Positions 1 to 64,000 of a stretch of DNA of 64,000 nucleotides are shown here, one piece after another. Both the position numbers and the translations under genes were made by a program. A model generated the notes under the pieces. That model did no database searches. It was not told where the DNA came from and was given only the letters and a program-made list of their open reading frames with translations. Location of the stretch: assembly GCA_958414825.1 (NCBI GenBank), contig CATYXQ010000004.1, forward strand, positions 8,667 through 72,666. The letters are read 5' to 3'. This DNA is from an uncultured Eubacteriales bacterium (GTDB taxonomy: Bacteria; Bacillota; Clostridia; Oscillospirales; CAG-272). How positions within the stretch are numbered: the first letter of the stretch is position 1; each line of letters begins with the position of its first letter.

Positions 1-1425
1 GCGTATTTCAAATGTCGTAAGCTCCGTGTCCATACCGCACAGCTTTGCGGCTCTTGCCACCATAACGGCGGCTTCCGCACGAGTAATCATTCCGTTTGGA
101 TTAAATTCGTTTTCGGATATGCCTTTTATAATGGCATAGGAATAGGCAGTGCTTACATAAGAGTAGAACCAATCATTTGAAGTAACGTCGCCGAAAATCG
201 CTGCATTTTTTAAGGGAAGTCCCAGACCTCTTACAATAATTGTGGCAAACTCGGCTCGTGTCATTGTGTTGTCAGGTTCAAATTTTGCTTCTGTTTTTCC
301 GTTTATGATATTTCGGATCGCAAGTGATTCGATTGCTGTTTGGTTGGCATGGCCTTGTATATCCGTAAAGGTCTTGTCGGGGTTTACAACGGGTATTTTT
401 GCGACATCTGCATGCTTATTGGCTAAACCCACAGATGATATATTATCTGTGAAAGTTTTTACGTCACTCATTCTGTATAGGGAGCTTTTATTTTCATTTG
501 CACGCTTGAGAGCGACAAGTGCATAAAAACATTGTTCGGTCGCCATTTGATTTGTATCTGTGTCGTCAGCGGTGTGCTTAAATCCCTTTCCGTTTATGTA
601 ATAGGAAAGAAGATTATCAAGCATCGTATTGCCATTTTTTACAAAACGAGTATCATCAATATCTATGCCAAGCTCGCATAATGCGACGATCATTTGGGCA
701 CTGCTCTCGGCGTTTTCGGTGTTCCAACATGAAAATCCGCCATCTGCATTTTGTTTTTGTGACATACAGTTGAGAGCTTTTTCCGTTGCCGATTTTACAT
801 CGGCGTTATCTTGATATTTTGAAAGCGCCTGCAAAGCCATAGCTGTTATATCGGGGTCGGCAACATCGCCCGATAATGCCCATCCGCCGTCCGAGGTTTG
901 TTTTTCAAGAATATGATTTATGTATATTTCTCTTGTTGCCTGTACTTTGGCGTTTATATTCTGCGGCATTTCGTAATTTACGCTGTCAAGCGCGATCAGT
1001 GCCCAAATAGAGCCGTTAATGCCTTGCCACACGGTCTTTTCATAATCTCCGAGAGGAGACAGAAGATTATATCCCGCAATATTTTCGGGATTTTTGCCGA
1101 TCGATGTGAGTGCGATAATTAGTCTTGAATATTCGGTATACTTTTTTTCGTGAAGTATACCTTTGCGTTTTACCACATATTCTGTGACTGCTTTGTAGTA
1201 TGCGTCAAAGTATTTCGTTGGAATATCGGCACCGCTTCGAGCAAGTCCTAAGATCAGCCATTCGCCGCCTACAGAGCCTACCTGTGGTGTGGGAACAGTT
1301 TTACTGAGGTAATTTCCCACGTCTGACACCAAAGTATTTACCATATTGTTATCTATAGCAAATATTTGCATCGAAAAGCCGAAAATCATTACAAAGCACA
1401 AGAATAATGATATTGGTTTTCTCAT
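1..1425 (-). CDS. Secreted alpha/alpha-toroid (prenyltransferase/terpene-cyclase-like repeat) protein with C-terminal SLH domains; the 3' end runs off the window
   Basis: Not in the ORF track because there is no stop in the window. My own translation starts at ATG 1425..1423, with RBS AAAGGAA just upstream. It gives a signal peptide (MRKPISLFLCFVMIFGFSMQIFA), then GGEWLILGLARSG and repeated DGGW / ADGGFS toroid-type motifs. SLH-type repeats follow (FTDIQGHANQTAIESLAIRNIINGK..., FGDVTSNDWFYSYVSTAYSYAIIKGISENEFNPNGMITRAEAAVMVAR). Confidence 0.75.
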   Translation of the reverse strand, partial: MRKPISLFLCFVMIFGFSMQIFAIDNNMVNTLVSDVGNYLSKTVPTPQVGSVGGEWLILGLARSGADIPTKYFDAYYKAVTEYVVKRKGILHEKKYTEYSRLIIALTSIGKNPENIAGYNLLSPLGDYEKTVWQGINGSIWALIALDSVNYEMPQNINAKVQATREIYINHILEKQTSDGGWALSGDVADPDITAMALQALSKYQDNADVKSATEKALNCMSQKQNADGGFSCWNTENAESSAQMIVALCELGIDIDDTRFVKNGNTMLDNLLSYYINGKGFKHTADDTDTNQMATEQCFYALVALKRANENKSSLYRMSDVKTFTDNISSVGLANKHADVAKIPVVNPDKTFTDIQGHANQTAIESLAIRNIINGKTEAKFEPDNTMTRAEFATIIVRGLGLPLKNAAIFGDVTSNDWFYSYVSTAYSYAIIKGISENEFNPNGMITRAEAAVMVARAAKLCGMDTELTTFEIR

Positions 1426-1440
1426 TGCCTGAATTCCTTT

Positions 1441-1488
1441 CCAAAACAGCAAAAGCGAGCAGTCAGATTTTGAGATCTGACTGTTCGC
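1441..1488 (-). terminator. Terminator-like hairpin between the giant surface-protein gene and the downstream toroid-protein gene
   Basis: The minus strand reads GCGAACAGTCAGAT-CTCAAA-ATCTGACTGCTCGC followed by TTTTGCTGTTTTGG. The RBS and ATG of the next ORF follow within about 15 nt. Confidence 0.5.
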
Positions 1489-1505
1489 AGTTTACCGTTA
1501 ACTGA

Positions 1506-4500
1506 TTATTTAGTTATATTTTCACAAAAGTGCATTAGAATTATTGCAACCTGAGCGCGTATTGTTGTAGCTTTAGGAGATAAAGTCGTATAGCTTGTAC
1601 CTGTTATAAGTTCGGTGGAGATCGCCCATTTAACGGCTTCAAGCGCCCAATCGCTTACATCATCTGCATCCGTATACTGTGAAATTTCAGTAGATGCGGT
1701 TATATCGTAGCCTTTCATTTTCGCATAGCGGAATATGACAGTAATCATTTGCTCGCGGGTGATATTATCATTGGGAGCAAATTCGGTTTCGCTGATACCG
1801 TTTACAATTCCGTTTTCCGATGCCCAAGCAACTGCGTTTTCGTACCATTCGCCGTCCGCAACATCGGTAAAGCTGTGCTTATATGACTTTCCTTGTGGAT
1901 TTTCAAGCCTGTAAAATACCGTCACAAGCATTGCTCTTGTCATGTTTCCTCCAGGCGCAAATTCTGTTTCAGATATTCCGTTAAACAGATTGTTTTCCAC
2001 GACATAGGTTACAGCAGTTTCATACCAAGAGCCTTTTTCAACATCTATAAACGTGATTTCTTCCTTTTTTACTTTCTCCCATTTAGCATAGAGGGTAAAG
2101 TTCTTCTTGACTTTACTGCTAAAATTGTACTCTTCGGTCAAATTTTTGTCTATAAACCATCCTACAAATGTGAAACCTTCCTTTGTCGGATCATCGGGTT
2201 CAGTTGCAGTATCATTTTTTTTGACGCTCTGTGTTTTAACCTTGCTTCCGCCGTTGGTTTCAAATTTGATGGTGTACATTGTAGTGGTCGTTCCCGAAGA
2301 AGAGTTTTCCCACTCCTCGGAGCCTTCCTCGTTTGTGTAGTCATCAGTATAATGAAAAATAATTCTATCTCTGTTTTTGAGTGTTTGCTCCGCTACACCG
2401 AGATTTGGATATGTTCCGTTTAACAAATACATCCAGCCTGAAAGAATACCGTTGTCAAACTCCGCAAGACCGTCTATTTCGGAGATGTAGTTTCCACCGT
2501 CATTTTCAAAGGAAAGTCCCGCTTCGGCAAGTGCTATTTCAAATACGTCAAGGACGGTTGCGCCGGAGTCTACGGTGTATGATTTCTGCGAGATCCATAC
2601 AGGGAGGTTCTTTTTATCGTTCTTGTACGTATGAACTTCGGCTTCACCGTGCTTGTCGTCGCCGTAGAGAGTAAATTTAACGGTAATTGTTTTGCCTGTA
2701 GACACAGGCGCACTTTCTCTTGTTACGGTCAGCGTAACCGTTTGAGTGTTTCCGCCGTCATCCTTGGCGGTTATTTCAAACGTGTTTTTACCGTAATCGA
2801 GATCATAGGAAGCGGCTACAGGCTCGCCGTCTACGGTAATATCAACATTCTGCGCTGCTACGGTGCTTATTGAAATATTGCCTATGCGGTAGCCAACACT
2901 TGCAGTGTAAGACGCGCCGTTCTTGGTGGTTGCTTCTCTTATGGTTCCGTTTGCATTGATCTTAATACCTTCAATAAGTTCATCGCTTTCTTCTGCACTG
3001 CTTGTAAGCTTTAAAAGAAATATTGCAGGCTCTTTGTCGCCATTTTGAACAATTACACGGACTAAGGTTTCCCCCTTTTCCTTTGTAACCTTAAATCCCT
3101 CGGCAGAGGCACCCGACTCAACTCTCTGATTGTTTACATAGATGTTATCATCATTCACCGTTCCGTTTACGGTAACTGAAACATATTTCATGTTGTCGAG
3201 ATTTACCGAATATACAGTCTGTCCGTTGGCAAAGTTGATTATCTTACTGTCGGCGCCGTCGGAGATGGTGACGCCTGTGGGTGCTTTTGTTTTTCCGACG
3301 GCGCTGTTTTGCGCAGTTGTGCGGACAACATATGTGACTTCGGTTGATTTTTCGGCAAACATGCCTGCGTAAATATTGGACGCTGTTGCCACCTTGATGT
3401 AATGGAATTCCATATTGCTTACATCAACGGGAATACCGTCCTCGTCAACCGCCCAAGCAACGTCAAATCCGTTTGCCTTGCTTGGTTTTTCTATATAAGA
3501 GTTTACATCCGTGACAGTTGTACCCGATATATTTGAAGCATAGTAATCGGTATATCCGAATTTAGCGCTTGCGGCATAGGATGCTGTTGATGAACTGTTG
3601 CCCATAATGCTTCCGAACTGACTTTCAAATAGAACGCCCGTAAAACTATATGTGTCTCTGAGCGCTGTATCATTCATATAGTAATATGCGGCACTCGGCC
3701 ATGCTTTTGCGGCATAGTTTATGGAATTGCCCTGATTGTCTGTCCAATATGCTTTACCATCATCGCCCTTGGTGTAGGTGATGGTGTAGTCCCATATAGC
3801 CTTATTCTCATAATGTTCCGATCCTGCAAGGGCGTACCAAGTTTTTCCGTCCTCGGACACATACACCTGTCCAAGTTCTGCCATGCTGTCGATGTTGGTT
3901 TCCGAACTGTTTCCGATAACATAGAAATCCATACCGTATTTATTATTGGGATTGTCAATTATCGGATCTTCGTAGTAATAGGTGATATATCCGCCGAAGT
4001 TGCCGAGGGATTTAAGGCCTCCGCCAAGTGTCTGTTCGGGGTATGTTCCATATCCGGCGTTGGTATATTGCGAGCCTATACAGAGATAGTCCACAACTTT
4101 GTCGGGGACGTCCATGGCGGACTTTTTCTTGTATCCGAATTTGTAGGTATTTGTAAAGCAGCCGTCTTCGCTCGTTACTGTAACGGTTGTCTGGCTTTTT
4201 CCAAAGGTCAGTGTGTAATTTCCGCTTTCATCGGGAGTTTGTACGGCAGCACCGATTTTAACGGTGCATCCGTCAGCGACAGTGTAAGTCAGAACAGGCG
4301 CCGTGGCACTGTTTTCGATAACGATCCAATATGAATATTTATCTTGGTTGAACGCTGGATACCAGTCACCGTTTGATGTTTTTGCAGTGAGTATTTTTGC
4401 ACAGGAGAGTGCTATTTTGTCAATCCAAACCTTGTATTCTGTAGGCGTGCTGTTTGCAAACCCGTTTTCACCATTTGCTATGTTTTTAACATATGTCGCG

Positions 4501-7500
4501 TCGTCAATCATCTGAATGATTATTACAGAAGCTCCTTCTGCGGGGGGCGCAATCGCTTCGGTAATTCCTCCGCCCTGTGCGATTTCCGTGTAAGTTTTAC
4601 CGTTGTCTGTGCTGTAACGAATATGTGCATAACTCGTCGAAGCGGTGAGATTTAATCTGAAGCTTTGGGCATCATCGTAAATGAATGTGCGATAGTAATA
4701 TGCGGATCCGCTTACACCAGAGCCAGAGGTAAGTACGCCGTTTTCATCGCATTTCTGCATCGTACCCTCGGTTACACCGTTGTAGGCTGTGGAAGAAAGA
4801 GCACGGTTGGTAGGGGTGAGAACTATACTTCTGTTCTTTATGAGTTTCGTAGTGTCGCGCGGTCTTGATACGTTAAAGGTGTATACAGTCGCTTTTTCGG
4901 AATTGTTTTTATCTGTAAGCGTGATCGTTATTACAGAACTGTCAAAGGGTTGATTGGGCAGAGTTGTGATTTTGCCGCTGTTTACTGTGATGCTTTGCTT
5001 ATTGCCATTAATATCGGTGTATTCGGCAACTGCCGTATATTTATTCGTGTCGTAAATCGTAGTTGCCTGCAGGGTAAGACTGCTCGTGGAGTAGGTTTTG
5101 AGCGGCAGGTCATATTCAAGCTTTGTGGGGACGAATGTCGAATCCTTTGTCCAAGCTCCGGATGTAAACGCTGTGGTCAGAAATTCAAGGCTTTCAAAAT
5201 AGGGTGTTTCCTCGCTGTCAACGACTACCTTAATACCGCCCTTTGTGCCATCGTTGTCGATTGCGGTGATAATTGTGCTTCCGACTCCTTTGGCAGTGAC
5301 AAGTCCGTTTTCATCAACCGATGCGATTGTTTCATCTGCACTTGACCAGCTGACTACAGTTTTACCCTCGGCGGCATATGCAGTGAGTTGAACTGTAGGA
5401 TTGGGAGTTTCAGTGCTTACGCTTAAATAAGTTTTTCCGTTATTTCCCTTGTTATCTTCAACTGCAACGCCGGTTACGGTGATCGTAGCCGTATCGGTGA
5501 GTTCTTCGTTTATATCTAACTCGAATGTCGCTGTAATCGTACCCGGACGGAAAAGATTAAACTTTATGGTGCCACCGTTTCCGGGATCGGCAGCAAGTTC
5601 ACCGACGCCCTCGGAAATATTATAACTCCAGATATTATGTCCGGATTTTCCTGCCGTGAGCGACATGGTTTTGGAAGTTTGACCGTCTTCGGAAAGGGCG
5701 ATCGTCTGTGTCTTTTGGGATTCATTGAGCAGATATCCCGTCGCTTTTACAGTTGTTTTTGCCGTTATTGAATTGTCAAGCTTTGATACAGCTGTGAAGT
5801 ACCAGTACGAGGTTGAAGAATAGGCGTCAACAATTACCTCGAACTCGCCCGTGGCGCCATCAAGAACTACGCTGCTTGTAGAGGTGGTTGTCCATGTGAC
5901 GGGTGTTTCCTCACCGTTTTCGTTATACGCGGTAAGTTTGAATTTGTCCCCCTTTTTGGTTATGATAATACCGTCAATTATGTCCTTGGCATCATGCTCT
6001 ATGGTGATTGATGTCGGGGCAGTGAACTTTTCTGTTACGGTCAGTGTAACGGTGTAAGCTTCACTGTCGGCAGTACCGTCGTTTGCAGTGAATACCAAAG
6101 TATATTCACCAGTTTCGTCTGGAGTAAAGGCATAATCTTCATTTGCCGAAACAGCATCGGTGCCATTTATGGCTACGGTATAGGTAAGAGTATCGATTTC
6201 GTCAATATCCGTGAAGATATCGGATAAATTAACGTTGTAATCCTCGCCGAGCATAATTGAGGCAGTATCGCTTGTCTTTGAAGCGGCGGGAACTGTATTG
6301 TTCTGCGGCTTCATAGGAACAATCACCGTATAAGTTTTTGCCTGCGACTGCGCCTCAACGGTGATTTTAAGTTCATTGTTTTTCCCGGCCGAGAGCGCAA
6401 ATGTAAGTGCTTTCCATGCTGAATCGCCCGAAGTGATCTTTTCTGATTTTCCGTTGCATTCGGCAGTAATAACAGCGTCGCTGTCTTCGGCAGCAGCCTT
6501 TACATAAACAAATCCTAAACTGTCATAAACGACAGAAGGTACCGAATATGAGGTAACGGAACTGTTGAAATTCGGGGTAAGCTTCAGCGCATTTGGATTA
6601 TTGTTAAGGTCGGTTATCGAAAGCGATGTGAGATCGCACGGATTTGACACAGGTATATCTTTGTCAACGATGATTTTGGTTAGCGACATTATAAGAGGTT
6701 CGCCTGCTGTGCCGTTTGGCATATAGGCGGTAAGATAATATGTACCTTCTGTTGCCGGAGCGGTAACGGTTACCTTTCCGTTTTCGTCCGTAACGGCATC
6801 TGTGATTATTGCAAGACTGTCTCCCGAGATGTTGTCTGTCATATCTACGAGAGCAAGCTGTGCACCTGAAACGGCTGAGCCGGCTGTGTGAACAGCGTCA
6901 GCGTCCTTATATAAATAACCGTATGAATATGGCAGGGAATTAAGTGTAAGCGAAGCTGATAGGCCGGGCGTCGCTGTAATTTCGGTTACAGCGTTTCCCT
7001 TATAATTAAACCATGCAAGCTCGTCCGACCAGTCTTCTGCGTAGATGAAAAATTCAACAGTGTCGTCGTCGTTGAGTTCCTGCGTAGTTTCGAGCGTACC
7101 GTTATATCCGCCGAAATTGCTTTCTGTTCCGTCGTTGGGATAAGCACCGTTAAGCACGAAACCGGCATATCTATCGGAATATCCGAAGCTCTTTGATGTA
7201 CTGCCGTAATCATTTAACGCAAGATAATTACCTGCGGCATCTTTTGTAAAACTATTGCCGTACTTTATTTTGTGAAGCGTTACCAACGCATCTAAAACGG
7301 ATACGCCGTCTACGCTGTCCTCAAATCCGTAGATTTCCGCAGTATTACTGTCTACTTTAATGCCAAACTGTGGAGCGCACAAAAAAGCACCGTCTGCCTG
7401 TGCTGTCAGATTTACTTCCACACTTTGAATATTTGTAACTGTATCTGCAAATACAGTTACAAGTGCTGCGCCCATTATCATAATAAGTAATAGTATGAGG

Positions 7501-7532
7501 CTAAAAATTTTTTTTGATTGCATTTTAGTCAT
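1506..7532 (-). CDS. Giant (2008 aa) secreted, SLH-anchored surface protein with DUF4430-like (transcobalamin beta-domain-like) modules, Ig-like repeats and a Listeria-Bacteroides-type repeat
   Basis: ORF track. N-terminal signal/TM segment (KKIFSLILLLIMIMGAALVTVFA). A DUF4430-type block lies near aa 1560-1680 (...ISEIDGLAEFDNGILSGWMYLLNGTYPNLGVAEQTLKNRDRIIFHYTDDY). A more divergent copy lies near aa 40-170 (VSVLDALVTLHK...GFVLNG...DDDTVEFFIY). There is a YTIKFETNGG...GFTFVGWF...FTLYAKW repeat. Three C-terminal SLH repeats are present (FIDVEKGSWYETAV..., FTDVADGEWYENAV..., YTDADDVSDWALEAV...). Confidence 0.9.
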   Translation of the reverse strand: MTKMQSKKIFSLILLLIMIMGAALVTVFADTVTNIQSVEVNLTAQADGAFLCAPQFGIKVDSNTAEIYGFEDSVDGVSVLDALVTLHKIKYGNSFTKDAAGNYLALNDYGSTSKSFGYSDRYAGFVLNGAYPNDGTESNFGGYNGTLETTQELNDDDTVEFFIYAEDWSDELAWFNYKGNAVTEITATPGLSASLTLNSLPYSYGYLYKDADAVHTAGSAVSGAQLALVDMTDNISGDSLAIITDAVTDENGKVTVTAPATEGTYYLTAYMPNGTAGEPLIMSLTKIIVDKDIPVSNPCDLTSLSITDLNNNPNALKLTPNFNSSVTSYSVPSVVYDSLGFVYVKAAAEDSDAVITAECNGKSEKITSGDSAWKALTFALSAGKNNELKITVEAQSQAKTYTVIVPMKPQNNTVPAASKTSDTASIMLGEDYNVNLSDIFTDIDEIDTLTYTVAINGTDAVSANEDYAFTPDETGEYTLVFTANDGTADSEAYTVTLTVTEKFTAPTSITIEHDAKDIIDGIIITKKGDKFKLTAYNENGEETPVTWTTTSTSSVVLDGATGEFEVIVDAYSSTSYWYFTAVSKLDNSITAKTTVKATGYLLNESQKTQTIALSEDGQTSKTMSLTAGKSGHNIWSYNISEGVGELAADPGNGGTIKFNLFRPGTITATFELDINEELTDTATITVTGVAVEDNKGNNGKTYLSVSTETPNPTVQLTAYAAEGKTVVSWSSADETIASVDENGLVTAKGVGSTIITAIDNDGTKGGIKVVVDSEETPYFESLEFLTTAFTSGAWTKDSTFVPTKLEYDLPLKTYSTSSLTLQATTIYDTNKYTAVAEYTDINGNKQSITVNSGKITTLPNQPFDSSVITITLTDKNNSEKATVYTFNVSRPRDTTKLIKNRSIVLTPTNRALSSTAYNGVTEGTMQKCDENGVLTSGSGVSGSAYYYRTFIYDDAQSFRLNLTASTSYAHIRYSTDNGKTYTEIAQGGGITEAIAPPAEGASVIIIQMIDDATYVKNIANGENGFANSTPTEYKVWIDKIALSCAKILTAKTSNGDWYPAFNQDKYSYWIVIENSATAPVLTYTVADGCTVKIGAAVQTPDESGNYTLTFGKSQTTVTVTSEDGCFTNTYKFGYKKKSAMDVPDKVVDYLCIGSQYTNAGYGTYPEQTLGGGLKSLGNFGGYITYYYEDPIIDNPNNKYGMDFYVIGNSSETNIDSMAELGQVYVSEDGKTWYALAGSEHYENKAIWDYTITYTKGDDGKAYWTDNQGNSINYAAKAWPSAAYYYMNDTALRDTYSFTGVLFESQFGSIMGNSSSTASYAASAKFGYTDYYASNISGTTVTDVNSYIEKPSKANGFDVAWAVDEDGIPVDVSNMEFHYIKVATASNIYAGMFAEKSTEVTYVVRTTAQNSAVGKTKAPTGVTISDGADSKIINFANGQTVYSVNLDNMKYVSVTVNGTVNDDNIYVNNQRVESGASAEGFKVTKEKGETLVRVIVQNGDKEPAIFLLKLTSSAEESDELIEGIKINANGTIREATTKNGASYTASVGYRIGNISISTVAAQNVDITVDGEPVAASYDLDYGKNTFEITAKDDGGNTQTVTLTVTRESAPVSTGKTITVKFTLYGDDKHGEAEVHTYKNDKKNLPVWISQKSYTVDSGATVLDVFEIALAEAGLSFENDGGNYISEIDGLAEFDNGILSGWMYLLNGTYPNLGVAEQTLKNRDRIIFHYTDDYTNEEGSEEWENSSSGTTTTMYTIKFETNGGSKVKTQSVKKNDTATEPDDPTKEGFTFVGWFIDKNLTEEYNFSSKVKKNFTLYAKWEKVKKEEITFIDVEKGSWYETAVTYVVENNLFNGISETEFAPGGNMTRAMLVTVFYRLENPQGKSYKHSFTDVADGEWYENAVAWASENGIVNGISETEFAPNDNITREQMITVIFRYAKMKGYDITASTEISQYTDADDVSDWALEAVKWAISTELITGTSYTTLSPKATTIRAQVAIILMHFCENITK

Positions 7533-7619
7533 TCCTTTCTGTATATTTTAGAGATAAATCAAGAATTCTTATTTCTATGCCAATACCGGGACATAGGCGC
7601 TCACCTCCAAAGCTCGGGA

Positions 7620-7659
7620 AAAAACAAAAAGCCGCAGCAATCAAACGATTACTACGGCA
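7620..7659 (-). terminator. Intrinsic terminator in the riboswitch expression platform (5' leader of the giant ORF)
   Basis: The minus strand reads GCCGTAGTAATCGTTTGATTGCTGCGGC (7-bp stem with one G-U pair) followed by TTTTTGTTTTTT. It lies between the riboswitch aptamer and the start codon at 7532. Confidence 0.5.
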
Positions 7660-7799
7660 GTTTTCCCGCATCACCACATTTTGTCGGCGCCAAAAAAGAC
7701 AACAACAAACAAAGCCCTGAGAATACCCAATTTTTCCGAGAGGTGTTCAGCGCCAAACAAAATTACCATTTCCTATGTCGATATAATGTCGGCACTTAC

Positions 7800-7975
7800 G
7801 GAAAAAGTATCAGAGCAGGTCTTTTGACTCGCATCATATAAAACGCGTGTATATCCTGCCTTCTCAGTTTCCCAATGACCGGCTTTCACCGACGGATATA
7901 CATTCTTTGATGCATACAGCGACTGGTATCGTCGTGGGTTCTCACCACGTTCCCTTTTCACCGATTGTACCTTGG
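7800..7975 (-). promoter_or_regulatory. Cobalamin (B12) riboswitch aptamer
   Basis: The reverse complement reads ...ATCGGTGAAAAGGGAACGTGGTGAGAACCCACGACGATACCAGTCGCTGTATGC...GGTGAAAGCCGGTCATTGGGAAACTGAGAAGGCAGG...GCGAGTCAAAAGACCTGCTC. This matches the conserved GGTG..AGGGAA..GGTG..AA..CC core. It also matches the B12 box (consensus rAGYCMGgAgaCCkGCc; here GAGTCAAAAGACCTGC at 7811-7829). Boundaries are approximate. Confidence 0.8.
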
Positions 7976-8401
7976 ATGAAATCCATTTGCAGTACAACCG
8001 ACACTCTGTTGTGATATATTATATTTTTTATGGTATACGACCGAATACTATATAAGGAGTCATCATATACCAATTCAATATTATATCACATATACCGGCG
8101 AAATGTAATACGCAAAACGACGATCTTTTTATAAAAAATGAAAATATTTCTGGTATACATTGGATTTCATATTCCATTTTCCCGTTCGATAGAGTATCAG
8201 CGGTCAGAGTTTTATTATCTTATCTATAATGACCCGTTACACACGCCGATCTGATACATCAAATCCGAAGTCGCTTGAACTGCATGTGCTTGGAGGCGCG
8301 GACGGAAAAGTAGCACGAGTACAGGATATTCTGACTCGCGGCGCAAATGCGTATCTTTCGGACGTATTGATCGAACTGTTTTCGGTAAAGTAATAAAAAA
8401 T

Positions 8402-8444
8402 CCCCGGAGTGATTTCAAAAAAATCGCTTCGGGGTCTTTGGTTA
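8402..8444 (-). terminator. Intrinsic terminator downstream of the hemolysin-III family gene
   Basis: The minus strand has a CCCCGAAGCGAT / ATCACTCCGGGG hairpin followed by ATTTTTTATTAC, immediately after the stop at 8455. Confidence 0.6.
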
Positions 8445-8454
8445 TCAGTATGGT

Positions 8455-9108
8455 TTATAGTACATACAGCATAACGGAAAAATAGTGGCAGATGGAACCG
8501 GCGAGGACAAACAGATGCCAAATCGAATGCATATATCGGATTTTTTTCATCGCATAAAATACAATGCCGACCGTATAGCACAATCCCCCGGCAAGCAACA
8601 GGATAAATCCAGCGGGTGCGAGTGCGTTTAGTACGCTTTTGCTGGCAAAAATAATGCACCAGCCCATCGCTACATACAGAATCATTTCTATTTTCCGGAA
8701 TTTATTCAGCATAATGGCGTCAAATACGATGCCGATAATCGCGAGCCCCCATAAGATGCCGAAGAGTGTCCAGCCAAGCGGACCGCGCAGCGTAACCAGG
8801 AGATACGGGGTATAGGTGCCGGCGATCAGAAAAAAGATAGTGACATGATCGAAGATGCGAAAAACATGCTTTGCTTTCTTGGGAACGAGCGCATGGTAGA
8901 GCGTGGACATTGTGTACAGGATAATGAGCGCGGCGCCGAACAGGGAAGCCGCAACGATTGCATAGGCGTCGGCGGAACGCGCGGCACGAACGACCATTGT
9001 GACCAGTGCGGCGACAGAAAGCCCAGCGCCGATACCGTGCGTTACCGCGCTGAATATTTCTTCGCCGAGCGTGTAGCGCCTGCCGTTTTTTCTTAAATTC
9101 TCAGACAT
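8455..9108 (-). CDS. Hemolysin III / PAQR family integral membrane protein
   Basis: ORF track. Seven predicted TM segments with family motifs EEIFSAVTHGIG, YHALV...FDHVTIFFLIAGTYTPY and HSIWHLFVLAGSICHY. Confidence 0.9.
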   Translation of the reverse strand: MSENLRKNGRRYTLGEEIFSAVTHGIGAGLSVAALVTMVVRAARSADAYAIVAASLFGAALIILYTMSTLYHALVPKKAKHVFRIFDHVTIFFLIAGTYTPYLLVTLRGPLGWTLFGILWGLAIIGIVFDAIMLNKFRKIEMILYVAMGWCIIFASKSVLNALAPAGFILLLAGGLCYTVGIVFYAMKKIRYMHSIWHLFVLAGSICHYFSVMLYVL

Positions 9109-9307
9109 AGCATCACTCCTAAACGATTGAAATTGCAGTTTAAACCGTGCAGGCCGATTGTTTTGACCGGCAGATAAAAAATAAGCCGAGCTGAAATTGG
9201 CTTCGGCAATCTATATACAATATAAAAATATACAAAATATGATAAAATTATTTTATCATATTTTTGTCCTGGTGTCAATGAATTTTCATTTCAACGATTT
9301 ACGGCGG

Positions 9308-9336
9308 TTGACATTTTTTGCGGCGCGGTTTATAAT
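9308..9336 (+). promoter_or_regulatory. Consensus sigma-A type promoter upstream of the SEDS gene
   Basis: TTGACA (9308-9313), a 17-nt spacer, then TATAAT (9331-9336). Both hexamers match the consensus exactly. Confidence 0.6.
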
Positions 9337-9419
9337 AAAAACGGCGCATTTACATGGTTTTAGTCGTGCAATGCGTAAAAAGCGGCGCGCATAGAATCTG
9401 CGTGCGGAAAGAGGCGCGT

Positions 9420-10547
9420 GTGAAAGTCTTTGCGGTTACCTGGTATGAAAAACTGCGAAAACTGGATTATATCATTATTTTTGCGGTGCTTTCGCTGACC
9501 GGTATGAGTCTTGTGACACTGGCCGGTGCGGCAAACGATTTCGGCGTGAAATATTTTTACATACAGTTTGCCGCTGCGTTTCTGGGCTTTGTGACGATGG
9601 CGGTAATGTCTACGATAGATTATGAAGAGATTGCGGACAAGCTGTCTGTTGTCCTGTTCGCTTTCAGTATTTTTCTTTTGGTGCTGACCCTTTTGATCGG
9701 CACCGGCGACGGCAATAGAAGCTGGATCAGCTATGATTGGATGCCGGTGAGCATCCAGCCGTCCGAATTTATCAAGGTTTTGTACATCATTACATTTTCC
9801 AAGCATCTGAGTCTGCTGAAAGGAAAGATCAATCACCCGCTGTCTCTTTTGAAGCTCGGCATACATGCAGGGGCAATTATCGGATTGATTTTGATGCAGG
9901 GCGATTTGGGTTCTGCGCTTGTATATATGTTTTTGACTTTGGTTATGCTTTACTGCGCCGGACTCAGCTTGTGGTATTTTCTTGGAGCGGCCGTACTCTT
10001 TACCGCGCTTTCTCCTGTCCTATGGGGGCTTTTAAAAACCTATCAAAAAGAACGGATTATTGCCGGCTTTTGGCCGGAGAGCGACCCGACGGATAAAGGG
10101 TTTCAGGCATTGATGAGCAAAAACGCTATTGCGGCCGGCGGTTTTTTCGGTACGGGTTTTTCAGGCGGCACAGAGTACCAGAAAGTACCGTTTGCACACA
10201 CCGATTTTATCTTTGCAATTACCAGTGAGAAATTCGGCTTTTTCGGAGCGCTGTTCGTAATTGCCATGCTTTGTGTGCTGGTCGTTCGGATTTTAATATT
10301 GGCTCGAAAAATGCAGGGGAGTTATGCTTGCTATATGTGTGTCGGCGCTGCCTCGATCATTATTGCGCAGTCGGTAGAAAATATCGGCATGTGCTTAGCC
10401 AAACTGCCGGTAGTGGGGATTACGCTTCCTTTTATGAGCTATGGCGGCTCTTCCATGCTGGCTTCGTGGTGCCTGATCGGTTTGATTCAGAGCATCAGTG
10501 CGCATAGAGGAAAGTATTTTTTTGAGCGTCAGATAAACGACGCCTGA
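9420..10547 (+). CDS. SEDS family peptidoglycan polymerase (FtsW/RodA/SpoVE)
   Basis: ORF track lists 9354..10547. I prefer the in-frame GTG at 9420, which has GGAAAGAGG 6 nt upstream. Motifs: SEFIKVLYIITFSKHL, GDLGSALVY, HTDFIFAITSEKFGFFGA, LPFMSYGGSSMLA. Confidence 0.85.
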   Translation: MKVFAVTWYEKLRKLDYIIIFAVLSLTGMSLVTLAGAANDFGVKYFYIQFAAAFLGFVTMAVMSTIDYEEIADKLSVVLFAFSIFLLVLTLLIGTGDGNRSWISYDWMPVSIQPSEFIKVLYIITFSKHLSLLKGKINHPLSLLKLGIHAGAIIGLILMQGDLGSALVYMFLTLVMLYCAGLSLWYFLGAAVLFTALSPVLWGLLKTYQKERIIAGFWPESDPTDKGFQALMSKNAIAAGGFFGTGFSGGTEYQKVPFAHTDFIFAITSEKFGFFGALFVIAMLCVLVVRILILARKMQGSYACYMCVGAASIIIAQSVENIGMCLAKLPVVGITLPFMSYGGSSMLASWCLIGLIQSISAHRGKYFFERQINDA

Positions 10548-10577
10548 GTTTATTGTTCGCCAGGACAGAAGATTTAT

Positions 10578-10617
10578 GAAAGAAAGCATCGCCGTTTGAC
10601 GATGCTTTCTTTCTTTT
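10578..10617. terminator. Bidirectional intrinsic terminator between convergent genes
   Basis: A perfect 14-bp stem GAAAGAAAGCATCG / CGATGCTTTCTTTC with an 8-nt loop. It is followed by TTTT on the plus strand and preceded by an A-rich run. Confidence 0.7.
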
Positions 10618-10652
10618 GCAGTCAAATTTTGTAAACGGATATTGTGTATGAA

Positions 10653-10889
10653 TCAGAGACCGAGCACATCTGCAATAATGTCATCGATATGAAAAGCGCT
10701 GACATTGCCTTCATTGATTTCCTGCATAAAGTCTTGCAACATATTCAGGTTGTCAGAGATGTCCTCTACTGTTTTGATGATTTCACCTGAGCTTTCATCG
10801 GTAAACTGAAATCCGTAGACTGTGCGTTTGATATTTTGTTCATCTGTGAGGACGGATTCGATAATTTTGCATTTTGTCATAATGTCCAT
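10653..10889 (-). CDS. Small conserved hypothetical protein; paralogous to prophage ORF 16488..16715
   Basis: ORF track lists 10653..10937; the start is uncertain (internal Met at 10889 or 10880). It aligns by eye with the 16488 ORF: TVYGFQF versus TVFGIDA, and a C-terminal HIDDIIADVLG versus HLQDIIEDALV. Confidence 0.5.
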   Translation of the reverse strand: MDIMTKCKIIESVLTDEQNIKRTVYGFQFTDESSGEIIKTVEDISDNLNMLQDFMQEINEGNVSAFHIDDIIADVLGL

Positions 10890-11235
10890 TTTCCCAATGT
10901 CTTTCGCAGAATTTGAACAGGTACAATTTTTTAACATTCACCTGACACTTGAATTATACCTTGCAAACAGATGGTTTGTCAACCACTTCCGTTCGGATAT
11001 ATTTACATAAATTTACATTAAATACCATATTTCGACTGTAAAATATCAGATAAATCAAGATTTTCGGGAAAACCGTTCGGCTTTTGGTAAAATAAAAACT
11101 GAATTCAAAAAATACGACAAAAATATACAATAAAAACGAGCGCCGCTGAATAAAAAGCAGAACGGAATCAAAACAAAGAAGAACTTTATTTGAACTGAGA
11201 AATGCCGGTAATATTTTTAAATTTGCATTCAGATA

Positions 11236-11264
11236 TTGAAAAAAATTCCAAACTATTATATAAT
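11236..11264 (+). promoter_or_regulatory. Sigma-A type promoter upstream of htpG
   Basis: TTGAAA (11236-11241), a 17-nt spacer, then TATAAT (11259-11264), about 40 nt before the htpG start. Confidence 0.45.
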
Positions 11265-11305
11265 ATTCGGCAGGATAATCTTACAAAGGATGAGGATGTG
11301 ATAGT

Positions 11306-13162
11306 ATGGCAGAACAGGCAAAAAAAGAAAAAGGCGGCATTTCGGTAGAAACGCAGCATATTTTTCCGATCATTAAACGCTGGCTTTATTCGGACAAGGA
11401 GATTTTTCTTCGGGAAATTGTATCTAATGCTTCCGATGCGATCACAAAGCTCGACAGGCTGATTTCACTGGGCGAGGCAAAGGATATTGAATTTGACGGA
11501 CGCATTGATGTTCGTGTCAGCAAAAAAGCGCATACAATTACGGTTTCGGACAATGGCATCGGTATGGATGCGGAAGAGGTTAAAAAATATATCGGAAACA
11601 TTGCGCTTTCCGGCGCGCTTGAATTTATTCAGAAATACGAGGGTCAGAGCGAGGGAGCCGGCGACGGTATTATCGGTCATTTTGGCCTCGGCTTTTATTC
11701 GGCTTTCATGGTCAGCGACCGCGTGGAGGTAATCAGCCGCTCGTACAAAGGCGGAGACGGCGTACAGTGGATTTGCGATGAGTCCGGCGAATATGAAATG
11801 ACGGTTCCGTATGATGCGGCTACACGTGGAACAACCGTGATTATGCATATTAACGCCGAGGGCGAGGAGTATCTTGAAGCATATAAGCTCCGCTCTATTT
11901 TGGAAAAATACTGTGCGTTTATGCCGGTCGAGATTTACTTTGAAGACGAGGATGCGGAATCTAAAGACGGGGAAGATGCGAATGAAAAAACGCCGTTGAA
12001 TGATACGCATCCGCTTTGGCAGAAGAATCCTGCCGAATGTACCGATGAGGAATATAAGGCGTTTTATAAGAAAGTTTTCTCCGATTTCAACGAGCCTTTG
12101 TTTTGGTTGCATATCAAGGCCGATTATCCGCTGAACTTTAAGGGGATTCTGTATTTTCCGAAACTCACGCATGAGTTTGCCAATATGGAGGGACAGGTAA
12201 AGCTCTATTATAATCAGGTATTTGTTGCGGACAATATTAAAGAGGTGATTCCCGAATATCTGCTTATGCTGCGCGGGGTGCTCGACTGTCCTGAGCTTCC
12301 GCTGAATGTGTCCCGCAGTTATTTGCAAAACAGCGGTTACGTTTCCAAGATTTCAGCGCATATTGTGAAAAAAGTTGCCGATAAGCTGCTTGCGATGTTT
12401 AAAAACGATCGCGCGGCGTATGAGAAAATGTGGGATTCCATTCGTACATTCTGCGAATATGCGTCGCTTTGCGACCGCAAGTTTTATGACCGCGCTAAAA
12501 ATGCGCTGCTTCTGGACATTGTGCACGGCGGTTATATGACTTTGCCGGAATATCTGGAGGCCGCTAAAACAACAAACGAGGGCGTCGTTTATTATACCTC
12601 GGACGAGCAGCAGCAGGCGCAGTATATCGCGATGTTTGAAGCAAAGGAAATAAAAGTCGTTAAATTTGACCGCATGATTGATACGCAGTATTTGCAGATG
12701 CTCGAAAGCATAGATGAAAAAGTGCATTTTCGGCGTGTGGATTCGGAACTTGCCGATGCGCTGCGCGGCGAGGGGGAGGCCGAGCATTCGGAGATGCTGG
12801 AAAAGCTGTTCCGCGAGGCTTCGGGCAATGAAAAACTGACCGTGAAATGCGAACGTCTTTCTGATGCGGAAATCCCCGCGATGCTGAGTGTGAATGAGGA
12901 AAGCCGCAGAATGGAAGATATGATGAAGTTATACGCTGCGGGCGGTATGGATATAAACAACGCTTATACGGCTGAAAGTACGCTGATTGTGAATATGTCC
13001 AACCGGCTGATTGAGCGTCTTGCGGCGGGAAAATATACAGACAGCGCGCTGATTGCCAAACAGATTTACAGTCTTGCGCTGCTCAGTCATCGGCGGCTTG
13101 GCGAGGAGGAAATGAAAGCGTTTTTGCAGTCCAGTTATGCGGTGCTTTCAACGCTCGGATAA
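11306..13162 (+). CDS. htpG: Molecular chaperone HtpG (Hsp90 family)
   Basis: ORF track. N-terminal GHKL ATPase motifs (LYSDKEIFLREIVSNASDA, DNGIGM, GHFGLGFYSAF) and the typical length (618 aa). Confidence 0.95.
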   Translation: MAEQAKKEKGGISVETQHIFPIIKRWLYSDKEIFLREIVSNASDAITKLDRLISLGEAKDIEFDGRIDVRVSKKAHTITVSDNGIGMDAEEVKKYIGNIALSGALEFIQKYEGQSEGAGDGIIGHFGLGFYSAFMVSDRVEVISRSYKGGDGVQWICDESGEYEMTVPYDAATRGTTVIMHINAEGEEYLEAYKLRSILEKYCAFMPVEIYFEDEDAESKDGEDANEKTPLNDTHPLWQKNPAECTDEEYKAFYKKVFSDFNEPLFWLHIKADYPLNFKGILYFPKLTHEFANMEGQVKLYYNQVFVADNIKEVIPEYLLMLRGVLDCPELPLNVSRSYLQNSGYVSKISAHIVKKVADKLLAMFKNDRAAYEKMWDSIRTFCEYASLCDRKFYDRAKNALLLDIVHGGYMTLPEYLEAAKTTNEGVVYYTSDEQQQAQYIAMFEAKEIKVVKFDRMIDTQYLQMLESIDEKVHFRRVDSELADALRGEGEAEHSEMLEKLFREASGNEKLTVKCERLSDAEIPAMLSVNEESRRMEDMMKLYAAGGMDINNAYTAESTLIVNMSNRLIERLAAGKYTDSALIAKQIYSLALLSHRRLGEEEMKAFLQSSYAVLSTLG

Positions 13163-14112
13163 TGGCCGGCGGCGAATTTTTAAAAAATGCACTGAATAAT
13201 ATAGAACGTTATTATAATCAGGAAGCCTCCGTATGCGAGCGTGTCAGTGCGAATATCAGCGAAGCGGCGGAAATTACAGCCGCACGGATTGCGCGTATGC
13301 TGCGCGGGAAAAAATTTTTCTCCTTGGAGGATTTTCGTGAAGAACTTTCAGCAGCGCCGTTTGTAAACACAGTTGTTTCCGATCTTGTCATTGAAGAAAA
13401 CCGCACGATTGCGGAAGCCAAGCTTTCCACGGATGAGGGCGTTTATATGGCCGAATTTTGCAGCAAACTGACCTATGCGCTTCGTACTGCGGCTAAGTTC
13501 CGTCCGGCGCCCGCGCTGTTTTTGGATCGCAGTGGAGACGGAGAAAAAAACGGCGGTGTTTCCTTTGTTACCGGTGAATTGTTTTCCGATGTGTTTTCAC
13601 TGTTTCAGAAGAAATTGCCGGATCTGAAAGCAACGCCTGCTCGTTCGTTTGTCGATGTCTGCGAAGCGGTCGCGTCCGGTGAATCGGAATATTGCATTTT
13701 GCCGCTTGAAAACAGCCGCGATGGTATATTGCTCACATTTCTGTCGATGATGGAGCGGTACGAACTCTTGATTGCGCGTGTCGCCGAAGTAAGTGGAGCA
13801 GAGGGCGCTTTAACCAGATACGCCTTGCTTTGTCAGGATTTTCGCAGTATTATAGACAGTACCGGGAATCAGTATGTCGCGATCCGTTTGTCCGGATTGG
13901 ATGAAACGCTGCTGCCGAAATTGTTCGCCGCTGTACCTGTGCTCGGCGTGCGACTGATTAAAACGGTATCTGTGCCGTTGCATTATACGGACGGATATGC
14001 GCATATTTGCACATTCGGGGGCGGGGAAGCGTCGTTGTTTTCGCTTTTGCTGTTTTTGAATCTGATTCGTGCGGATTATACGCTGAAAGGAATTTATGAA
14101 TCGATAAGCTGA
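13162..14112 (+). CDS. Prephenate-dehydratase-like (PDT plus ACT-like) domain protein, divergent
   Basis: ORF track. The central block FVDVCEAVASGESEYCILPLENSRDGILLTFL resembles the PDT motif (..f.aV..g.adygvvPiENs.eGsV). The C-terminal part is ACT-like. The start overlaps the htpG stop (TAATG). The functional call is tentative. Confidence 0.45.
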   Translation: MAGGEFLKNALNNIERYYNQEASVCERVSANISEAAEITAARIARMLRGKKFFSLEDFREELSAAPFVNTVVSDLVIEENRTIAEAKLSTDEGVYMAEFCSKLTYALRTAAKFRPAPALFLDRSGDGEKNGGVSFVTGELFSDVFSLFQKKLPDLKATPARSFVDVCEAVASGESEYCILPLENSRDGILLTFLSMMERYELLIARVAEVSGAEGALTRYALLCQDFRSIIDSTGNQYVAIRLSGLDETLLPKLFAAVPVLGVRLIKTVSVPLHYTDGYAHICTFGGGEASLFSLLLFLNLIRADYTLKGIYESIS

Positions 14113-14119
14113 GGATACT

Positions 14120-14368
14120 ATGGAAAAAGAGATTGTATATACGCCTCGCGGCGTGTGTTCGAGAAAGATACATGCTGTGATCGAAGACGGCGTTATCAAA
14201 GAAGTTCATTTTATCGGCGGATGCAGCGGGAATACGCAGGGGATCAGCGCTTTGGTTCAGGGGATGCCGGTGGATGAAGCGATCCGGCGGCTGCGTGGAA
14301 TCAATTGCGGCGGCAGAGGGACTTCCTGCCCGGATCAGCTTGCGCGTGCTCTGGACAAAGAACGGTAA
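14120..14368 (+). CDS. TSCPD-domain protein (TIGR03905-like 4-Cys family)
   Basis: ORF track. YTPRGVCSRKIHAVIEDGVIKEVHFIGGCSGNTQGISALVQG...INCGGRGTSCPDQLARAL is the characteristic pattern of this small family. Confidence 0.85.
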   Translation: MEKEIVYTPRGVCSRKIHAVIEDGVIKEVHFIGGCSGNTQGISALVQGMPVDEAIRRLRGINCGGRGTSCPDQLARALDKER

Positions 14369-14395
14369 TTTTTTATAGGGGAGAAAACGAATACT

Positions 14396-16129
14396 ATGGC
14401 AGAAAAGTATATGGATTCGTATAGACAATGGCTGGAAAGCTCGGTTTTGGATGAAGAAAGCCGCCGGGAACTGCTTGCATTGCGGGATGATCCTTCCGAG
14501 ATCGAGATGCGCTTTTTGGGATATCTTGAGTTTGGAACCGGCGGTTTGCGTGGAACGATGGGAGCCGGCACCAACAAAATGAATGTTTATACCGTGGCGC
14601 ATGCGACTCAGGGCATGGCGAAGATGATTTTGCTTGAGGGAAAAGACGCTGCGGCGCGCGGCGTGGTTATCGCATATGACAGCCGCAATCATTCCGAGCG
14701 GTTTGCGCGCACTGCGGCGGAGGTGCTTTCGGCAAATGGGATACGGACGTATATTTTTGACGGTGTGCGTCCGACGCCCGAACTTTCCTTTGCAATCCGT
14801 GAACTCGGATGTATTGCCGGAATCAATATCACTGCATCGCACAATCCCAAGGAGTATAACGGATATAAAGCTTATTGGGAGGACGGCGCGCAGCTGCCGC
14901 CGGAACATGCTGATGTGATTTCTGCCAAGACCCGGGAACTTGATATTTTCAAAGATGTGAGGCGTGCGGATTTTGATAAGGCTGTGTCTGCCGGGGATAT
15001 ACAAATCATCGGCGCCGAGATCGATGCGAAATATCTTGAAAACGTATTGGCGCAAAGAGTAAACAAAGAGGCGATTCCGGTCGTGGCCGAGACGCTCCGT
15101 GTCGTATATACGCCTTTGCACGGCGCTGGGTATCGCCTGGTGCCAGAAGCGCTTCGCCGGAGCGGACTCAAATATCTGTATACGGTCGATGAGCAAATGG
15201 TGTTGGACGGCAATTTCCCGACTGTGAAAAAGCCGAATCCGGAACTGCCGGATGCGTTTACGCTTGGTATTCGTCTGGCGGACGCGGTGCAAAGCGATCT
15301 GATTGTCGCCACCGACCCGGACAGCGACCGTATGGGAGTGATGACCCGCGCGGCAGACGGTAAATTCGCCGCCATTACGGGCAATCAGATGGCTGCGCTG
15401 TTGTTGGATTATATTTTCACAGCACTGCGCGAGGGGGATGGAATTCCCGCTGACGGTTATGCTGTCAAAACCATTGTATCTACCGAACTTGCCACCGCGA
15501 TTTGCCGTGCAAACGGCGTAAAGCTGTATAATGTGCTGACTGGCTTCAAATTTATCGGTGAGGTGATTAAAAATCACGAAGCCAAGGGGAAAGGCACGTT
15601 TTTGTTTGGTTTTGAGGAGAGTTACGGCTATCTCAAAGGGACGTATGCGCGTGATAAGGATGCGGTTTGTGCCGCTATGCTTGCCGTGGAAATGGCGGCT
15701 TACTATAAAGCGAAAAATATGACGCTGTATGATGCGTTGCAGAGTATTTATGCGCGTTACGGCTACTATGGCGAGAAGTCCATGGATGTTTACATGGAGG
15801 GGCTTGACGGTATTGCGCGCCGCACCGCTACAATGCAGGCGCTTCGCCAGACTCCGCCGCTGGAAATCGGCGGTTTCGCGGTTGCGTTTATCGGCGACTA
15901 TCAAGCGGAGACGATCACTTATCTTTCCGACGGCCGCAGTGAACCGACGGGACTCCCGAAATCGGATGTGCTGTATTACGGTCTGGAAAACGGTGATGTT
16001 GTCGTTATTCGTCCGTCCGGTACAGAGCCGAAAATTAAGATTTATTATCTTGCCGGTGCAGCGGATGCAAAAACGCTTGATGAAAAGCTGCGCGCCTATG
16101 TCGCGCAGACCGACCGGCTTGTAAAATAA
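14396..16129 (+). CDS. Phosphoglucomutase / phosphomannomutase (alpha-D-phosphohexomutase family)
   Basis: ORF track. Active-site loop TASHNPKEYNGYK, a metal-binding DPDSDR, and the typical length (577 aa). Confidence 0.9.
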   Translation: MAEKYMDSYRQWLESSVLDEESRRELLALRDDPSEIEMRFLGYLEFGTGGLRGTMGAGTNKMNVYTVAHATQGMAKMILLEGKDAAARGVVIAYDSRNHSERFARTAAEVLSANGIRTYIFDGVRPTPELSFAIRELGCIAGINITASHNPKEYNGYKAYWEDGAQLPPEHADVISAKTRELDIFKDVRRADFDKAVSAGDIQIIGAEIDAKYLENVLAQRVNKEAIPVVAETLRVVYTPLHGAGYRLVPEALRRSGLKYLYTVDEQMVLDGNFPTVKKPNPELPDAFTLGIRLADAVQSDLIVATDPDSDRMGVMTRAADGKFAAITGNQMAALLLDYIFTALREGDGIPADGYAVKTIVSTELATAICRANGVKLYNVLTGFKFIGEVIKNHEAKGKGTFLFGFEESYGYLKGTYARDKDAVCAAMLAVEMAAYYKAKNMTLYDALQSIYARYGYYGEKSMDVYMEGLDGIARRTATMQALRQTPPLEIGGFAVAFIGDYQAETITYLSDGRSEPTGLPKSDVLYYGLENGDVVVIRPSGTEPKIKIYYLAGAADAKTLDEKLRAYVAQTDRLVK

Positions 16130-16150
16130 GCTGTCATAAACAAAAAACAA

Positions 16151-16190
16151 CCCGGCAAAGCACGATAGGATACGGCTTTGCCGGGTTTTA
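16151..16190 (+). terminator. Intrinsic terminator after the phosphoglucomutase gene
   Basis: CCCGGCAAAG ... CTTTGCCGGG 10-bp stem followed by TTTTA. Confidence 0.7.
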
Positions 16191-16194
16191 CAAT

Positions 16195-16219
16195 AAAAAG
16201 CCCGGTAATCGGGCTTTTC
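16195..16219. terminator. Second hairpin terminator; probably the original host terminator of ssrA before prophage insertion
   Basis: AAAAAGCCCG-GTAAT-CGGGCTTTT. It is A-rich on one side and T-rich on the other, so it can act on both strands. It lies about 30 nt from the displaced ssrA 3' fragment at 16249-16268. Confidence 0.55.
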
Positions 16220-16248
16220 GCGGAACATATCTTTTTTATGTTCCTATT

Positions 16249-16268
16249 ATGGTGGAGGCGGGGAGAAT
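16249..16268. repeat. Prophage attachment-site core (displaced copy of the ssrA 3' end)
   Basis: ATGGTGGAGGCGGGGAGAAT is identical to 52654-52673. The flanking bases differ on both sides (16248 T versus 52653 A; 16269 T versus 52674 C). Confidence 0.85.
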
Positions 16269-16487
16269 TTCTGCATCCATTTTTTAATTTTTGCCTTTCC
16301 CGCTTTAAATCTTCGCAAAGTGTTGATTTACTATGATTTTTAGAGCTTTTAGCATTTTGACGTTTAACCGCAAAATTCAAATTTTTCCAAAAAGTGTGGA
16401 TTTCGTGTGGTTTTTTTGGCAAGGAGGTGATGCCATGTAGAGCATGACGGAGTGCAGGACATCGTGTATACACAACGAGGAGGAAAA

Positions 16488-16715
16488 ATGAAAATCATTT
16501 ACAAAGTTCACGCAAAAACCGTCAGAGACGAAAAAGGAAAATCTCATACAGTGTTTGGAATTGATGCGGTTTCGGAAGATGGAATCGTTCAAGCCTCTAT
16601 AGCCGACGCATTTGACAGCTATGAGGAAGCCGAAAAACTTGCAAGGAAATGCAATGAGCTTGAGCTTTCACCCATGCATTTGCAGGATATAATTGAAGAT
16701 GCTTTAGTTCCGTAG
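16488..16715 (+). CDS. Small hypothetical protein at the prophage end (cargo); paralog of host ORF 10653..10889
   Basis: ORF track lists 16452..16715. The ATG at 16488 is preceded by GAGGAGG. See the alignment note on feature 10653..10889. It has its own terminator downstream. Confidence 0.6.
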   Translation: MKIIYKVHAKTVRDEKGKSHTVFGIDAVSEDGIVQASIADAFDSYEEAEKLARKCNELELSPMHLQDIIEDALVP

Positions 16716-16721
16716 AGCAGG

Positions 16722-16747
16722 GGAGGCGCTTTTGCGCCTCCTTTTTC
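16722..16747 (+). terminator. Intrinsic terminator
   Basis: GGAGGCGC-TTTT-GCGCCTCC followed by TTTTTCG. Confidence 0.8.
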
Positions 16748-16771
16748 GTTGTCGAGTTGCGCGCTTATAAA

Positions 16772-16812
16772 GAAAAAAGCCGGAGCAGCGTATGCGCTGT
16801 TCCGGCCTTTTT
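16772..16812. terminator. Hairpin terminator at the end of the prophage lysis operon (minus strand); bidirectional in form
   Basis: AAAAAAGCCGGAGCAGCG...CGCTGTTCCGGCCTTTTT. On the minus strand it directly follows the holin-like ORF stop (16824). Confidence 0.7.
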
Positions 16813-16823
16813 CTACACTTTTC

Positions 16824-17030
16824 TTACTCTCGCGCGTCCACTTCAGGCAGACCGGCTATGCTGGTGAGGAGGGATAAAATGCCGGCGAGTGCGGAAGCGC
16901 TCGCAACCATAGCCCAGTTGACGTCGCCAAGCACCGCCGCCGTGCCGACTGTCGCCGCCGCCGTCTGCGCGACCGTCTTGACCGCGCGGACTGCCGCCGC
17001 CTTCAGCCATGCTTTAAAATTGTGTTTCAT
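16824..17030 (-). CDS. Putative holin
   Basis: ORF track. 68 aa with two hydrophobic segments (AVKTVAQTAAATVGTAAVLG and AMVASASALAGILSLLTSIAG) and a charged C-terminus. It is the last gene of the lysis cassette. Confidence 0.6.
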   Translation of the reverse strand: MKHNFKAWLKAAAVRAVKTVAQTAAATVGTAAVLGDVNWAMVASASALAGILSLLTSIAGLPEVDARE

Positions 17031-17047
17031 TGTCTAAATCTCCTTTC

Positions 17048-18211
17048 TTACAGCGCCTCGATCACAGCCCTGTTTTCGTTTGCTCTCCATTCAACCCTGC
17101 AATTCAGCGCCTCGGCGATATGCCGCACCGGACACATCATGCGGTCGTTTTTGATCTCAGGCGCAGCGTCCATCTGTACCGGTTCGCCGTCTGCCGTCAG
17201 CGTCCGGTCGCCCGCACGGAGCGTCAGCACCGCTTCCTCGCTCCGCAGCGTCGCCGTGCCGGTCTGCGCGTCCCACTCCACCGAAGCGCCCAAAGCCTCC
17301 GCTGCAAAGCGCACCGGCAGATACGCGCGACTGTTTTGTATGTATGGCACGGCCTCAAACTGAAGCGTCTCGCCGTCCGCCGTGTACTCGCTTTTGCCAA
17401 TGACAAACTCGACCCTGCCGCATTTGCGCCTGACCGGCGTGATTGTGTCGGATATGGCGATGCAGTCGTAGAGCGGCGTGCGCGTATCCATAAACAAAAG
17501 GCCGTGATAATTCCGCAGTCCCCAGCTATTCGCCACGACCCACCGTTCGTGGCCGCCGTCCTTCGGACGCGTCCACCCCACAATGACCATCGCGTGATTG
17601 CCCCGCCATTTGCCGCTCTCCGGGTAGGGAATCATTCCGTCGCTTCCAGTCTGGTAAAAGCTACCCCGAACCCGGTATCCGATCACCACCGGCATACCGG
17701 CCTTGAGCGCGGTTTTGATCTCCTCCGCGCCGTCAACAAACGCATATCCCTCAATGGCGCGTCCGCGCGCCTCGCAGACGAGACCGGGATGCGCGTCCTT
17801 GAATGCAAGCACCTCCGCCGCGATTTCGGGCATTTCATGCCGCCTGCCAAAATCCCGCCGCAGAAACGCGCCGTCCTTACGCAGCACCGCCGCGCCCTGA
17901 TCGAGATACATCCCCTCGCCCATATACCCGCCGCCGTACCGCGTGCCGTAGATCGCAAACGGATCGACGTCCAGCCATTTGTTCGTGTGCCGGTACTCCG
18001 ATATGTTTTTGGCTAAAGCGAACGCATGTCCGACGCAGGAATTGGTATAGCCCTGATCCTGAATGATTTCCAATTCCGGCATATCCAGCATAAATTCCGC
18101 GTCCGGCACAATATCCCGCCCCGGAACAAAGCGCGCGATCCTGTACCCGCGCGGGTCGGGATTCTCCCGCAAAAGACAGCCCCGAAGCTCCAAATCCTTA
18201 TCCATTTCCAT
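17048..18211 (-). CDS. Papain-like (C1A-type) cysteine peptidase fused to two copper-amine-oxidase-N-terminal-like repeats; putative lysin
   Basis: ORF track. Catalytic signature in papain order: Q..NSCVGHAFA (Cys), GNHAMVIVGW (His), WVVANSWG (Asn). The C-terminal repeats are AYLPVRFAAEALGASVEWDAQTGTATL and MMCPVRHIAEALNCRVEWRANENRAVI. Confidence 0.7.
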   Translation of the reverse strand: MEMDKDLELRGCLLRENPDPRGYRIARFVPGRDIVPDAEFMLDMPELEIIQDQGYTNSCVGHAFALAKNISEYRHTNKWLDVDPFAIYGTRYGGGYMGEGMYLDQGAAVLRKDGAFLRRDFGRRHEMPEIAAEVLAFKDAHPGLVCEARGRAIEGYAFVDGAEEIKTALKAGMPVVIGYRVRGSFYQTGSDGMIPYPESGKWRGNHAMVIVGWTRPKDGGHERWVVANSWGLRNYHGLLFMDTRTPLYDCIAISDTITPVRRKCGRVEFVIGKSEYTADGETLQFEAVPYIQNSRAYLPVRFAAEALGASVEWDAQTGTATLRSEEAVLTLRAGDRTLTADGEPVQMDAAPEIKNDRMMCPVRHIAEALNCRVEWRANENRAVIEAL

Positions 18212-18788
18212 TTCGTAAAACCTCCGCCATATTCTGTATGAGTTGCGGCAAATATTTCACCGCCGCAGCCGTCTTTTTCCAGTAGTCCGGGCTATTGATG
18301 ACGCCGCGCCGCACAAGCGCCTCCAAATCGCGGTCAAGCTGTGTTTTCTCCGGAAAGGTATAGACGCCGACCGCATTCGGAATGCCAAGTACCTCCTCCG
18401 GATTCACCGCCTCTTTTCCGTCCGCGGCGCGCGCTTCAAAATGCAGATGCGCCCCGAACGAATACCCGGTATCGCCCATCACGCCGAGCGTTTCACCCGC
18501 GCGCACAGCCTGTCCCTCGCGCACCGCGCGGCTTGCCAGATGGCAGTAGTAGTGATACTGCCCGGATTCTGTTTTCACGCACACATAATTCCCCCACTGC
18601 CATGTGAGGTTGCTTTTGTCGGTCACGATCCGAGCGCGCACCACCGTCCCGCCCGAAACGGCGGTCACTTCCCACGAACCGACGCCCACAAGGTCGTATC
18701 CGCCGTGAAATTCTTTCCGCCCGTTTAAGATTCGCTCGCCGTAAGGCGAGGTCAGCTTCACCGTATCGCAGTCAAAGGGGATCTTCAT
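18198..18788 (-). CDS. M23 family (LytM-like) metallopeptidase; putative lysin
   Basis: ORF track. FHGGYDL (HxxxD) and GDTGYSFGAHLHFE (HxH) motifs. Confidence 0.85.
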   Translation of the reverse strand: MKIPFDCDTVKLTSPYGERILNGRKEFHGGYDLVGVGSWEVTAVSGGTVVRARIVTDKSNLTWQWGNYVCVKTESGQYHYYCHLASRAVREGQAVRAGETLGVMGDTGYSFGAHLHFEARAADGKEAVNPEEVLGIPNAVGVYTFPEKTQLDRDLEALVRRGVINSPDYWKKTAAAVKYLPQLIQNMAEVLRNGNG

Positions 18789-19021
18789 GCCAAATCTCCT
18801 TTCTGTCGGCGTTCTTCGAGCACGGTAATACGGTGCTCGTGGTCGTCGATCTGCTCGCCGTGATGCGTGATGCGCGCCTCGTTGCGCGCCATGTTCTGAT
18901 TTAAGCTGTCAATCGAGCAGTTCAGCTTCGTGATGCTCGAATTGAGCTTGATTATGGGCGAGATCACCGAGAGGCCGAAGCCGACTAAGGCGATAAGCCC
19001 CGTTACAATTTCCCACGTCAT
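18785..19021 (-). CDS. Small membrane protein (N-terminal TM plus coiled coil); lysis-associated or holin-like
   Basis: ORF track. MTWEIVTGLIALVGFGLSVISPII TM segment, then a heptad-like region. It overlaps the start of the M23 gene. Confidence 0.5.
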   Translation of the reverse strand: MTWEIVTGLIALVGFGLSVISPIIKLNSSITKLNCSIDSLNQNMARNEARITHHGEQIDDHEHRITVLEERRQKGDLA

Positions 19022-19033
19022 TTGTTTCCTCCT

Positions 19034-20743
19034 TTATGTCCCATATTCGCCCCGGTTACCGCCGGAACCGCACGCGCGGGCGGCGACGCGCCAGTAATCA
19101 ATGCCGAGGTTATTGCGCAAACTAACACAAGCAAAACCGCCGTCGCCCCAAGAATCCAGACCGCCTAAAGCCAGCCATTCACGCCAACTGGTAGTTGCCG
19201 CACCGTCACGGGAAAAGTCCGCACAGTAGCCGGTAGTGGCGGAACTCGCAAAGGACTGTGCAAGCATATATGCTTCCTGGTCGTTTGCCTCCCAGTTGAG
19301 TTCTGCAACACATTTACTCCCTGCATCCGTTTCCTTTGGGATCGTACCAACCCTGTAACGGTTGGCGCCGCTGTTGCCTGCCTGAATGTCGGCGGCCTTG
19401 CGGTTAAGATACACGGCGTACTTTTCAGCGTCCCCGTAAAGCGTGGTATCAGCAGTCACCTCATACATACCGAGCATTATTTCAATACCCTGAATCTTAC
19501 AGGGCTCTTTGCCGCTGATGTTATCGGTAGGACTGCCGTCATTGCCGAGCACACCGTTCGTGCTGCCGGTCTGCCACGGTTGCGCCACAATGTATGTGGC
19601 GGTTGTGGTGTTAAAGGGCGTTTCGGCGTCGAGGTTTACGGCCTTGTACGCCGTACCGTCCACCGTTACATCCTCAATGCTCAAAATCTTTGTAATATCG
19701 CACACATCGTAGCAGGCGGTTTGGTTTCTGTCTTTACTGGCGCCAAGCGATACGCATCTGCCTGCCGCAAAATACGCCGCCTGCGCGGCGGTGAGCAGCA
19801 CGCGGGTCACGCCCGTTTCAGCGACTGCCGCCGTATATGCGGCAGAATAACTGCGGCATCCACTCATTACCTGCGCGGAGCCGAGCGTTGCATATTTGAT
19901 CTCCAGCATCAACTGCACAAAAGCAATATCGCACAGACTCGCCCCGCAGTATTGATTCCCCCACTCACGCCACAAGCTGATCTGCCCGTCATGGCTGATC
20001 TGCGCCGACCCCGCCGAACCGGGGCGGCGGGTTGCGGGCTGCACGCCGGAAACGCTGGAAAGCCGCCCCGCCGCGTTGAATCCCGCCGCATACTTTGCAT
20101 GGATCACAAAGGGACGCACGCTGTTATCGCGCGCCCGCACCGCTTCAGGGAGCGGCTTGAAGCCCTCGGACGGCTTCGCCCGGTATTCCACTTTTTTCGT
20201 CGTATCCGTCGCGGTTCTGCGCACCCAGCCGGTCATCTGCATCACGCCGACCATACTGTCGGCAGGCGCGCCCGTAAAATCTCCCGCAATATCCTTTACC
20301 GCATGGATCACCGGCTCCAGCGTGTCCGCGTCAATGGTATAGTTGCAGTCAAAGCACGCAAACAGCGGCAGATCCGCGTAGTCGTCCCGCGCCGCCAAAA
20401 TATTGGTCGAGGGGACGCAGACAAGCCCCGCATTGCCGTCCAGCTTTGTCCCCGCGGGCGTGGGGTTGACGCTGTATCTATAAAACTCCGATGCGTGGGT
20501 ATCGTCCGCCGATTTTGCCGCCGCCGTGAAAAACCGGTTGGAAATTTCTGTAAGACTGCCGCCGCCCGCATAGATTTCGGCAAATTTTTTAAACGCTTCC
20601 CGCGCGCCGTGCGCCTCGATCAGCAGGGCGGCAATTTGCGCGTCCGCGTCCGCTTCCGCCGCCGTCCTGCCCGCCGCCGCGCCCGCCGCATAGACTACCG
20701 GTATGTTTTCCGCTACTGCCGTCAGCTTGTCCGATATGCTCAT
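19034..20743 (-). CDS. Phage tail fiber or receptor-binding candidate, function unknown
   Basis: ORF track. 569 aa, the last structural gene before the lysis genes. The Ala/Gly-rich N-terminus (MSISDKLTAVAENIPVVYAAG) resembles that of the preceding ORF. Confidence 0.5.
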   Translation of the reverse strand: MSISDKLTAVAENIPVVYAAGAAAGRTAAEADADAQIAALLIEAHGAREAFKKFAEIYAGGGSLTEISNRFFTAAAKSADDTHASEFYRYSVNPTPAGTKLDGNAGLVCVPSTNILAARDDYADLPLFACFDCNYTIDADTLEPVIHAVKDIAGDFTGAPADSMVGVMQMTGWVRRTATDTTKKVEYRAKPSEGFKPLPEAVRARDNSVRPFVIHAKYAAGFNAAGRLSSVSGVQPATRRPGSAGSAQISHDGQISLWREWGNQYCGASLCDIAFVQLMLEIKYATLGSAQVMSGCRSYSAAYTAAVAETGVTRVLLTAAQAAYFAAGRCVSLGASKDRNQTACYDVCDITKILSIEDVTVDGTAYKAVNLDAETPFNTTTATYIVAQPWQTGSTNGVLGNDGSPTDNISGKEPCKIQGIEIMLGMYEVTADTTLYGDAEKYAVYLNRKAADIQAGNSGANRYRVGTIPKETDAGSKCVAELNWEANDQEAYMLAQSFASSATTGYCADFSRDGAATTSWREWLALGGLDSWGDGGFACVSLRNNLGIDYWRVAARACGSGGNRGEYGT

Positions 20744-20755
20744 ATTTCTCCTCCT

Positions 20756-21256
20756 TTACGCCTGAGAAAACGCCGTGATTTCAAAGGCCGCCGTCTCGCC
20801 CGTCACCGCCGCGCCGTAATAGACCGCGCTGTAATATGTGTCCTCGCCGGAAGCTTCGATTGTCATATCGTAAATGACAATCGACCCGCCGCCGCTTCCG
20901 CTCAGCATACCGCCGCTCCACCCGCTGCTCCAATATCCGCCGCCCTCTATGGGGGGTGAGAACAGAAAGCATCCGTTTTGGGTCATGACGTGCGTGGAAT
21001 CTCCGGTCGGGATCGCGATTGTTTTCGTCGTTCCGTCGCCGAGATACACAGTAGCGGTCACGCTCTGATACGTGTTGTGAAAGGTCACGCTGACAGACGC
21101 GCCGCCCGACGGAATTTGCGCAATATATCCGGGCAGGTCGCTCAGCGCCGCGCCGGACGGTACGCTCACGCCCTTTGCCGTGACTGCGCTTTTGCAGCTG
21201 CCAATGGCGGCGGAGAGCTTTGCACCCGTCTGCGTCAAACTCGATGCAATGCTCAT
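20756..21256 (-). CDS. Phage tail-fiber-associated hypothetical protein
   Basis: ORF track. ATGA overlap with the upstream collagen-like gene. Preferred over the overlapping 20781..21269 ORF, whose product is Arg-rich and of low complexity. Confidence 0.5.
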   Translation of the reverse strand: MSIASSLTQTGAKLSAAIGSCKSAVTAKGVSVPSGAALSDLPGYIAQIPSGGASVSVTFHNTYQSVTATVYLGDGTTKTIAIPTGDSTHVMTQNGCFLFSPPIEGGGYWSSGWSGGMLSGSGGGSIVIYDMTIEASGEDTYYSAVYYGAAVTGETAAFEITAFSQA

Positions 21257-22623
21257 ACCGTACCTCCAATCATCGCGTCAAGCGAAGCGATAACCGCGTC
21301 CACGTCGCCGATCATAGCGTCTATCTCCGCCTTGGTGTACGTGTTTTGGGAGACTTCGGCGGCTATTTCCGCTTTGTCGGCGGCGGTCAGTATGTAACTG
21401 TCCCCCTTGTCTCCCTTATCGCCTTTCGCGCCCGGTTCTCCCTTGTCTCCCTTGTCTCCCTTTGCCCCCGGCGCGCCTGTGTCGCCTTTCTCTCCTTTTT
21501 CGCCGGGATCGCCTTTGTCTCCTTTTTCTCCCGGCTCGCCTTTCAGCACAGACAGCGGCGCGCCGTTTATATAGTCCTGCTCCAGCGCCGCTATCGCGTC
21601 CAGCGCCGCGTTTGTGTCTCCGAGCAGATCTTCTTTTTGTTCGGGCGTCATGTCCGCATAGGTAAATGCCGCTCCCGGCTCTCCTTTTTCACCCCGGATG
21701 TTTGCGCCGTCGGCGGCGGGCATATCGGATTTGCTCGCCGACCAGCTGAGATTCCCGGCGGCGTCTACCGACGGGGTATAATAGCCGCCGTCTGTTCCCG
21801 CGTCCCCTTTTGCCCCCGTCTCGCCTTTCTCGCCCTTGATGTTCGCGCCGGACACGCCCGGCATACCGCTTTTACTCGCGCGAAAGCTCAAATTTCCCGC
21901 GCCGTCTACCGCCGGGATATAGTACCCCCCGGCCTCTCCCGCCGCGCCCGCGTCTCCTTTTTCGCCTTTCTCTCCTTTTTCGCCCGGCTCGCCGCGCTCG
22001 CCTTTCTCCCCCGCCAAGCCTTTCGGTGCTGTAAATTCAGCAGTTGCGCCGGTGTCAAAAGTTTGTCTGTAGATATTCCCGCCGTCCGAGTCCTCGGCAA
22101 CAAACACCGTGCTAACAATTTTTGCACCTGTTGCGCCAGTGTCGCCTTTCTCGCCTTGCTCCCCGCGATCGCCTTTTTCGCCTTTGAATTTGCCTGCGTC
22201 AGCGTCATCACGTACAGATTGCGCGATTGCTTTTGTATCTTCGCTCAATGTAATAAGCTGCTCGTATTCGTTTGGTGTTGGTTTGGACGCTTCGGTGCCG
22301 TCTGTATAGATTCCTTTGTTGATATACACGGATGCTATTACGCTGGGGAGGATTTTTTCACCGTTTTGACCGACAACACCGATTTGTAATGTTCCGGGTT
22401 TTGTCAGCGTTTCCCACGGTACAGTGCAAATATTAGATGCGTCAAGCAATATTTTTTTCACGCTTCCGCTTCCCGCAAATACAGCGGTCTTGGTATATCC
22501 ATCCCATTCTTCGTCAAATTCAAATTGCGTGTATACGGTTTCGATAGAGCGTTCTGTCAGTATACTATAGTCGCAGCGATCAATGTCCCGTCCCGCAAAC
22601 TTGATTGTAATTTGTCCTGTCAT
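21253..22623 (-). CDS. Collagen-like (Gly-X-Y) repeat tail fiber protein
   Basis: ORF track. Several G-X-Y tracts, for example GEKGDRGEQGEKGDTGATGA and GEPGEKGDKGDPGEKGEKGDTGAPGAKGDKGDKGEPGAKGDKGDKG. Confidence 0.8.
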   Translation of the reverse strand: MTGQITIKFAGRDIDRCDYSILTERSIETVYTQFEFDEEWDGYTKTAVFAGSGSVKKILLDASNICTVPWETLTKPGTLQIGVVGQNGEKILPSVIASVYINKGIYTDGTEASKPTPNEYEQLITLSEDTKAIAQSVRDDADAGKFKGEKGDRGEQGEKGDTGATGAKIVSTVFVAEDSDGGNIYRQTFDTGATAEFTAPKGLAGEKGERGEPGEKGEKGEKGDAGAAGEAGGYYIPAVDGAGNLSFRASKSGMPGVSGANIKGEKGETGAKGDAGTDGGYYTPSVDAAGNLSWSASKSDMPAADGANIRGEKGEPGAAFTYADMTPEQKEDLLGDTNAALDAIAALEQDYINGAPLSVLKGEPGEKGDKGDPGEKGEKGDTGAPGAKGDKGDKGEPGAKGDKGDKGDSYILTAADKAEIAAEVSQNTYTKAEIDAMIGDVDAVIASLDAMIGGTV

Positions 22624-23204
22624 ACTGCCTCCACGCCATATATTAAAACAGTTCCGCTGGTACGTATGTTGTCATACGTAATGTGGTTTGTATTAATGGT
22701 GCCTTCTATTTTTTCAAATGTCATTTGCGCGTTATCGTCTAAAAAACAGTAAATTGCGATTGCGCCGTTTACGTATATGTCTAAGATACAGGTGTTACTG
22801 GAAATAGAACTGTTTCCGATGATGAAACCACCACCGTTTGTAGCAGTTAGGTATAGTTTACTGTATTGATTAATATTTTTAGGGAGTGTGACGTCTGTCA
22901 TCTCGTCTTCCTCCGAAGTATTGACCGTAACCAATAAATTAAGGTTTTTCTTTAGTTCTACACTATCTAAACGGTTGGCAATGTGCAAAAATGCATCATT
23001 TGGCGTGGGATTGCTTGTAACATCCACACCAAGCGCTTCGGCGGTTGCATCCGTCAATATATTGTTGACATTGTACGGCGTTCCCGGTTCACTGGGTTCA
23101 TCATCGCGTTTGAGGTAGATATACCCTATAAATGTGCCGCTCGCGTTGTATTGCGCCATTCGCACCGCGCCGTTTATAACTTGTGTCGGTACCCTGTCTT
23201 TCAT
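22620..23204 (-). CDS. Phage baseplate or tail hypothetical protein
   Basis: ORF track. Overlaps its neighbours by 4 nt at both ends (operon coupling). Confidence 0.55.
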   Translation of the reverse strand: MKDRVPTQVINGAVRMAQYNASGTFIGYIYLKRDDEPSEPGTPYNVNNILTDATAEALGVDVTSNPTPNDAFLHIANRLDSVELKKNLNLLVTVNTSEEDEMTDVTLPKNINQYSKLYLTATNGGGFIIGNSSISSNTCILDIYVNGAIAIYCFLDDNAQMTFEKIEGTINTNHITYDNIRTSGTVLIYGVEAV

Positions 23205-23692
23205 AAAATTCCTCCTGCAAAAATTTCACCGCTGTAGGCAAATGCTGCAGCGGTGTTTTTGATGTTGTTTTCAGCTTGCGTGGCTTTTGTGTTGGCAGAA
23301 TCCGCGCTTTGCTTTAAGTTTTCTTCCATATTGTTTGCGTCAGTGTAAGTCAGGTAGCGCATGGTATCAGGCATTGCTTTTTTCAAAGGTGGTGGAATAT
23401 TGTCTATTACATAATTGATATTATCTAAATATTGCTGCATTTGTGATGCCGTATAGGTGTCCGACGGCTGGAAATCATTTTTAACGGTAATGATCGTAAT
23501 ATCGGGGAACGGCGCGTTTGATTCACTGTCTGCCACGTCATACTGAGTTCGCAAGTTTGCAAGCAAATTGTTTTCTGATTTAATTGTGATTGTTACTGTT
23601 CGACAAAACGACGCGACACGGTTTAAATCCATATATTCGTATGTCGCGTTTGCTGTGCGATTGTATATGAGGCCGGATGTGTCTATATTCAT
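23201..23692 (-). CDS. Phage tail hypothetical protein
   Basis: ORF track. 4-nt overlaps with both neighbours. Confidence 0.55.
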   Translation of the reverse strand: MNIDTSGLIYNRTANATYEYMDLNRVASFCRTVTITIKSENNLLANLRTQYDVADSESNAPFPDITIITVKNDFQPSDTYTASQMQQYLDNINYVIDNIPPPLKKAMPDTMRYLTYTDANNMEENLKQSADSANTKATQAENNIKNTAAAFAYSGEIFAGGIL

Positions 23693-25155
23693 ACGTTTTT
23701 CCCCCTTATGGTCAGCGTGGAGGCAAACAGATTTGTGATTGACGTTTCCCGCTTAGTAATAATCCCAGTAAAATCGGCGTCCAATATATCTATAGTCTGC
23801 ACACGATCGCCCGGCGCTTCGTTTGTGATGATGATTTTTTGCGCAACCTCCGTGTTGTCTATATAATATGCATACAAACTGTCAATCAGTGCGTTTGCCC
23901 GTGTCTGCGTGACCAGCGTAGCCGTTGTAATTTCTACCGGATTATCCGGTGTTCCGGATACAACATTTGGATTGCTTTTGAGCACGTAACCCATTGTGTC
24001 GTAGTAAGTTACACCGTCAATCTCTATGCTATCCGCTCCCTCGCTTGCGCTGGTAGAATATGTATGATAAGCCAGTTTGACGGACGTTACAACCGGGTTT
24101 GCCTTGATTGACGCGCCGGTGTAAATATTTCCTGTGGGAATTTGTTTTGCCGTCTGTGGCAAGGTAAATATGCGGATAACTTCGCTGTCCGCAGTGGTAC
24201 ATACCGCTCCGATGGCGAATAGAAGTTGATGCAGGGCGGATCGCTTGTTGCCCTCCGGGATATATCCGCTGAGCGCTATGGATTGAAGATTGGCCTGCAT
24301 TGACCACGGGAACGTATCGCCGAGGATGTCCACTGCGATTTGTTTTGCGGTTTGGTTTATATACATCTTGGCAGGAAAAGGCTGTTCTGCGAGTATTCCG
24401 ATGGACGATTGACAGGATACTGCATAATTGCTGTACGCTGTGGTGTCTGCGCTGCGCAGATAATGCGCGGCTGCAAGCTCGCTGTCCCGATAAATTTTAA
24501 ATGGCTGCCGCGACTGGAACATATACCGCATTTGCGTTTGTGGGCGTAGCGTAAATGTGCTGGTATCAATCGCGAGTTCTTCGGAAATCGGGTTTACCTC
24601 TTGGATCAAGTTTGCCGCTGTGAAATCGGATGGCGTAAAAAGACGCTCTATGCCAAATATCACTTTTTGTATACGTGCAAATCTGCGGGGTTTGGATGAA
24701 GATACGAATTCAATTTTAATTTTGTTGTACAGCGAAACTACACGTTCAATTGCAAAATCTGCACTGCCGGTATACTGTACGGTTTGAAGCAAAGTTGAAT
24801 CGTTATACCAACTGATATTAACAACATACTGCACATCCTCTAACATGTCGAACAGTATGGTCAGACCGGAGGACGTATAATTTTCCGACAATACGATTTC
24901 CAATCCTACGCCGGATGCATATATGCCTGAATCGTCGGATTGCTCCAGCGACACATACCCATAATCCGCACTTGTATAGCCGTAAATATCCACATTGCCG
25001 TTTAGTTTCCAGCGGCCAGATTCGCCGGTGGCAACCAGAAGCGGGGAAGCGCCTGCTGAAAGGTTATCTAAACTCGCGTAGGATTGTATTTGACCGCTGT
25101 ATGATGCGTTATCATCTGCTCCGGGTGCAATGTCCGAATAAATAATCTGTATCAT
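23689..25155 (-). CDS. Tail-associated (Tal-like) protein
   Basis: ORF track lists 23689..25209. I prefer the internal ATG at 25155, which forms an ATGA overlap with the stop of the upstream ORF. Its position, two genes after the tape measure, supports the call. Confidence 0.55.
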   Translation of the reverse strand: MIQIIYSDIAPGADDNASYSGQIQSYASLDNLSAGASPLLVATGESGRWKLNGNVDIYGYTSADYGYVSLEQSDDSGIYASGVGLEIVLSENYTSSGLTILFDMLEDVQYVVNISWYNDSTLLQTVQYTGSADFAIERVVSLYNKIKIEFVSSSKPRRFARIQKVIFGIERLFTPSDFTAANLIQEVNPISEELAIDTSTFTLRPQTQMRYMFQSRQPFKIYRDSELAAAHYLRSADTTAYSNYAVSCQSSIGILAEQPFPAKMYINQTAKQIAVDILGDTFPWSMQANLQSIALSGYIPEGNKRSALHQLLFAIGAVCTTADSEVIRIFTLPQTAKQIPTGNIYTGASIKANPVVTSVKLAYHTYSTSASEGADSIEIDGVTYYDTMGYVLKSNPNVVSGTPDNPVEITTATLVTQTRANALIDSLYAYYIDNTEVAQKIIITNEAPGDRVQTIDILDADFTGIITKRETSITNLFASTLTIRGKNV

Positions 25156-25547
25156 ACCGGCAACCTCTGCGGAGCCATAGCAATCACGGAAAAAGAAAGA
25201 TTTTTCCATCGGTTTGCGTCCTCTCCGATTAAAATCAATTCATCGTCACCTGTGGTGATATATGCTTCAAACGTCAGTGTTCCCTGGCCGTAAGGCACGA
25301 CGATGATATGGCTGTCTTTCGGTGACGATATGACCTCATAGAAGGCATCGTATGTTTCCGGCGCCGCCTGTTTGGGGTCTACTGTAAACTGATAATTGTA
25401 AAAGGTGCCGATAATGTCGCGCACCATTTTACCGGATACGGACAATCGTCCGGCATTGTCGCCGTCCGTGACTGAGAACGACCGTTTGACAGTCAGTACG
25501 CGGATACCGCTGTATGTTGTACCGTCAATTTGAATGTATTTCTGCAT
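25152..25547 (-). CDS. Distal tail protein (Dit-like), small
   Basis: ORF track. It lies immediately downstream of the tape measure gene (the stop at 25549 abuts the start at 25547). The call rests on position only. Confidence 0.45.
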   Translation of the reverse strand: MQKYIQIDGTTYSGIRVLTVKRSFSVTDGDNAGRLSVSGKMVRDIIGTFYNYQFTVDPKQAAPETYDAFYEVISSPKDSHIIVVPYGQGTLTFEAYITTGDDELILIGEDANRWKNLSFSVIAMAPQRLPV

Positions 25548-25548
25548 G

Positions 25549-28029
25549 TCAAACCTCCGAAAAGTTTATGCCTACACGCTTGCTCTCGCGCTTGTTGAGC
25601 TTGTATACCAAACGACCGAATTTTTCCCCGTCGATTTCAAGAATTGCCTCTGTTTGTCCCGCCGCTCCGGTGCGGGAGATCACATTGGCGACGGCCTGTT
25701 CGATTGTAGCGAGTGGCGCTTCGATGTTCGTTCCGTGTTTTTGATCGCCCAGTACGGCTAAAAATTCGCGGTTGGCTGGTATGACCGCGCCGGTCGCAAG
25801 CATAGGAATTTGAGGAGTTTCAAAATGGGCAAAGTTGAATCCAAATGTCTTCCCGCCTAGCGGCGGTGGTACCCATTCGGGTATATCAAAACTCAGCGTA
25901 TTTATGGCGTCGATCATGTAATTAAGGCCGCCGATTATTGCGGCTAATAGTTTATTTACAAGTCCTATTATGGCGTTTATTGGTGTTTTCACAATACTTT
26001 CCATCGTGTCCCATATACCTTTAAATGCCATTTGTATTCCGTTCCATGCTTCCTCCCAGTCGCCTTTGAATATCGCGGTGATAAAATGAACAACGCCTTT
26101 TAACGCTGTAATAATACCATTAACCGTATCTATAATGCCTCCTATAATCGGCTTGATAAAATCTATAATGCCTTGCCATACTGCTACAACAATTGGATAC
26201 AGTTTATCCTGTAACCACATGATTACCGGGGCTATTGCATTGTTGTAAATGGTAAGTGCACAGTTTACAATCTCGCCTACAAAGTCCAGTATATTATCCC
26301 ATAGTGGTTTTAAATGGTTGTCCCATATATCCGTCAGTGCTAAGAGTATCGTATCCCATATAGGTTTGATTAGTCCATCCCACGCATTTTTTATAATTTG
26401 CTTGACATTTTCAATCGCTTTATTCAATCCTTCAAATATAGGTGCACCCCATTTTTCCCATGCGTCGAAAATTCCGCTCCATATATCGCTCCATATGTCT
26501 ACAATTAAGGACAATCCGGGTATAATTCCCTCGCTCCATACGTTGTCGAATATTGATTTTATGCTGCCGAATGTCTGGGTTGCAGTATTGCTTATATTTG
26601 TAAAAAAAGAGAGCCAGAACGGCCATATCGTTGTAATTAATGTTTGAGATGCTGGAAGAAATACCGTTTTCCAAGTAGATGAAAGTGTAGTGTTGAGTGT
26701 ATCGGATAAATCGGCAATAATCCCTCCCCAATTTTCAATTGTTGTTTGCAGGAACGGCGTTACGTTTCCGTTAAAAAAGTTGTATATTGGTTCTGCAAGT
26801 GTCCCGGAATCTGCAAAAATATTTTGAAATGTATCTTTAATACCGGAAAATTTGGGGGTTATATTGTCAATAGCGGAAGCAAAAGACGGTGAGAGATTCG
26901 TATGGAACCAATCAATCAACTCTTGAAATACCATCTTAATGTGTTCTGCTGCTTTGATGGTTGATGAATTTGCTACTTGTGGCAGTGATGATATTGTTTC
27001 CGATTCAGATCCGATATTAACAGACGTTTGGGATACTGGGGCGTTTCCTGAAATTTTGTTGATTTCATCAAATCCGGCCAGTGATTTATTTTGCGCTTGG
27101 GCGGTTTCTTCGATTGCGTCCGTCAAATAATTTTGCGCTGTCACGGCAGACTGTATATGATCGGTTTGCTTACTCTCTTGCATATTCGTACTAAATAGAG
27201 CCGCCGTGATTTCTTTTATTTTTACAGCGAAAGAAGTGAGCGCAGATACTATGTTGTTAAGTATTTGAAGTGCCGGCGTAAGTACAGTTATAAGAGCGCT
27301 TCCGATTTCGGACATAAATTCTTTCCAGCGTTCAGATAATATACGGGTTTGATTTGCCCAGCTGTTTTGAGTTTTTGCGAAGTCTCCGCTTGCGTCTGAC
27401 AATGCGTTGGTTACGAATGCATAACGTAACCCCACCTTTTCTGCTTGTGTCATGGCGTTGTACGATTTTGTTATACCCTTGGCCATAGCAAATTCTTTCA
27501 GATTGGTTTCCGTCATCACAACACCGAGATCTTTCAGCGTTTCGGTTTCTCCGGTGAATACACTTTTTAATTTGGTTGCGGCGGAATCATGGTCAAGATT
27601 GTAAAATGATGCTACATCGCCCGTAAGTTTTGCAATTTCGATCGCCATATTTGATGCTGCGTCTACAGGGACGCCCATGCTTTTTGCCATAGCCATATAT
27701 GTTGATGCGGTTTGCTTCGCTGCGAGTTTACTCATTCCGAATTGTTCAATAGCAGTATCGGCAAACGCCTCACATTTATATGCCATATCGCCAAATGCCG
27801 TATTTACCACATTCTGTACTTCGGAAATATCACTTGCGAGTTCCACGGCTTGACTGCTAAAATTGACAATAGCTTTTATACTGAACGCTGCCGCGATTGC
27901 CCCCCCGAATTTTTTCAATGAGGATTGAAGCCCGTTTATAGCGCTTTCTGTGTTTTTTATTCCTCTGTTTATGCCATTTTGATCAAATCCAATTGTTAGC
28001 CGAATATCGCCGTCTACGCTTTTTGGCAT
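25549..28029 (-). CDS. Tail tape measure protein
   Basis: ORF track. 826 aa. N-terminal TP901-type region (FGMSKLAAKQTASTYMAMAKSMGVP) and long helical Trp/Ile-rich periodic segments (WDGLIKPIWDTILLALTDIWDNHLKPLWDNI). Confidence 0.85.
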   Translation of the reverse strand: MPKSVDGDIRLTIGFDQNGINRGIKNTESAINGLQSSLKKFGGAIAAAFSIKAIVNFSSQAVELASDISEVQNVVNTAFGDMAYKCEAFADTAIEQFGMSKLAAKQTASTYMAMAKSMGVPVDAASNMAIEIAKLTGDVASFYNLDHDSAATKLKSVFTGETETLKDLGVVMTETNLKEFAMAKGITKSYNAMTQAEKVGLRYAFVTNALSDASGDFAKTQNSWANQTRILSERWKEFMSEIGSALITVLTPALQILNNIVSALTSFAVKIKEITAALFSTNMQESKQTDHIQSAVTAQNYLTDAIEETAQAQNKSLAGFDEINKISGNAPVSQTSVNIGSESETISSLPQVANSSTIKAAEHIKMVFQELIDWFHTNLSPSFASAIDNITPKFSGIKDTFQNIFADSGTLAEPIYNFFNGNVTPFLQTTIENWGGIIADLSDTLNTTLSSTWKTVFLPASQTLITTIWPFWLSFFTNISNTATQTFGSIKSIFDNVWSEGIIPGLSLIVDIWSDIWSGIFDAWEKWGAPIFEGLNKAIENVKQIIKNAWDGLIKPIWDTILLALTDIWDNHLKPLWDNILDFVGEIVNCALTIYNNAIAPVIMWLQDKLYPIVVAVWQGIIDFIKPIIGGIIDTVNGIITALKGVVHFITAIFKGDWEEAWNGIQMAFKGIWDTMESIVKTPINAIIGLVNKLLAAIIGGLNYMIDAINTLSFDIPEWVPPPLGGKTFGFNFAHFETPQIPMLATGAVIPANREFLAVLGDQKHGTNIEAPLATIEQAVANVISRTGAAGQTEAILEIDGEKFGRLVYKLNKRESKRVGINFSEV

Positions 28030-28054
28030 TCATGCCACCTCCTACTAAAAATAG

Positions 28055-28089
28055 GTATAAAAACAGCACCCTATATTTTTAGGGTGCTG
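28055..28089 (-). terminator. Intrinsic terminator ending the moron operon, just upstream of the tape measure start
   Basis: A perfect 10-bp stem CAGCACCCTA / TAGGGTGCTG. On the minus strand it is followed by TTTTTAT. Confidence 0.65.
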
Positions 28090-28128
28090 TGCAAAAGGCC
28101 AGATAAAACTACACAGTATAATGATAGA

Positions 28129-28545
28129 TTACAATAGAAAAAATATTATTATATTTATTATGCAGGAGATAATAACCAGTGCTACAAAAAAGTTTAAGCT
28201 CTTACGGATAGATCGCAAAGCGTTTAACTGCTTAGCTGAAATTAATAAATTTATGTCGTAGTTAGAAATATCCGCAAGCGATTTGACATCCACATATCGC
28301 ACATATTTTCCCGTAAAGTCGTCTTCAAATACATCAAGAGGTAATTTTTGGTGCTCATTTGTCATTTTTTTATATTTAATTTGCTCCTCATCCGAGCAAA
28401 ACTGCTTTTGTATGAGCCCTAAATTCAGCTTTACTTGCCGTAATTCTTTTAAAATATCCAAAGCGCTCTCCTTTTCAATTTGTGCCTCCGCGTGAGAGGT
28501 GATACTAATGGATATACCTCTGTTCCATTGGCATCGGTATTTCAA
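28129..28545 (-). CDS. Moron-encoded C-terminally membrane-anchored hypothetical protein
   Basis: ORF track; the listed start is TTG and an alternative TTG follows AAGGAG further in, so the start is uncertain. C-terminal TM segment FFVALVIISCIINIIIFFLL. The gene is AT-rich relative to the flanking phage genes. Confidence 0.55.
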   Translation of the reverse strand: MKYRCQWNRGISISITSHAEAQIEKESALDILKELRQVKLNLGLIQKQFCSDEEQIKYKKMTNEHQKLPLDVFEDDFTGKYVRYVDVKSLADISNYDINLLISAKQLNALRSIRKSLNFFVALVIISCIINIIIFFLL

Positions 28546-28598
28546 ACCACGCCTCTAATAGAGGTGACTTTCTTGCCGTAATTTTTTATTGTCTCCCT

Positions 28599-29222
28599 TT
28601 AATTCATATAATTTGTAACGATATAGCATTTTTCCAGATTTACGCTAATCAAATAGTCATCGACTACGCCTACAATGTAAATCTCATCTCCTTTAGATAA
28701 TTCCGCCGCTTTATCAATTTCTTCTTCATCCGTAATGGTACAACGTACACTGTTTAGCGAATATTTTTCGTCATCGGATAAAGAAATATAAACATCATCT
28801 AAAATATCCTTACCTAAACTATTTATATTGCCCTGTACTAATATAAGCTTCCCTTGATAGGCTTTTTCCGCTTTTAGTTCATTTTCCAGATATGCGTTAA
28901 TTAAGTCGGGCGCGCTGATCACATCAAGTGATTTTATTTTTTCGGAAATAAAAGTACTGATATTGGCGTCAGGTTTTTTCTCTTCCAGTTCTTTCAGTAT
29001 ATCAAGCATTTTCGGAAAATCCGAATCATTAAACGCTTTTTCAGCAAGGTCAAAATATTTTTCGCTTATGCTTTCCGTTGTTGTAGGTAATGTGACTTCA
29101 TCGAGCATAACAGACAGGTTGTCTGTCGAATTTGTAGTGTAAGCCGGATCTGTAATAGTTACACAACTAAATAAAGCGAGAAGCATCAACACCGCTGCAA
29201 TGACAAGAATACATTTTTTCAT
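28599..29222 (-). CDS. Moron-encoded lipoprotein with an OB-fold (tRNA_anti-like) C-terminal domain
   Basis: ORF track. Signal peptide with a lipobox-like LFSC (MKKCILVIAAVLMLLALFSCVT). The C-terminal pattern AYLENELKAEKAYQGKLILVQGNI...VRCTI...LSKGDEIYIVGVV...LEKCYI matches the tRNA_anti-like OB-fold family pattern as I remember it. Confidence 0.65.
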   Translation of the reverse strand: MKKCILVIAAVLMLLALFSCVTITDPAYTTNSTDNLSVMLDEVTLPTTTESISEKYFDLAEKAFNDSDFPKMLDILKELEEKKPDANISTFISEKIKSLDVISAPDLINAYLENELKAEKAYQGKLILVQGNINSLGKDILDDVYISLSDDEKYSLNSVRCTITDEEEIDKAAELSKGDEIYIVGVVDDYLISVNLEKCYIVTNYMN

Positions 29223-29249
29223 ATTTTTATCCCCCTATGATTTTCCATA

Positions 29250-29278
29250 ATTTTACTATAATTTGGAAGTAGTGTCAA
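29250..29278 (-). promoter_or_regulatory. Near-consensus sigma-A promoter for the lipoprotein/TM-protein operon
   Basis: Minus strand: TTGACA (29278..29273), a 17-nt spacer, then TAAAAT (29255..29250). Confidence 0.55.
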
Positions 29279-29339
29279 TTGATTCGACCAAAAAAGACAC
29301 AAATTTTATAAAAGCATTTGAGAAATAGCAGATATGCTA

Positions 29340-29367
29340 TTGACAAAAATAGCGAATATGCTATAAT
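29340..29367 (+). promoter_or_regulatory. Near-consensus sigma-A promoter (extended -10) for the DUF4160/DUF2442/XRE operon
   Basis: TTGACA (29340-29345), a 16-nt spacer, then TGcTATAAT (29359-29367). It is flanked by direct repeats AGATATGCTAT and GAATATGCTAT, which could be operator half-sites. Confidence 0.6.
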
Positions 29368-29395
29368 AAAATTTACAGTAAGGAGGATGAATGCA

Positions 29396-29662
29396 GTGCC
29401 GGAATTATGTAGATTTTTCAATATCGTTATAAAAATGATTTTCAGTGATAACGATCAGCATCACAAACCGCATTTTCATGTTTATTATGCAGAATTTGAA
29501 GCCTCTGTCGGAATTGACGGAGAATTGATGGCCGGAAGTCTTCCGGTTAAGCAATTACGGCTTGTACAGGCATGGGCGGCGATACATGAAGAGGAACTTT
29601 ATGCAGCTTGGAACAACGCTGTAAGGAACATGCCGATTGAGAAAATTGAGCCGTTAAGATAA
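29396..29662 (+). CDS. DUF4160 family protein
   Basis: ORF track lists 29318..29662. The GTG at 29396 lies 9 nt after AGGAGG and gives an N-terminus (M)PELCRFFNIVIKMIFSDNDQHHKPHFHVYY. This matches the DUF4160 pattern (MP.is.F.GI.I.my..dH.PPHfHv.y). Confidence 0.8.
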   Translation: MPELCRFFNIVIKMIFSDNDQHHKPHFHVYYAEFEASVGIDGELMAGSLPVKQLRLVQAWAAIHEEELYAAWNNAVRNMPIEKIEPLR

Positions 29663-29674
29663 GGGGGCATAAAA

Positions 29675-29974
29675 ATGTATATTGAGAATGGGATAGCCTA
29701 TGCGGGAGAGAAAAAAGCACCGTTGAAAATTATCGGCGTTCGTCCCCTCGCGGATTATAATCTGTGGGTGCGTTTCAGCACAGACGAAGTAAAAATATTT
29801 GATTTTAAACCGCTGTTGGAAGCTCCCTGTTTTAAGCCTTTAAAAGACGTCGGTGTATTCAGCGGCGTTTATATCGACTATGGTTGCACGGTATGGAACG
29901 ACGGGGCTATCGATATAGCGCCAGAATATCTTTATGAGAACGGTGTAGCAGTGAGGAGTGTTTCCAATGCCTGA
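29675..29974 (+). CDS. DUF2442 family protein
   Basis: ORF track. IIGVRPLADYNLWVRFSTDEVKIFDFKPLL...GAIDIAPEYLYENG is typical of DUF2442, which commonly pairs with DUF4160. Confidence 0.8.
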   Translation: MYIENGIAYAGEKKAPLKIIGVRPLADYNLWVRFSTDEVKIFDFKPLLEAPCFKPLKDVGVFSGVYIDYGCTVWNDGAIDIAPEYLYENGVAVRSVSNA

Positions 29975-30179
29975 AAGATGCAGCGCGATCATCGACCGTA
30001 TTATAGAGGAAAGGCACAACCGAGGAATGACACAAAAAGATTTGGCCGAAGCTGCAAGTCTTACGCAATCTGTTATCGCAAGATTGGAAAGCAAAAAAGT
30101 AACGCCTCAGCTTGATACGCTTTTAAAAGTAGCCGCCGCGCTCGGCTGTGATCTCTTGGTGGTACCTGCCGTCCAATAA
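29967..30179 (+). CDS. XRE-family helix-turn-helix protein
   Basis: ORF track lists 29958..30179. The ATG at 29967 lies 8 nt after GAGGAG. HTH: MTQKDLAEAASLTQSVIARLESKKVTPQLDTLLKVAAALG. It overlaps the DUF2442 stop. Confidence 0.8.
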   Translation: MPERCSAIIDRIIEERHNRGMTQKDLAEAASLTQSVIARLESKKVTPQLDTLLKVAAALGCDLLVVPAVQ

Positions 30180-30254
30180 CACAAAGCCTATCTTGATTCA
30201 TATTTTGCAGGAGGCTTTAAAGGAACGTTTGCATATTCAACAGTGAATAGCATT

Positions 30255-30287
30255 AAATAAAAGGAGAGCTTCGGCTCTCTTTTTTAA
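30255..30287. terminator. Bidirectional terminator at the right edge of the moron island
   Basis: AAAAGGAGAGC-TTCG-GCTCTCTTTTTT. It terminates the plus-strand XRE operon. On the minus strand it sits at the stop of the Gp15-like gene (30284) and is followed by TTTTATTT. Confidence 0.7.
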
Positions 30288-30847
30288 TCCAAGAACCCGT
30301 TCAAATAGGCTTGTTCCGCGGTGCTGTTTTTTTGCTTTAGCCGAACGATGTCCGCGTGTTCCCGCAAATAGTCGCGTTCCCATTTTTCGAGTGTTTTTCC
30401 TTTTGTCTGCTTCCCGCGAATCGAGACAACTGTTGCAAACGTGCAGTCTCCGATCTCCATATATGCGGCCAGAAACGACCACCAATGCAGATAGGGCAGG
30501 GCGCGAATATCGGATCCGACAATGCGGCTTACCGGCGCGACAATCAGCCTCAAGTCCTGCTCCCAGTCCATCAAGCGCGGCGGTTGTCTGTCCGTGTTTG
30601 GTTCCTCGCCGCCATCAATAAACCATGACATTTGGCGTATAGCTTCCTGTATATTGGATGGAATTTTCGCTCTGGGTTCTGTGTCATCATAGAAAATAGT
30701 CAGCGCCGCAATTAAGCGTTCGCCGTCGGTCAAATCCGGGTCTGTCAGCGCGGCGATTACATCAAGGATCATGCGCCAGTCTCCTCGTTTTCGGATGGCA
30801 TACGCCTGGCCGTCAATTATGACGGATTCGGGGAGATCGTAGTTCAT
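30284..30847 (-). CDS. Tail assembly chaperone, Gp15-like (T-like partner)
   Basis: ORF track lists 30284..30997. The internal ATG at 30847 forms an ATGA overlap with the upstream ORF stop. MNYDLPESVIIDGQAYAIRKRGDWRMILDVIAAL...IFYDD resembles the phage Gp15 family found just before tape measure genes. Confidence 0.65.
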   Translation of the reverse strand: MNYDLPESVIIDGQAYAIRKRGDWRMILDVIAALTDPDLTDGERLIAALTIFYDDTEPRAKIPSNIQEAIRQMSWFIDGGEEPNTDRQPPRLMDWEQDLRLIVAPVSRIVGSDIRALPYLHWWSFLAAYMEIGDCTFATVVSIRGKQTKGKTLEKWERDYLREHADIVRLKQKNSTAEQAYLNGFLD

Positions 30848-31272
30848 TTTTTCGTGTATTTGGCGGTATGCTTGGCTATACGCTCGGCGCTTGCGCGGTT
30901 GGCGTCGCTGATGCGCGATTGTATGTGCGGCGTCACAGCGGCCAAAAATCGCTCTGCAAAGGTAATGCCGGATGCGTTCAGCGCAAGCGGACTGCAATAC
31001 ATAAATACCTTGTCGCTGATTTTGCTGCCAAAAATATAATCGATTTCCTGACGGATTATATTTCCGGCGAGCATTACGGCTTTTGCACTGTCGGTTTCGT
31101 CTTTGGGGATTTCCGCAAGCGCCTTTTCAATGTTTTCCCGTGATTTCTCGATGCGCATAAGGATGTCGGTATCACTCGGATTAAATTCAATGGTCACGGC
31201 CTCATCCCGATCTGTAAACACCAGATTAAATTTCTCAATGCCCTCTGAAAGATTGATGGTGTTGCTGCTCAT
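30844..31272 (-). CDS. Tail assembly chaperone (G-like)
   Basis: ORF track. 142 aa and acidic. It sits between the major tail protein and the Gp15-like ORF. Confidence 0.55.
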   Translation of the reverse strand: MSSNTINLSEGIEKFNLVFTDRDEAVTIEFNPSDTDILMRIEKSRENIEKALAEIPKDETDSAKAVMLAGNIIRQEIDYIFGSKISDKVFMYCSPLALNASGITFAERFLAAVTPHIQSRISDANRASAERIAKHTAKYTKK

Positions 31273-31370
31273 AAAATACTCCTTAATCTTGATTGATTTT
31301 GCGGCTGCGGAGTTGCACCGCGCAAAACTGTTGCCGCCATATGGGGGAGCGCGCGCTCCCCGTGCTTGCG

Positions 31371-31901
31371 TTATACCGATACGTTCGGTGTAAAGGTAAT
31401 ATTGCTGCCTTTAAGCTTATCGACCGTACCGATAGTGCTGTCGTTGGAGAATGTAATCTCAATCGGCATATCGACCGTACCGGAACCGCCGATTGAATTG
31501 ATTGAAATCGTGCATCCGGTCTGCATTTCGGCTTCAAATGTTCCCTCGGTGGCGCCGTTTACAAAGCCGTACATAAGCAGCACCTTGAAATTGGTGAGTT
31601 CGCTCCACGCCTTGCGTTTCCAGATGTCATACAGTTTAAATGCAAGCTTTGAACCGCCTCGAATCGTAAACGGTTCAAATGTTTGCTTGGGTTCCATTTT
31701 GTTGACTGTGGTTTCGGTTACTCCGGTGATGTCGGTCACTGTGGATATGTCGGGGTTAAATTCGATTGAGCTATCTTCGACGCCCGCGCCGACGACCTGC
31801 CATTCGGGCGTCGAGCTTGTGCCGACGTCCACCGCAGTTACAAGCAGTTTACGCTCTGCCTTTTGATTTTCCGCCAGATTAAAATCCGTTGATGTTGGCA
31901 T
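31371..31901 (-). CDS. Major tail protein
   Basis: ORF track. 176 aa and Thr/Ser/Gly-rich beta-type composition. It sits directly upstream of the tail chaperones. Confidence 0.65.
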   Translation of the reverse strand: MPTSTDFNLAENQKAERKLLVTAVDVGTSSTPEWQVVGAGVEDSSIEFNPDISTVTDITGVTETTVNKMEPKQTFEPFTIRGGSKLAFKLYDIWKRKAWSELTNFKVLLMYGFVNGATEGTFEAEMQTGCTISINSIGGSGTVDMPIEITFSNDSTIGTVDKLKGSNITFTPNVSV

Positions 31902-31915
31902 TTATTTATACTCCT

Positions 31916-32362
31916 TTAATTAAAGTATTTGGTGTAGTCGATTACGACCTGCACCATGTATTTTGCGAGATGCATTCCCTCGCTTGTGTCCGCTCCTGCA
32001 AAAGAGGGGGCGGGAGGCGCAGTGATCTTGTCGATCACAACGTCGGCGGGCATTTTTGGATAATTGCGCTGCCTTGCCTGCACGCGCATCCATTCGGTTA
32101 TTTTGGCCGCATCCGCCATACGGTCAAAGTCGATTTCGGTGTGTCCGACCGGCATACAGGAGAGCGGACGCAAATCAATCAGCGCAAATGTGTATTTCCC
32201 GATTTCGTTTCCGCAGATGTCCTCGCGCACATCAGCGTTTTCCACGACTTGGAAAGACTGCTTGTCCGCTCCGACGGACAGATAATTAAAATACAGCTTA
32301 TCTGCCCGTATATCGGGACATTGCATCAGCCAATCTTTTACAGCTTGGTTCAATGCGATCAT
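31916..32362 (-). CDS. Tail terminator or head-tail joining protein (positional call)
   Basis: ORF track lists 31916..32440. The internal ATG at 32362 gives an ATGA overlap with the upstream stop. Confidence 0.5.
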   Translation of the reverse strand: MIALNQAVKDWLMQCPDIRADKLYFNYLSVGADKQSFQVVENADVREDICGNEIGKYTFALIDLRPLSCMPVGHTEIDFDRMADAAKITEWMRVQARQRNYPKMPADVVIDKITAPPAPSFAGADTSEGMHLAKYMVQVVIDYTKYFN

Positions 32363-32703
32363 CGCGCCTGCCTCCTCATGTATGCCGATACGCTGCGGAC
32401 GAGCTTGTCGCGCTGTGTTTGCATCGCCGCTTTGTCCCACATTGCAGTGGCCAGCGGGTGCTTGTCTCGGCGAAAGTGAAAATTTATACCGTAATACATG
32501 CGCGCGGCGTATGGTGCTATGTAGCGCAGATATTTCGGCGTGATCTCTACATATTCCATCAAATACCCAGTTCGCATTGGCACATATTTAGAGCAGAGCC
32601 GCCAAAGCTGTAAATGCGCGTACTGTATTACTCGATCATTTACATATCGCTCACCGATTTTCCTTGCGTCAAGCCGCTTTTTCCATGTAAGAGCTACGCT
32701 CAT
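32359..32703 (-). CDS. Head-tail joining or minor capsid protein (HK97 gp10-like by position)
   Basis: ORF track. 4-nt overlaps with both neighbours. Confidence 0.5.
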   Translation of the reverse strand: MSVALTWKKRLDARKIGERYVNDRVIQYAHLQLWRLCSKYVPMRTGYLMEYVEITPKYLRYIAPYAARMYYGINFHFRRDKHPLATAMWDKAAMQTQRDKLVRSVSAYMRRQAR

Positions 32704-32999
32704 ATATCCGCCCCCCGATAGAGCAGCGGCACCCCGTCCGCCGTTTGAATTTCGGCCAGATAGTTATAGATTAATTCGCGCCTCGCCGTGCGGTAATCTG
32801 CATCTGTATCCGTGCTGTATGCTGATGATAGTTCGCAGAGTTCCACAATCAACCGTTTCACCGGTTCCGGCATGGGTGACAGCATTGCCACCCTGCCGAA
32901 CGTATACCGGTTGATTTCCTGCATGACGCCGATGCTGATGCGGTCATAGGCGGTCTGCGTAAGTGTACCGCCGCGCGCGGTATATTCCGCATATGTCAT
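32700..32999 (-). CDS. Head-tail connector/adaptor (positional call)
   Basis: ORF track lists 32700..33161. The N-terminal 50 aa look non-coding. The ATG at 32999 is preceded by GAGGAA (an alternative ATG is at 33011). Confidence 0.45.
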   Translation of the reverse strand: MTYAEYTARGGTLTQTAYDRISIGVMQEINRYTFGRVAMLSPMPEPVKRLIVELCELSSAYSTDTDADYRTARRELIYNYLAEIQTADGVPLLYRGADI

Positions 33000-33255
33000 G
33001 CCGTTCCTCATTTCTCCGTAGACATTTTCTCCTGCGGTTTGTTTTCTTTGGGCTTCTGTGCCGGTTTTTGCTCTTGCGGGAAAGTTAATCCTATCGTTCT
33101 CGCCATTATGTACCTCCGTTGTCCGTTGGTTGCAGCGCGGCGATTTGCGCGCTGAGATCATCTATTAACGCCATAATACGATTTAGATTTTCCATAAGCT
33201 CCATTTCGCCTTTGACGTCCAACAGTCTTTTGTCTATTTGTAGCATGGCGGCGCC

Positions 33256-34128
33256 TCATGCCTTATGATGCAGGTAGATACCCGCAGTCTTGTTTTCATA
33301 CACGTCTGCAAGTCCGTAAGCGCGGTAAAAGAACAGCCATCCGTCTGATTCCTGATTGGCTTCCGGTGTGATGATCTTGTTTACAGTGTGCTTGGAATAC
33401 TGCAAAAGAGCGGGCTTGTGAATAATCATAAAGTTAATATCCTTTGCATCCGACGCTTTGACGTATCCGCCCGCCTCCTCGCCGCTGGTGGTACCGTCGT
33501 TCAGCGTGATGCCGGTGTAAAAACGCGACTGCGGCACTTTATGCACTGTCGAGAACGAGGCTAAAATGTCTTTGGATTTGGTTGTGTCTACTGCATAGAT
33601 CAGGTTGTACAGCGTAGGTGTGATGAACAACAGCCGCTCAGCGGGTACTTCGTCTTCGTCCATTTTATTTGTTGCATCGACAAGCGCGGCCAATACATCG
33701 GCGCCGGTAGCAAGCGTTGCGCCGGTGGATACTTTGGATATGCCGGTTGTACCCGCATAGGCGGCGAAGCGGAATGCATCCATCTCAGGCACAACTTTTG
33801 TGCGAATAAATTCGCTGGCCAGCCGACCGAACGCCAGTCCTGCGGTTTCCTCGTTGTCCATCGTGTCAACAGTGAATTTTCGACCGCGATCATAATTGAA
33901 CGTTACGGTTTCATTGGTTAACGTAACGTCGCCGGACACATACCCGCCGTTGCGCGAATAATCCGCGAGGCCGTCCATATTGATTTTGGGGATGATAATT
34001 TCATTTGTATTCGCTCCCATCCGTACAAGCGTGCTGTCGCCGTCCAGTACAGAAGTCAGCGATGCGTTTTTGTAAACCTCGTCGAGCAGATCAATATACT
34101 TTTTAAACAGTGTGATTTCATTAGCCAT
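33256..34128 (-). CDS. Major capsid protein
   Basis: ORF track. 290 aa, directly downstream of the scaffold gene. No domain search was possible. Confidence 0.7.
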   Translation of the reverse strand: MANEITLFKKYIDLLDEVYKNASLTSVLDGDSTLVRMGANTNEIIIPKINMDGLADYSRNGGYVSGDVTLTNETVTFNYDRGRKFTVDTMDNEETAGLAFGRLASEFIRTKVVPEMDAFRFAAYAGTTGISKVSTGATLATGADVLAALVDATNKMDEDEVPAERLLFITPTLYNLIYAVDTTKSKDILASFSTVHKVPQSRFYTGITLNDGTTSGEEAGGYVKASDAKDINFMIIHKPALLQYSKHTVNKIITPEANQESDGWLFFYRAYGLADVYENKTAGIYLHHKA

Positions 34129-34145
34129 AATTTAAAATCCTTTCT

Positions 34146-34727
34146 TTATTTTGACAGAGGCGGCAGACCCATGACCGCGCGCGCCTGATTTTCGTCTACT
34201 GCCGCTGCGCTTGGGACATGTCCCATACCGGGGATCGGTATCGGCGCGTTTGGGTTTTCAAAAAGATTCGGCGCGTCTTTGATGATCTCGTCATAGATTT
34301 CTTTGTCGCTTTTGCCTTTATTTTTTTCTTTTGCGAGGGAATCTTTAAACTGACGATATACGCCCTCGCGCGTTATATCATTTACAAACTTTGCCGTACC
34401 TGCGACTGAGGAAAAGCGGCTCATATATCCTGCCTCGGCTTCCTGTTCAAGACGTATACGCTCAGCTTCGGCTTTTTCGACCGCGATCTGGCTTTGCAGT
34501 GCTTCGAGATCGGCCTTATACTTCGCCGCATCGCCGGACGTGGCTTCAAGCTCACCGATTCGTTTTTCATATTCGGCGATTTTGTCCGCGAGCGCTTTGT
34601 TTTCCGACGTTTTATCATCAAGGTTTTTCTTTGCTTTGCCAATATCGGCGGAATTGACATCCAGCAGCGCGTTGATTTGCTCTTCGGTCGCATTGGCGAA
34701 GATTTTTGATACTTCTTCTCTTGTCAT
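34146..34727 (-). CDS. Capsid scaffolding protein (phage GP20-like)
   Basis: ORF track. Highly charged coiled-coil composition (KALADKIAEYEKRIGELEATSGDAAKYKADLEALQSQIAVEKAEAERIRLEQEAEA). It sits just before the capsid gene. Confidence 0.7.
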   Translation of the reverse strand: MTREEVSKIFANATEEQINALLDVNSADIGKAKKNLDDKTSENKALADKIAEYEKRIGELEATSGDAAKYKADLEALQSQIAVEKAEAERIRLEQEAEAGYMSRFSSVAGTAKFVNDITREGVYRQFKDSLAKEKNKGKSDKEIYDEIIKDAPNLFENPNAPIPIPGMGHVPSAAAVDENQARAVMGLPPLSK

Positions 34728-34964
34728 TGTTTTTCCTTTCCCCTTTCAGTTTGGTATCGCGGTTCCTTTCCGCTCCGGGTTGATAGTTTCGCGTCATTCC
34801 GGACAAATTTGTATAAAAAAAGCGCAATGTTTCCATTGCGCTTTCATTATTGGGGTATGCGTGGGGGCTCATTTGTCCCCCTTGCGTCTTTGGTTATCCG
34901 CTGCATAAATTGTCAGTCATTTTCTTCTTCCATTGAAAAACCCGCGCCGTTTTACCAGTGCGGG

Positions 34965-35141
34965 TTAATATCTATGCTCACCTTTGCGAATATCTTTTGC
35001 AATGTTGGCGTTGAGACGTTTAACAGCATTTTTGACTTCATCGGGCGCGTCCGGTTTGGCTACACAAATATTTTTGTCGTAGTCAATGTGCCAAGTTCCC
35101 TCGTGTTTTCCGAGAAAAATCATATCTGGGTCTTTTCTCAT
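34965..35141 (-). CDS. Small ORF (58 aa) translationally coupled to the minor-capsid/HEXXH fusion gene
   Basis: Below the ORF-track size cut-off. My own translation is MRKDPDMIFLGKHEGTWHIDYDKNICVAKPDAPDEVKNAVKRLNANIAKDIRKGEHRY. Its ATG (35141) overlaps the upstream TGA as ATGA. A weak hairpin plus T-run follows. Confidence 0.45.
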   Translation of the reverse strand: MRKDPDMIFLGKHEGTWHIDYDKNICVAKPDAPDEVKNAVKRLNANIAKDIRKGEHRY

Positions 35142-37045
35142 CGTTTGCTCGCCTCCTCAATAATTTTAAGGGTTATTCCTTTACTGTTCCCATTTAGTTT
35201 TGCGTTGATTTCCGGTAACAATTCGTTTGGCCATCTTGCATAGCCTGAAATGTTTTGGCGTATGAACTCAGCAACATTTGTTTCCTCTGCGGCTGCCATG
35301 TTGTGGATAATTTTTACTGTGCAAGTAGCAAACGCCCGGTCGCGCTTTGCAATGATATGTCCCATTTCGTGGTCGATTACATTGCGATAATCCGTTCCTT
35401 TTGCAAAATGTCCGCTTTGCACCAGCATGTCGTATTCACACTTTAGAAAATTGGTATCGTCATACATAAAGCGATTCAGCGTGAGTGTGTTACCCGTGAC
35501 CATTGCAAAAGTTTCTGTATCAATGCGTCCTTGATCGTCGAGCAGATCACGATACTGTAATAGTATATTAGCATCTTTTCCGCTATTCGTCAAGCGTTCT
35601 TGATTGGTTTTGATATGTTCCAACGCTTCATCCAGTACCTTTGGATTTCCGCAGTAGGTTTCAAAACCGCCGTATGCGCCGTAATTCGGCGTGAGCTTAA
35701 TGCCATAACGGGTTGCTTTTTCGGAGAATGCGTGCAATGCGCGCTCAGAGATTGGTTTGCCAATGTCACGTTTATCCGTATATCCTTTTGGGAATGGAGC
35801 GCGTATGGCTTGCGCAACTTCGCTGGTGCTTTTCACCCGATGGAAACCGGCCACGCGCATACGCTCCATATGGGTAGGCAGCCCGGAAGCTTTGGAGAAC
35901 TTCGCATAGTGGCGGGTAAGTTGATTGATCTTTTCCTGCGCTTCCCGGCGCATGTCGTCGTCGCCACTGGCGGCGGCGAGATTGGCGCGGTCTTTCTGCT
36001 TGCGTATCTCGGTTTCCAGCTTGCGCTGCATTTGCGTTGCTTCATAACCGGTGTATGTCTTGCCCTCGTATTCTATGATACGTCTGTCGTTTGCTTTCAG
36101 TGCGGCAAGCTCGTCTTTGTCATAGGTGGGTTCATCTATTCCGAGCAGAATAGGGAATTTATAGTGCAGGCAGTTGTAATCATTTAAAAGCGCTTCCGGC
36201 ATTTCTTCACCGCCTGAGAACGGCGGGTAATATTTGCCGTTCACCGTCACGCCTTTGTCGCCCACGGCGTATTGCTCGCCGCCCATTGCCTCATGCGAGG
36301 GACGCGGATTCGAGTGATAGCTGATTTCCCAACCGTCCGCGCCGCATTCTTCGCCTACCTGATCGGATACGCCCTGCGCGCATTGTTTTACGCCCCACAG
36401 AACATTTTGACGCACAGATGTATCCAAACGCCGGGAGTATCCGGTGGCATAATCTACCGTGCGTATTCCGCTGTCAGACAGCGCTTTCATAGTTTGGCGC
36501 ATTGCGCTTTGATAATCCGTTATACCTGTTTGAGCGGCAGTCACCGCTTCGTCTATGACACGGGTATACGTTTCGGACAGGGAAGTAGGAATTTTGTTGC
36601 TGTTGGCTTTGAAAAAAGAATTTGTCGTTCCGTCAGCGCCGAAGATGCAGAATGCCGTATGCTGCGTAAGATTGATATACTCACTTACGGTTTGACGGCT
36701 TACACTCTCGATATAACGCTGTAACTCCGTGTTTTTCGCATAGGGGATCTGCTGAATCCCGTTTGCGTCATACAACGGTGCGGCGGATGTGTAAATATCT
36801 TTGGCAACTGCATTTATGATGTCGCGTATTTCCCGCGTGTTTTTTGATGTGATGCGTTCAAGTTCGGTTTCAATGTCTGCCACACCGTAGGTTTGTATGC
36901 GCTGCAGCTTGTGTAAATCGCCGCTTGACAGTTGCCCGATCTCTTTTACTTTTTGCCCGATTCGGTTCAGATACTCGGTATTGATCGCATTTAACCGCTG
37001 ATAGATCGTTTCGGGTAAAGCGTTTAATATATCCTCACGGAGCAT
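35138..37045 (-). CDS. Minor capsid / head morphogenesis protein (about the first 400 aa) fused to a C-terminal HEXXH metallopeptidase-like domain
   Basis: ORF track. The N-terminal part resembles A118/SPP1-type minor capsid proteins that follow the portal (WEISYHSNPRPSHEAMGGEQYA). The C-terminal roughly 230 aa contain HEMGH (nt 35357-35371; NVIDHEMGHIIAKRD). Confidence 0.75.
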   Translation of the reverse strand: MLREDILNALPETIYQRLNAINTEYLNRIGQKVKEIGQLSSGDLHKLQRIQTYGVADIETELERITSKNTREIRDIINAVAKDIYTSAAPLYDANGIQQIPYAKNTELQRYIESVSRQTVSEYINLTQHTAFCIFGADGTTNSFFKANSNKIPTSLSETYTRVIDEAVTAAQTGITDYQSAMRQTMKALSDSGIRTVDYATGYSRRLDTSVRQNVLWGVKQCAQGVSDQVGEECGADGWEISYHSNPRPSHEAMGGEQYAVGDKGVTVNGKYYPPFSGGEEMPEALLNDYNCLHYKFPILLGIDEPTYDKDELAALKANDRRIIEYEGKTYTGYEATQMQRKLETEIRKQKDRANLAAASGDDDMRREAQEKINQLTRHYAKFSKASGLPTHMERMRVAGFHRVKSTSEVAQAIRAPFPKGYTDKRDIGKPISERALHAFSEKATRYGIKLTPNYGAYGGFETYCGNPKVLDEALEHIKTNQERLTNSGKDANILLQYRDLLDDQGRIDTETFAMVTGNTLTLNRFMYDDTNFLKCEYDMLVQSGHFAKGTDYRNVIDHEMGHIIAKRDRAFATCTVKIIHNMAAAEETNVAEFIRQNISGYARWPNELLPEINAKLNGNSKGITLKIIEEASKR

Positions 37046-38345
37046 GGCCGATTAAATCCTGCATGACGGGTTCGCTCTCTTCGATTTTGTCTATCGCCGC
37101 CTGTGCTTCTTCTATGGTTTCTCCCGTTTGCCATGCGCGTAGTTCGGCTTTTGAGCGTATGCCCATTGATCGCCCGTCTTTTAGCTGCTGCCATGTCTCG
37201 CCGCTGTTCTCCAGCATCGACATATCCCAGTCATACTGTACCGTATAATCTCCCGGCGGCGTAAGTCCGTAATAATTGCACAGCACATTGATTGCATAGA
37301 CGGTATTGTCAATCGCTTTTTCAGCGGCTTTGCGGATATTGCCGACCAGCGCCCACGTGTCATGCTGTGCGCGCCGTATTTCGGTAGCGGTCGCCGCGGC
37401 TTCCGGAGCGGTTAATATGCCTTTAGACGTGCCGATCGCTTTTTCCAAAAGTTCAAAAAGTTCCTGCACACGTGAAGAATATGCGGCGCTTCGGATTTCC
37501 GGGCTATACTCATGCCACATATCATCATTGTCGCCGCTGCCTTGAAATGTTTTAAACAATCCGCTTTCCGGAAGTTTATCATCTTTACCGAATAGTGTAC
37601 TGTCTATACTTATAAATGCGCGTTTGAGCTTGTATTCATTTGCTTCTTCAGCAAGCGTTTTGTGTATTTCGTCGATGATTTCACTACAGCCGTATGTAAT
37701 TGGTACGCCGTCATAGCTATCGGGGCGACGATTATCCTGTGGGCATCGGAGATAGCCGAAGAGCAGTCTGTCGCATCCCGGTATATCTATTTTTTCTGGA
37801 ATATTTGTCCATTCCGGCAAGGCGTCTAATGCATATGGCTGATCGTTGAGCGTTGCTCGATTTTGTACGGTACAGATATTACCTTTCAGCGAATATTCTG
37901 TCCAGCGCGCATATTTTTTGTTGTCGCGCACAATATAATCGGACAGTATAACTGCCCTCGTTATTTCGTCGCCGTGGCTTTCTGCGATAAAAAAACGGCT
38001 TTGCGGTACAATGTCGAAGTATATTTTGCCACTTACGCTATAGGGCACGATTACGACGCCGCCGTATCCCAGCGCGCCGGATACAATTTTTTGCGCATGC
38101 GCTGTAAACTGCGATTGTAAAATGTCGTTTATAAAACCAGCGCGTATAGTGTCGCCTACGGCAGTTATTGTGCTGTCTGTAACGGCAAGCGTTGCAAGTT
38201 TGCCCGCTACAATTGCGGTAAAGTTGATTTCTTTTACTTTTTCGTATATTTCCGACCATGCAGCCGTTTCCCGCATTTGTTTGGCTGTTCGTATTATCTT
38301 CACGCCAAATAAACGCTGTATATTTGCTTTTATCGTCTCCCACAT
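37035..38345 (-). CDS. Portal protein
   Basis: ORF track. 436 aa, immediately downstream of the large terminase. Confidence 0.8.
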   Translation of the reverse strand: MWETIKANIQRLFGVKIIRTAKQMRETAAWSEIYEKVKEINFTAIVAGKLATLAVTDSTITAVGDTIRAGFINDILQSQFTAHAQKIVSGALGYGGVVIVPYSVSGKIYFDIVPQSRFFIAESHGDEITRAVILSDYIVRDNKKYARWTEYSLKGNICTVQNRATLNDQPYALDALPEWTNIPEKIDIPGCDRLLFGYLRCPQDNRRPDSYDGVPITYGCSEIIDEIHKTLAEEANEYKLKRAFISIDSTLFGKDDKLPESGLFKTFQGSGDNDDMWHEYSPEIRSAAYSSRVQELFELLEKAIGTSKGILTAPEAAATATEIRRAQHDTWALVGNIRKAAEKAIDNTVYAINVLCNYYGLTPPGDYTVQYDWDMSMLENSGETWQQLKDGRSMGIRSKAELRAWQTGETIEEAQAAIDKIEESEPVMQDLIGHAP

Positions 38346-38348
38346 AAT

Positions 38349-39623
38349 TTATTGTCCTTTCCTGCGCCATACGGATTCCAGCGCATAGCGAACGCTGTCA
38401 ATAGCATGGTTGTTTTTGTCCGGATAGGCGCTGATAATCTCGCCGTCTTTGGTTCGCTCATATTCATACTCGGTAAATTCTGTGGCTGTATACGGCGTTC
38501 TGCTGGGATCAATAACAATTGCACACAAAGACGCAAGCCATTTCATAGAATATTCCACACTTCCGGATCCCTTAATAGCGGCACGGCAAAACAGACCATA
38601 GCTTCGATAGTCGCCAACGCTTTTCATCTCGGCGCTGTCCGCAGTGATAAGATCACTGCTTGACACGCTTTTATTTTCGCGCAAATAGCGCGCTGTGTCC
38701 GTGTTGCTTGTTTTGTGCGCACGGTATTCGTCGTAAATATACAGCGCTCGGCGCGCCGCGTCATAATGCATTTTTGTCCACTGAAACGGATCAGGATACC
38801 ATCCCCAGTCTATTCCCATATAAATACGGTCAAATGTTTGTATTTCTGCATTTGTAATTTCACGAATCTGTACGTTTTCAAATACGCTTCCCCCTGTACC
38901 GACCACTTCGCCTAAATATTCGTGTTTATAGGCGGTGTGGTTGATCGACTGTAAGAAGTTCGCTTCGTCATAAAACGGCTGGCCAAGCCATGCGCGCGGT
39001 ACATCTAAATACGTACTGCGATGTACCAACATGCCGGGCTTGTTTAACATAGCGTACTTATTTGCCCAGTTTGCGGCGCTGGTCGGCGGATTGAAGGACT
39101 TGAATACGCAAAATTTTTCGCCGCCGCGCATTACTGATTGTTCAATGCTGCGAATTTGCTCGTCTCCGCGAAATTGGTCAAGTTCTTCAAACCATAAAAT
39201 ACCGATATATCCGAAAGTTGGTTTTATAGATTTAATTTTGCTTTGATCGTCTGCTCCTCTGAAATAGATTGTCTGACCAGTAGATTTTTTTACAATTTCC
39301 AAAGGAGATTTTTTACATACAAATTCGCTCGATACACCAAGCATGTCAATAGCCCATACGATTTGCGCATATACGCTATCTTTCAGTGTATCCTTTACTT
39401 GACGACATATGAGCGCGTGCATGTTTGGATATTGTTTTAGCATCAATATAACTTCTATGCCGCAAAAAGAAGATTTGCAGCTTCCACGTCCACCGGAAAG
39501 CACATATTCGGTGTGCTTTGCCGATTTTATATCGCGGTGTACGGTATAAAATGCCGGTGCAATTATATCGGTTAGACGCACATCAAATGTCGTCAATGAT
39601 GCGTACCTCCTTAGATGAAACAT
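38349..39623 (-). CDS. terL: Terminase large subunit (PBSX-like)
   Basis: ORF track. Walker A GGRGSCKSS, FEELDQF (Walker B-like), and a C-terminal nuclease region with conserved Asp residues. Confidence 0.9.
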   Translation of the reverse strand: MFHLRRYASLTTFDVRLTDIIAPAFYTVHRDIKSAKHTEYVLSGGRGSCKSSFCGIEVILMLKQYPNMHALICRQVKDTLKDSVYAQIVWAIDMLGVSSEFVCKKSPLEIVKKSTGQTIYFRGADDQSKIKSIKPTFGYIGILWFEELDQFRGDEQIRSIEQSVMRGGEKFCVFKSFNPPTSAANWANKYAMLNKPGMLVHRSTYLDVPRAWLGQPFYDEANFLQSINHTAYKHEYLGEVVGTGGSVFENVQIREITNAEIQTFDRIYMGIDWGWYPDPFQWTKMHYDAARRALYIYDEYRAHKTSNTDTARYLRENKSVSSSDLITADSAEMKSVGDYRSYGLFCRAAIKGSGSVEYSMKWLASLCAIVIDPSRTPYTATEFTEYEYERTKDGEIISAYPDKNNHAIDSVRYALESVWRRKGQ

Positions 39624-39948
39624 CTTGCGCCAAGTCGCTCCATGCGCACCAATGCTTCAAGGCAAATATACTCATCGTCGGTTGATATTTCCCGCACATA
39701 GCGCCTTGCGCGATAATGTCTCCGCGTATGCTGTCAAACTCTTTTTTTATTTCGGGGAATATCTTATATAAGCTGTTGTATATTGTTTTGCGGTCTGTCG
39801 GGTTGTTATGCTTTTTTTCAAGCCAACGGCAAAACGCAGTCTGCGTAGGCACTTGTGCGAATCCGTTGTCTGCGATCTCGTAGCAATATTCGCGCCAAAG
39901 GGCTATTAATTCGTCTCCGTTTTTGAATTTATTCGATTTGGTCTTCAT
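39583..39948 (-). CDS. Terminase small subunit (positional call)
   Basis: ORF track lists 39583..39981. The ATG at 39948 lies 7 nt after AAAGGAGG. It overlaps the terL start. Confidence 0.55.
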   Translation of the reverse strand: MKTKSNKFKNGDELIALWREYCYEIADNGFAQVPTQTAFCRWLEKKHNNPTDRKTIYNSLYKIFPEIKKEFDSIRGDIIAQGAMCGKYQPTMSIFALKHWCAWSDLAQDVSSKEVRIIDDI

Positions 39949-40123
39949 ACATTTGCCTCCTTTCTTCCACGCACCGACCAAACGGGCAGTAAATCACATT
40001 ACCTGCAATTTGTGTTTTCCAAATGCACGCGCGGCATTTTTGCTCCTGCGCCGCCTGCTTTTGCCGCCGTATGCGCATCTGTTCGGCAATATGCTCAAAA
40101 TTTGATTTTTCCGCGTTATACAT
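39929..40123 (-). CDS. Small Cys-containing hypothetical protein
   Basis: ORF track lists 39929..40141. The ATG at 40123 follows GAGGAG. It has a CRAC...CPFGRC pattern, a possible zinc ribbon. Confidence 0.4.
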   Translation of the reverse strand: MYNAEKSNFEHIAEQMRIRRQKQAAQEQKCRACIWKTQIAGNVIYCPFGRCVEERRQMYEDQIE

Positions 40124-40229
40124 TGCGTCTCCTCGTAACAAAAAGCAGAGACGCCCGCGCGGCTCCGCTTTTTGATAATCTTTTACAGTACCAGTATACC
40201 ATAGACGCGCGTAACAAAAGTAACAACTT

Positions 40230-40628
40230 TTAATTGTTTGCTTTTATATACCGATAGCAAATCATTTTTACACCCGCTTCGGTGTTGTTGCCTCCAACGC
40301 CGGCTGATACTTGATCCCAGCGTAATCCATTGACAAACCGCAGTGTAAATATCTGCCGAGTCAAGCTGTCCGGTATATCCGCTATGTAGCGCTCAAGGCG
40401 GGTGCGTTCATACATGCATTGCCGCTGTTTGGCTTCTATGATTCTGCGCAGATCGGATATTTCGGCGGCATACCGCGCCGTTTTATCCGCTATGCCGGGG
40501 GGTACGGGCATACCGGTATTGACTGGTATACTCGGCAGTGTTCCCGCCTTGAGCCTTGCCAGCCGCTCCATGTCCGCCTTGATCTCGCGGTTAAGGTAAT
40601 ATAGCTGGGATAAGTCTTTCAGGTTCAC
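40230..40628 (-). CDS. Sigma-70 region-4-like late transcription regulator (RinA/DUF1492-like)
   Basis: ORF track. The C-terminal block IPDSLTRQIFTLRFVNGLRWDQVSAGVG is HTH-like. It sits between the replication and packaging modules. Confidence 0.6.
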   Translation of the reverse strand: MNLKDLSQLYYLNREIKADMERLARLKAGTLPSIPVNTGMPVPPGIADKTARYAAEISDLRRIIEAKQRQCMYERTRLERYIADIPDSLTRQIFTLRFVNGLRWDQVSAGVGGNNTEAGVKMICYRYIKANN

Positions 40629-40639
40629 GCGGCGCCTCC

Positions 40640-41002
40640 TTAAATCTCCCGTATCCGGATCCCGTATTTCTGCAGCATCAGCTTACGCTTCAGGACATAT
40701 TCCCTTGTCCGCACGCCCTTGACGTCCTCGACGACATAGGCCATAGTCTCCGTGTCGAAATAGCAGAAATCGGCGTAATAGGCGCATTCCCGCTCGATCA
40801 GCTTCCCCTTTATCGGCTGACCGCGTTTCCCAGTCGCGCCTCCTTCACGCTGCGCCGGGATCAGCACAAATTTTTTCTGCCGCCGAAGCTCGGCTATCTT
40901 CCCGGCGCGCTCCAAAAGTCTTAGCTCCTGATACCGCCGCGCCTCTTTTTCGCTGTCAAACACGACGCCGTCTATCTCGGTTTTTCTGTTTTTGTATTTC
41001 AT
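40640..41002 (-). CDS. DUF1064 family protein (putative endonuclease/resolvase)
   Basis: ORF track. KTEIDGVVFDSEKEARRYQELRLLERAGKI...DFCYFD...VEDVKG is typical of DUF1064. Confidence 0.75.
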   Translation of the reverse strand: MKYKNRKTEIDGVVFDSEKEARRYQELRLLERAGKIAELRRQKKFVLIPAQREGGATGKRGQPIKGKLIERECAYYADFCYFDTETMAYVVEDVKGVRTREYVLKRKLMLQKYGIRIREI

Positions 41003-41806
41003 TTCGCCGCTCCGTCAAAAATACTTGCCTGTACATACTGCGATTCATATGTACGCGCACCAAGCATTTGCGCCGTGGCTTTGTTGTAATATTCCCGCGA
41101 CACCTCAAAGCCATATGCATTTCGTCCGAGTTCCGCACATGCCCGAAGTGTGCTTCCGCTTCCCGCACATGGATCGATCACCACGTCGCCCGCATCGGTA
41201 AATATCTCGATCAGCCTTTTCAGCACAGATATTGGCTTTTGCGTCGGGTGGATTTTCGGATACTGCTTCGCGCTGTCGCGCTTCCACTCAAACCAATTGA
41301 AAACCATATGCCCGCCACCGTTAAACTTGGGGAGCTTGTCTCGATACAAAACGACCGCATATTCGGTCGCGCCGACGATTTTCATGTTGGCTTTTAAAAC
41401 CTGCGCCGAGTAGTTTTTGCAAAAGATCAGCGGATAGCTGTGCATAAAGCCATACTTCGCTCCGTATTCGATCAAAACAGGTATTTGCTCAAACGCGCAG
41501 AACACGATCATAGCGGGCGCTTTCCCGCGTTCCTTCGGCTCCTTTTTCAGCATCTTTGAGCAGAAGTGCATATATTCCGCGATTTTAAAATCTCCATCGC
41601 CGTTAAAAAACGCTTTTGCCGCCTTTTGGCTTTCGCCGTTTTTGCTTTTGCCGCCGATATACCATTCCGGATTCGAGGCATACGCACTTGCGCCGAGGTT
41701 ATGGTATGTCCGCGATCACAAGCTGCGCTTTCGGTATGCCGTACCGCTTGTAGTTCTGGAAATTGTCATGATACAGCTTGATTTTTAGCTGCTTATTCCC
41801 GTTCAT
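40999..41806 (-). pseudogene. Beta-class DNA methyltransferase (N6-A/N4-C type) interrupted by a frameshift inside the DPPY-type motif
   Basis: The N-terminal frame starts at ATG 41806 (ATGA overlap with the upstream stop). It reads MNGNKQLKIKLYHDNFQNYKRYGIPKAQLVIADIP and then TAA at 41701..41699. The +1 frame continues as (Y)NLGASAYASNPEWYIGG...EYMHFCSKML, which is the ORF-track ORF 40999..41571. That ORF carries IHPTQKP and VVIDPCAGSGST. One missing base in GACATACCATA-AAC would restore DIPYNLG. Confidence 0.7.
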
Positions 41807-42528
41807 TGCGTACCTCCATAAGCCTTTTGCATCGCTTTTTCAAAAAATTCGTCCACCGTAAAGCTCTGCGGCGCTTTGGACGGCTTTTCCCGCCTGTCGT
41901 CCAAGCCGTTTTTCTCCCATGTGCGCACCGCCGCTTTCCAGTCCTGCATGGGATTTTTCCCGACCTTCCAGCCGTTGGACGCATAAAAGCTGCAAAAGCG
42001 TTCGGCGTCAACGCAGTTCCCACGTCCACGGCAATATTCCGCCACTTCCTCGACCGTGGGAGCGGTAAAGCGCGCAGCGCTTTTCTTTACACGCTCGTTA
42101 GAGCGTGTTTCTTTTTCGGATATGGATTCGGATTCGGATTGGATTACGGGCGCATTTGTATTCATTTGCTTGCATATGCTCGCAGATGATTTCATGTGCT
42201 CGCATGGCTCCGGAAATTTGCTTCGCTTCGCCCTTACGCTCTGATGGTCATTCCACGTCGGCAGATACAGATACGGCTTGCCCTCAAACTCATACAGAGC
42301 AACCATACCGGCAGTCGCCAACGTATTGACGGCCTCGGAAACAGCTTTGGTCGTAAGCGATTCTTTGAGCGGAAAGAGGCGATTTTTTATGATCGCCGGT
42401 CTTCCGTCAAATCGTCCGTAATCGTCGCAGTTGACGATCAGACGGTAAAATAAAACTTCCTCGAACCATGAAAGACGCGCTATACTGTCTGATGTGCATA
42501 TGCTCTCTTTTATGATTCTGTTCGGCAT
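41803..42528 (-). CDS. Phage replisome organizer (N-terminal replisome-organizer region plus conserved phage C-terminal domain)
   Basis: ORF track. The N-terminus is RIIKESICTSDSIARLSWFEEVLFYRLIVNCDDYGRFDGRPAII. The C-terminus is FTAPTVEEVAEYCRGRGNCVDAERFCSFYASNGWKVGKNPMQDWKAAVRTWEK. Confidence 0.75.
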   Translation of the reverse strand: MPNRIIKESICTSDSIARLSWFEEVLFYRLIVNCDDYGRFDGRPAIIKNRLFPLKESLTTKAVSEAVNTLATAGMVALYEFEGKPYLYLPTWNDHQSVRAKRSKFPEPCEHMKSSASICKQMNTNAPVIQSESESISEKETRSNERVKKSAARFTAPTVEEVAEYCRGRGNCVDAERFCSFYASNGWKVGKNPMQDWKAAVRTWEKNGLDDRREKPSKAPQSFTVDEFFEKAMQKAYGGTQ

Positions 42529-42537
42529 ATCCTCACC

Positions 42538-42966
42538 TCAAAAGGGAAGCCCGTCCTGCTCGGACACATCCTCAAACTTCGGCTGCGCGTAGGCGTCCGG
42601 CACATATGTACTGTTTGGCTGTACCGTGCGTTCGTCCGCCGTCCGCTTGCTTTCAGCAAAGCTTACTTCATCGGCCACAACCTCGGTTACAACCCGCTTT
42701 ACGCCCTGACTGTCCGTATAGCCGCGGACTTGTACCGACCCGCATACCAAGATCGGCATACCCTTTTTAAAATACCGGGAAACAAATTCCGCCGTCTGCC
42801 GCCATGCGACAATGCTGATAAAATCCGTTTTGGGCTCTGCGTCTTTTGCCGCGCGCCGGTTTACCCCGATTGAAAAGGATACGACCGATAGACCCGACTG
42901 CGTTTGCTTGAGTTCCGGATCGGCGGTCAAATGACCGAGCAAAATAGCCTTATTAAAGCTTGCCAT
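42538..42966 (-). CDS. ssb: Single-stranded DNA-binding protein
   Basis: ORF track. OB-fold N-terminus (FNKAILLGHLTADPELKQTQSGLSVVSFSIGVNR) and an acidic C-terminal tip ending DGLPF. Confidence 0.9.
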   Translation of the reverse strand: MASFNKAILLGHLTADPELKQTQSGLSVVSFSIGVNRRAAKDAEPKTDFISIVAWRQTAEFVSRYFKKGMPILVCGSVQVRGYTDSQGVKRVVTEVVADEVSFAESKRTADERTVQPNSTYVPDAYAQPKFEDVSEQDGLPF

Positions 42967-43255
42967 ATTCCCCTCTGCTCTCCAATTCTTTTATTTTTCT
43001 TCTCAGCGGCGTCGTCTGCTTTAAAATGTTCAGCGCGCGCCGCCGCATCTGCCGGTACTGCGCGTCCAGCGCTTCCCGGTCGTTCTCGTCTATTAGGAAA
43101 TACCCGCCGCCGTCCTGCCGGTTGCCGATGATATAGCCGTCCATGCGAAGCCGCTCGATCTCTTTCCGCACTGCGCGGTCATGCGTACCGGTTCGCGCCG
43201 AAAGACATGCGCGCGATACGCCGCCGCATTCTTTTAATACTTCCAGTACCGTCAT
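42953..43255 (-). CDS. Winged-helix DNA-binding hypothetical protein
   Basis: ORF track lists 42953..43270, which uses a TTG start. The ATG at 43255 lies 6 nt after GGAGGAA. Confidence 0.5.
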   Translation of the reverse strand: MTVLEVLKECGGVSRACLSARTGTHDRAVRKEIERLRMDGYIIGNRQDGGGYFLIDENDREALDAQYRQMRRRALNILKQTTPLRRKIKELESRGEYGKL

Positions 43256-43273
43256 AGGTAGTTCCTCCAATTT

Positions 43274-44065
43274 TTATTGATTTTCAGACGCTTCTTCAAA
43301 TTCCGCTTCTATTGTCACATCCGGTACCGAATACATATCTTCGCTGATTTCGGTTTTTATCGTTTCATCCTGCGCTACGGCGCGCACAAAATCCGATTTC
43401 AGCGGCGCATATTTCAAAACCTTTTTGAGTACAGTCTTCTTCGCCATTTCTTCAAAGTTGGTTTGCCAAGGTCCGCTTGAGAATGACTTTGAAAACTTTT
43501 CTGCGTGCGCGCGCACATCCGGAATGCTCATGACCTCAAAACCATATCCGCCGTCTTTGGTGCGGAACATGGCGTATACATAGGCAGGCTCGCCGCGGTC
43601 AGATATTGCCGGCTTATGATACAGCGTAGGTTCGAGACCGAATGAATAGTTAAATTCGTCATTTTCATACACGATCTGCGCCTGAATTACACTGACGTCG
43701 CCGGAACGGTAAGCAAGGTCGATCATTCCTTTATATCCAAGCTGGAACTGACACTCGTTGCACTTCGTTTTCCCATTCCAAAACGGAATCAAGTACGCCT
43801 GTCCGAGCGGCGTGTTCGGCTCAACGCCAAGCTGCGCCGCCGTCATCATAGCGCCGAGAAAGCTCTGCGGCGTTGTTTGTGCGAGCTTTGGATTTGTGGA
43901 TAGCGCAGAAAGTACGATCCTGGTAAAGCGTTCGGGCGTAATAACGCTGGGCAGCGCTTTTTTAATTTCACTTTGCATTTGTTTGATGTACTGCTGCATG
44001 GTCAGTTTCGCGGCGTTCTCATTCACGCCGCCCGCCACAGCGTTCTGAATCATGGTGTTTGCCAT
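43274..44065 (-). CDS. recT: RecT-family single-strand annealing recombinase
   Basis: ORF track. It matches RecT family patterns (PERFTRIVLSALSTNPKL, LGQAYLIPF, QLGYKG) and is paired with the upstream exonuclease. Confidence 0.9.
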   Translation of the reverse strand: MANTMIQNAVAGGVNENAAKLTMQQYIKQMQSEIKKALPSVITPERFTRIVLSALSTNPKLAQTTPQSFLGAMMTAAQLGVEPNTPLGQAYLIPFWNGKTKCNECQFQLGYKGMIDLAYRSGDVSVIQAQIVYENDEFNYSFGLEPTLYHKPAISDRGEPAYVYAMFRTKDGGYGFEVMSIPDVRAHAEKFSKSFSSGPWQTNFEEMAKKTVLKKVLKYAPLKSDFVRAVAQDETIKTEISEDMYSVPDVTIEAEFEEASENQ

Positions 44066-44086
44066 TTTTTCTATCTCCTTATGTAA

Positions 44087-45037
44087 TTAAGATTTTTTTA
44101 CGTAAAACGGCCTCGAAGTAGATTCTTTAAAATAAGCCGTCAAATCCGTTTCAGGATTATCCTTCACAAAATCCTTTATCTGAAAGCTTTTGCGCGTCTG
44201 GGATTTCCAAGTCACGATATATCCGCCGCATGTTCCGTGTTCGCTCTCTTTCAGGTCGGATTTGATCAGATTTTCAATCTCGCTTATCCGGTTATCAATC
44301 GCTTTTTTTTGCGCTTTAAGACCTGCATATTCTTCGAGCACGCTTTCACGCCCGAAGAGTTCAACCGTGCCGTTCATGCTGTCTGTATAGAGCGTGGACA
44401 AGGTTTCGGTCGTTGCCTCGCTGCCGTCCGGCGGAGGCGGGGAATCGGGAATCACATAAGAATCCCAAAAATTTTTTTCTGCCTGCATCAGCGCTTCGAT
44501 TTCGGCTTCGTCGCGTTCGAGCGTATAGGTAAAGAACCCGCGCCCGAAGACCAAAACGGCAAGATACCAACGCGCTTTACCTGTCACCGCCAAATAATGT
44601 ACGCATTGAACATAGTATTGTTCGGGAAATTCAATACCGCAAAATTGCTTCACATCCAGCGTGGAGGTTGTTTTGCATTCCAGCCCTGCATCTTCCCCGA
44701 CGATTTCGCGATCAATATCCGCATGTGCAAAAGGATATTTTGCGTTGTAGAGCATAGCGCGCTTACGACGCACTGCTTTTCCGTTCTGTTCGCAGAAACG
44801 GCGCGCTACATATTCCTCAAGGTCGCGTCCGATCCGCATGGCTTCGTTATCTGGCTTGTCCGGCAATCGCCCTGTTTTGTCTGCCCATATACTGAATCGG
44901 GAACTGTATTTTGACAAGCCCACAATGCCGGATGCGTCGCTGCCTCCGATCGTTTTTCTCCTTTGTGAGATCCATTCTTCTCGGCTCATATCTTTCGTAG
45001 ACACAGCGTGTATGTTCCCCTTGTCAAAACGCGCCAT
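44087..45037 (-). CDS. YqaJ-like viral recombinase exonuclease
   Basis: ORF track lists 44087..45172; I prefer the ATG at 45037 (MARFDKGN...). Motifs: TIGGSDASGIVGLSKYSS, HADIDRE, GLECKTT. Confidence 0.85.
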   Translation of the reverse strand: MARFDKGNIHAVSTKDMSREEWISQRRKTIGGSDASGIVGLSKYSSRFSIWADKTGRLPDKPDNEAMRIGRDLEEYVARRFCEQNGKAVRRKRAMLYNAKYPFAHADIDREIVGEDAGLECKTTSTLDVKQFCGIEFPEQYYVQCVHYLAVTGKARWYLAVLVFGRGFFTYTLERDEAEIEALMQAEKNFWDSYVIPDSPPPPDGSEATTETLSTLYTDSMNGTVELFGRESVLEEYAGLKAQKKAIDNRISEIENLIKSDLKESEHGTCGGYIVTWKSQTRKSFQIKDFVKDNPETDLTAYFKESTSRPFYVKKS

Positions 45038-45299
45038 AGTCCGCAAGCCTCCCGTCCTCGTATGCCCATTCTGCGGCGGCGTCTCTCGTCTCCGCCGCCT
45101 CTCGCAGATCGAGCAGTTCACAAGCTTCTTCTTCGAGCAGATCAAACATCCCTTTGATGTTGTGGAAATCAAGCTCCATCATTGCCTCTTTGACAATATG
45201 CAGCGTCTGCTCGCACGACGCTTCATATTCCCGCTCCTTGATCTCAAGCCGCTCGGTAAGCGGCAATTCCCGCTCTGGCGGAAGTTCAGCATAAAACAT
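45024..45299 (-). CDS. Acidic hypothetical early protein
   Basis: ORF track. 91 aa and strongly acidic. Confidence 0.5.
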   Translation of the reverse strand: MFYAELPPERELPLTERLEIKEREYEASCEQTLHIVKEAMMELDFHNIKGMFDLLEEEACELLDLREAAETRDAAAEWAYEDGRLADYGAF

Positions 45300-45305
45300 T
45301 TTTCA

Positions 45306-46271
45306 TTACTCCCCGATTTTTTTAAGCGCAAAGTTCCCGGAATGTATGATCTGTTTGCGATACCGGTCTATGATCAAGCCATTATCCTGTACAACGGCTT
45401 TGTCAGTATTTGCCCACTCCATAACACCCGATGTTATCACTGTCGCATTGCCGCGGATGTTCTCGACTGTTGCACTGTCGCAGATGCGCTCGACTGTTGC
45501 ACTGCCGTAGATGCGCTTGACTGTTGCATTGCCGCAGATGTACTCGACTGTTGCATTGTTGCAGATGCGCTCGACTGTCGCATTGTCGTAGATGCGCTCG
45601 ACTGTCGCATTGTCGCAGATGCGCTCGACTGTTGCACTGCCGTAGATGCGCTTGACTGTTGCATTGCCGCAGATGTACTCGACTGTTGCATTGTTGCAGA
45701 TGCGCTCGACTGTCGCATTGTCGCAGATGCGCTCGACTGTTGCACTGCCATAGATGCACTCGACTATCGCATTGCCGCAGATGTACTCGACTGTTGCACT
45801 GCTGCAGATGCGCTTGACTGTTGCATTGCCGCAGATGCGCTCGACTGTTGCATTGTCGTAGATGCGCTCGACTGTTGCATTGCCGTAGATGCGCTCGACT
45901 GTTGCATTGTCGCAGACGCTTATGTTTTGACCGTCTTTGATCCAGTGCCTGCCGCCGTTTACCGTTAAATTATCCTCCCCGATATGTACATGCGCCGCAT
46001 ACCATGTCTTGACTGCTTCGCGCATTCTCGCTTCGTCTGCCTCAGCCACATACCAATCTGGCAATATATCCTGATCTACACGGTATATCCATGTATCAGG
46101 ATTGGTAAATATATCGTTGTCCCTTGGGGATAGCTCTGCGCGTACAAACATCCGTTCCGCGTTTTCGCGCGTATCCTCGATTTTCAGTTCCGCCAGCATT
46201 TCCTGATGGCCGTCATGATCCGGTATGTATACCCGGTCTTTTAAGATGATCCCGCTTTTAAGCCTGCACAT
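45306..46271 (-). CDS. Early protein with a 120-aa N-terminal domain followed by 18 tandem nonapeptide repeats (x-N/S-A-T-V-E-R/Y-I-C/Y)
   Basis: ORF track. The repeats run DNATVERIY GNATVERIY DNATVERIC GNATVKRIC SSATVEYIC ... GNATVITSG. Every other frame over the repeat is also open (shadow ORFs). Confidence 0.7.
   Translation of the reverse strand: MCRLKSGIILKDRVYIPDHDGHQEMLAELKIEDTRENAERMFVRAELSPRDNDIFTNPDTWIYRVDQDILPDWYVAEADEARMREAVKTWYAAHVHIGEDNLTVNGGRHWIKDGQNISVCDNATVERIYGNATVERIYDNATVERICGNATVKRICSSATVEYICGNAIVECIYGSATVERICDNATVERICNNATVEYICGNATVKRIYGSATVERICDNATVERIYDNATVERICNNATVEYICGNATVKRIYGSATVERICDSATVENIRGNATVITSGVMEWANTDKAVVQDNGLIIDRYRKQIIHSGNFALKKIGE
45426..45911. repeat. Tandem 27-bp repeat array (18 units) with a 135-bp higher-order duplication
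   Basis: The unit is about GCAnTGnCGnAGATGCGCTCGACTGTn on the plus strand. A block of more than 100 nt starting near 45480 recurs near 45615, an offset of 135 nt or 5 units. Confidence 0.9.
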
Positions 46272-46515
46272 GTTGGTTTCTCTCCTTTGAATTTCTCCAT
46301 GCCATATTCGGGAAATATACCCGAACCGGATAACTTTTTGAAATTGCCGCCAGCGCGCCGAAGAAAAGCTCGCGCTTTGGGTATAGCTTTACAATGCCGC
46401 TGGAGGGATTCAAATACCCTATGAGGTACGCCGCCGCCATACCGTTCCGGTATGCGCATATGCGGTACCGCATCGCTCCGATTTCCGCGCATATCCGATA
46501 TTCCACGCCGCTCAT
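46258..46515 (-). CDS. Hypothetical early protein
   Basis: ORF track. Its ATG is preceded by AAAGGAGAG. Preferred over the overlapping 46241..46618 ORF, which is Arg/Gly-rich. Confidence 0.5.
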   Translation of the reverse strand: MSGVEYRICAEIGAMRYRICAYRNGMAAAYLIGYLNPSSGIVKLYPKRELFFGALAAISKSYPVRVYFPNMAWRNSKERNQHVQA

Positions 46516-46536
46516 ATTGCTCTCCTTTGAATCGCT

Positions 46537-46695
46537 TTATTTTGTTTCGCCCTCTCCCGAAGGCTCCGTCTTGTCCGCGCGCGCATCCTTGCCCGCCGCG
46601 CTTGTGCCTGGAGCGCACCGACCAGCTTCTCCAAGCGTGATCAGCGCTCCGATCAGCGCAAACGGGATCAGCAGCGCTAATATGGTTGCAGTCAT
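46537..46695 (-). CDS. Small membrane peptide (52 aa), tentative
   Basis: My own translation is MTATILALLIPFALIGALITLGEAGRCAPGTSAAGKDARADKTEPSGEGETK. There is an AGGAA-type RBS. Below the ORF-track cut-off. Confidence 0.35.
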   Translation of the reverse strand: MTATILALLIPFALIGALITLGEAGRCAPGTSAAGKDARADKTEPSGEGETK

Positions 46696-46723
46696 TTTCA
46701 ACATTCCTTTCTATGCAATGCGT

Positions 46724-47050
46724 TCATACCGCGCCCCGAATGGCGGCTATTTTCTTTTCGCGCCGCAAAATTTCATCGTGTTTGTCTTTGAGTTCTTTGA
46801 TGTCAAGATGCCATGCTATATACGCATCTTTGGTCAGCACGTCGCAGGCGCTGTACGGTATGCGGTTCTGTTCGCGGGTATATGCGTTTGCCGCTTTTTT
46901 TAGAGCGGAAACACGCGCGCTGCCGATGCCGGGGAAGAGCATTTTGATTTCTTTTGTCCCAAGATATAAATTCTCATCGTAAATATGTACCGCTGTCTCG
47001 ATCGAAGCAATACGCGGTATGTTGATACAACGATTTACACTTGCGTCCAT
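46724..47050 (-). CDS. Hypothetical early protein
   Basis: ORF track. Ordinary composition, in an operon with its neighbours. Confidence 0.55.
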   Translation of the reverse strand: MDASVNRCINIPRIASIETAVHIYDENLYLGTKEIKMLFPGIGSARVSALKKAANAYTREQNRIPYSACDVLTKDAYIAWHLDIKELKDKHDEILRREKKIAAIRGAV

Positions 47051-47277
47051 TTTTTTCCCTCCTCAATGTCCAAAGCTTTGATTATCGCTTCCTTGATTTT
47101 CGGACTGTTATGTTCGCCCGAAAGCACCTTTAATAGCCGTGAACGGTCGCAATACATATCTGTCTTTTGCGTAACCTCCGCGCATAGCCAATCCAAGCGC
47201 TTCTCCTTTAAAATCAGCGCAATCTTTACGCTTTTCTCAAAATCTGTCATGGGTTTACCGATTTGTGGATTTCTCAC
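47035..47277 (-). CDS. Small hypothetical early protein
   Basis: ORF track lists 47035..47352. The GTG at 47277 follows AAAGGAGGAAGAA and overlaps the upstream TGA as GTGA. An alternative ATG is at 47250. Confidence 0.5.
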   Translation of the reverse strand: MRNPQIGKPMTDFEKSVKIALILKEKRLDWLCAEVTQKTDMYCDRSRLLKVLSGEHNSPKIKEAIIKALDIEEGKKWTQV

Positions 47278-47495
47278 AGTTCTTCCTCCTTTGTCTTGAT
47301 TTGCCCGCCCGCAAGTTCGTCCAGCGAGCAGCCCAGCACAGAGACTACGCACAAAGCAAGATTCATCGTCAGCGCTTTCGTGCCCCGCTCGATTTGCGCG
47401 AGCATACTCTGCGTTATGCCGAGCGCCTGCGCCAGTTCCACCTGCTTCATATTGCGCGCCTCACGCAGACGCTTTACGTTATCACCGATGTTCAT
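47274..47495 (-). CDS. Cro-like XRE-family HTH regulator
   Basis: ORF track. NVKRLREARNMKQVELAQALGITQSMLAQIERGTK. It is the first sizeable gene of the leftward early operon. Confidence 0.8.
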   Translation of the reverse strand: MNIGDNVKRLREARNMKQVELAQALGITQSMLAQIERGTKALTMNLALCVVSVLGCSLDELAGGQIKTKEEEL

Positions 47496-47578
47496 TTCAT
47501 CCTCCTAATAATTACGGCTATGACGGCAGCATTCGCAATGATAACAAGCACGTCAAGCACAATACCTAAAATGCCCAT
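47492..47578 (-). CDS. Hydrophobic 28-aa micro-ORF coupled to the cro-like gene, tentative
   Basis: My own translation is MGILGIVLDVLVIIANAAVIAVIIRRMK. GGAGGAAT lies upstream. Its TGA overlaps the cro-like ATG as ATGA. Confidence 0.35.
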   Translation of the reverse strand: MGILGIVLDVLVIIANAAVIAVIIRRMK

Positions 47579-47664
47579 ATGTTTCGATTCCTCCTTGTCA
47601 TATATTTCTTGACAACGAGCGGCAAAAATGTTATCCTGTTAACGGAGGGTTTCCCCTCCGCCCC

Positions 47665-47787
47665 TTACTCAAGCAGTTTGCCGATCAGATCGACAAGCGC
47701 CTTGATAAGGTTTAGGATTGCGGTAATCAGGATGAGACGTTTGGTTGCGCTATCATCCTGATTGCCATTCTTCTTCGCCTTGCTCAT
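47665..47787 (-). CDS. 40-aa micro-ORF at the head of the early operon, tentative
   Basis: My own translation is MSKAKKNGNQDDSATKRLILITAILNLIKALVDLIGKLLE. A strong RBS (AAAGGAGGT) sits 7 nt upstream. A perfect CGGAGGG-GAAA-CCCTCCG hairpin follows (47643-47660). Confidence 0.35.
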   Translation of the reverse strand: MSKAKKNGNQDDSATKRLILITAILNLIKALVDLIGKLLE

Positions 47788-47819
47788 TGCTTTTTACCTC
47801 CTTTATTTTTTTGTGGTTT

Positions 47820-47890
47820 CCTTAACCACGGTTTTATTATACTTCACTTTAGTTAAGCAGTCAAGCATTTTGCTTAACATTTGTTAAGTT
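47820..47890. promoter_or_regulatory. Divergent switch region with TTAAC/GTTAA-core operator-like repeats
   Basis: GTTAAGCA (47852-47859) and TGCTTAAC (47871-47878) form an inverted repeat. Related cores are CTTAACC (47821-47827) and TGTTAAGT (47882-47889). All lie in the 118-bp gap between divergent genes. Confidence 0.5.
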
Positions 47891-47905
47891 TGGAGATGTG
47901 CACAA

Positions 47906-48121
47906 ATGTTTAAAGATGTATTCGTGCAATTATTACAAAAACACAATGTTTCCGCTTATAAATTCTCGCAAGATACAGGCATACCGCAGAGCTTGCTGAG
48001 TAATTATAAAGCAGGTACTAAATCTCCAACATCTGACAATCTGGTAATTATCGCGGATTATTTCGATTGCTCCGTAGACTACCTGCTCGGTAGAACGGAC
48101 AAGCCGGAAGTGAATAGATAG
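47906..48121 (+). CDS. Short XRE-family HTH repressor candidate (CI-like, HTH only)
   Basis: ORF track. VSAYKFSQDTGIPQSLLSNYKAGTKSPTSDNLVIIADYF. It is divergent from the early operon. Confidence 0.8.
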   Translation: MFKDVFVQLLQKHNVSAYKFSQDTGIPQSLLSNYKAGTKSPTSDNLVIIADYFDCSVDYLLGRTDKPEVNR

Positions 48122-48130
48122 GATAAAAAC

Positions 48131-48427
48131 ATGGAAATGAAACTCACAAAAGAATCTCGAAAAGTCCTGAAATCCATCTATGATATTTATTGTAAGCGTC
48201 GCAAGATGGGACAATCAAAATCAGCTTCTGTATACTTTGACGCCGACACAGCAGACGGCATAGAGGGATTTAGCGATGCGATATTAGAATTGTCAAATGC
48301 CAAATTCTTAAAACTATTTATCACAGGGGATTTTGAAATCACGGATCAAGCAATTCTCTTCATGGAAAATTTTACAAAAGAAACAATATCAAAATGGCTT
48401 GAATTCGGATCAAATTTTATTCCTTGA
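48131..48427 (+). CDS. Hypothetical protein co-transcribed with the short repressor (possibly YjcQ-like winged helix)
   Basis: ORF track. It starts 10 nt after the repressor stop. The family assignment is only a weak impression. Confidence 0.5.
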   Translation: MEMKLTKESRKVLKSIYDIYCKRRKMGQSKSASVYFDADTADGIEGFSDAILELSNAKFLKLFITGDFEITDQAILFMENFTKETISKWLEFGSNFIP

Positions 48428-48698
48428 CTTCTGTCCCGTCCTTGTTGCAGCAAGGGCGGTTTTCTTTCGCGATATTCTCCATAAATTCTGTAAAGTGTTT
48501 CTCCGCCGTTTCTCCGGTTTCCAATCTTGCAGTGCTTACACTTATTTCCATGAGCCGTATTACTCCACCGGGACAGCTTTTTCCGCCTTCCTCTGTCGAA
48601 AACTCCAAGCGTTCAATTCCGCCCCCAATAAATACGCCATCCAAAATAGCCGCAGTACGTTCTCCGTCTGATGCTATAACCAGTTTAGGATAGTTCAT
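48417..48698 (-). CDS. Hypothetical protein divergent from the XRE/ImmA pair
   Basis: ORF track lists 48417..48782; I prefer the ATG at 48698 (MNYPKLVIASDGERTAAILDG...). Its 3' end overlaps the convergent 48131..48427 ORF by 11 nt. Confidence 0.45.
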   Translation of the reverse strand: MNYPKLVIASDGERTAAILDGVFIGGGIERLEFSTEEGGKSCPGGVIRLMEISVSTARLETGETAEKHFTEFMENIAKENRPCCNKDGTEVKE

Positions 48699-48758
48699 TA
48701 TTGCTTTTCCATCCTTTCCGTGGTATACTGTGGTTAAGTTCTTACCACAGTTAATTAT

Positions 48759-48803
48759 ACAATCAAATGATTGCAAAGTCAACCGATTTCAATCATTTGA
48801 TTG
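48759..48803. promoter_or_regulatory. Two copies of a 14-bp palindromic operator candidate (CAATCA-NN-TGATTG)
   Basis: CAATCAAATGATTG (48759-48772) and CAATCATTTGATTG (48790-48803) are each followed by CAA. They lie between the divergent starts at 48698 and 48843. Confidence 0.5.
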
Positions 48804-48842
48804 CAATTTGGACATTTGCATAATTTTAGCGGAGGTATTTTA

Positions 48843-49211
48843 GTGAAAGTTGATAGAATCAAATGTCTTGCGAAAGAGCAAGGCATTTCGCTTAAATTTT
48901 TATGCAATAAAATAGGCAAGCGCCGCACGTATATAGGAGAAATTGAAGCGAGGAATGGTACGATTTCGCGGGAAGACCTTGCTGTTTTAGCCGACGTTCT
49001 TGACACCACGCCCGAATACCTCCGAGGGGAGACGGATATAAGAGCAAAAAACCCTCTTCTGCAAAAAATCGAGCAGAAGAGGAAAACGTCCTGTTTAATA
49101 TTGGATTATCACAGCGAGACCGGCGAGCCGGAAGTTATTGACATTGCGCCGGAAAATGTGGAAAAAGTCAAAGAGTATGTAAGATTGCTAAATAACGACA
49201 AAAAAGAATAA
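48843..49211 (+). CDS. XRE-family repressor (ImmR-like)
   Basis: ORF track lists 48801..49211. The GTG at 48843 follows GGAGGT. HTH: IKCLAKEQGISLKFLCNKIGKRRTYIGEIEARNG. It is followed by an ImmA-type peptidase. Confidence 0.8.
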   Translation: MKVDRIKCLAKEQGISLKFLCNKIGKRRTYIGEIEARNGTISREDLAVLADVLDTTPEYLRGETDIRAKNPLLQKIEQKRKTSCLILDYHSETGEPEVIDIAPENVEKVKEYVRLLNNDKKE

Positions 49212-49296
49212 ATAAGTGCCGTTTTGTAGAAAATTGTTATCATATTTGTTAAAATCGCTTTGTACTATTTTTTTATACAAAGGAGATTTGGCAGAA

Positions 49297-50322
49297 ATGT
49301 ACAATGTTATTGCGCGCGCCTATGAATTTATTTTGGATAACCATATTCACAAACTCCCCGTAGACCTTACAAAACTGTCGAAAGTATGCAAAGCTTGCCG
49401 CCTGCATTTGATTTCGTACAGTTTAGCGCACGATATGATTTGTACGCTCGGCTGGGAAAAGCATATGCAGTATGACGGTTTTACCGGGACAGCTGACGGA
49501 GACGTTTATATATTGTATCGGGACGCATTGCCTATGGGACAAAAAATGCTGACGATTGCGCATGAAATCGGTCATAACGCTTTAGGGCATATGGATTACG
49601 GCGTCAATCAGCGCAATTTCAAGTGTTCGCCGCTGGAACAGGAAGCGGATCTGTTTGCGCTGTGCTTGCTGGCGCCGCCGTGTATATTGCAGGATTTCGG
49701 CGCGACCAGTATCCGGGATATTCAAATGCTTACATATCTCGACGAAGAAAACGCAAAAACTGCGTTTGACGTCATGGGCGGTTATTTGGGAACCTGTTAC
49801 GACAATAAAGTTGCGCGCTGTTTTCGGTCGCAATCCAAATCCAAAAGTTGGAGCGGTATATACATGTGTATTATCGCCGCAAGCGTCGTTATCGCCGCGA
49901 GCTTAATGTTAGCCGTATATGCAGCCAGGACACATTACGGCTACGGCGTGTTTACGCAGCCGGCGGAAACAATTGCCGGAGCGCAGCTTGCCGACGATGC
50001 ATCGGCTTCGATTGACGTCCTCGTTTCTCTGCGCGCTCGTATGACGGACAAGCGGTTTGTTCAAACCAGCGCGCCGCAAACCGAAAAAGCGTCCGTGATA
50101 ACGGACGCGCCGGATGAAAGGCCGGATGAAAGAATGAAAAATCCCACGGCAGCAATAGAAACCGTTTTGTCCGGGCAGGGCGAGACAGTCTATGTTACAC
50201 ATGCGGGGGATAAATACCATAAAGCGGGATGCCGGTATATAAAGAACAAAGACGCCGCTGCATGGACAATATCAGACGCACAGAACAGCGGAAAGACGCC
50301 GTGCAGCGTGTGCTATAAATAA
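49297..50322 (+). CDS. ImmA/IrrE-family metallopeptidase with a TM segment and a C-terminal Cys-rich (YH..C...PC..C) module
   Basis: ORF track lists 49216..50322. The ATG at 49297 follows AAAGGAG. Features: HEIGHNALGH, a TM segment (IYMCIIAASVVIAASLMLAVYA) and the C-terminal GDKYHKAGCRYI...TPCSVCYK. Confidence 0.8.
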   Translation: MYNVIARAYEFILDNHIHKLPVDLTKLSKVCKACRLHLISYSLAHDMICTLGWEKHMQYDGFTGTADGDVYILYRDALPMGQKMLTIAHEIGHNALGHMDYGVNQRNFKCSPLEQEADLFALCLLAPPCILQDFGATSIRDIQMLTYLDEENAKTAFDVMGGYLGTCYDNKVARCFRSQSKSKSWSGIYMCIIAASVVIAASLMLAVYAARTHYGYGVFTQPAETIAGAQLADDASASIDVLVSLRARMTDKRFVQTSAPQTEKASVITDAPDERPDERMKNPTAAIETVLSGQGETVYVTHAGDKYHKAGCRYIKNKDAAAWTISDAQNSGKTPCSVCYK

Positions 50323-50340
50323 AGAGGGCATACGCCCTCT
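50323..50340. repeat. 18-bp palindromic hairpin (terminator-like), copy 1 flanking the yefM-yoeB cassette
   Basis: AGAGGGC-ATAC-GCCCTCT followed by TCTT. It is identical to 50969-50986. Confidence 0.8.
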
Positions 50341-50349
50341 TCTTATGAA

Positions 50350-50610
50350 TTAATCCTCATAGTGTCCCATGCAAGATGCGATCAACAAATTCCCGTTTGC
50401 GTCAATATCGTACACGAGTCTGTTTTTTTCATCGATACGCCGACTCCATCCTTTACGATATTTTAAAGCTTCCGGCTTGCCGATCCCGCTATTTACGCCA
50501 TTGCGCTCGATGTCTTTGATTAAATCGTTGAGCTTTTTCAGCGTTTTGCGATCCTGTGTCTGCCAATACAAATATTCGTCCCATGCTCGATCCGACCAGA
50601 GCTTATTCAT
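50350..50610 (-). CDS. yoeB: YoeB/Txe-family toxin (ribosome-dependent mRNA interferase)
   Basis: ORF track. WSDRAWDEYLYWQTQDRKTLKKLNDLIKDIERN...GKPEALK...WSRRIDEKNRLVY is the classical YoeB pattern. Confidence 0.9.
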   Translation of the reverse strand: MNKLWSDRAWDEYLYWQTQDRKTLKKLNDLIKDIERNGVNSGIGKPEALKYRKGWSRRIDEKNRLVYDIDANGNLLIASCMGHYED

Positions 50611-50860
50611 CGTCGCTAACCTCGATTAGATCGTGCTGCACCCCGTTTCCTGCGTGCAGCTGTGCAAATGAGCGGTCTAATTTACTTAAATACTCCGCAT
50701 TCCGCATCGCTTTCTGCATAGCGTTCCACTCTTCTAAACTGATAATAACTACATTTTTTTCCCCTTTGCGTGTGACGATTACCGTTTCTTTATCATCCGT
50801 TACTTTATCGCAGTAAGATTTAAGATTGTCCCGAATGGTAGAATAATTTACAGCCAGCAT
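50603..50860 (-). CDS. yefM: YefM/Phd-family antitoxin
   Basis: ORF track lists 50603..50881. The ATG at 50860 lies 9 nt after AAAGGAG. NYSTIRDNLKSYCDKVTDDKETVIVTRKGEKNVVIISLEEW. It overlaps the yoeB start by 8 nt. Confidence 0.85.
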   Translation of the reverse strand: MLAVNYSTIRDNLKSYCDKVTDDKETVIVTRKGEKNVVIISLEEWNAMQKAMRNAEYLSKLDRSFAQLHAGNGVQHDLIEVSDDE

Positions 50861-50968
50861 ATTTTTAAACTCCTTTCGCAATATTAGTACAACTTATTGT
50901 ACAATATCATTATATGTTTGTCAATATATTTTTACTATATCAATAAGATTTTATTTTGTACTAAAAGA

Positions 50969-50986
50969 AGAGGGCATACGCCCTCT
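50969..50986. repeat. 18-bp palindromic hairpin, copy 2 flanking the yefM-yoeB cassette
   Basis: AGAGGGCATACGCCCTCT is identical to 50323-50340. Confidence 0.8.
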
Positions 50987-51056
50987 CCTTGATTAACTTC
51001 CCGCGCGGAGGCGCGGATCGAAACGATAAATCTTGAAAGGGAAAGGAGGCGTAAAA

Positions 51057-52196
51057 GTGCCGATTTATAAATCGAAACGAAAAAAAGACGGCAGGCAGGG
51101 CTACCGTGTTTGTGTGAATTACACGGATAAAAACGGCACGAAGCGGCGTATAGAGCGCGCGGTCTACGGCGCTTCCGAAGCAAAGCAGGTCGAAAAGGAG
51201 CTTTTAGCCGAGTATAGCGGAGGCGCCGCCGGAGCTTTTGCAAGAATGACGGTCAGCGATCTTTTTACAGAGTATATGAACGCAAAGAAATATGAAATCC
51301 GCGCATCTTCATACGATAAGAGCCGCCGCATTTTGGAGGGAACGGTTCTGCCGCTGCTCGGCGGCGTTCGCATTGACCGCCTGAACGCTCCAACCTTGCA
51401 GAAATGGAAAAACAGCATTGCGGAAAAGGGAATTGCCGTTTCGACACAAAAGGCAGTATACAGCGAGCTTCGCGCGATGCTCAATTACGGCGTGCGCATG
51501 GAATATTTTTCGAGGAATCCTCTAACAGCAGTCGGGAATTTCAAGGAAAAGGATTTCACTCCGCCAAAGGATAAGCTGCATTACTACACCCCAGAGCAGT
51601 TTGAGCGGTATATTGCCGCCGCGCGCGCAGCGGCGGAAGAAATGAATACCATGATTGCGTGGGGCAATTATGTTTTCTTTGCCATTGCCTATTGCACCGG
51701 ACTCCGCAAGGGCGAAATCAACGCGCTGAAATGGTCGGATATAGACGGGGAGACGCTGCACGTGCGCCGGTCGGTAACGCAAAAGGTAAAGGGCGAGGCT
51801 ATTGTCGAAACGATGCCAAAGAATAAGACCTCGTACAGAGACCTTAAAATGTCCGCTTCGCTGATTCGAATATTGGGCGAGCACTTGAGCAGACAAAAGC
51901 GGAACGGCGGCTGGAGCGAGGAATTTCGCGTTTGCGGCGGTGAAAAATGTCTCAGCGATACCGGCATAGAGAATGCGAACCGCAAATTTGCCGACGCGGC
52001 GGGACTGCCGCACATCCGCATACATGATTTTCGCCATAGCCATGCGAGCTTGCTTGCCAACGAGGGAATCAACATACAGGAAATTGCCCGGCGGCTCGGA
52101 CATTCCAAAATTGAGCAGACCTGGAATACATACGCGCACCTTTATCCGAGAGAAGAGGAGCGCGCCGTATCCGTCATCAATACAATATCTCTTTGA
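51057..52196 (+). CDS. int: Tyrosine recombinase (phage integrase)
   Basis: ORF track lists 51033..52196. The GTG at 51057 lies 7 nt after AAAGGAGG. Catalytic pattern: GLRKGEINALKW (Arg), HDFRHSHASLL (H-x-x-R), NTYAHLY (Tyr). Confidence 0.9.
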   Translation: MPIYKSKRKKDGRQGYRVCVNYTDKNGTKRRIERAVYGASEAKQVEKELLAEYSGGAAGAFARMTVSDLFTEYMNAKKYEIRASSYDKSRRILEGTVLPLLGGVRIDRLNAPTLQKWKNSIAEKGIAVSTQKAVYSELRAMLNYGVRMEYFSRNPLTAVGNFKEKDFTPPKDKLHYYTPEQFERYIAAARAAAEEMNTMIAWGNYVFFAIAYCTGLRKGEINALKWSDIDGETLHVRRSVTQKVKGEAIVETMPKNKTSYRDLKMSASLIRILGEHLSRQKRNGGWSEEFRVCGGEKCLSDTGIENANRKFADAAGLPHIRIHDFRHSHASLLANEGINIQEIARRLGHSKIEQTWNTYAHLYPREEERAVSVINTISL

Positions 52197-52616
52197 CACG
52201 CCTCATAAGCGAAAGCAGGGAATTTACAGCACATTGGATAACAGAAAGCAAAATGTCGCCGTCTCTAAGGCGTGGGTTTTTGCTTGCTTTTTTCAGCGGG
52301 CGCTGTAATCTGCCGCTGAAACATTACATAACGGGGCGAAATCCTTTATTGAAAGAAACAGACGCGCCGAAAAAGCGAATGGCGTCAGCGGAGAATCGGG
52401 AGTGCGTCCTGCCGTCTCCTGAATCTTCTGAAAAAGAGCGGGGGCGCTTCTGTTTTCCTAAAAACGCCGAGTGCCTAAACGGGCGTGTTCATATTTTTTG
52501 AAAATTTATACTTGACATTTTTACAAAAAGGTGTAAAATAAAAGAGCATTCCAAATCGCTCGACAATTTAATAATAAAGAAAGCCGCCAAAAAGCGTGGA
52601 TTAAATGTGGGTTGAA

Positions 52617-52652
52617 AGTAAAAAGGCTTGTAAATACAAGGATTTACAAGCC
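52617..52652 (-). terminator. Intrinsic terminator of ssrA, located on the prophage side of the att core
   Basis: A perfect 11-bp stem GGCTTGTAAAT / ATTTACAAGCC. On the minus strand it directly follows the tmRNA CCA end and is followed by TTTTTAC. Confidence 0.7.
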
Positions 52653-52653
52653 A

Positions 52654-52673
52654 ATGGTGGAGGCGGGGAGAAT
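52654..52673. repeat. Prophage attachment-site core overlapping the ssrA 3' end
   Basis: ATGGTGGAGGCGGGGAGAAT is identical to 16249-16268. Confidence 0.85.
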
Positions 52674-53021
52674 CGAACTCCCGTCCGAAAACCTTTTAAT
52701 ACAACTTTCTCCGGGTGCAGAACACCTTTTTTAATTCCCGCATCTGTTTCCGGTGTACGGGAAAGCAGATTTGGTAGCTTTTTTGTTTATGACCGCTTCA
52801 AAAGCGAACAGGCGGTGCACATTTACCACTAAGTGACGCTCTATCCAAAGCCGTGGTACTCAATGGAAGAACGGGCCGCAAAAAGCGGCGGCACAGCTTA
52901 CGCTGCCTGAGCTACGAGATTATCGTTAGCGTTTAATTTTAAGGTGGGACTTTTTCAGAGGATTCCCAGCCTCTACCCGCTTATCGTATCTTAAAATCCC
53001 CGTCGAAACCTTTACGCCCCC
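52656..53021 (-). ncRNA. ssrA: tmRNA (SsrA)
   Basis: On the minus strand the 5' end reads GGGGGCGTAAAGGTTTCGACGGGG. The 3' end reads CGGGAGTTCGATTCTCCCCGCCTCCACCA (T-arm plus acceptor plus CCA). An internal tag frame, GCT AAC GAT AAT CTC GTA GCT CAG GCA GCG TAA (52930..52898), predicts the tag ANDNLVAQAA. It is adjacent to smpB. Confidence 0.9.
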
Positions 53022-53057
53022 ATGTTATTTATAGTTGCCTTGAAACGGATGCGACAC

Positions 53058-53519
53058 TTACCGTACGCTTTTCATAGCGCGGTCAATATCGCGTGCAGAT
53101 TGTCGTTTGGCATCGGATTCACGTTTATCGTAAAGCTTTTTGCCCTGGCATAGCCCGATCTCTACTTTGACATGTGACCCGCTGAAGTACATGGAAAGCG
53201 GTACTAATGTCAATCCATCTTCTTTGATTTTGCTGAACAATCGAATGATTTCGCGTTTGTGCATCAGTAGCTTTTTGTCTCGGAGCGGATCTCGGTTAAA
53301 TATATTGCCCTTTTCATAGGGACTGATATGAATGCCGCGTGCGAACATTTCGCCGTTTTTAATTTCGCAATAGGCGTCTTTTAAATTAACTGAGCCGAGC
53401 CGTACAGATTTGACTTCCGTGCCATACAGCGCGATTCCGGCTTCATATTTATCCAATATGAAGTAGTCGTGATACGCTTTTTTATTTTGCGCAATCATCT
53501 TGTTTCCGGTTTTTGCCAT
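53058..53519 (-). CDS. smpB: SsrA-binding protein SmpB
   Basis: ORF track lists 53058..53579. The ATG at 53519 follows GGAGGAG. NKKAYHDYFILDKYEAGIALYGTEVKS...LLMHKREI. Confidence 0.9.
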   Translation of the reverse strand: MAKTGNKMIAQNKKAYHDYFILDKYEAGIALYGTEVKSVRLGSVNLKDAYCEIKNGEMFARGIHISPYEKGNIFNRDPLRDKKLLMHKREIIRLFSKIKEDGLTLVPLSMYFSGSHVKVEIGLCQGKKLYDKRESDAKRQSARDIDRAMKSVR

Positions 53520-53784
53520 CGTTGTCTCCTCCGTTTGCAGTCGCAGAAATATTATACATGTTCGCTGAACAAAAAGCAATAGAAAAAGTAGCGTGTAATC
53601 AAATTGTAATCTTTTAAAATGTATTTACAAAACTGTTGAAACTGTGTTATAATAGCAACGCTGACAGAATTTATACACGGACCGCTTTGTTTGGCTTTTA
53701 AAATATATGCAGAAAAACTGCGATATGGCTTTAGATAATAAAATAGGCAAAAGAGAAAATGTTTATACTCGAAGGACAAAAATA

Positions 53785-54288
53785 ATGAAGAAATTTCTGG
53801 AATGCGGAAAAATTGTGAATACGCACGGAATTAACGGCGCGTTGCTGATTGAATCTTGGTGTGATTCGCCGCAGATATTGGCATCGTTGCCCATGGTTTA
53901 TGTATTGGAAAACGACAGCTATATTCCCATGCAAATGCAGCAGGCATCGCCGTATAAAGATAGGGTGCTTGCAAAATTTTCCGGAATTTCTTCGCCTGAG
54001 GCGGCATCGGCACTGAAAAATACAGTGATTTATGCGAATCGGGATGATATTCATCTTGAGGCAGGCGATTATTTTATACAGGATTTGATCGGTTTGCCGG
54101 TATTTGACGAGACCGGAGGCGTTCGGTACGGAATTCTCCATGATGTAGTTTCCTATGGCGCTTCGGATTTATATGAGGTGGATACCGGAAAAAGCAAGGT
54201 CTTGGTGCCTGCTGTACCCGAATTCATAAAAAAGACAGATCCGGCTTGCGGAATTTATATACAGGCAATAGAGGGTATGTTTGAATGA
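53785..54288 (+). CDS. rimM: 16S rRNA processing protein RimM
   Basis: ORF track lists 53707..54288. The ATG at 53785 lies 8 nt after GAAGGA. LECGKIVNTHGINGALLIESW... and a PRC-barrel C-terminus. Confidence 0.9.
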   Translation: MKKFLECGKIVNTHGINGALLIESWCDSPQILASLPMVYVLENDSYIPMQMQQASPYKDRVLAKFSGISSPEAASALKNTVIYANRDDIHLEAGDYFIQDLIGLPVFDETGGVRYGILHDVVSYGASDLYEVDTGKSKVLVPAVPEFIKKTDPACGIYIQAIEGMFE

Positions 54289-54995
54289 TGCGTTTTGATA
54301 TTCTGACGCTGTTTCCCGATCTTGTAACAACAATTTTGGCGTCCAGCATACTCGGACGGGCGCAAGACAGCGGCGCAATCAAAGTATACGCACATAATAT
54401 ACGGGATTATTCACAGGACAAGCATCACCGCGTAGATGATACGCCATACGGCGGAGGCAAGGGAATGCTGATGGCGGCACCGCCGATCTATCAGTGTATA
54501 GAGGCGGTTAAAGCCATGCAGAGCTATGACAATATACGACGGAGAATTGTTTATTTGTCGCCTTGCGGGGAAGTGTTTAATCAGCGGAAAGCCGAGGCAC
54601 TTGCGGCGTATGATAATTTGATTCTTCTGTGCGGTCATTATGAGGGCGTGGATGCGCGCGTACTCGAACTTTGTGTAGATGAGGAAATTTCGATCGGGAA
54701 TTTTGTGCTGACCGGCGGCGAACTGCCCGCCTGTATCGTTGCGGATGCGGTGGCGAGACTTGTGCCCGGCGTATTGGCGTCGCCGGAATGCTTTGAGAAA
54801 GAAAGTTTTTCGGGCGGGTTGCTTGAATATCCCCAATATACGCGCCCTTACGAGTTTATGGGTAAAACCGTGCCGGAAATTTTGATTTCGGGACATCATG
54901 AAAATATTGAAAAATGGCGTCTGGCACAGTCTGTGGAGATTACCAAAAAAAAACGCCCGGATCTTTATTCGGTGTGGGAGAAAGGTGAGCAATGA
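54285..54995 (+). CDS. trmD: tRNA (guanine37-N1)-methyltransferase TrmD
   Basis: ORF track. RFDILTLFPD, DDTPYGGGKGM, LLCGHYEGVDARV, SIGNFVLTGGELPA. Confidence 0.95.
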   Translation: MMRFDILTLFPDLVTTILASSILGRAQDSGAIKVYAHNIRDYSQDKHHRVDDTPYGGGKGMLMAAPPIYQCIEAVKAMQSYDNIRRRIVYLSPCGEVFNQRKAEALAAYDNLILLCGHYEGVDARVLELCVDEEISIGNFVLTGGELPACIVADAVARLVPGVLASPECFEKESFSGGLLEYPQYTRPYEFMGKTVPEILISGHHENIEKWRLAQSVEITKKKRPDLYSVWEKGEQ

Positions 54996-56926
54996 AAACA
55001 GGATTTGGACAATGGTTTCGCGAACTTGTATCGGGCAGTGCGATTTGTCGGACTTTTGACCGGATCGGCAGTTTTTTGTACCGTAAGCTCGGCAGAGGAC
55101 TTTACAGCTTTTTGTTCGGTTCGTATGACGATATTTGCGAAGTGTTTGATACCAGTGCATTTTCCAGCGCGGTATGCGGTCGGCGCAGCCGTATACGGCA
55201 TTATTTGGCGTCCAGCATGGAGGACAGTGTATATGTCACGGCGATTGCATCCATGATGCGGTATCTCAGCCGCCTTTCGCTTCGTGTGATCGGTGTGTTT
55301 TTACTTTCCTCCGGTTTTTATTCTTTGCTGGCACAGTTTATTTTGTATCTTGTGTATCAAGATAGGAAAAGTTTTGTTTTCGGCATTATATCTGCAGCAA
55401 TGATTTTGATTGGGTTGCCCTTTTTATTTTCCAAGCAGCCGCTTTGTGCGGCAGTGAAGAAAAGTTCGATTTTGGGCGGACTGTTTATTGATTTTTTTGG
55501 ATTCCCGGAACGTATGTTTGCTATGCCTGAAAAAGCGACGGGAAGAAAAAATATTGCTTTTATTTTAGGATTGCCTTTCGGAATTCTTTCCTGTTTTGTC
55601 AATCCTGCTGTCTTGCTTTTGGGCATGGTCGGCTTGATTTTGGCATATCTGGTGCTTTTGAATCCGGAATGCGGTTTTTATATGATTTTGATGGGGCTTC
55701 CGTTTTTTGTGATTGTCGGTCGCCCGACCATTTTGCTTGCGTTGCTGACCGGGTATGTTATGTTTTGTTTTCTGATTAAGCTGATGCTGGGAAAACGGTA
55801 TTTTCGGTTTGAGCTTCTGGATTTTCTGGTTGCTTGCTTTATGGCTGTTATGCTGTTCGGCGGCATTGTTACGTACGGCGGAACTTTATCTTTGCGTTCG
55901 GCGCTGATTTACACGGTGTTGATTTTGGGATATTTCCTATCGGTTGGGCTTTTGAATTCCAAGAATAATCTCAAACGGGCTGTACGCGCGCTTTGCCTTT
56001 CGCTCTTTTTGGTCGGACTGTATGGATTGTATCAAAACTTTACTGGAAATATCTCGACGGAATGGATTGATACGGATATGTTTGACAGCATCGGCGGCCG
56101 TGTTGTTTCCACGTTTGAAAACCCGAATATGTTAGGGCAATATTTTATCCTGTTGCTTCCGATTCTTGCAGCCGCTGCAATCAGTGAACGTTCGTTAACT
56201 GCAAAATCGTCTTCTATGGTGGCTTTTGCGGTGGGGGCTGTTTGTTTGATTTATACTTGGGCGCGCGGCGCTTGGCTGGGATTTTTGTTTGCTGCGGTGA
56301 TCTTTTTGCTTATGTGGAGCCGGAAATCAATGGCGTTTCTTGTAACCGGTATATGCGCATTGCCTTTTTTGATTCCGTATCTGCCGGAAAGTATTTTAGC
56401 GCGTTTTTCCAGCATTGGAGATCTGACGGATACTTCCACCAATTATCGTGTATATATCTGGCGGGGCAGTATGAACTTGGCTTCCGATTACGCATGGACC
56501 GGAATTGGCGTTGGTGAGAGCGCATTTGATCGGATATATCCATATTATTCGTTCGCCGGGATTGAGAAAGCGCCGCATGCGCACAATTTGTTTTTGCAGT
56601 TGTTTATTGAGGTCGGTATTCCGGGATTTTTGATTTTTATGGCATTGCTGGTATGTTTTTTTCAAAGCGGATTTTCATTAGCAAAATGTGGAGAAGATAA
56701 AGGCGTTCGATTGATTGGTTGCGGCGCGGTTTGCGGCATCTTAGCTGCGCTTGTACAGGGAATGGCGGATTATATATGGTATAATTACCGCGTATTCTTT
56801 GTTTTTTGGGTCGTGGTTGGTATTGCATCCGCCACTAGAAGAATTGATGCGGAGAAGCGAAAGCGAAAAGGATCGGCAATGAGCGAAAATGCTGCGGATA
56901 TAACAATCGTGGGAGGGCTATTATGA
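54992..56926 (+). CDS. O-antigen ligase/polymerase-like (Wzy_C-type) polytopic membrane protein
   Basis: ORF track. More than 10 TM segments, with a Wzy_C-type loop (RGAWLGFL...HAHNLFLQLFIEVGIPGF). It has an ATGA-type overlap with the trmD stop. Confidence 0.75.
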   Translation: MKTGFGQWFRELVSGSAICRTFDRIGSFLYRKLGRGLYSFLFGSYDDICEVFDTSAFSSAVCGRRSRIRHYLASSMEDSVYVTAIASMMRYLSRLSLRVIGVFLLSSGFYSLLAQFILYLVYQDRKSFVFGIISAAMILIGLPFLFSKQPLCAAVKKSSILGGLFIDFFGFPERMFAMPEKATGRKNIAFILGLPFGILSCFVNPAVLLLGMVGLILAYLVLLNPECGFYMILMGLPFFVIVGRPTILLALLTGYVMFCFLIKLMLGKRYFRFELLDFLVACFMAVMLFGGIVTYGGTLSLRSALIYTVLILGYFLSVGLLNSKNNLKRAVRALCLSLFLVGLYGLYQNFTGNISTEWIDTDMFDSIGGRVVSTFENPNMLGQYFILLLPILAAAAISERSLTAKSSSMVAFAVGAVCLIYTWARGAWLGFLFAAVIFLLMWSRKSMAFLVTGICALPFLIPYLPESILARFSSIGDLTDTSTNYRVYIWRGSMNLASDYAWTGIGVGESAFDRIYPYYSFAGIEKAPHAHNLFLQLFIEVGIPGFLIFMALLVCFFQSGFSLAKCGEDKGVRLIGCGAVCGILAALVQGMADYIWYNYRVFFVFWVVVGIASATRRIDAEKRKRKGSAMSENAADITIVGGLL

Positions 56927-57411
56927 TAGGAGAAGAAAAAAAGGGAATCCGTGTCAATATTGTGGATATTCTGATAACCGTTGCGATTGCATGCTTGATT
57001 ACATTTTGCGTTTTGATGCTTGCCAATGCATTTGGAACAGATGCGGCTGCGAAAACGGATGTGACTGTGGAATATACGATTCAATTCCGCGGACTCAGAA
57101 GCGAGTTTGCCAATAAAGTAAAAAGCGGTGATATTGTTATTGATGCGCAGAAGCGCCAGGGGCTTGGAACGGTGCAGTCGATAAAATATTCTCCATATAT
57201 TGTGGATGTATATGATTCCGAAACTGGTGAGATGGTTGCCGCAGAGCACCCCTCCTATATTACACTTGAGATAACGGTTCTTGCAAACGGATATATTTCC
57301 GGGGAAATGTATTACGTTAACGGCATTAAAATGGGGGTCGGTGCAGGGCTGAGCATCCATACAAAAAATTTCGCGGGCACCGGTTATATCAGTGCTATGC
57401 GAGTTGAGTGA
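56923..57411 (+). CDS. DUF4330-like membrane-anchored protein
   Basis: ORF track. The N-terminal GIRVNIVDILITVAIACL TM anchor is typical of DUF4330. It overlaps the upstream stop by 4 nt. Confidence 0.55.
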   Translation: MIGEEKKGIRVNIVDILITVAIACLITFCVLMLANAFGTDAAAKTDVTVEYTIQFRGLRSEFANKVKSGDIVIDAQKRQGLGTVQSIKYSPYIVDVYDSETGEMVAAEHPSYITLEITVLANGYISGEMYYVNGIKMGVGAGLSIHTKNFAGTGYISAMRVE

Positions 57412-57422
57412 GGAGGGGAAAG

Positions 57423-57902
57423 ATGGCTGCTAAAAAATTCAGAATTAATATATTGGATTTTGTCATTTTTGCCGTTGTTGTTCTATGCATTGCAGGGGTC
57501 TTTTTGCGCAGCGGAAAAAAGAGTACAGATGAAAAGCTTGAAACGCAGACTGCCCTGATTTCATTCAGCATCAGTAATGTTCAGGCTGCGTCAGTTGATT
57601 GTTTTGAAGACGGCGACCTTGTATACAGTGAATCGCTTGGCTGTAATATGGGGAGAATAGTCGGTGAAAGCATTGTTGCAACACCTGCAATCTTATATAT
57701 CGAAGATGACGGAGCCGTTGTGGAAGCTGTGTCCGGCCTTGAACGTGTAGATATTGTCGGCTCTTTTATCAGCGAGGGGAAGATGAGCGAAAGCGGTTTT
57801 TTGATTGGCGGCACCCAATATATTGCGCCCGGCATGACTACGCTTGTATATTTACCGAAGATTAATGTAAATATTTTGATAACCGGTGTTGAATTACAAT
57901 AA
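57423..57902 (+). CDS. DUF4330-like membrane-anchored protein (paralog of the preceding gene)
   Basis: ORF track lists 57408..57902. The ATG at 57423 lies 6 nt after AGGAGG. N-terminus: KKFRINILDFVIFAVVVL. Confidence 0.55.
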   Translation: MAAKKFRINILDFVIFAVVVLCIAGVFLRSGKKSTDEKLETQTALISFSISNVQAASVDCFEDGDLVYSESLGCNMGRIVGESIVATPAILYIEDDGAVVEAVSGLERVDIVGSFISEGKMSESGFLIGGTQYIAPGMTTLVYLPKINVNILITGVELQ

Positions 57903-57946
57903 GAAATTGTCTATTCTCACCAAAATTAAAAAAATCTTAAAAACCC

Positions 57947-57975
57947 TTGCATTTATAATGTAAATTTGCTATACT
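57947..57975 (+). promoter_or_regulatory. Sigma-A type promoter upstream of ptsH
   Basis: TTGCAT (57947-57952), a 17-nt spacer, then TATACT (57970-57975). Confidence 0.4.
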
Positions 57976-58049
57976 ATTTTATAAGATATGAACCAAATAA
58001 TCAGCATGATAAACGGATATTGTTAAAGGATTAAAGGAGCGTATTTCTG

Positions 58050-58313
58050 ATGATGACCCGTGAAGTTACAATCAAAAACAGCGTTGGTTTGCATGCAAGA
58101 CCGGCCACATTCTTTATTCATAAAGCTAATTCCTACAAAAGTTCAATTTGGGTGGAGAAAGATGATCGGAGCGTGAATGCGAAAAGCCTTCTCGGCGTGC
58201 TGTCTCTCGGAATTGTCAATGGTATGACAATTACGCTGGTAGCTGACGGTTCAGATGAAAAAGAGGCAATAGCTGGGCTTGAGGAACTAATTGAGAACGG
58301 TTTTAACGAATAA
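58050..58313 (+). CDS. ptsH: Phosphocarrier protein HPr
   Basis: ORF track. His15 motif GLHARPA and Ser46 motif NAKSLLGVLSLG. Confidence 0.9.
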   Translation: MMTREVTIKNSVGLHARPATFFIHKANSYKSSIWVEKDDRSVNAKSLLGVLSLGIVNGMTITLVADGSDEKEAIAGLEELIENGFNE

Positions 58314-58437
58314 GCAAAGATAAAAATGAGTATTGGGCGAGCATGACGGTTATTCGTTGTGATCGCCCAAATTTCGTATTTCAGCCCGTGCGTTCTTTAG
58401 TTGACTGAAATGAGAAAGTTGAAAATCGGAGGTTCGT

Positions 58438-60288
58438 ATGATGGAGAATAAGCGTTTGCCGCAGTTGTTGGAAAAGGCAAATTCTTTGCCAGTGCGGCCG
58501 GGTGTTTACCTAATGAAAAATGAAAGCGGTACGGTAATTTATGTAGGCAAGTCTCGAAAGCTTAAAAATCGGGTATCACAGTACTTTCAAAACAGTCAAA
58601 AAAATTTGAAAACGGCAAAAATGGTTTCCGCCGTTCACGATTTTGATTTTTTTCTTTGTGATACCGAGATGGAAGCGCTTACTTTGGAAAATGTTCTGAT
58701 TAAGGAATATTATCCTAAATATAATATTAATTTGAAAGATTCCAAATCGTATCCCTATATAAAGGTAAGTGTCGGAGAGGAATATCCGCGCTTAGTTGTG
58801 ACGCGCACTCGCAGTGCGGATAAAGCAAAATATTTTGGGCCTTATTCGGGGGCGGGGATTGCGTATAACATTGTGGATACGCTTTGTAAGACGCTCGGAT
58901 TGCCGAATTGTAAGCGCCAATTTCCGCGGGATATCGGCAGAGGCCGTCCTTGCGTGTATTATCAAATCGGTCAATGCATGGGCGCTTGCCGGAAAAATGC
59001 ATCCAAGGAAGACTATGCGGCGGCGGTAAGCGCCGCTTTGCGTGTACTCGGCGGAGATTTTGAATTGGCAAAAAATGAACTTGAAACACGTATGCTTCGT
59101 ATGGCCGAACGGGAAAATTTCGAGGCTGCTGCCAGATGTCGGGACAGTATTGCGGCATTGGATAAAATTTCGCAGCGGCAAAAAGTTGTTTCTTCTCCGA
59201 AAGCGGATCAGGATGTAGTTGCTTTGTACAGCGAGGAGCGCTGCAGCGTGATATCGGTATTTTATATTCGGAGCGGTATGCTTGTGGATAAAGATGAATT
59301 CGTTTTCTCTGCGGATGAGATTATTGAGGCCGAGGAAATTCCGACCTTTCTTTGCGGGCTTTATTCTGAGCGCACATATATTCCCAAAGAGATACTTTTG
59401 GCTGAATGTGTAGATGACGATGAAAGTTTGGCCGCGCTTTCGGATTTGCTTTCGGAAAAAGCCGGACGCCGCGTTTCGGTTCATACGCCGCTTCGCGGAG
59501 AATTGCGTCATCTTTGTGATATGGTCCAGGACAATGCGCGTGAAAAGGCGGAGAAATTTACGCAGGAAAATGAACGTGATAACAAGATGCTGCATAAACT
59601 CGGCAAACTTTTGGCCTTGCCAAGTCCGCCAGTGCGGATTGAGGCTTATGATATTTCCAATCTCGGTACAGAGCATATTACAGCGGGGATGGTAGTTGCC
59701 GAAAACGGGCGTTTGAAAAAACGAGATTACAGGACGTTTACGATTCGAACAACAGCGGGTATAGATGATTATGGCGCCATGCGCGAGGCGCTTTCCCGGC
59801 GTCTTGCGCACCTGGGACGGGGACAGGGGAGTTTTTCACAGGCGCCGGATTTGATTTTATTGGACGGCGGCGCTGGTCATGTATCCTCTGTACGCGCGCT
59901 CCTTTCCGAAATGGGATTGAGTATCCCGGTTTACGGAATGGTCAAAGATTCCTATCATAAAACACGGGCATTATCGGATGGAACGCGGGACATTAGCATT
60001 GCGCGCGAACAAAGCATTTATGTTTTTATATTTAGTTTGCAGGAAGAGGTTCATCGTTTTGCGGTAAGTCAGATGAGCGGCGCCAAACGAAAAACTCTGA
60101 AAAAATCTATACTGGAAAATATAAACGGGATCGGTCCGGCAAAAGCTAAAAAATATCTAAAGGCGGCCGGAGGACTTGCAGGGCTTAAGGGCGTCGATGC
60201 CGGTATACTGGAGAAAAAAGGAATTCCCGCAAAGGATGCTCAAAAAATCGCACAATATTTTGCAGAAAAACAAGGGGGAAGCGTATGA
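58438..60288 (+). CDS. uvrC: Excinuclease ABC subunit C
   Basis: ORF track. GIY-YIG N-terminus (GVYLMKNESGTVIYVGKSRKLKNRVSQY), a UVR domain (FEAAARCRDSIAAL) and a C-terminal HhH region. Confidence 0.95.
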   Translation: MMENKRLPQLLEKANSLPVRPGVYLMKNESGTVIYVGKSRKLKNRVSQYFQNSQKNLKTAKMVSAVHDFDFFLCDTEMEALTLENVLIKEYYPKYNINLKDSKSYPYIKVSVGEEYPRLVVTRTRSADKAKYFGPYSGAGIAYNIVDTLCKTLGLPNCKRQFPRDIGRGRPCVYYQIGQCMGACRKNASKEDYAAAVSAALRVLGGDFELAKNELETRMLRMAERENFEAAARCRDSIAALDKISQRQKVVSSPKADQDVVALYSEERCSVISVFYIRSGMLVDKDEFVFSADEIIEAEEIPTFLCGLYSERTYIPKEILLAECVDDDESLAALSDLLSEKAGRRVSVHTPLRGELRHLCDMVQDNAREKAEKFTQENERDNKMLHKLGKLLALPSPPVRIEAYDISNLGTEHITAGMVVAENGRLKKRDYRTFTIRTTAGIDDYGAMREALSRRLAHLGRGQGSFSQAPDLILLDGGAGHVSSVRALLSEMGLSIPVYGMVKDSYHKTRALSDGTRDISIAREQSIYVFIFSLQEEVHRFAVSQMSGAKRKTLKKSILENINGIGPAKAKKYLKAAGGLAGLKGVDAGILEKKGIPAKDAQKIAQYFAEKQGGSV

Positions 60289-60905
60289 GAATCATAACGG
60301 GTACAGCCCGAGGAACCAAGTTGCTTACGCCGGAAGGCGAAAATACGCGTCCTACTTCGGAACGCGCTAAAGAAGCGCTGTTTTCTATGATTCAGTTTGA
60401 TATTGACGGTCGCCGCGCGCTGGATTTATTTGCCGGTTCTGGGCAACTTGGGCTGGAAGCTTTGAGCCGCGGCGCAGCGTCTTGCATGTTTGTGGATGCT
60501 TCGGCTGAAGCAATGGAAATTGTGAAGCAAAATATCGAAAAAACACATTTTCGTGAGAAGAGTAAAACGCTCATTTCGGATTATCGCAGCTATTTGCGCA
60601 AAGCGTCCGGACGGACTGCGTTTGACTTGATTTTTTTGGATCCGCCTTATACTTCCGGCGCGTTGGAAGATGCACTTCGGCGGTTATATCGCACAGAATT
60701 GATGGCGCGCGGGTGCTTGCTGATTTGTGAAAGCGAAGCGGGCGAGATCTTGGAACGGGGCGAGAAGCTGTCGGAAATGTATTGCGCTTTGAAAAGCGGC
60801 GGTTACGGCAGAGTGCACATTGATATTCTTACCCCAAGTGAAAAGTATTTTGAGGAGACGCGGGAAAATGAGCGGGAAAATTGCGGTCGTACAGGGGAGC
60901 TTTGA
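60285..60905 (+). CDS. rsmD: 16S rRNA (guanine966-N2)-methyltransferase RsmD
   Basis: ORF track. MRIITGTARGTKL, RPTSERAKEALFSM, DLFAGSGQLGLEALSRGA, FLDPPY. The 3' end overlaps the coaD start. Confidence 0.85.
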   Translation: MRIITGTARGTKLLTPEGENTRPTSERAKEALFSMIQFDIDGRRALDLFAGSGQLGLEALSRGAASCMFVDASAEAMEIVKQNIEKTHFREKSKTLISDYRSYLRKASGRTAFDLIFLDPPYTSGALEDALRRLYRTELMARGCLLICESEAGEILERGEKLSEMYCALKSGGYGRVHIDILTPSEKYFEETRENERENCGRTGEL

Positions 60906-61359
60906 TCCCATGACGATAGGACATGCGGATGTTGTTCGACGGGCAGCGGTATTGTTTGACCGGGTGATTGTAGCCGTGGCGCAGAATGCGGAGAAGCAGC
61001 ATATGTTTACTTCGGCGCAGCGTATGCGGCTCGCGTGCGCTGCGCTTTCGGGAATAGAGAACGTGTCGGTTGAAATCTGCGAGGGGTATGTTGCCGATTT
61101 TGCATCCAAACGGAATGCGGATGTATTTGTTCGTGGAATTCGGGACTCTGGGGATTTGGAGTATGAGCGTCAAATGGCCGAATTTAATTTCGGACGAGCC
61201 GGACTGGATACTATTTTTTTGTTTGCCGCTCCCAAATACCATGAAGTTTGCTCTACCGAGGTGCGCCGGAGACTGTGTAGCGGTGATGAAATCAGTATGT
61301 TTGTCTCCAAAGAGGAGGAGGCATTGTTACATTATTTTCGGGAATTTCCCACAGCTTGA
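60868..61359 (+). CDS. coaD: Phosphopantetheine adenylyltransferase
   Basis: ORF track lists 60820..61359; I prefer the ATG at 60868. IAVVQGSFDPMTIGHADVV (the T/HxGH motif). Confidence 0.9.
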   Translation: MSGKIAVVQGSFDPMTIGHADVVRRAAVLFDRVIVAVAQNAEKQHMFTSAQRMRLACAALSGIENVSVEICEGYVADFASKRNADVFVRGIRDSGDLEYERQMAEFNFGRAGLDTIFLFAAPKYHEVCSTEVRRRLCSGDEISMFVSKEEEALLHYFREFPTA

Positions 61360-61497
61360 TATATGAGGGTGAGCGCGTTTTTCCCTTTTGACAGTCATAT
61401 AATTGTATTTGTGAATGATCGTTATGATAAAGAAGCGGACAGGATAGGTCATAGAAATCCGAAAATAATAATTCATCAAAAAGGATTTTATCGAGAT

Positions 61498-61764
61498 ATG
61501 GATGATGTTATTAAAGGAAAATGCAGAACAGATTGTATCACTTGCGGTTTTAGGGAAAAAATGAACTGCAAGGGGTGTATTGAAATGGATGGAAATCTTT
61601 TTTGGGGTCAATGTGATATTTATAAATGTGCCAAAAATAAAGGCTTTGAGCATTGCGGTATGTGTGATAAATTACCTTGTGGAGAGTTGACGCATTATAT
61701 TGAAACCGGGCACAACCCCAATCGTTTGAAAAACCTTAAAAAGTGGAAAGAAGAGGTATTGTAA
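61498..61764 (+). CDS. DUF3795-like Cys-rich protein
   Basis: ORF track lists 61363..61764; the start is uncertain (ATG at 61498 preferred). Cys pattern: CITCGF...CKGC...C..YKC...HCGMC...PC. Confidence 0.6.
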   Translation: MDDVIKGKCRTDCITCGFREKMNCKGCIEMDGNLFWGQCDIYKCAKNKGFEHCGMCDKLPCGELTHYIETGHNPNRLKNLKKWKEEVL

Positions 61765-62004
61765 TTTCATAATTTATAAGGTTTTGGGACGTCTCAACAG
61801 TGCAATATTATGCATTGGCGTATAATAACTTCACCTATAAACGTTTATTTTATCCTATACTTCACCAGACGTTTTAGGAAATTAGTGGAAGAATATGTAA
61901 ATTAATAGAAATAGTAAAGATTTTATAGTTGCTAAATCATTTCAGGTATAGTATAATTAATTTTATACATGAATCTTCAATTAAATGTGTGAAAGGGCGG
62001 TCGA

Positions 62005-64000
62005 ATGACCGGCGGAATTTCAAAGTTGTCAACATTGCAAGAAAAATATCTGCAGGTTAAGCGGGAGCTTTTTGATTTATATTATGCAGATCTGAACGAA
62101 ATACAGCGCCGCGCCGTATGTACCGTACATGGGCCGTTATTGGTTTTGGCGGGAGCAGGAAGCGGAAAAACGACGGTTCTTGTTCGGCGGATTGTACATA
62201 TTTTAAAATATGGGAATGCGTATTCCTGCGATTCGGTGCCTGAAAACTTATCGGAGCAGGTTTTCGAGGCGTGCGAGTCGGCAAAACAGTTGGATCATGA
62301 CGCATTGGGGGGATTTTTGCTTCGATTTTCAGAAGATTTTTGCCCACCGTGGGCTGTGCTGGCGATTACATTTACCAATAAAGCGGCAAAAGAAATTAAA
62401 GAACGCCTGCTTGCTGCCTTTGAGGATCCGCAGGCGGCGGACGGTATTTGGGCGGGAACGTTTCACTCGATTTGTATGCGTGTTTTGCGGAGTCATATTA
62501 CGCTTTTAGGGTATAAATCGGGATTTTCTATTTATGATACGGGAGATCAGAAAACATTGATTTCCTCATGCCTGAAAGAGTTGAATTTGGACGAGAAGAA
62601 ATTTCCGTCGAAAAATATTCTCAATTTAATCAGTCGTGCAAAGGATAAGCTGATGACGCCGGAGATGCTGCTTGCCGAATGTGAGACAGATTATTTGGTT
62701 TCGATTGCGGCAAAAGTCTATAAATTATATCAGCAACGGCTAAAAGAAGCGAATGCGCTGGATTTTGACGATATTATTATGCTGACTGTGCGTTTGTTTG
62801 AAGAAAATCCGGATGTATTGGCATTTTATCAGTCGAAGTTTAAATATATATGCGTGGATGAATATCAGGATACCAATCACGCACAATTTCGTCTGACGGC
62901 GCTTTTGGCAGCTAAGCATCGAAATATTATGGTGGTCGGAGATGATGATCAGAGCATTTATAAGTTCCGGGGGGCGACCATTGAAAATATTTTGAATTTT
63001 GACCATACTTATCCAGAAGCAAATGTTATTAAGCTTGAACAGAATTATCGATCTACAAAATGTATATTGAATGCGGCGAACGCAGTCATCAGCCAAAATT
63101 TCGGACGTAAAGGCAAAACGCTTTGGACAAACGGCGCGACCGGGCATAAAGTGACGGTCTTAGTTGCGGGCAATCAAAATGACGAGGCGCGGATGATTAT
63201 CAATAAAATCATTTCTCTTTCCGCAGCCGGACGTAAATACAGCGATTTTGCCATTTTGTATCGTATGAATGCGCAATCCGGCGTACTTGAGTCTGCTTTT
63301 GCCAAGAGCAGTATTCCATACCGTATTCTTAGCGGCGTGCGTTTTTATGATCGACGCGAGGTAAAAGATATTTTGGCGTATCTTTTTCTGATTGTCAATT
63401 TTGATGATACCCAGCGCCTGAAACGGATTATCAATGTGCCAAAACGTAAGATCGGTTCCGCAACTATGGATGCGGCGGAGGCGATTTCGAAAGAACTCGG
63501 TGTTTCTTTGTATGCCGTCATTCAAAATGCCGCACAATATCCGGCGATTTCGAGAAGTGCTTTAAAATTTATGGATTTTTGCAGTATGATCCGCGATTTG
63601 AAAGTTCTTTCCGATATGATTGGAGTGGCTGAATTTGTGAAGCGTGTGATTAATACAACGGGATACAGGCAGATGCTGGTTGACGAGGGGCAGGAAGGTG
63701 AAGAACGGTTGGAAAACCTTGAGGAACTGGTTTCTATAGCTGCTGATTATGAAACCCGTGCAGAGGAGCCCTCTCTCGTTGGTTTTCTTGAGGAAATTTC
63801 GCTGGTGGCTGATGTGGACAAATATGACGAAAACGCCGATGCTGTGGTGATGATGACAATTCATTCGGCAAAGGGACTTGAATTTCCGGTTGTGTTTGTA
63901 CCGGGAATGGAGGATGGCATATTCCCGGGGATGCAGTCGATGGACAGCACCGCAGAGTTGGAGGAAGAGCGCCGCTTGATGTATGTGGCCATTACACGCG
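62005..64000 (+). CDS. pcrA: ATP-dependent DNA helicase PcrA/UvrD (5' part; runs off the window)
   Basis: Not in the ORF track because there is no stop in the window. My own translation from ATG 62005 gives MTGGISKLSTLQEKYL...LNEIQRRAV...GPLLVLAGAGSGKTTVL...ITFTNKAAKEIKERL...VDEYQDTN. Confidence 0.9.
   Translation, partial: MTGGISKLSTLQEKYLQVKRELFDLYYADLNEIQRRAVCTVHGPLLVLAGAGSGKTTVLVRRIVHILKYGNAYSCDSVPENLSEQVFEACESAKQLDHDALGGFLLRFSEDFCPPWAVLAITFTNKAAKEIKERLLAAFEDPQAADGIWAGTFHSICMRVLRSHITLLGYKSGFSIYDTGDQKTLISSCLKELNLDEKKFPSKNILNLISRAKDKLMTPEMLLAECETDYLVSIAAKVYKLYQQRLKEANALDFDDIIMLTVRLFEENPDVLAFYQSKFKYICVDEYQDTNHAQFRLTALLAAKHRNIMVVGDDDQSIYKFRGATIENILNFDHTYPEANVIKLEQNYRSTKCILNAANAVISQNFGRKGKTLWTNGATGHKVTVLVAGNQNDEARMIINKIISLSAAGRKYSDFAILYRMNAQSGVLESAFAKSSIPYRILSGVRFYDRREVKDILAYLFLIVNFDDTQRLKRIINVPKRKIGSATMDAAEAISKELGVSLYAVIQNAAQYPAISRSALKFMDFCSMIRDLKVLSDMIGVAEFVKRVINTTGYRQMLVDEGQEGEERLENLEELVSIAADYETRAEEPSLVGFLEEISLVADVDKYDENADAVVMMTIHSAKGLEFPVVFVPGMEDGIFPGMQSMDSTAELEEERRLMYVAITR

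Follow-up and report, generated by a model that had tools for sequence, protein, structure and literature searches.

At one end of the window, by which we mean the whole 64,000-nucleotide stretch of DNA that was analysed, lie a riboswitch-bearing leader, the gene of a giant secreted surface protein and most of a gene for a secreted toroid protein. The host is a gut Clostridia/Oscillospiraceae-like bacterium. In the direction of transcription the features are:

8080..8109, minus strand: candidate sigma-70-like promoter (ATTACA, 18 nt, TG-TATAAT), about 60 nt upstream of the riboswitch
7797..8020, minus strand: cobalamin riboswitch aptamer RF00174 (58.3 bits, gathering score 31.5; E 7e-12; matched over the whole model, 1-189)
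7619..7658, minus strand: intrinsic terminator of the expression platform, a 12-bp GC-rich hairpin (7658-7631) and the U tract TTTTTGTTTTTT (dG -18.5 kcal/mol)
1506..7532, minus strand: gene of the giant secreted, SLH-anchored surface protein (2008 aa counted from the first ATG; the more probable start, Met4, gives 2005 aa)
6633..7436, minus strand: N-terminal recurring module, aa 33-300, a divergent DUF4430-like core followed by an Ig-like domain
7020-7310, minus strand: the divergent DUF4430-like core itself, aa ~75-171 (hhalign)
4146..6632, minus strand: Ig-like/cadherin-like beta-sandwich stalk, aa 301-1129 (Big_9 412-498, Big_2 713-768, Cadherin-like including 1059-1131)
3246..4145, minus strand: predicted BtuH-type B12-binding domain, aa 1130-1429 (AlphaFold2 model with pLDDT 86.6, Foldseek, profile search)
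2622..3245, minus strand: Ig-like/cadherin-like spacer, aa 1430-1637 (weak matches to BiPBP_C 1430-1499 and Glucodextran_B 1553-1606)
2301..2621, minus strand: C-terminal DUF4430 (transcobalamin-beta-like SLBB), aa 1638-1744 (Pfam core 1657-1729)
2082..2276, minus strand: Flg_new / Listeria-Bacteroides repeat, aa 1753-1817 (Pfam E 8e-20; internalin B B-repeat structures)
1533..2054, minus strand: three SLH repeats, the cell-wall anchor, aa ~1827-2000 (PF00395, 98 bits, three stretches)
1460..1483, minus strand: stem-loop between the giant and toroid genes, with the 9-bp stem CAGTCAGAT...ATCTGACTG and a weak U tail
1..1425, minus strand: secreted alpha/alpha-toroid protein, start at 1425, the first 475 of 536 codons, cut by the window edge

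Every sequence feature listed in the earlier note on this DNA is present in the window. The riboswitch that it proposed gives a significant match over the full length of RF00174. Its B12 box and its GGTG/AGGGAA/GGTGAGAACCC core can be recognised in the sequence, and the aptamer extends 45 nt beyond 7975, the end coordinate given there. The terminator-type expression platform is borne out by the hairpin and its U-rich tail, which sit between the aptamer and the start codon of the giant gene. Related operons were compared in ten types (L001-3, L004, L005, L006, L007, L008, L009, L010/L011, L012 and L013/L014). RF00174 lies upstream of the homologous operon in all eight types with upstream sequence (L001, L004, L005, L006, L007, L010, L012 and L013), and comparable strong leader terminators, with dG from -19 to -21, are found in L004, L007, L010 and L012. 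The promoter candidate is a consensus match only, with 10 of 12 consensus positions and an extended -10 TG, and promoter-like sites in this region are no more numerous than in shuffled sequence. The stem-loop downstream of the giant gene could act as a partial terminator or help to stabilise the mRNA.

Met4 is probably the true start of the giant protein, since AAAGGA precedes it by 9 nt and P0125, a protein with 99% identity, has 2005 aa. The N-terminus carries a hydrophobic signal-like sequence, MQSKKIFSLILLLIMIMGAALVTVFA/DT, recognized by eye. Pfam finds DUF4430, Flg_new, three SLH, three Cadherin-like, Big_2 and Big_9 matches on this ORF, in agreement with the earlier description of a 2008-aa secreted protein with Ig-like repeats and three SLH repeats; the latter match the SLH structures of B. 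anthracis Sap (E 4e-11). A divergent DUF4430-like module near the N-terminus is followed by an Ig/cadherin-like stalk, then by a BtuH-type domain and finally by a canonical DUF4430. The last of these, previously called the clear DUF4430 module, matches PF14478 with E 1.2e-13 and 51.8 bits (cutoff 23.8), and the family HMM with 150 bits. DUF4430 is the transcobalamin-like SLBB clade (PMC1796856) and some family members match PF01122 as well; a sequence search with the DUF4430 profile retrieved no protein of solved structure. The N-terminal module has no Pfam match, but its designation as a divergent DUF4430 stood up when 111 such modules were aligned by hhalign with 181 DUF4430 domains (probability 96.5%, E 8.5e-10). 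Many family members likewise begin with this module, also in tandem (five copies in P0194).

While the earlier module list was right about both the clear and the divergent DUF4430, it had overlooked the BtuH-type domain in the middle of the protein (aa ~1130-1429), for which neither Pfam nor NCBIfam has a model. Its structural model has only three real Foldseek matches in the PDB, 8blw_B (BtuG1, E 1.4e-15) and 7biz_A and 7biz_B (BtuH2 with B12, E ~5e-14 to 1e-13). A profile of the domain family searched against PDB sequences likewise found BtuG1 residues 392-656 (E 2.2e-46) and BtuH2 (E 7.7e-35), both of them proteins of B. thetaiotaomicron. Judged from these similarities, it is the module of the giant protein for which B12 binding by relatives is best backed by experiment. 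Q1155 and N1208 are near-invariant among 174 family members and correspond to Q333 and N399, the nucleotide-loop contacts of BtuH2. These are the only BtuH2 contacts that are kept, whereas the corrin-ring hydrogen-bonders H476, Y510, W511 and W577 are replaced. In 15 of the 38 proteins sampled, the BtuH-like domain is accompanied by DUF4430, and the spacer block that follows it is conserved in the family consensus.

The toroid protein has a full length of 536 aa (P0001) and consists of a signal-like sequence (aa 1-23), a toroid from aa 24 to ~322 (window 460-1356) and three SLH repeats from aa ~350, of which the window contains the first and most of the second. Its Pfam toroid matches are all under the gathering scores (E ~1e-4). 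The AlphaFold2 model is a clear alpha/alpha toroid (pLDDT 91.8, pTM 0.90), so that the next ORF is indeed, as had been proposed, a toroid with SLH repeats. In sequence searches its only matches were QW-type repeats from terpene cyclases, squalene-hopene cyclase among them, with none to transcobalamin, and Foldseek finds both class II terpene cyclases and transcobalamin without favouring the latter (TMq 0.56-0.60 for 2v3n, 7qbe and 4zrp). As far as the predicted structure tells, the kinship with transcobalamin is at the level of the fold only and no better than that with class II terpene cyclases.

What follows the toroid gene? The L013 contig, from another sample, is 99.6% identical to window positions 1-16256 and runs on beyond the window edge, so that it supplies the last 61 codons of the toroid gene and three further operon genes, from which we infer those lying outside the window. 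Directly after the toroid come DUF4430, CbiQ and ABC-ABC-ECF-S genes and then a convergent gene. The product of gene 3 is a DUF4430 protein of 218 aa whose N-terminus bears a membrane anchor; gene 4 codes for EcfT/CbiQ, and gene 5 for an EcfA-EcfA'-S fusion of 891 aa. The S domain of the fusion is CbrT-like: it matches CbrT of PDB 6FNP with E 3e-11 and 5.5e-10, the next-best S component having E 0.1, and CbrT is an ECF B12 transporter (PMC5997447). The ATPase halves of the L001 fusion protein exceed the TIGR04520 and TIGR04521 cutoffs. The order toroid-SLH, small DUF4430, EcfT and EcfAA'-S holds in all ten operon types, with the L005 locus stopping before EcfT. The earlier statement that the link to uptake is unknown was therefore an artefact of the window edge, because the near-identical contig continues into DUF4430, EcfT and EcfAA'-CbrT-like genes. 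We consider it likely that window positions 1 to ~8110, on the minus strand, are the promoter-proximal two-fifths of a five-gene operon for scavenging and import of cobamides, the vitamin B12 family.

With this, the suggested surface B12-capture device keeps its core, riboswitch-controlled, wall-anchored proteins built of cobalamin-binder-type modules. The part that is less well supported concerns the giant protein's own DUF4430, which is not the obvious partner of the toroid, because each of the ten related operon types has the small DUF4430 gene directly behind that of the toroid, and the large protein encoded upstream is far more variable. Among the candidates for the beta partner, the membrane-tethered product of gene 3 is the most conserved and the likeliest. 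A split transcobalamin-like pair of toroid and DUF4430 remains a reasonable reading, and it has a precedent (bioRxiv 10.1101/864751). In our model, high intracellular cobamide would cause the riboswitch to terminate transcription and low cobamide would allow read-through of the operon. Both the giant protein and the toroid would be fastened to the secondary cell-wall polymer by their SLH repeats, and the giant protein could catch cobamides at up to three sites projecting from the wall. A DUF4430 domain and the toroid would close around the cobamide, like the alpha and beta domains of transcobalamin, and hand it to the CbrT-like S component for import by the dedicated ECF module. A point against this model is that no ECF transporter is known to work with an extracytoplasmic binding protein.

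The earlier note did not recognise such a binder as characterised, but the concept has precedents. A paper of 2007 predicted transcobalamin-like proteins at the cell surface together with CbiO/CbiQ (PMC1796856), and one of 2019 described an L. sakei ECF system that has a split alpha/beta pair (bioRxiv 10.1101/864751). Firmicutes were noted to have homologues of BtuH in 2022 (PMC8941943); these were called 'entirely uncharacterized' in 2026. The individual parts are already known, while their Gram-positive assembly has not previously been studied.

The L. sakei operon Lsa1836-1840 is made up of the same components (S, fused A-A', T and proteins of beta-like and alpha-like type) and looks homologous, yet its reported role is in haem and not B12 uptake, since a deletion mutant took up less haem (bioRxiv 10.1101/864751). 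Could the present system also import haem or another tetrapyrrole? We regard this as very improbable, given a cobalamin riboswitch that precedes both this operon and all eight related ones with upstream sequence, CbrT as the only significant PDB match of the S domain, the BtuH-type domain of the giant protein and the BtuJ-type DUF4465 in related operons. Surface sequestration or storage, with the proteins acting as a competitive cobamide 'sponge' or reservoir and no direct handover to a transporter, is unlikely but deserves some weight. Three candidate binding modules sit on one 2005-aa protein, wall-anchored far from the membrane, and an 'extracellular vitamin reservoir' (BtuJ1) has been proposed for BtuJ on Bacteroides vesicles, according to a preprint (bioRxiv 10.1101/2025.07.01.662609). 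The strict linkage to a CbrT-like ECF importer and a membrane-tethered DUF4430 in every relative examined fits a delivery chain, although storage and delivery are not mutually exclusive.

It is also rather improbable that the giant protein is chiefly an adhesin or an S-layer-associated structural protein that merely shares the transcript, its binder-like domains being degenerate or repurposed for another ligand, for example a glycan. Most of its length is taken up by the kinds of repeat usual in adhesins (Ig-like, cadherin-like and Flg_new), the corrin-ring contact residues of BtuH2 are not conserved and the first-gene protein is highly variable across related operons. That variation, however, exchanges B12-binder-type modules (BtuH-like, DUF4465, toroid and DUF4430) without loss, and at least one DUF4430 is always present; the first-gene protein of L004 has a BtuJ-like DUF4465 (E 3e-34) and that of L005 a fused toroid and DUF4430. 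The near-invariant Q and N and the conserved riboswitch control also argue against the adhesin reading. Hardly credible, finally, is a toroid that serves as an extracellular terpene cyclase-like or prenyltransferase-like enzyme instead of a binder. Class II terpene cyclases are among its best sequence and Foldseek matches and one DxDD-like tetrapeptide, DIDD, occurs at aa 255, but the first Asp is lost in relatives (family consensus ISxDD; SLDD in L001) and there is no DDxxD motif. The signal-like N-terminus and SLH anchors place it outside the cell, away from isoprenoid diphosphate substrates. The toroid always stands between DUF4430 genes under a B12 riboswitch, and among its top-ranked matches (E <= 1e-3) the highest TM-scores, 0.56-0.60, are those of transcobalamin.

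The cobalamin riboswitch with its terminator, the gene order, the domain identities and the anchoring motifs which we observed on the minus strand make it likely, as a prediction from sequence, that this operon serves the riboswitch-controlled scavenging and import of cobamides. Its first gene encodes a giant surface protein and its second a toroid protein, and both carry SLH repeats; three further genes are predicted beyond the left window edge. The features of the window on which this reading is built are the following.

8109-8080, minus strand: promoter-like site with an extended -10, a consensus match only
7797-8020, minus strand: cobalamin riboswitch aptamer (RF00174), 58.3 bits against a gathering score of 31.5, E 7e-12
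7658-7631, minus strand: leader terminator, a 12-bp GC-rich hairpin followed by TTTTTGTTTTTT, between aptamer and start codon
1506-7532, minus strand: open reading frame of the giant protein, 2008 aa from the first ATG
Giant protein, aa 33-300: N-terminal module, a recurring unit whose DUF4430-like part is aa ~75-171
Giant protein, aa ~1130-1429: BtuH-type domain, by Foldseek and by profile homology to BtuH2/BtuG1
Giant protein, aa 1638-1744: canonical DUF4430 module, followed by Flg_new and then by three SLH repeats
Giant protein, aa 1657-1729: C-terminal match to DUF4430 (PF14478), 51.8 bits against a cutoff of 23.8, E 1.2e-13
From 1425, minus strand: open reading frame of the toroid protein, cut by the window edge after 475 of its 536 aa

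A cobalamin riboswitch and a terminator-type expression platform had both been claimed in the earlier note, and both hold. The covariance-model match spans the full model (positions 1-189 of 189) and the B12 box is visible in the sequence; since the match runs to 8020, the aptamer reaches 45 nt beyond the end coordinate proposed before. Each of the eight related types that have upstream sequence also carries RF00174 ahead of the operon, and strong leader terminators (dG -19 to -21) are present in the related loci L004, L007, L010 and L012 as well. At high intracellular cobamide transcription would be terminated in the leader, and at low cobamide it would read through. The terminator stems of these four loci are near-identical to one another in sequence (CAGCTGTGGTAAT...ATTGCCGCAG), and the window stem at 7631-7658 differs from them in sequence, its strength being similar.

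Translation of the giant protein probably begins at Met4, since AAAGGA is found 9 nt before it and a 99%-identical database relative, P0125, is 2005 aa long. In Pfam the protein matches DUF4430, Flg_new, three SLH repeats, three cadherin-like repeats, Big_2 and Big_9. The SLH match (PF00395, 98 bits in three stretches, with a match to Sap SLH structures) and the C-terminal DUF4430 match bear out two points of the earlier reading, the three SLH repeats and the "clear" DUF4430 module. Its second, "divergent" module has no Pfam match even at E <= 10, yet a profile of 111 such N-terminal modules aligned by hhalign to one of 181 DUF4430 domains with a probability of 96.5% and E 8.5e-10 over aa ~75-171. 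This supports the earlier assignment, and by profile comparison the module is homologous to DUF4430, beyond the reach of the Pfam model, with the SGW motif replaced and a loop inserted. It recurs at the N-termini of many family members, sometimes in tandem: the ~265-aa unit is present in five copies in P0194 (1630 aa) and in two in P0208 and P0234-P0244. When the N-terminal 171 aa of the giant protein were used in a word-indexed homology search, only four short fragments came back; the family was drawn from a full-length homology search. Signal peptides and membrane anchors throughout the operon were assigned by eye. The two DUF4430-type modules described before were therefore correct, but their number was not the whole count of binder-type modules, which is three, because a central BtuH-type domain had been overlooked.

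This central domain has no credible match in Pfam (E <= 10) and none of relevance in NCBIfam. Its AlphaFold2 model (pLDDT 86.6) gave three credible Foldseek matches in the PDB, all of them to B12-binding lipoproteins of B. thetaiotaomicron: chain B of 8BLW (BtuG1; E 1.4e-15) and chains A and B of 7BIZ (BtuH2 with B12; E ~5e-14 to 1e-13), with TMq 0.60-0.62. There was no further match below E 0.07, the next standing at E 0.08. Against the PDB sequences, the family profile of the domain retrieved residues 392-656 of BtuG1 (8blw_B, E 2.2e-46) and the C-terminal domain of BtuH2 (7biz_A, E 7.7e-35), and identity to these BtuH2/BtuG1 C-terminal domains is 23-25%. We mapped the BtuH2 contacts by taking the PDB chain index plus 100 as the residue number, which was checked on H476 and Y510/W511. 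In the giant protein, Q1155 and N1208 occupy the positions of Q333 and N399, the contacts to the nucleotide loop, and across 174 family members these positions are near-invariant. By contrast, H476, Y510, W511 and W577, through which BtuH2 forms hydrogen bonds to the corrin ring and which make up four of its six polar B12 contacts, are conserved neither in the window protein nor in the Clostridial family. The profile homology to the BtuH-type B12-binding domain is firm, B12 binding itself is what we infer from it, and the side of the pocket facing the corrin would have to differ. The domain is widespread: an exhaustive search placed it in 898 representative clusters (~900 clusters at 50% identity), nearly always as part of very large proteins, and 15 of the 38 members sampled also contain DUF4430. 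Proteins containing it are nevertheless annotated only as "S-layer homology domain-containing protein", and the database names of the giant protein family are limited to this and "hypothetical protein".

The product of the second gene had been described as a secreted alpha/alpha toroid with SLH repeats, and this description stands. Its Pfam matches to prenyltransferase/squalene-cyclase repeats all lie under the gathering scores (E ~1e-4), but the AlphaFold2 model (pLDDT 91.8, pTM 0.90) is unambiguously an alpha/alpha toroid. The N-terminus is signal-like, and the full-length protein P0001 has three SLH stretches (108.8 bits) with a match to Sap SLH structures. Eukaryotic transcobalamin, intrinsic factor and haptocorrin consist of such a toroid and a small beta domain of the SLBB/DUF4430-like type. 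Both folds are encoded in this operon, with the difference that they are on separate polypeptides. Is the toroid then a relative of transcobalamin, or could it be an enzyme? In the Foldseek ranking transcobalamin stands together with class II terpene cyclases, at E 5e-5 to 1e-3, and among these top-ranked matches it had the highest TM-scores (TMq 0.56-0.60; 2V3N, 7QBE, 4ZRP, 8IXU). A Pfam search of the protein gave no match to PF01122, and its family profile, run against the PDB sequences, missed transcobalamin and retrieved only squalene-hopene and drimenyl-diphosphate cyclases, through their QW-type repeat. We therefore do not regard the toroid as an established member of the transcobalamin family. 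As for an enzyme, the toroid protein has one DxDD-like tetrapeptide (DIDD, aa 255), which the relatives do not conserve, a search for a DDxxD motif found none, and the protein is outside the cell, so we rejected this candidate. That the toroid works like the alpha domain of transcobalamin is our reading of the modelled fold, the extracellular location and the invariable presence of a neighbouring DUF4430 gene. The DUF4430 profile, too, found nothing among the PDB sequences; the link between DUF4430 and transcobalamin therefore rests on the work of Burroughs et al. (PMC1796856) and on scattered PF01122 matches in the relatives. In the 80-nt gap between the giant and toroid genes there is a 9-bp stem-loop with a weak U tail (1460-1483, minus strand), which could attenuate or stabilise the transcript and so set the ratio of giant to toroid protein.

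The earlier note had found no transporter and had concluded that the link to uptake was unknown, which proved to be an artefact of the window edge. An exact-sequence search with the two proteins encoded in the window led to no contig, and we completed the operon through the relatives P0071, P0003, P0006 and P0125. The contig L013 (ENA ERZ28563729 scaffold_354) is 99.6% identical to window 1-16256 and shares with it the upstream genes HlyIII, FtsW/RodA, HtpG and PGM. There the toroid gene is followed directly by three genes and then by a convergent gene. Gene 3, at L013 17721-18377, codes for a DUF4430 protein of 218 aa with a hydrophobic anchor at its N-terminus, gene 4 for a CbiQ/EcfT protein of 295 aa, and gene 5 for a protein of 891 aa in which two ABC ATPase domains are followed by an ECF S-component domain at the C-terminus. 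It is from this near-identical contig, outside the window, that we infer the transporter genes of the window's own operon. The fusion of EcfA, EcfA' and a CbrT-like S domain in ~890 aa (L013 19230-21905, L001 14744-17419) is an unusual arrangement. Additional hydrophobic segments lie between its second ATPase and the S domain, and in L007 the match to it falls in two pieces. The ATPase halves were tested on the L001 orthologue, where they exceed the NCBIfam cutoffs of TIGR04520 (ECF_ATPase_1; 361.7 against 315) and TIGR04521 (ECF_ATPase_2; 344.8 against 330).

In L. delbrueckii, CbrT stands alone as an S component and draws on a shared ECF module, unlike the S domain of the relatives, which is fused to EcfA-EcfA' and belongs to a dedicated module co-transcribed with three extracellular proteins. 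The S domain matched CbrT as solved within the ECF vitamin B12 transporter of that species (PDB 6FNP, chain A; PMC5997447), with E 5.5e-10 in L013 and 3e-11 in L001, the next-best S component having E 0.1. This specific match, EcfT and the two EcfA domains make ECF-CbrT of Lactobacillus delbrueckii (PMC5997447; 6FNP) the counterpart of the importer, although the paper describing it mentions neither an operon nor accessory proteins (PMC5997447).

The order toroid-SLH, small DUF4430, EcfT and EcfAA'-S is kept in every related type that has downstream DNA. The types compared were L001-3, L004, L005 (a locus that stops before EcfT), L006, L007, L008, L009, L010/L011, L012 and L013/L014, and their toroid proteins are 43-99% identical to that of the window. 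The conserved order and the riboswitch together indicate that the unit under selection consists of the riboswitch, the surface proteins and a dedicated ECF-CbrT-like importer. A contig scan yielded relatives at six loci, all in MAGs labelled Clostridia, Eubacteriales, Oscillospiraceae or Lachnospiraceae, and it was through such labels that the window bacterium was placed in Clostridia. The first-gene proteins are far less uniform: the DUF4430 beside the SLH anchor is kept and the other modules are swapped. In L010 and L012 a BtuH-like domain stands with DUF4430. The large SLH protein of L004 (5864-10549) has an N-terminal DUF4465 (E 3e-34) and DUF4430, so that DUF4465, the B12-binding jelly-roll of BtuJ and a fold separate from that of BtuH (PMC13398666), replaces the BtuH-type domain. 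The L005 protein (5420-10546) carries a toroid (segment ~8630-9451) and then DUF4430 in one chain, an unsplit transcobalamin-like arrangement upstream of the separate toroid-SLH gene, and L007 has only a 356-aa DUF4430-like protein.

Could these surface proteins serve adhesion, or could the ligand be something other than a cobamide? The exchange of B12-binder folds under a conserved B12 riboswitch argues that cobamide capture, and not adhesion, is what the first-gene proteins have been selected for. The question of the ligand is raised by L. sakei, in which a single operon, Lsa1836-1840, encodes an S component, a fused EcfA-A', EcfT and secreted DUF4430/beta-like and toroid/alpha-like proteins; Lsa1840 (alpha-like) and Lsa1839 (beta-like) are modelled as a split transcobalamin heterodimer feeding the ECF transporter (bioRxiv 10.1101/864751). 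That system is reported there for haem uptake, and ligand specificity in this class of operons should therefore not be assumed. It differs from the present one in having no giant multi-module protein and an S component separate from the ATPases, and the text consulted, compared by its parts list, mentions no SLH anchors or BtuH-type domain (10.1101/864751). We regard cobamides as the likely ligand of the window operon.

The remaining parts also have precedents. Burroughs, Balaji, Iyer and Aravind defined the transcobalamin-like SLBB clade in 2007 and predicted B12 scavenging for it; its proteins frequently carry alpha/alpha toroid and Ig-fold domains in fusion or have them as products of neighbouring genes, and the operons often contain a second SLBB paralogue with genes for a CbiO-like ATPase and a CbiQ-like protein (PMC1796856). 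That work was purely computational, does not mention the riboswitch, SLH, the BtuH-type domain, DUF4465 or a CbrT-type S component, and none of its examples has the architecture of the window protein, with ~2000 aa, two SLBB-type modules and a BtuH-type domain. BtuH2 (BT1956) resembles the central domain in that its homologous domain follows Ig-like domains in a surface protein of a B12-riboswitch-controlled uptake locus, but BtuH is an outer-membrane lipoprotein working with the TonB-dependent BtuB-BtuG (PMC8941943), whereas the domain of the window lies inside an SLH-anchored polypeptide with DUF4430 modules and is accompanied by an ECF importer. In the same study Putnam et al. noted in 2022, in passing, three Firmicutes BtuH homologues, the one of E. 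siraeum being near an ECF-like cobamide transporter (PMC8941943). Full-text literature searches found no paper on SLH-anchored multi-module B12 binders or on this type of operon. With precedents for all of the parts and no paper on their assembly, we therefore regard the system as known kinds newly assembled and not as a new kind.

How might these components work together? Through their SLH repeats the giant protein and the toroid would be attached to the wall polymer, and the giant protein would capture cobamides at up to three sites along its Ig-like stalk. The toroid and a DUF4430 domain would jointly close on the cobamide, and the likeliest partner of the toroid is the membrane-tethered product of gene 3, because it is the most conserved neighbour and is placed between wall and membrane. 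The CbrT-like S domain would then take the ligand and the fused ECF module would import it. A more far-reaching proposal, which we put forward only tentatively and hold to be somewhat improbable, is that gut Clostridia possess a concatenated Gram-positive counterpart of the Bacteroides cobamide relay, with a hand-off from the giant protein to the heterodimer and on to the ECF transporter. Under this proposal the three cobamide sites would belong to two unrelated folds, BtuH-type and SLBB/DUF4430-type, and lie at differing distances from the wall. The giant protein would pass the ligand to a split transcobalamin-like heterodimer of the SLH-toroid and the membrane-tethered DUF4430 protein, and this heterodimer would be the extracytoplasmic substrate-binding partner of the ECF transporter. 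To our knowledge, ECF transporters are defined by working without such a partner; if toroid and DUF4430 do deliver ligand to the S component, they would break this rule.

In the gut, cobamides are a keystone nutrient and a contested one, and the machinery for their capture is, as far as we know, well studied only in Bacteroidota. The Bacteroides relay from BtuJ, BtuH and BtuG to BtuB is a functional analogy, with surface cobamide binders of unrelated folds under a riboswitch and upstream of a transporter (PMC13616437). Here the binders are concatenated or SLH wall-anchored and not lipid-anchored on an outer membrane, and the endpoint is an ECF importer. A 2026 review called the role of BtuH/BtuJ homologues in outer-membrane-less Firmicutes and Gram-positives "entirely uncharacterized" (PMC13616437). 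The present locus and its relatives offer a concrete answer at the level of sequence: the binder modules sit inside SLH-anchored giant proteins, whose genes would share a transcript, controlled by a B12 riboswitch, with those of a split transcobalamin-like pair and of a dedicated ECF-CbrT-type importer.

Some neighbouring genes deserve mention. In L001 (3190-3834) and L004 (5302-5874) a gene for a ~200-aa protein with two HNH_repeat units (PF18780, "homing endonuclease associated repeat"), absent from the window, sits between the riboswitch and the large gene. A MATE-family transporter gene (MatE) is found inside the operon in L001 (12562-13887) and just upstream of the riboswitch in L010 (208-1545), and has no obvious tie to cobamide import. 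Directly upstream of the L001 riboswitch is a 372-aa MetE-like gene (1510-2628; Meth_synt_2, cobalamin-independent methionine synthase family). The window itself also contains a full-length tmRNA gene (RF00023, 167 bits; 52655-53021, minus strand), which is unrelated to the B12 operon.

Follow-up and report, generated by a model that had tools for sequence, protein, structure and literature searches.

The insert between a Gp15-family gene and the tape-measure gene (TMP) of this element is a composite moron, a genuine cargo slot whose parts are each of already known kinds and are exchanged cassette by cassette between sister phages. Within the window (the whole 64,000-nucleotide stretch of DNA that we analyzed), the gap from the Gp15-family stop (30284) to the TMP start (28029) measures 2,254 bp. 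From its genomic position, we infer that the Gp15-family gene encodes the tail assembly chaperone. Taken as a whole, the explanation that we favor, and consider moderately probable, is that the carrier is a temperate Clostridia siphophage that has integrated at the tmRNA gene, and that the insert consists of two back-to-back transcription units, closed by terminators, that would give the lysogen layered protection. The features of the insert and its flanks are as follows.

25549 to 28029, minus strand: tape-measure gene (TMP), flank (phrog_1535, 3.3e-109)
28055 to 28090, minus strand: strong intrinsic terminator 33 nt before the TMP start, with an 11-bp stem at 28063-28090 and a U-tract
28129 to 28461, minus strand: gene for a tail-anchored membrane protein of 110 aa (TTG start, RBS AGGAGAG, C-terminal TM helix)
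28473 to 28505, minus strand: CRISPR repeat R2, degenerate terminal-repeat type, GTATCACCTCTCACGCGGAGGCACAAATTGAAA
28506 to 28538, minus strand: spacer of 33 nt, ACCGATGCCAATGGAACAGAGGTATATCCATTA
28539 to 28568, minus strand: CRISPR repeat R1, type I-C-like variant, GTCACCTCTATTAGAGGCGTGGTTTGAAAT
28599 to 29222, minus strand: lipoprotein gene, 207 aa (PF12869, 7e-20; phrog_8545 "Sie-like," 2.9e-13)
29250 to 29278, minus strand: sigma-A-type promoter of the lipoprotein/mini-array/110-aa unit, TTGACA-17-TAAAAT, 11/12
29324 to 29364, plus strand: two 17-bp palindromic operator-like sites, AATAGC-N2-ATATGCTAT
29340 to 29367, plus strand: sigma-A consensus promoter of the toxin-antitoxin operon, TTGACA-16-TGCTATAAT, 12/12, extended -10 TG
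29396 to 29662, plus strand: DUF4160 gene, DhiT-like toxin, 88 aa (PF13711, 1.5e-21; phrog_14333, 1.2e-27)
29675 to 29974, plus strand: DUF2442 gene, DhiA-like antitoxin, 99 aa (PF10387, 3.3e-11; phrog_37898, 3.6e-29)
29967 to 30179, plus strand: XRE-family HTH gene, 70 aa (HTH_3, 1.3e-13)
30255 to 30287, both strands: bidirectional intrinsic terminator lying between the stops of the XRE and Gp15-family genes, hairpin at 30264-30279
30284 to 30850, minus strand: Gp15-family gene, flank (PF06854, 7.6e-19)

An earlier note on this DNA had described a moron-type cargo island of about 2.2 kb at the Gp15-like/TMP junction, AT-richer than its surroundings, with five genes, two divergent near-consensus sigma-A promoters, and terminators at both edges. 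The measured gap and the family matches of both flanking genes bear out its position and size. All five genes were located; however, the TM protein is 110 aa long and the CRISPR unit had been overlooked. The GC content of the island is 37.7% compared to a window mean of 46.9% (SD 4.6), which falls in the lowest 1.4% among windows of the same size. The AT-richness is confined to the minus-strand half (GC 34.5%), and the GC content of the toxin-antitoxin cassette (42.1%) is about equal to that of the adjoining TMP gene (42.0%); the description as AT-richer therefore stands for the island overall and for its minus-strand half, but not for the cassette. Of the features by which morons are recognized, deviant base composition is seen in the minus-strand half only, the island has its own promoters and terminators (in silico, one 12/12 and one 11/12 promoter and two folded terminators), and it is inserted between genes that are adjacent in related phages. 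Its own signals, together with its absence or variability in relatives, agree with the moron description.

The two promoters rank at the top of 14 promoter-like sites, where 9.2 are expected in total, and they lie in a 173-bp divergent region common to both transcription units. The minus-strand promoter is kept in related loci L100, L103, and L122. The operator-like palindromes, at 29324-29340 and 29348-29364, overlap the -35 and -10 elements of the plus-strand promoter; their motif has three matches compared to 0.2 expected, with no match elsewhere in the window, and the half-sites are retained in L103 despite a toxin identity of just 87%. Both edge terminators fold as hairpins. The one at 28063-28090 (-19.3 kcal/mol, z -4.2, U5 tail) is kept together with its 3' sequence TAGGGTGCTGTTTTTATACC in all of the close relatives (L097, L100-L106, and L121-L123), with varying loops and a C/T (G-U) stem variant, and is predicted to end the minus-strand cargo unit and insulate TMP. 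On the plus strand, the hairpin at 30264-30279 folds at -14.1 kcal/mol and is followed by U6; on the minus strand it folds at -10.6 kcal/mol. This terminator is kept in L100 and L101. We agree with the earlier note that late transcripts would face a pair of terminators and be antisense to three genes.

We surveyed the junction in 96 Gp15-family loci, with seven too short to score. The junction was empty (gap of ≤80 nt) in approximately 16 of the 96, all distant relatives: the Gp15-family gene and TMP abut or overlap (gap of ≤21 nt) in 15 loci and are separated by 80 nt in one more. Most loci are occupied by varied cargo of 0.3 to 3.6 kb, which elsewhere includes Zn-ribbon-TM-DUF4352/DUF5067 proteins, a PF12869 protein, an Mrr_cat nuclease, HicAB, and antirepressors. 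The earlier note had suggested looking for versions without the island, which these empty junctions supply, and had named universal presence of the same five genes as the observation that would count against its reading; because the island is missing in some relatives and variable in others, the five genes are not universal. Its premise that chaperone and tape-measure genes normally abut does not make cargo at this junction exceptional: most sampled Gp15-family relatives are occupied, and HK97 gene 15 sits at the same position.

Among close relatives, the cargo changes piece by piece. The segment at 29304-30204, comprising DhiT-DhiA-XRE and the operators, is exchanged as one unit, and HicAB with its own operator-bearing consensus promoter substitutes for it in L100, L101, and L122; YoeB/RelB is additionally present in L097 and L103. 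The lipoprotein is retained, enlarged (393 aa in L104), or missing (L103), and L100-L102 lack the 110-aa gene, a nested indel (about 28074-28582). A 4.1-kb block from TMP through the DUF4160 gene (25549-29662) is 100% identical in L097, compared to 74 to 82% for the flanking phage genes, a pattern that we read as recent horizontal exchange with L097. Judged from these alignments, the slot is a hypervariable accessory-gene site at which cassettes are swapped within a fixed frame.

The plus-strand unit is a toxin-antitoxin cassette. For the DUF4160 gene, the most likely start is GTG 29396 (88 aa), and the gene caller placed the 88-aa start in the homologues of L097 and L099. Its product scores 76.8 bits against PF13711 (cut-off 23) and 77.3 bits (1e-21) against the NCBIfam model toxin_DhiT (NF048015), below the equivalog cut-off of 100, and is best classified as a DhiTA superfamily member, not a DhiT equivalog. 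The toxin gene comes first and is followed after a 12-nt gap by the DUF2442 gene (PF10387, 43.7 bits compared to a cut-off of 23.9). We place the most likely start of the XRE gene at ATG 29967 (70 aa), which gives an 8-nt overlap with the DUF2442 stop. The DUF2442 protein corresponds to the N-terminal half of the DUF2442-HTH fusion family phrog_29047 and the XRE protein matches the C-terminal half, so the XRE protein is probably the DNA-binding part of a split antitoxin, or an autorepressor. The three genes are in this order in Bacteroides phage BT-TP2 as well. Compared to DhiTA of Dickeya dadantii (PMC8198452), the cassette has the same toxin-first DUF4160 gene with a close DUF2442 gene and a promoter under likely operator control; it differs in the overlapping third XRE gene, in its score under the DhiT equivalog cut-off, and in its location on a prophage of a Clostridia host.

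There is a sizable chance, somewhat short of even, that the cassette serves mainly as a prophage addiction or stabilization module, or is a selfish hitchhiker, and not for phage defense. Unrelated toxin-antitoxin families (DhiTA-like, HicAB, YoeB/RelB) replace each other in the slot, a pattern consistent with selfish mobile cassettes, and a second YoeB/YefM cassette near the integrase is bracketed by repeated terminators. What has been demonstrated for DhiTA in Dickeya is toxicity, its neutralization, and autoregulation in which the toxin acts as co-repressor, not defense (PMC8198452). However, DhiTA gave no plasmid stabilization in an assay whose section heading in the same paper credits ccdAB2 alone, the Menshen antiphage systems employ DUF4160 as an effector domain (PMC12065111), and the cassette adjoins other exclusion-type cargo.

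Between the two minus-strand genes lies a CRISPR mini-array (28473-28568) consisting of a repeat, a 33-nt spacer, and a degenerate repeat. The array thus has two repeats of recognizable subtype, both of which align with the L103-L106 arrays and with a type I-C repeat, and a spacer of normal length (33 nt compared to 31 to 36 nt in relatives). The 3' end of R1 matches the Bacillus halodurans I-C repeat ...GTGGATTGAAAT (PMC6519985), and R2 aligns with the terminal repeat of the L103-L106 arrays and retains a weak 5-bp hairpin (-5.4 kcal/mol). Arrays occupy the same site in relatives, with five repeats in L103 and L105 and 3 + 2 repeats in L104 and L106. Spacer 2 of L104 matches the TMP gene of L103/L105 at 33 of 36 positions with a 5' TTC flank (I-C PAM), in a TMP segment where the two alleles share 51% identity, and TMP genes also contain diverged matches to two spacers of L103. 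The window spacer is identical in L097; searches of the fetched loci, of IMG/VR, and of JGI metagenomes gave no protospacer for it, and hence no match to a related virus. The CRISPR repeats had no match in Rfam. We detected no cas genes among the ORFs scanned within the 64-kb window; therefore, the array could be either a relic or a decoy.

Prophage CRISPR mini-arrays are a described class (PMC7099407, PMC10651486). Like virus-borne mini-arrays (Faure et al. 2019, via PMC7099407; Medvedeva et al. 2019, PMC6858448), which have one or two spacers on a virus without cas genes, this one has a single spacer and no cas domain among the scanned ORFs of the window, its repeats are of recognizable subtype, and a sister-phage spacer targets a close relative. 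It differs in having degenerate repeats and a spacer without a target found, and in lying inside a predicted mRNA, between two protein cargo genes and beside TMP. Less probable than the explanation that we favor, although to be taken seriously, is the reading that it is a decayed, nonfunctional remnant left by internal deletion of a longer array, with the rest of the island being ordinary cargo. It lacks a leader and has a single spacer between two degenerate repeats, that spacer has no detected target, and L103 shows a longer layout of ancestral type that comprises a leader and five repeats. Yet spacer length and hairpin positions are preserved, functional-looking arrays also have degenerate terminal repeats, and the window spacer is unlike those of relatives, which argues for turnover rather than simple decay. 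The degenerate mini-array may still function, presumably with type I-C cas genes present in the host.

The lipoprotein has a signal peptide with a lipobox that reads L-F-S-C in the sequence MKKCILVIAAVLMLLALFSC and is kept in homologues P0001-P0003; after it come a disordered linker and a helical domain, and an OB fold forms the C-terminal part. Its AF2 model (pLDDT 82) matches 3F1Z, a putative nucleic-acid-binding lipoprotein, in Foldseek (TM 0.75). Orthologues (67 to 100% identity) lie immediately upstream of TMP in L097, L100-L102, and L122/L123. The "Sie-like" label is a PHROG annotation only, and our literature search found no test of an anti-phage role for PF12869 proteins. Ltp of Streptococcus phage TP-J34 is a prophage surface lipoprotein, expressed in the lysogen, that blocks DNA injection via the incoming TMP; it has helix-turn-helix repeat domains and its gene lies between the integrase and repressor genes. 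The island lipoprotein is likewise prophage-encoded with a lipobox signal peptide, but its ectodomain is helical plus an OB fold (PF12869) instead of the Ltp type, it has no known homology to Ltp, and its gene adjoins TMP.

Downstream, the tail-anchored protein could be read as 138 aa, but the first 28 codons of that reading are the repeat-spacer-repeat unit, so we set its length at 110 aa (TTG 28461), the position at which homologues P0006 and P0007 start. It had no match in Pfam, PHROG, PADLOC, or the PDB; its AF2 model has a pLDDT of 77. Proteins of approximately 100 to 120 aa in 157 clusters (50% identity) match it, placing it by similarity in an uncharacterized family. That these two proteins are lysogenic-conversion or host-fitness factors, or assembly or lysis accessories, rather than exclusion proteins seems to us rather unlikely. 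The OB-fold lipoprotein resembles a chromosomal Klebsiella pneumoniae lipoprotein of unknown role, and a 622-bp contig without visible phage genes carries a member of the 110-aa family 3' of an ABC-transporter gene. In addition, both genes share the late-gene orientation, so both would be made late too. Against this, each gene is dispensable in sister phages, and differently folded membrane-anchored ectodomain proteins fill the slot in distant relatives, including DUF4352, the domain found in the mycobacterial resistance protein Mpr (PMC12596739).

The repeats themselves admit another reading, which we consider improbable: that they are RNA anti-CRISPRs (Racr-type) that sequester host I-C Cas5/Cas7 and shield the prophage from host CRISPR. 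An R1-type repeat stands alone just past the lipoprotein promoter in L103 and L122/L123. Racr candidates, among them a validated I-C Racr (PMC10651486), are typically arranged in this way, and the window likewise has I-C-kind repeat-like units shortly 3' of a prophage promoter. R1 and R2 depart from the canonical repeat and fold weakly (5-bp stems at approximately -5 kcal/mol compared to -13 for the canonical repeat), and a further solitary I-C-like repeat adjoins the integrase gene (50993-51024). However, R1 in the window is not solitary; it is paired with R2 in exact array geometry, with the 33-nt spacer flanked by two repeats. We recognized no acr gene near the element. Sister phages hold canonical multispacer arrays at the same site, one with the PAM-matched spacer against a rival TMP, which would need an active, not an inhibited, host system. 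Finally, a strong terminator preceding an essential late gene could mean that the prophage is defective, against which we count its intact long ORFs.

The island has clear precedents. HK97 gene 15, which was the first moron to be named, sits at the chaperone/TMP junction, and PMC3594210 describes gp15 as a prophage-expressed superinfection-exclusion membrane protein that blocks DNA entry in a manner dependent on the tail tube or TMP region of the incoming phage. The two insertions share their position, own promoter and terminator, deviant GC, absence from related phages, and a membrane-protein product (Juhala et al. 2000; Cumby et al. 2012; PMC3594210). As described there, the HK97 moron encodes a single small YebO-like inner-membrane protein in a Gram-negative host, whereas the present island comprises two divergent units that together hold five genes and an RNA element, and none of it is related to gp15 in sequence. 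P2/P4 hot spots, as cited in PMC10884400 (Rousset et al. 2022), are likewise fixed sites that gather diverse, exchangeable anti-phage cargo, and the Tab moron targets the TMP of rivals (PMC10884400); here the lineage is that of Gp15-type Clostridia siphophages, the genome position is different, and the cargo includes CRISPR mini-arrays and toxin-antitoxin cassettes. The earlier note's proposal of an undescribed defense function was too strong, because the DhiTA superfamily (PMC8198452), "Sie-like" PHROG, and mini-array class (PMC7099407, PMC10651486) are already known. The PADLOC search that it recommended returned, for the island proteins, generic HTH matches to XRE and no system-specific model.

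Under the composite-moron model, the plus-strand unit, antisense to the late operon, would express a type II DhiT/DhiA cassette with a translationally coupled XRE gene, whose product may autorepress the operon through the two palindromic operators over -35 and -10. The minus-strand unit, in late-gene orientation, would express the OB-fold surface lipoprotein, then the one-spacer I-C-like mini-array, then the 110-aa protein, with the conserved strong terminator barring this lysogenic transcript from the TMP, tail, and lysis genes. Late transcription would override the two terminators through antitermination or high read-through. The island is probably expressed in lysogens, and an anti-phage role is plausible; every phenotype that we assign to it is putative. 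The cargo may guard the lysogen, and with it the prophage, from competitor phages in several layers: envelope-level exclusion by the lipoprotein and possibly the 110-aa protein, crRNA-guided targeting with borrowed host type I-C Cas machinery, and toxin-antitoxin abortive infection or prophage addiction.

A more speculative extension, to which we give little weight at present, is that the mini-array and the adjacent TMP allele form a linked weapon-and-immunity pair; a side possibility is that the repeats flanking cargo ORFs double as Cas5-dependent RNA-processing punctuation. Spacers would target the hypervariable segment of a rival TMP, the phage's own allele would be diverged there, and array and TMP would recombine together, as suggested by the 4.1-kb block that is 100% identical in two phages sharing about 80% identity otherwise, so that the slot drives TMP diversification and allelic exclusion among sister prophages. 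If this is true, the toxin-antitoxin cassettes and envelope proteins would be additional layers.

Within this prophage, which spans approximately 16.3 to 52.6 kb of the window and has its late genes on the minus strand, 2,254 bp separate the stop of the Gp15-family gene (30284) from the start of the tape-measure gene (TMP, 28029). The insert therefore splits the Gp15/TMP junction, as the earlier note had claimed. We placed the following features in and around it.

Features of the Gp15/TMP junction, by window position
Stop 30284, minus strand: Gp15-family ORF (PF06854, 7.6e-19; phrog_706)
30264-30279, both strands: Gp15-proximal terminator (plus -14.1 kcal/mol with U6; minus -10.6 kcal/mol)
Start most likely ATG 29967, plus strand: XRE HTH gene (HTH_3, 1.3e-13)
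29675-29974, plus strand: DUF2442 gene (PF10387, 3.3e-11)
Start most likely GTG 29396, plus strand: DUF4160 gene, 88 aa (PF13711, 1.5e-21)
29340-29367, plus strand: promoter-like site (12/12 match and extended -10 TG)
29278-29250, minus strand: promoter-like site (11/12 match)
28568-28539, minus strand: CRISPR repeat R1, GTCACCTCTATTAGAGGCGTGGTTTGAAAT
28538-28506, minus strand: spacer, 33 nt
28505-28473, minus strand: CRISPR repeat R2, GTATCACCTCTCACGCGGAGGCACAAATTGAAA
28461-28129, minus strand: gene for a 110-aa membrane protein
28063-28090, minus strand: TMP-proximal terminator (-19.3 kcal/mol, z -4.2, U5 tail)
Start 28029, minus strand: TMP gene, 826 aa (phrog_1535, 3.3e-109)

The insert had been described as an AT-rich island, and overall it is: its GC content is 37.7%, where the window averages 46.9% (sd 4.6), and a windowed GC analysis ranks it within the bottom 1.4% for stretches of its size. 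However, only the minus-strand half deviates (34.5%), whereas the plus-strand cassette (42.1%) is close to the TMP gene (42.0%). The two divergent promoters hold up as the top two promoter-like sites in the region, and the hairpins proposed at the two edges both fold as terminators. The Gp15-proximal hairpin is bidirectional, because it is stable on the plus strand and weaker but present on the minus strand. The TMP-side hairpin and its 3' flank are kept in every close relative, with varying loops and one G-U stem variant, and are missing, as judged by eye, from cargo-free and reverse-cargo relatives. In lysogens, this terminator likely keeps constitutive transcription of the cargo from running on into TMP and the tail and lysis genes. 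Given a conserved strong terminator before an essential late gene, terminator-resistant late transcription is predicted in these phages.

We surveyed 96 loci from GTDB genomes and IMG/VR that encode Gp15-family proteins 38 to 51% identical to that of the window, calling TMP heuristically from ORFs; phages that are nearly identical account for many of them. Relatives without the island are among them: 15 of the 96 loci have the two genes abutting or overlapping, and in a sixteenth the gap is 80 nt. The junction holds 0.3 to 3.6 kb in 73 loci, with more than 20 length classes, and the remaining 7 were too short to score. The cargo in these distant relatives includes reverse-strand Zn-ribbon-TM-DUF4352/DUF5067 proteins, another PF12869 protein, a TM-anchored Mrr_cat nuclease, HicAB, and antirepressor genes. 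The mycobacterial protein Mpr, which confers phage resistance, has this DUF4352 domain (PMC12596739). INPHARED phage records and IMG/VR yielded no close relatives of the window phage, which came only from exact-protein look-ups in Logan and ENA assemblies.

Gene order at the junction in close relatives
L097, L103: Gp15, YoeB/RelB, XRE-DUF2442-DUF4160, ..., TMP
L100, L101, L122: Gp15, HicB-HicA, lipoprotein, TMP
L104: HicBA, array, 393-aa PF12869 protein, array, 110-aa protein, TMP
L107: 143-aa PF12869 lipoprotein, in reversed orientation

In relatives, a HicAB cassette exactly replaces window positions 29304-30204 (the three plus-strand genes with their promoter and operators) and carries its own consensus promoter with ATGCGCAT palindromes; both versions retain the lipoprotein promoter and the Gp15-proximal terminator. 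The 110-aa gene and the mini-array (about 28074-28582) form a nested indel. Positions 25549-29662, a 4.1-kb block bounded by the TMP and DUF4160 stops, are 100% identical between the window and L097, spanning TMP, the 110-aa gene, the mini-array, the lipoprotein, the promoters, and DUF4160; outside it, flanking tail and head genes are 74 to 82% identical, and DUF2442/XRE 93%. This is a very recent recombination block, a mosaic exchange that moved TMP with its cargo. Judged from these sequence comparisons, the junction is a hypervariable slot rather than the site of a one-off insertion. The extra YoeB/RelB module (6335-7033 in L097; 3841-4360 in L103) is flanked by direct repeats of approximately 40 bp, a terminator hairpin plus GTGTTATTG, which suggests that cassettes are gained and lost via recombination between repeated terminators.

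The plus-strand half encodes a toxin-antitoxin cassette. The GTG start of the DUF4160 gene lies 9 nt past AAGGAGG and matches gene calls in relatives, and the XRE start overlaps the DUF2442 stop by 8 nt. DUF4160/DUF2442 pairs make up the DhiTA superfamily, whose Dickeya dadantii member has a growth-inhibiting toxin, an antitoxin that relieves the inhibition, and autoregulation by the pair (PMC8198452). The window DUF4160 protein scores 77 bits versus the NCBIfam DhiT equivalog cut-off of 100 bits; therefore, we file it in the superfamily rather than as DhiT itself. DUF4160 also serves as an effector domain in Menshen antiphage systems (PMC12065111). Two 17-bp palindromes, AATAGC-N2-ATATGCTAT, overlap the -35 and -10 elements of the plus-strand promoter, are absent from the rest of the window (0.2 expected), and keep their half-sites in L103; self-regulated type II operons are classically laid out in this way. 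The XRE protein is probably the DNA-binding subunit of the cassette. In the fusion family phrog_29047, the N-terminal half matches the DUF2442 protein and the C-terminal half the XRE protein, so the two probably act jointly.

Bacteroides phage BT-TP2 has the identical three-gene order. In this unrelated phage (PQ571279.1, 24739-30167), the trio lies directly upstream of TMP and co-oriented with it. We did not accept that the DUF4160 trio is specifically tied to TMP: BT-TP2 is a single case, which is too few, and the copy in Dulem virus 33 lies among early genes. Two unannotated records, for which only ORFs were listed, gave no clear link.

Of the five genes originally described, DUF4160, DUF2442, XRE, and the lipoprotein are borne out by domains or lipobox; the membrane protein was read too long, and the mini-array was missed. 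The minus-strand lipoprotein (207 aa, lipobox LFSC) matches PF12869 "tRNA_anti-like" (7e-20) and phrog_8545 "superinfection exclusion Sie-like" (2.9e-13), the "Sie-like" label being a PHROG annotation only. Its AlphaFold model (pLDDT 82) has a helical domain and, C-terminal to it, an OB fold that superposes on 3F1Z, a "putative nucleic-acid-binding lipoprotein" of K. pneumoniae (TM 0.75). The 110-aa protein belongs to a tail-anchored, uncharacterised family of 157 clusters at 50% identity, nearly all 100 to 120 aa long. It had no relative in Pfam, PHROG, or PDB, and family profile and fold searches were also empty; PDB sequence searches with the four non-HTH island proteins returned no match. 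A 43%-identical family member lies just 3' of the apparent end of an ABC-transporter ATPase gene, by sequence reading (L128, positions 1-571). This 622-bp locus is without phage genes, so the family may extend beyond phages.

A spanin-like lipoprotein/TM pair does not suit these two proteins, as the host is a Gram-positive Clostridia member by its relatives and both genes occur independently. The pair is putative exclusion-type cargo, because it has its own promoter and an envelope location, is dispensable in sister phages, and is replaced in distant relatives by other membrane-anchored ectodomain proteins. A PADLOC check on all five proteins, suggested as a route to a defence function, returned generic HTH matches only.

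The 138-aa reading of the membrane protein fails because homologues begin 28 codons later, at the equivalent of codon 29 to 31, where a good RBS (AGGAGAG) precedes TTG 28461. What had looked like 28 codons 5' of this start is a minus-strand repeat-spacer-repeat unit, which we recognised as a mini-array because the sister locus L103 has an array at the equivalent site, with five copies of GTCGCCTCCCGTGCGGAGGCGTGGATTGAAAT, spacers of 33 to 36 nt, and a terminal degenerate repeat abutting the 110-aa gene. L104 and L106 carry 3+2 repeats, the first three in front of a larger PF12869 gene and the other two in front of the 110-aa gene. The repeat bears a type I-C signature by comparison with the B. 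halodurans I-C repeat GTCGCACTCTTCATGGGTGCGTGGATTGAAAT (PMC6519985); in canonical form, I-C repeats read ...GTGGATTGAAAT. Searched at gathering and permissive thresholds, Rfam assigned the element to no family, CRISPR-DR included.

The element may be a working mini-array, a Racr-type decoy, or a relic. Its orientation suits transcription from the lipoprotein promoter, and a processed crRNA would be approximately 60 to 70 nt long, with an 11-nt 5' tag (UGGUUUGAAAU) and the 33-nt spacer. The R1 and R2 hairpins are correctly placed but weak (about -5 kcal/mol versus -13 for a canonical repeat), and no cas genes were found within the window. Racr-type RNA anti-CRISPRs, of the solitary repeat type, have been described (PMC10651486), and R1, itself a variant repeat, also stands alone just past the lipoprotein promoter in L103 and L122/L123.

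Spacer 2 of L104 (2044-2079) matches the TMP gene of L103 (8486-8521) and L105 (2837-2872) at 33 of 36 positions. The match is flanked by a 5' TTC, the type I-C PAM, and sits in a variable central TMP segment. L104 is not self-targeting, since its own allele is only 51% identical to that of L103 there. Spacers 1 and 3 of L103 have diverged matches (9 to 11 mismatches) in the C-terminal/3' part of TMP genes. In 1.6 Mb of retrieved loci, the window spacer had no protospacer even when up to 11 mismatches were allowed. It had no target as six-frame peptides and no match for two exact sub-patterns in IMG/VR; one 19-mer of it gave 11 matches in JGI metagenomes, all attributable to chance and none extending. 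Three sister-phage spacers had no matches in IMG/VR. Virus-borne mini-arrays in inter-viral conflicts are a class known from earlier work (Faure et al. 2019, via PMC7099407; PMC6858448), and the spacer-TMP matches fit it.

Elsewhere, the prophage abuts a tmRNA gene (52655-53021, minus strand, tag ANDNLVAQAA) at its integrase end, likely the attachment site. Host flanks carry FtsW/RodA, HtpG, and phosphoglucomutase on one side and RimM, TrmD, UvrC, and what we take from its translation alone to be SmpB on the other. Judging by the relatives, the host is a gut anaerobe of Clostridia type. A second toxin-antitoxin cassette, YoeB (50350-50610) and Phd/YefM (50603-50881), both minus strand and Pfam-confirmed, is bracketed by two direct copies of the terminator hairpin AAGAGGGCATACGCCCTCT, one near 50323 and one near 50966, and a solitary type I-C-like repeat, TTAACTTCCCGCGCGGAGGCGCGGATCGAAAC (50993-51024), stands 9 nt ahead of the integrase ORF; positions 50323-51024 are a possible Racr-type unit plus another mobile cassette. 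A block of 58 to 64% GC (19000-22400) in a prophage otherwise at 42 to 51% includes a collagen-repeat protein (21253-22623), probably a tail fibre module that came from another source. An N6/N4 DNA methylase domain gene (40999-41571, minus strand), among prophage genes near the packaging module, may encode an anti-restriction methylase. A cobalamin riboswitch (7797-8020, minus strand; Rfam RF00174, 58 bits) lies upstream of a 2008-aa ORF (1506-7532).

The proposal of lysogen-expressed cargo with an undescribed defence function survives in part: this is a genuine moron island, plausibly anti-phage, but with parts of known kinds in a classical position, equal to that of HK97 gene 15, the very first moron (PMC3594210). 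Phages were already known to carry toxin-antitoxin genes as cargo, to have mini-arrays or solitary repeats, and to possess defence hot spots. What seems new is the combination of a cassette-swapping slot in Gp15-type Clostridia siphophages with CRISPR repeats interleaved with protein-coding cargo in a single transcription unit, sister-phage spacers directed at alleles of the neighbouring gene, and a tripartite DUF4160-DUF2442-XRE cassette.

For annotation, the lesson is that a supposed gene start here is a CRISPR repeat-spacer unit. The sister-phage spacer is a bacterial case of a prophage mini-array aimed at the TMP gene of a sister phage with the correct PAM, and it supports a model of inter-viral conflict so far tested mainly in archaeal viruses. 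If the linkage of array and TMP allele is truly a weapon-and-immunity arrangement, the island would gain interest. The cargo hot spot between the Gp15-family and tape-measure genes of gut Clostridia siphophages, which swaps unrelated toxin-antitoxin cassettes, envelope proteins, nucleases, and CRISPR mini-arrays, is a landmark that could serve the mining of anti-phage genes from hard-to-culture anaerobes.

Follow-up and report, generated by a model that had tools for sequence, protein, structure and literature searches.

The early prophage gene at 45306–46271 of the window—the 64,000-nucleotide stretch of DNA analyzed here—encodes a protein of 321 aa, in which an N-terminal region (120 aa) is followed by 18 nonapeptide units and a tail of 39 aa. 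Its head domain is previously undescribed and defines a family with many members in the phages of gut Clostridia. The most likely role of the protein is that of an early host- or defence-interaction protein, the target and activity of which we infer. What is shown in the following, namely, the architecture of the protein, its family, its place in the genome, and the way in which it evolves, points tentatively to an arms race: a constant head and a variable rod would together form an early host-takeover or counter-defence protein, a reading that we regard as plausible if short of probable.

The ORF is complete and, like all features given below, lies on the minus strand. Its stop codon occupies 45306–45308, and homologues cover 98 to 100% of its length. 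A Shine–Dalgarno sequence, AAGGAG (46282–46287), can be read from the sequence 10 nt 5′ of the ATG. The upstream 85-aa ORF (46258–46515) overlaps the start of the repeat gene by 14 nt, and hence both are probably translationally coupled. The gene order in the window is as follows: a Cro-like HTH gene; small ORFs; the repeat gene; a 91-aa ORF; and genes for a YqaJ exonuclease, RecT, an SSB, and a replication initiator. The repeat gene precedes the exonuclease and RecT, in agreement with the early-operon position 5′ of the recombination module that the earlier note had assigned to it.

The array comprises 18 units of 27 bp at 45426–45911, encoding residues 121–282, as judged by Tandem Repeats Finder, the unit register, and the family profile. 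Tandem Repeats Finder returns a single array at 45439–45916 with a period of 27, 17.7 copies, 85% matches, and no indels; when the units are read in register, 17 are canonical and the final one, GNATVITSG, is degenerate. A search of the window for the consensus unit with up to three mismatches yields 12 copies—all of them within the array, at a chance expectation of zero. The array contains in addition a five-unit (135-bp) higher-order repeat in two copies (45476–45723), as judged by the DNA identity of units and the longest exact repeat: units 7, 11, and 16 are identical, as are 8 and 13, 9 and 14, and 10 and 15, and a 113-bp exact repeat recurs at an offset of 135 bp (45476–45588 and 45611–45723). 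Both the 18 nonapeptide units and the 135-bp duplication, which the earlier note had read from the letters, are thus borne out. The unit has the form x1-N/S2-A3-T4-V5-E/K6-R/Y7-I8-C/Y9, with A3, V5, and I8 as core positions, T4 conserved, and positions 1, 2, 6, 7, and 9 variable. The net acidic charge per unit proposed before does not hold: E6 is mostly paired with R7, and the net charge of the array is −4 over 162 residues.

The AlphaFold2 model, computed with an alignment of 121 sequences, has a pLDDT of 96.1 and a pTM of 0.88 and features a head followed by one strand per 9 residues. The rod is already modeled confidently from the single sequence without an alignment, and the predicted strands of the array units are five residues long. 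The model supports the suggested β-solenoid with one strand per 9-residue unit. The N-terminal head, as judged by the model and the conservation among homologues, is an α/β domain spanning residues 1 to approximately 98 (45978–46271), with predicted β-strands at residues 5–10, 42–48, and 62–65 and α-helices at 22–28, 35–40, and 76–94. The invariant residues of the head are M1, C2, S6, W61, Q67, D68, P71, and W73, and at least 90% conservation is found for K5, H22, D33, F42, E46, P49, D66, and W90. A region of 120 residues ahead of the array had been recognized correctly, whereas it had been missed that approximately 100 of them form the conserved part that defines the family. Between head and solenoid, residues 99–120 (45912–45977) form irregular first strands in the model (108–112 and 117–119). 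The rod ends in a C-terminal cap, residues 283–321 (45309–45425), with modeled strands 299–302 and 307–310 and the motif K-x-I-I/Y-Q/H-A/S-G-x-F/W, which is found in 110 of 121 close homologues.

At the level of the repeat, the protein matches the Pfam family PF18836 (B_solenoid_ydck) in six stretches with 94.9 bits (E 5.2e-28; gathering cutoff 30 bits), and most close homologues bear a precomputed PF18836 annotation. The statement that the repeat can be placed in no known family is therefore formally wrong. When the 17 positions of the PF18836 profile were searched against whole genomes, no matches were obtained even in the control genomes, which makes this search uninformative. The repeat protein shares with YdcK the motif I-[YC]-G-[ND]-A-x-V, and both are β-solenoids without an assigned function. 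However, YdcK is of an irregular left-handed-helix type; it matches hexapeptide, LbH, and bactofilin models, none of which the repeat protein matches, and it lacks the N-terminal head. The NCBIfam scan of the 321-aa protein gives no family at cutoff, NF040481 included, whereas Escherichia coli YdcK, used as a control, scores 559 bits on this model (cutoff 350). BLASTP against YdcK yields an E of 0.2, and comparison of the 121-sequence profile with YdcK by hhalign gives a probability of 0.5%. No Pfam match of the hexapeptide, LbH, or GlmU type occurs in the repeat protein, and the strict equivalence of its 9-residue units fits poorly to three 6-residue faces per 18-residue coil. In two Foldseek searches against the PDB, the lowest E values were 0.045 and 0.72, with no YdcK structure among the matches listed and the LbH protein DapD matched only at E 2.2. 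Membership in the YdcK family is rejected on these grounds: the model score, the profile comparison, the hexapeptide signature, and the fold. The structure of YdcK of Salmonella/E. coli, 2F9C, has been described as a trimeric LpxA-like protein (PMC4372379); in the literature, YdcK occurs solely as a modeling template.

Further repeat families were compared with the protein. The period is nine, without a Pfam pentapeptide or Hexapep/LbH match, in keeping with the earlier view that the repeat is neither a pentapeptide nor a hexapeptide repeat; the pentapeptide folds AlbG and MfpA appear at E 1.8–3.4 with a TM below 0.2. Pentapeptide-repeat proteins are marked by a period of five, the consensus A(D/N)LxX, and a quadrilateral helix. 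The RTX β-roll (GGxGxDxUx) has the nine-residue period and the short strand per unit in common with the repeat protein. The latter, however, lacks the Gly/Asp calcium-binding consensus with its GGxGxD turn, has no Pfam RTX match, differs by its five-residue strands, and is cytoplasmic instead of secreted. PHROG 7964 and PHROG 5070 match residues 99–225 at E 2e-7 and 4e-6; they are likewise phage-borne repeat proteins without an assigned function, but the matches cover the repeats only. For the head, no Pfam match (E ≤10), no PHROG, and no PDB relative was found. Sequence searches of the PDB returned nothing significant, whether the query was the protein alone, its full-length profile, or a profile of the head, the last giving E values of 1 or higher. 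Folds with an N-terminal Cys nucleophile (SRAP/YedK, Ntn hydrolases) were rejected, with no Pfam match, none among the listed Foldseek matches, and nothing in the PDB profile search. This candidate had been considered because of the invariant Cys2; the head comprises only approximately 98 residues. In the BFVD fold search, there is one real match, to an uncharacterized member of the family that a metagenomic siphovirus encodes. No DUF7666 or YdhT model was matched by the repeat protein in the Pfam and NCBIfam scans, and the literature contains nothing on the family and no paper mentioning PF18836, B_solenoid_ydck, or DUF7666.

The family comprises at least 938 full-length relatives of the 321-aa protein. 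The head alone recovers at least 883 clusters at 50% identity, almost always from residue 1, and 123 of the 148 head-family members among the matches listed start with MC. At least 206 IMG/VR viral contigs carry the head family, and the gene is present in only two of 61 related genomes. A protein search of the whole source genome revealed no second copy, and a plasmid search gave only repeat-level matches, to unrelated proteins. Cultured bacteria that are candidate carriers of a relative are Anaerotaenia torta DSM 100431, Eubacterium plexicaudatum ASF492, Roseburia sp. 1XD42-69, and Mediterraneibacter hominis NSJ-55. The same head is fused to 9-mer, 8-mer, or other arrays: in the relatives P0188 and P0194, it is joined to M-R-x-S-S-x-V units, and relatives with 8-mer arrays fall below the PF18836 cutoff. 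The repeat gene occupies the same slot in phages L004, L006, L007, L009, and L011 and in one complete phage genome, beside differing recombination or replication modules. Those adjoining the gene across phages—RecT/YqaJ, Sak, DnaN and a methylase, DUF3799 and ERCC4—are mutually unrelated. In phage L012, the gene lies 3′ of the replication genes and not before them. A partner gene conserved across contexts was sought and not found: the 91-aa ORF is common only to the window and the near-identical L004, and distant contexts have unrelated small ORFs in its place.

As judged from the sequences, the length and the surface of the rod change quickly between sister phages. The array differs from that of L004 by 60 mismatches in 405 positions (14.8%) and an 81-bp indel; in the flanks, the mismatches amount to 3/399, 9/360, 4/117, and 12/276 (0.75–4.3%). 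Codon bases 1 or 2 account for 50 of the 60 array mismatches, and unit positions 1, 7, and 9 for 43. The variable codons at these three positions are nearly all NNC or NNT, and the core codons are fixed, with no synonymous variation. Across the family, the entropy is 0.2 to 0.7 bits at positions 3, 4, 5, and 8 and 1.3 to 2.4 bits at positions 1, 2, 6, 7, and 9. The A-T-V-x-x-I core and the reading frame are kept over 1517 family units, and T4 is conserved at 91%. The lag autocorrelation of the variable positions is flat in 99 arrays—neighboring units are uncorrelated at any lag. The excess of amino acid change could in part be due to shuffling of units and gene conversion and not to selection on a binding surface.

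The number of units varies as anticipated in the earlier note: 13, 15, and 18 in the three closest phages and approximately 3 to 22 in the homologue survey of the family. These counts derive from assemblies of short reads, in which arrays can be collapsed. Among homologues, length differences that are multiples of 9 aa occur in strong excess. The warning of an assembly risk was justified as well, with 17 of 45 genome loci terminating within the array; in practical terms, metagenome assemblies of prophages often break at such arrays. The length of the array in the window might accordingly be an assembly artefact, the real gene having another number of units, for example, 13. The source genome is a 91-contig assembly, the 18-unit protein is recorded from one contig only, arrays of this kind break many assemblies, and contig L074 is identical to the window gene except that exactly one 135-bp copy (45589–45723) is cleanly missing. 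However, the longest exact repeat, at 113 bp, is resolvable by 150-nt reads or large k-mers, the reading frame of the window gene is intact, and collapse shortens arrays, while the window has the longer form. L074 is the likelier of the two contigs to be collapsed because its coverage is only 1.68×, and we give an artefact in the window little probability. The gene and its architecture hold whether or not the unit number is right.

A possible function as a DNA mimic had been raised before: an acidic solenoid would inhibit restriction enzymes or further defence proteins that bind DNA. Pentapeptide-repeat DNA mimics such as MfpA, Qnr, and AlbG are rod-shaped β-solenoids, which exert their effect through binding to an enzyme of the host, and AlbG and MfpA are among the weak fold matches. 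An elongated rod encoded among early genes and a protein that as a whole is mildly acidic (pI 5.18) are compatible with this function. However, no fold match is significant, and the array is nearly neutral, so DNA mimicry is highly improbable. Position 6 is occupied by E in 49% and by K in 41% of the family units, and the net charges of the arrays lie between −16 and +7. The neighboring 91-aa ORF is far more acidic, with −17.6 charges per 100 aa and a pI of 4.26, compared with −3.4 per 100 aa for the repeat protein; a mimic of the Ocr/ArdA type is rejected, the dense DNA-like negative charge being absent. It is hardly credible that the array acts as DNA—as iterons or another array of binding sites—or that it is diversified by a DGR. 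The tandem arrangement close to replication functions and NNC/NNT codons resembling mutagenesis of AAC codons would suit these mechanisms, but relatives keep the protein pattern with other DNA, even at a 24-bp period, the frame is always kept, and length differences by multiples of 9 aa are strongly enriched. No RVT_1 was found in the 96%-complete genome (the control search being positive), no template unit outside the array in the window, and no second gene copy by protein search of the genome; a DGR is therefore rejected.

Two further explanations concern the division of labor between head and rod. Function might reside in the head alone, for example, if this were a small enzyme with a free N-terminal Cys after removal of Met and with His22; the array would then be a tolerated, slippage-prone stalk or oligomerization rod with essentially neutral variation. 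Such an arrangement would suit a family in which the head is the sole part common to all relatives, the unit number lacks apparent constraint, 8-mer and 9-mer arrays are interchangeable, and the variable positions are uncorrelated between neighboring units. Relative P0122 keeps head and cap with approximately one unit, from which the rod would be dispensable provided that this contig is correctly assembled; members with short arrays may, however, be collapsed assemblies. We consider this explanation unlikely, as the concentration of array differences at codon bases 1 and 2 and the absence of synonymous change in the core codons form a nonneutral pattern, the frame and the core motif are kept throughout the family units, and neither Foldseek nor the PDB profile search found a known enzyme fold for the head. 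Alternatively, the rod could self-associate or polymerize like bactofilin-type solenoids and organize the downstream-encoded recombination or replication machinery. The gene is usually located just 5′ of such modules, and E. coli YdcK, which has the repeat motif in common with the protein, gives a weak match to the bactofilin model. Moreover, T4, being highly conserved and having core residues on either side, would line the rod with a constant, exposed stripe, its orientation and the exposure of unit positions in general following from conservation and the strand pattern, not from coordinates. The repeat protein itself lacks a bactofilin match (PF04519 is absent from its Pfam matches at E ≤10), and a bactofilin was rejected accordingly. 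The unrelatedness of the adjoining modules makes a specific scaffold partner unlikely, the gene lies 3′ of them in L012, and a hypervariable surface is not expected of a scaffold. A scaffolding role is, in sum, quite improbable.

The arms-race reading thus remains the one that we put forward tentatively. A temperate phage of gut Clostridia would produce the protein early in its lytic cycle, as an accessory factor in the cytoplasm. The head (approximately 98 aa, with a Met-Cys start), bearing a conserved polar cluster of C2, K5, S6, H22, D33, E46, and D66-Q67-D68, may serve as the invariant module, either an effector or a binding domain. The rod, predicted to have a strand in each unit and A3, V5, and I8 as its core, would be closed by the small cap and evolve as 27-bp units are gained, lost, or reshuffled, with changes almost exclusively at the putatively exposed positions 1, 6, 7, and 9 while head and cap stay nearly constant. 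Such a rod might be a rapidly re-dealt interaction surface, or a spacer, engaging a variable component of the host or its defence. Among known anti-phage defence proteins, PADLOC gives only PDC-M11B (E 0.0014, 16.6 bits), with no single stretch passing, and this candidate was rejected; the weakness of this match, the silence of the literature on the family, the absence of a conserved partner gene, and the position after the replication genes in L012 speak against the arms-race reading. To our knowledge, rod-like repeat proteins are common among early phage genes, and none has a known function.

The protein is a tractable example of its kind: the model is very confident, the conserved head lies outside family libraries and solved structures, and sister phages differ almost only in rod length and exposed residues. 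Should the rod be a rapidly re-dealt recognition surface, the family would diversify without the help of a retroelement and would be a likely origin of new activities, in counter-defence or host takeover, among phages of the human and animal gut. More speculatively, and as a long shot, the head could represent a small enzyme of a new kind, or a module for covalent capture, that acts via the free N-terminal Cys2, His22, and D66-Q67-D68 and is aimed at fast-evolving host defence proteins by a solenoid whose diversification is recombination-driven and RT-independent. If this were true, head and rod would constitute the equivalent, in phages, of a variable-receptor system and would be widespread among those of gut Clostridia.

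The solenoid gene (45306-46271, minus strand) encodes a protein of 321 residues and carries a ribosome-binding AAGGAG 10 nt before its ATG. Tandem Repeats Finder detects one array only, at 45439-45916, with a period of 27, 17.7 copies, 85% matches, and 0 indels. Read in register, residues 121-282 (nucleotides 45426-45911) form 17 canonical units and, as the 18th, a degenerate one, with the consensus x-N/S-A-T-V-E/K-R/Y-I-C/Y; the 18-unit nonapeptide array with a 27-bp period that an earlier note had placed here is thus real. With up to three mismatches, the consensus unit occurs 12 times in the window, always within the array, where chance predicts none. Units 7, 11, and 16 are identical at the DNA level, as are 8 and 13, 9 and 14, and 10 and 15, and the longest exact repeat, of 113 bp, recurs 135 bp further on. 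Together, these identities bear out the proposed 135-bp higher-order duplication of five units. Because the repeat is free of stop codons, further long ORFs arise across the array as artefacts—44838-45968 (plus, 376 aa), 45403-45759 (minus, 118 aa), and 45437-45751 (minus, 104 aa)—and could mislead gene callers.

The array is predicted to fold into a β-solenoid. Given the sequence alone, AlphaFold2 already places a strand every nine residues across 125-270 (pLDDT 80-97); when 121 aligned homologues are supplied, confidence extends to the full length of the protein (mean pLDDT 96.1, pTM 0.88). The head, residues 1 to about 98, features an α/β structure in this model: β 5-10, α 22-28, α 35-40, β 42-48, β 62-65, and the long α-helix 76-94. 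Beyond it come a small number of irregular strands, 18 regular strand–turn units, and a C-terminal cap (residues 283-321), and the cap motif is found in 110 of 121 close homologues. These confident models support the solenoid suggested before and refute disorder.

The earlier note could place the repeat in no known family, which is formally wrong: the protein scores 94.9 bits on Pfam PF18836 ("YdcK beta solenoid repeat"), whose cut-off is 30 bits and which is the precomputed label on most close homologues. True membership of the YdcK family is rejected. Escherichia coli YdcK scores 38.5 bits on the PF18836 repeat model and matches LbH, hexapeptide, and bactofilin models, whereas the window protein matches none of these last three; the full-length model NCBIfam NF040481 gives 559 bits for YdcK but no match for the window protein. 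BLASTP between the two yields E = 0.2, and hhalign of the family profile against YdcK a probability of 0.5%. Two Foldseek searches of the PDB returned no YdcK structure among the matches listed and none that was significant (best E values 0.045 and 0.72; TM ≤0.28). Common to both proteins is the short motif I-[YC]-G-[ND]-A-x-V. The repeats, and no other part of the protein, match PHROGs 7964 and 5070, neither of which has an assigned function. Pfam and NCBIfam scans of the window protein yielded no match to a DUF7666 or YdhT model either. The literature search found no mention of the PF18836 family, and YdcK named only as a modelling template. The window protein is one of the phage early β-solenoid repeat proteins, a kind already known but uncharacterised.

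Its distinguishing mark is the undescribed, strongly conserved Met-Cys head domain, the family-defining part. A search with residues 1-105 against 1.84 billion representatives (E up to 1e-3) yields at least 883 clusters. The matches almost always begin at residue 1, and a Met-Cys start is present in 123 of 148 proteins among the matches listed. Invariant across diverse members are M1, C2, S6, W61, Q67, D68, P71, and W73; K5, H22, D33, F42, E46, P49, D66, and W90 are conserved to at least 90%. The head has no match in Pfam or PHROG, no relative among PDB sequences (best E = 1), and no significant neighbor in a fold search. In relatives, it is followed by 9-mer arrays like that of the window, by 8-mer arrays (e.g., D-N-S-T-V-x-A-Y)—with no Pfam family matched—or by other repeats. 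In one relative, P0260, a head that lacks about 24 residues at its start is fused to DUF6273 in place of repeats, and the phage at L007, which also carries a family member, encodes a separate DUF6273 protein (1566-2990) in its lysogeny module. Head domain and DUF6273 may be functionally linked.

The early operon of the window prophage has the order Cro-like HTH, small ORFs, solenoid gene, 91-aa ORF, YqaJ/RecE-like exonuclease, RecT, HTH protein, SSB, and replication initiator. Next to the operon, on its opposite side, are repressor/ImmA-type genes (48801-50322, plus): an HTH repressor-like gene and, after it, one for a 368-aa protein whose M78 peptidase domain is of the ImmA/IrrE type. This pair is the SOS-independent switch typical of Firmicutes mobile elements. 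In relatives, the solenoid gene takes the corresponding slot behind a Cro-like gene, with unrelated modules downstream: Sak in the sister phage L004; DnaN plus methylase in L006; RecT plus helicase in L007 and L009; DUF3799, SSB, and ERCC4 in L011; and an AAA domain protein plus SNF2-type helicase in the complete circular phage Dulem virus 35. In L012, the gene stands behind the replication genes and a methylase; the context of L010 is atypical. Among the contexts compared, no neighboring small ORF is conserved past the closest phage. Carriers belong to the Oscillospiraceae, Acutalibacteraceae, Ruminococcaceae, and Lachnospiraceae and comprise MAGs as well as a small number of cultured strains. 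Family members are present on at least 206 contigs of IMG/VR but in just 2 of 61 host-related genomes, and a plasmid search found none; such a distribution fits phage cargo.

The 85-aa ORF upstream (46258-46515, minus), whose stop overlaps the solenoid start by 14 nt, is 100% identical in L004 and has no PADLOC match. The 91-aa ORF downstream (45024-45299, minus) is 96% identical in L004, absent from more distant contexts, and without a match in Pfam, PHROG, or PADLOC. Near-identity of the two phages extends about seven codons into the gene that follows (MARFDKG...) and stops at about 45010-45040 in the window and about 7154-7180 in L004, with complete divergence beyond—YqaJ exonuclease and RecT in the former, an 80-aa ORF and a Sak-type annealing protein in the latter. 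The site is a mosaic junction at which the recombination module was apparently exchanged, the break falling just after the start of a gene.

Copy number varies, as had been anticipated: the three closest phages have 18 (window), 15 (L004), and 13 units (contig L074), the close 9-mer set about 3 to 22 (median 13), and protein-length differences in multiples of 9 aa are strongly over-represented. Over about 1.45 kb, L074 differs from the window by 3 substitutions and by the clean loss of one higher-order copy (135 bp); given a contig coverage of 1.68x, its 13 units may be an assembly collapse. The arrays of window and L004 differ at 60 of 405 positions (14.8%) plus an 81-bp indel. Elsewhere, the counts are 3/399 upstream, 9/360 for the head, 4/117 for the tail, and 12/276 for the following gene. 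Of the 60 array mismatches, 50 fall on codon bases 1 or 2, and 43 at unit positions 1, 7, and 9, where 4, 7, and 5 amino acids are seen, respectively. Core codons are uniform: V5 is GTC throughout, and T4 and I8 are, with few exceptions, ACA and ATC, respectively. In 1517 units from the family, positions 3, 4, 5, and 8 have entropies of 0.22-0.70 bits, as compared with 1.3-2.4 bits for positions 1, 2, 6, 7, and 9. Taken together, these comparisons show that the units share a very recent common ancestry (concerted evolution), combined with amino acid diversification at a few positions. A DGR is ruled out as the cause, since no reverse transcriptase was found in the genome and no template copy of the unit elsewhere in the window.

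The suspected assembly risk is confirmed: 17 of the first 45 genome loci listed stop no more than 30 nt from the stretch of the gene that was matched, as do many IMG/VR contigs. Such arrays are systematic breakpoints in public short-read assemblies of gut prophages (loci L013-L057 and L076-L155). The longest exact repeat of the window array is resolvable with 150-nt reads; the 18-unit form is documented by a single contig.

The earlier suggestion of an acidic DNA mimic is poorly supported. In its 162 residues, the array has a net charge of only -4, R7 usually offsetting E6; across the family, position 6 is E in 49% and K in 41%, and array charge spans -16 to +7. By charge and position, a DNA mimic or Gam-like nuclease inhibitor is more plausibly sought in the 91-aa ORF (net -16, -17.6 per 100 aa, pI 4.26, 27% D+E) than in the solenoid. 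Scaffold, DNA-level, and artefact readings of the array are, like the mimic, less likely. The main rival is that the head alone matters and array variation is almost neutral; it accommodates the conserved head and the wide range of unit counts, is at odds with the position-specific diversification of the rod, and seems unlikely. Tentatively, the window protein is read as an early-expressed, cytoplasmic, putative host- or defence-interaction protein. This reading draws on where its gene lies, on the sporadic, phage-borne occurrence of the gene, on the cluster of conserved polar residues in the head, and on the position-specific diversification of the rod. As such a protein, it would possess in the conserved head a constant working module and in the rod a quickly re-dealt surface or spacer.
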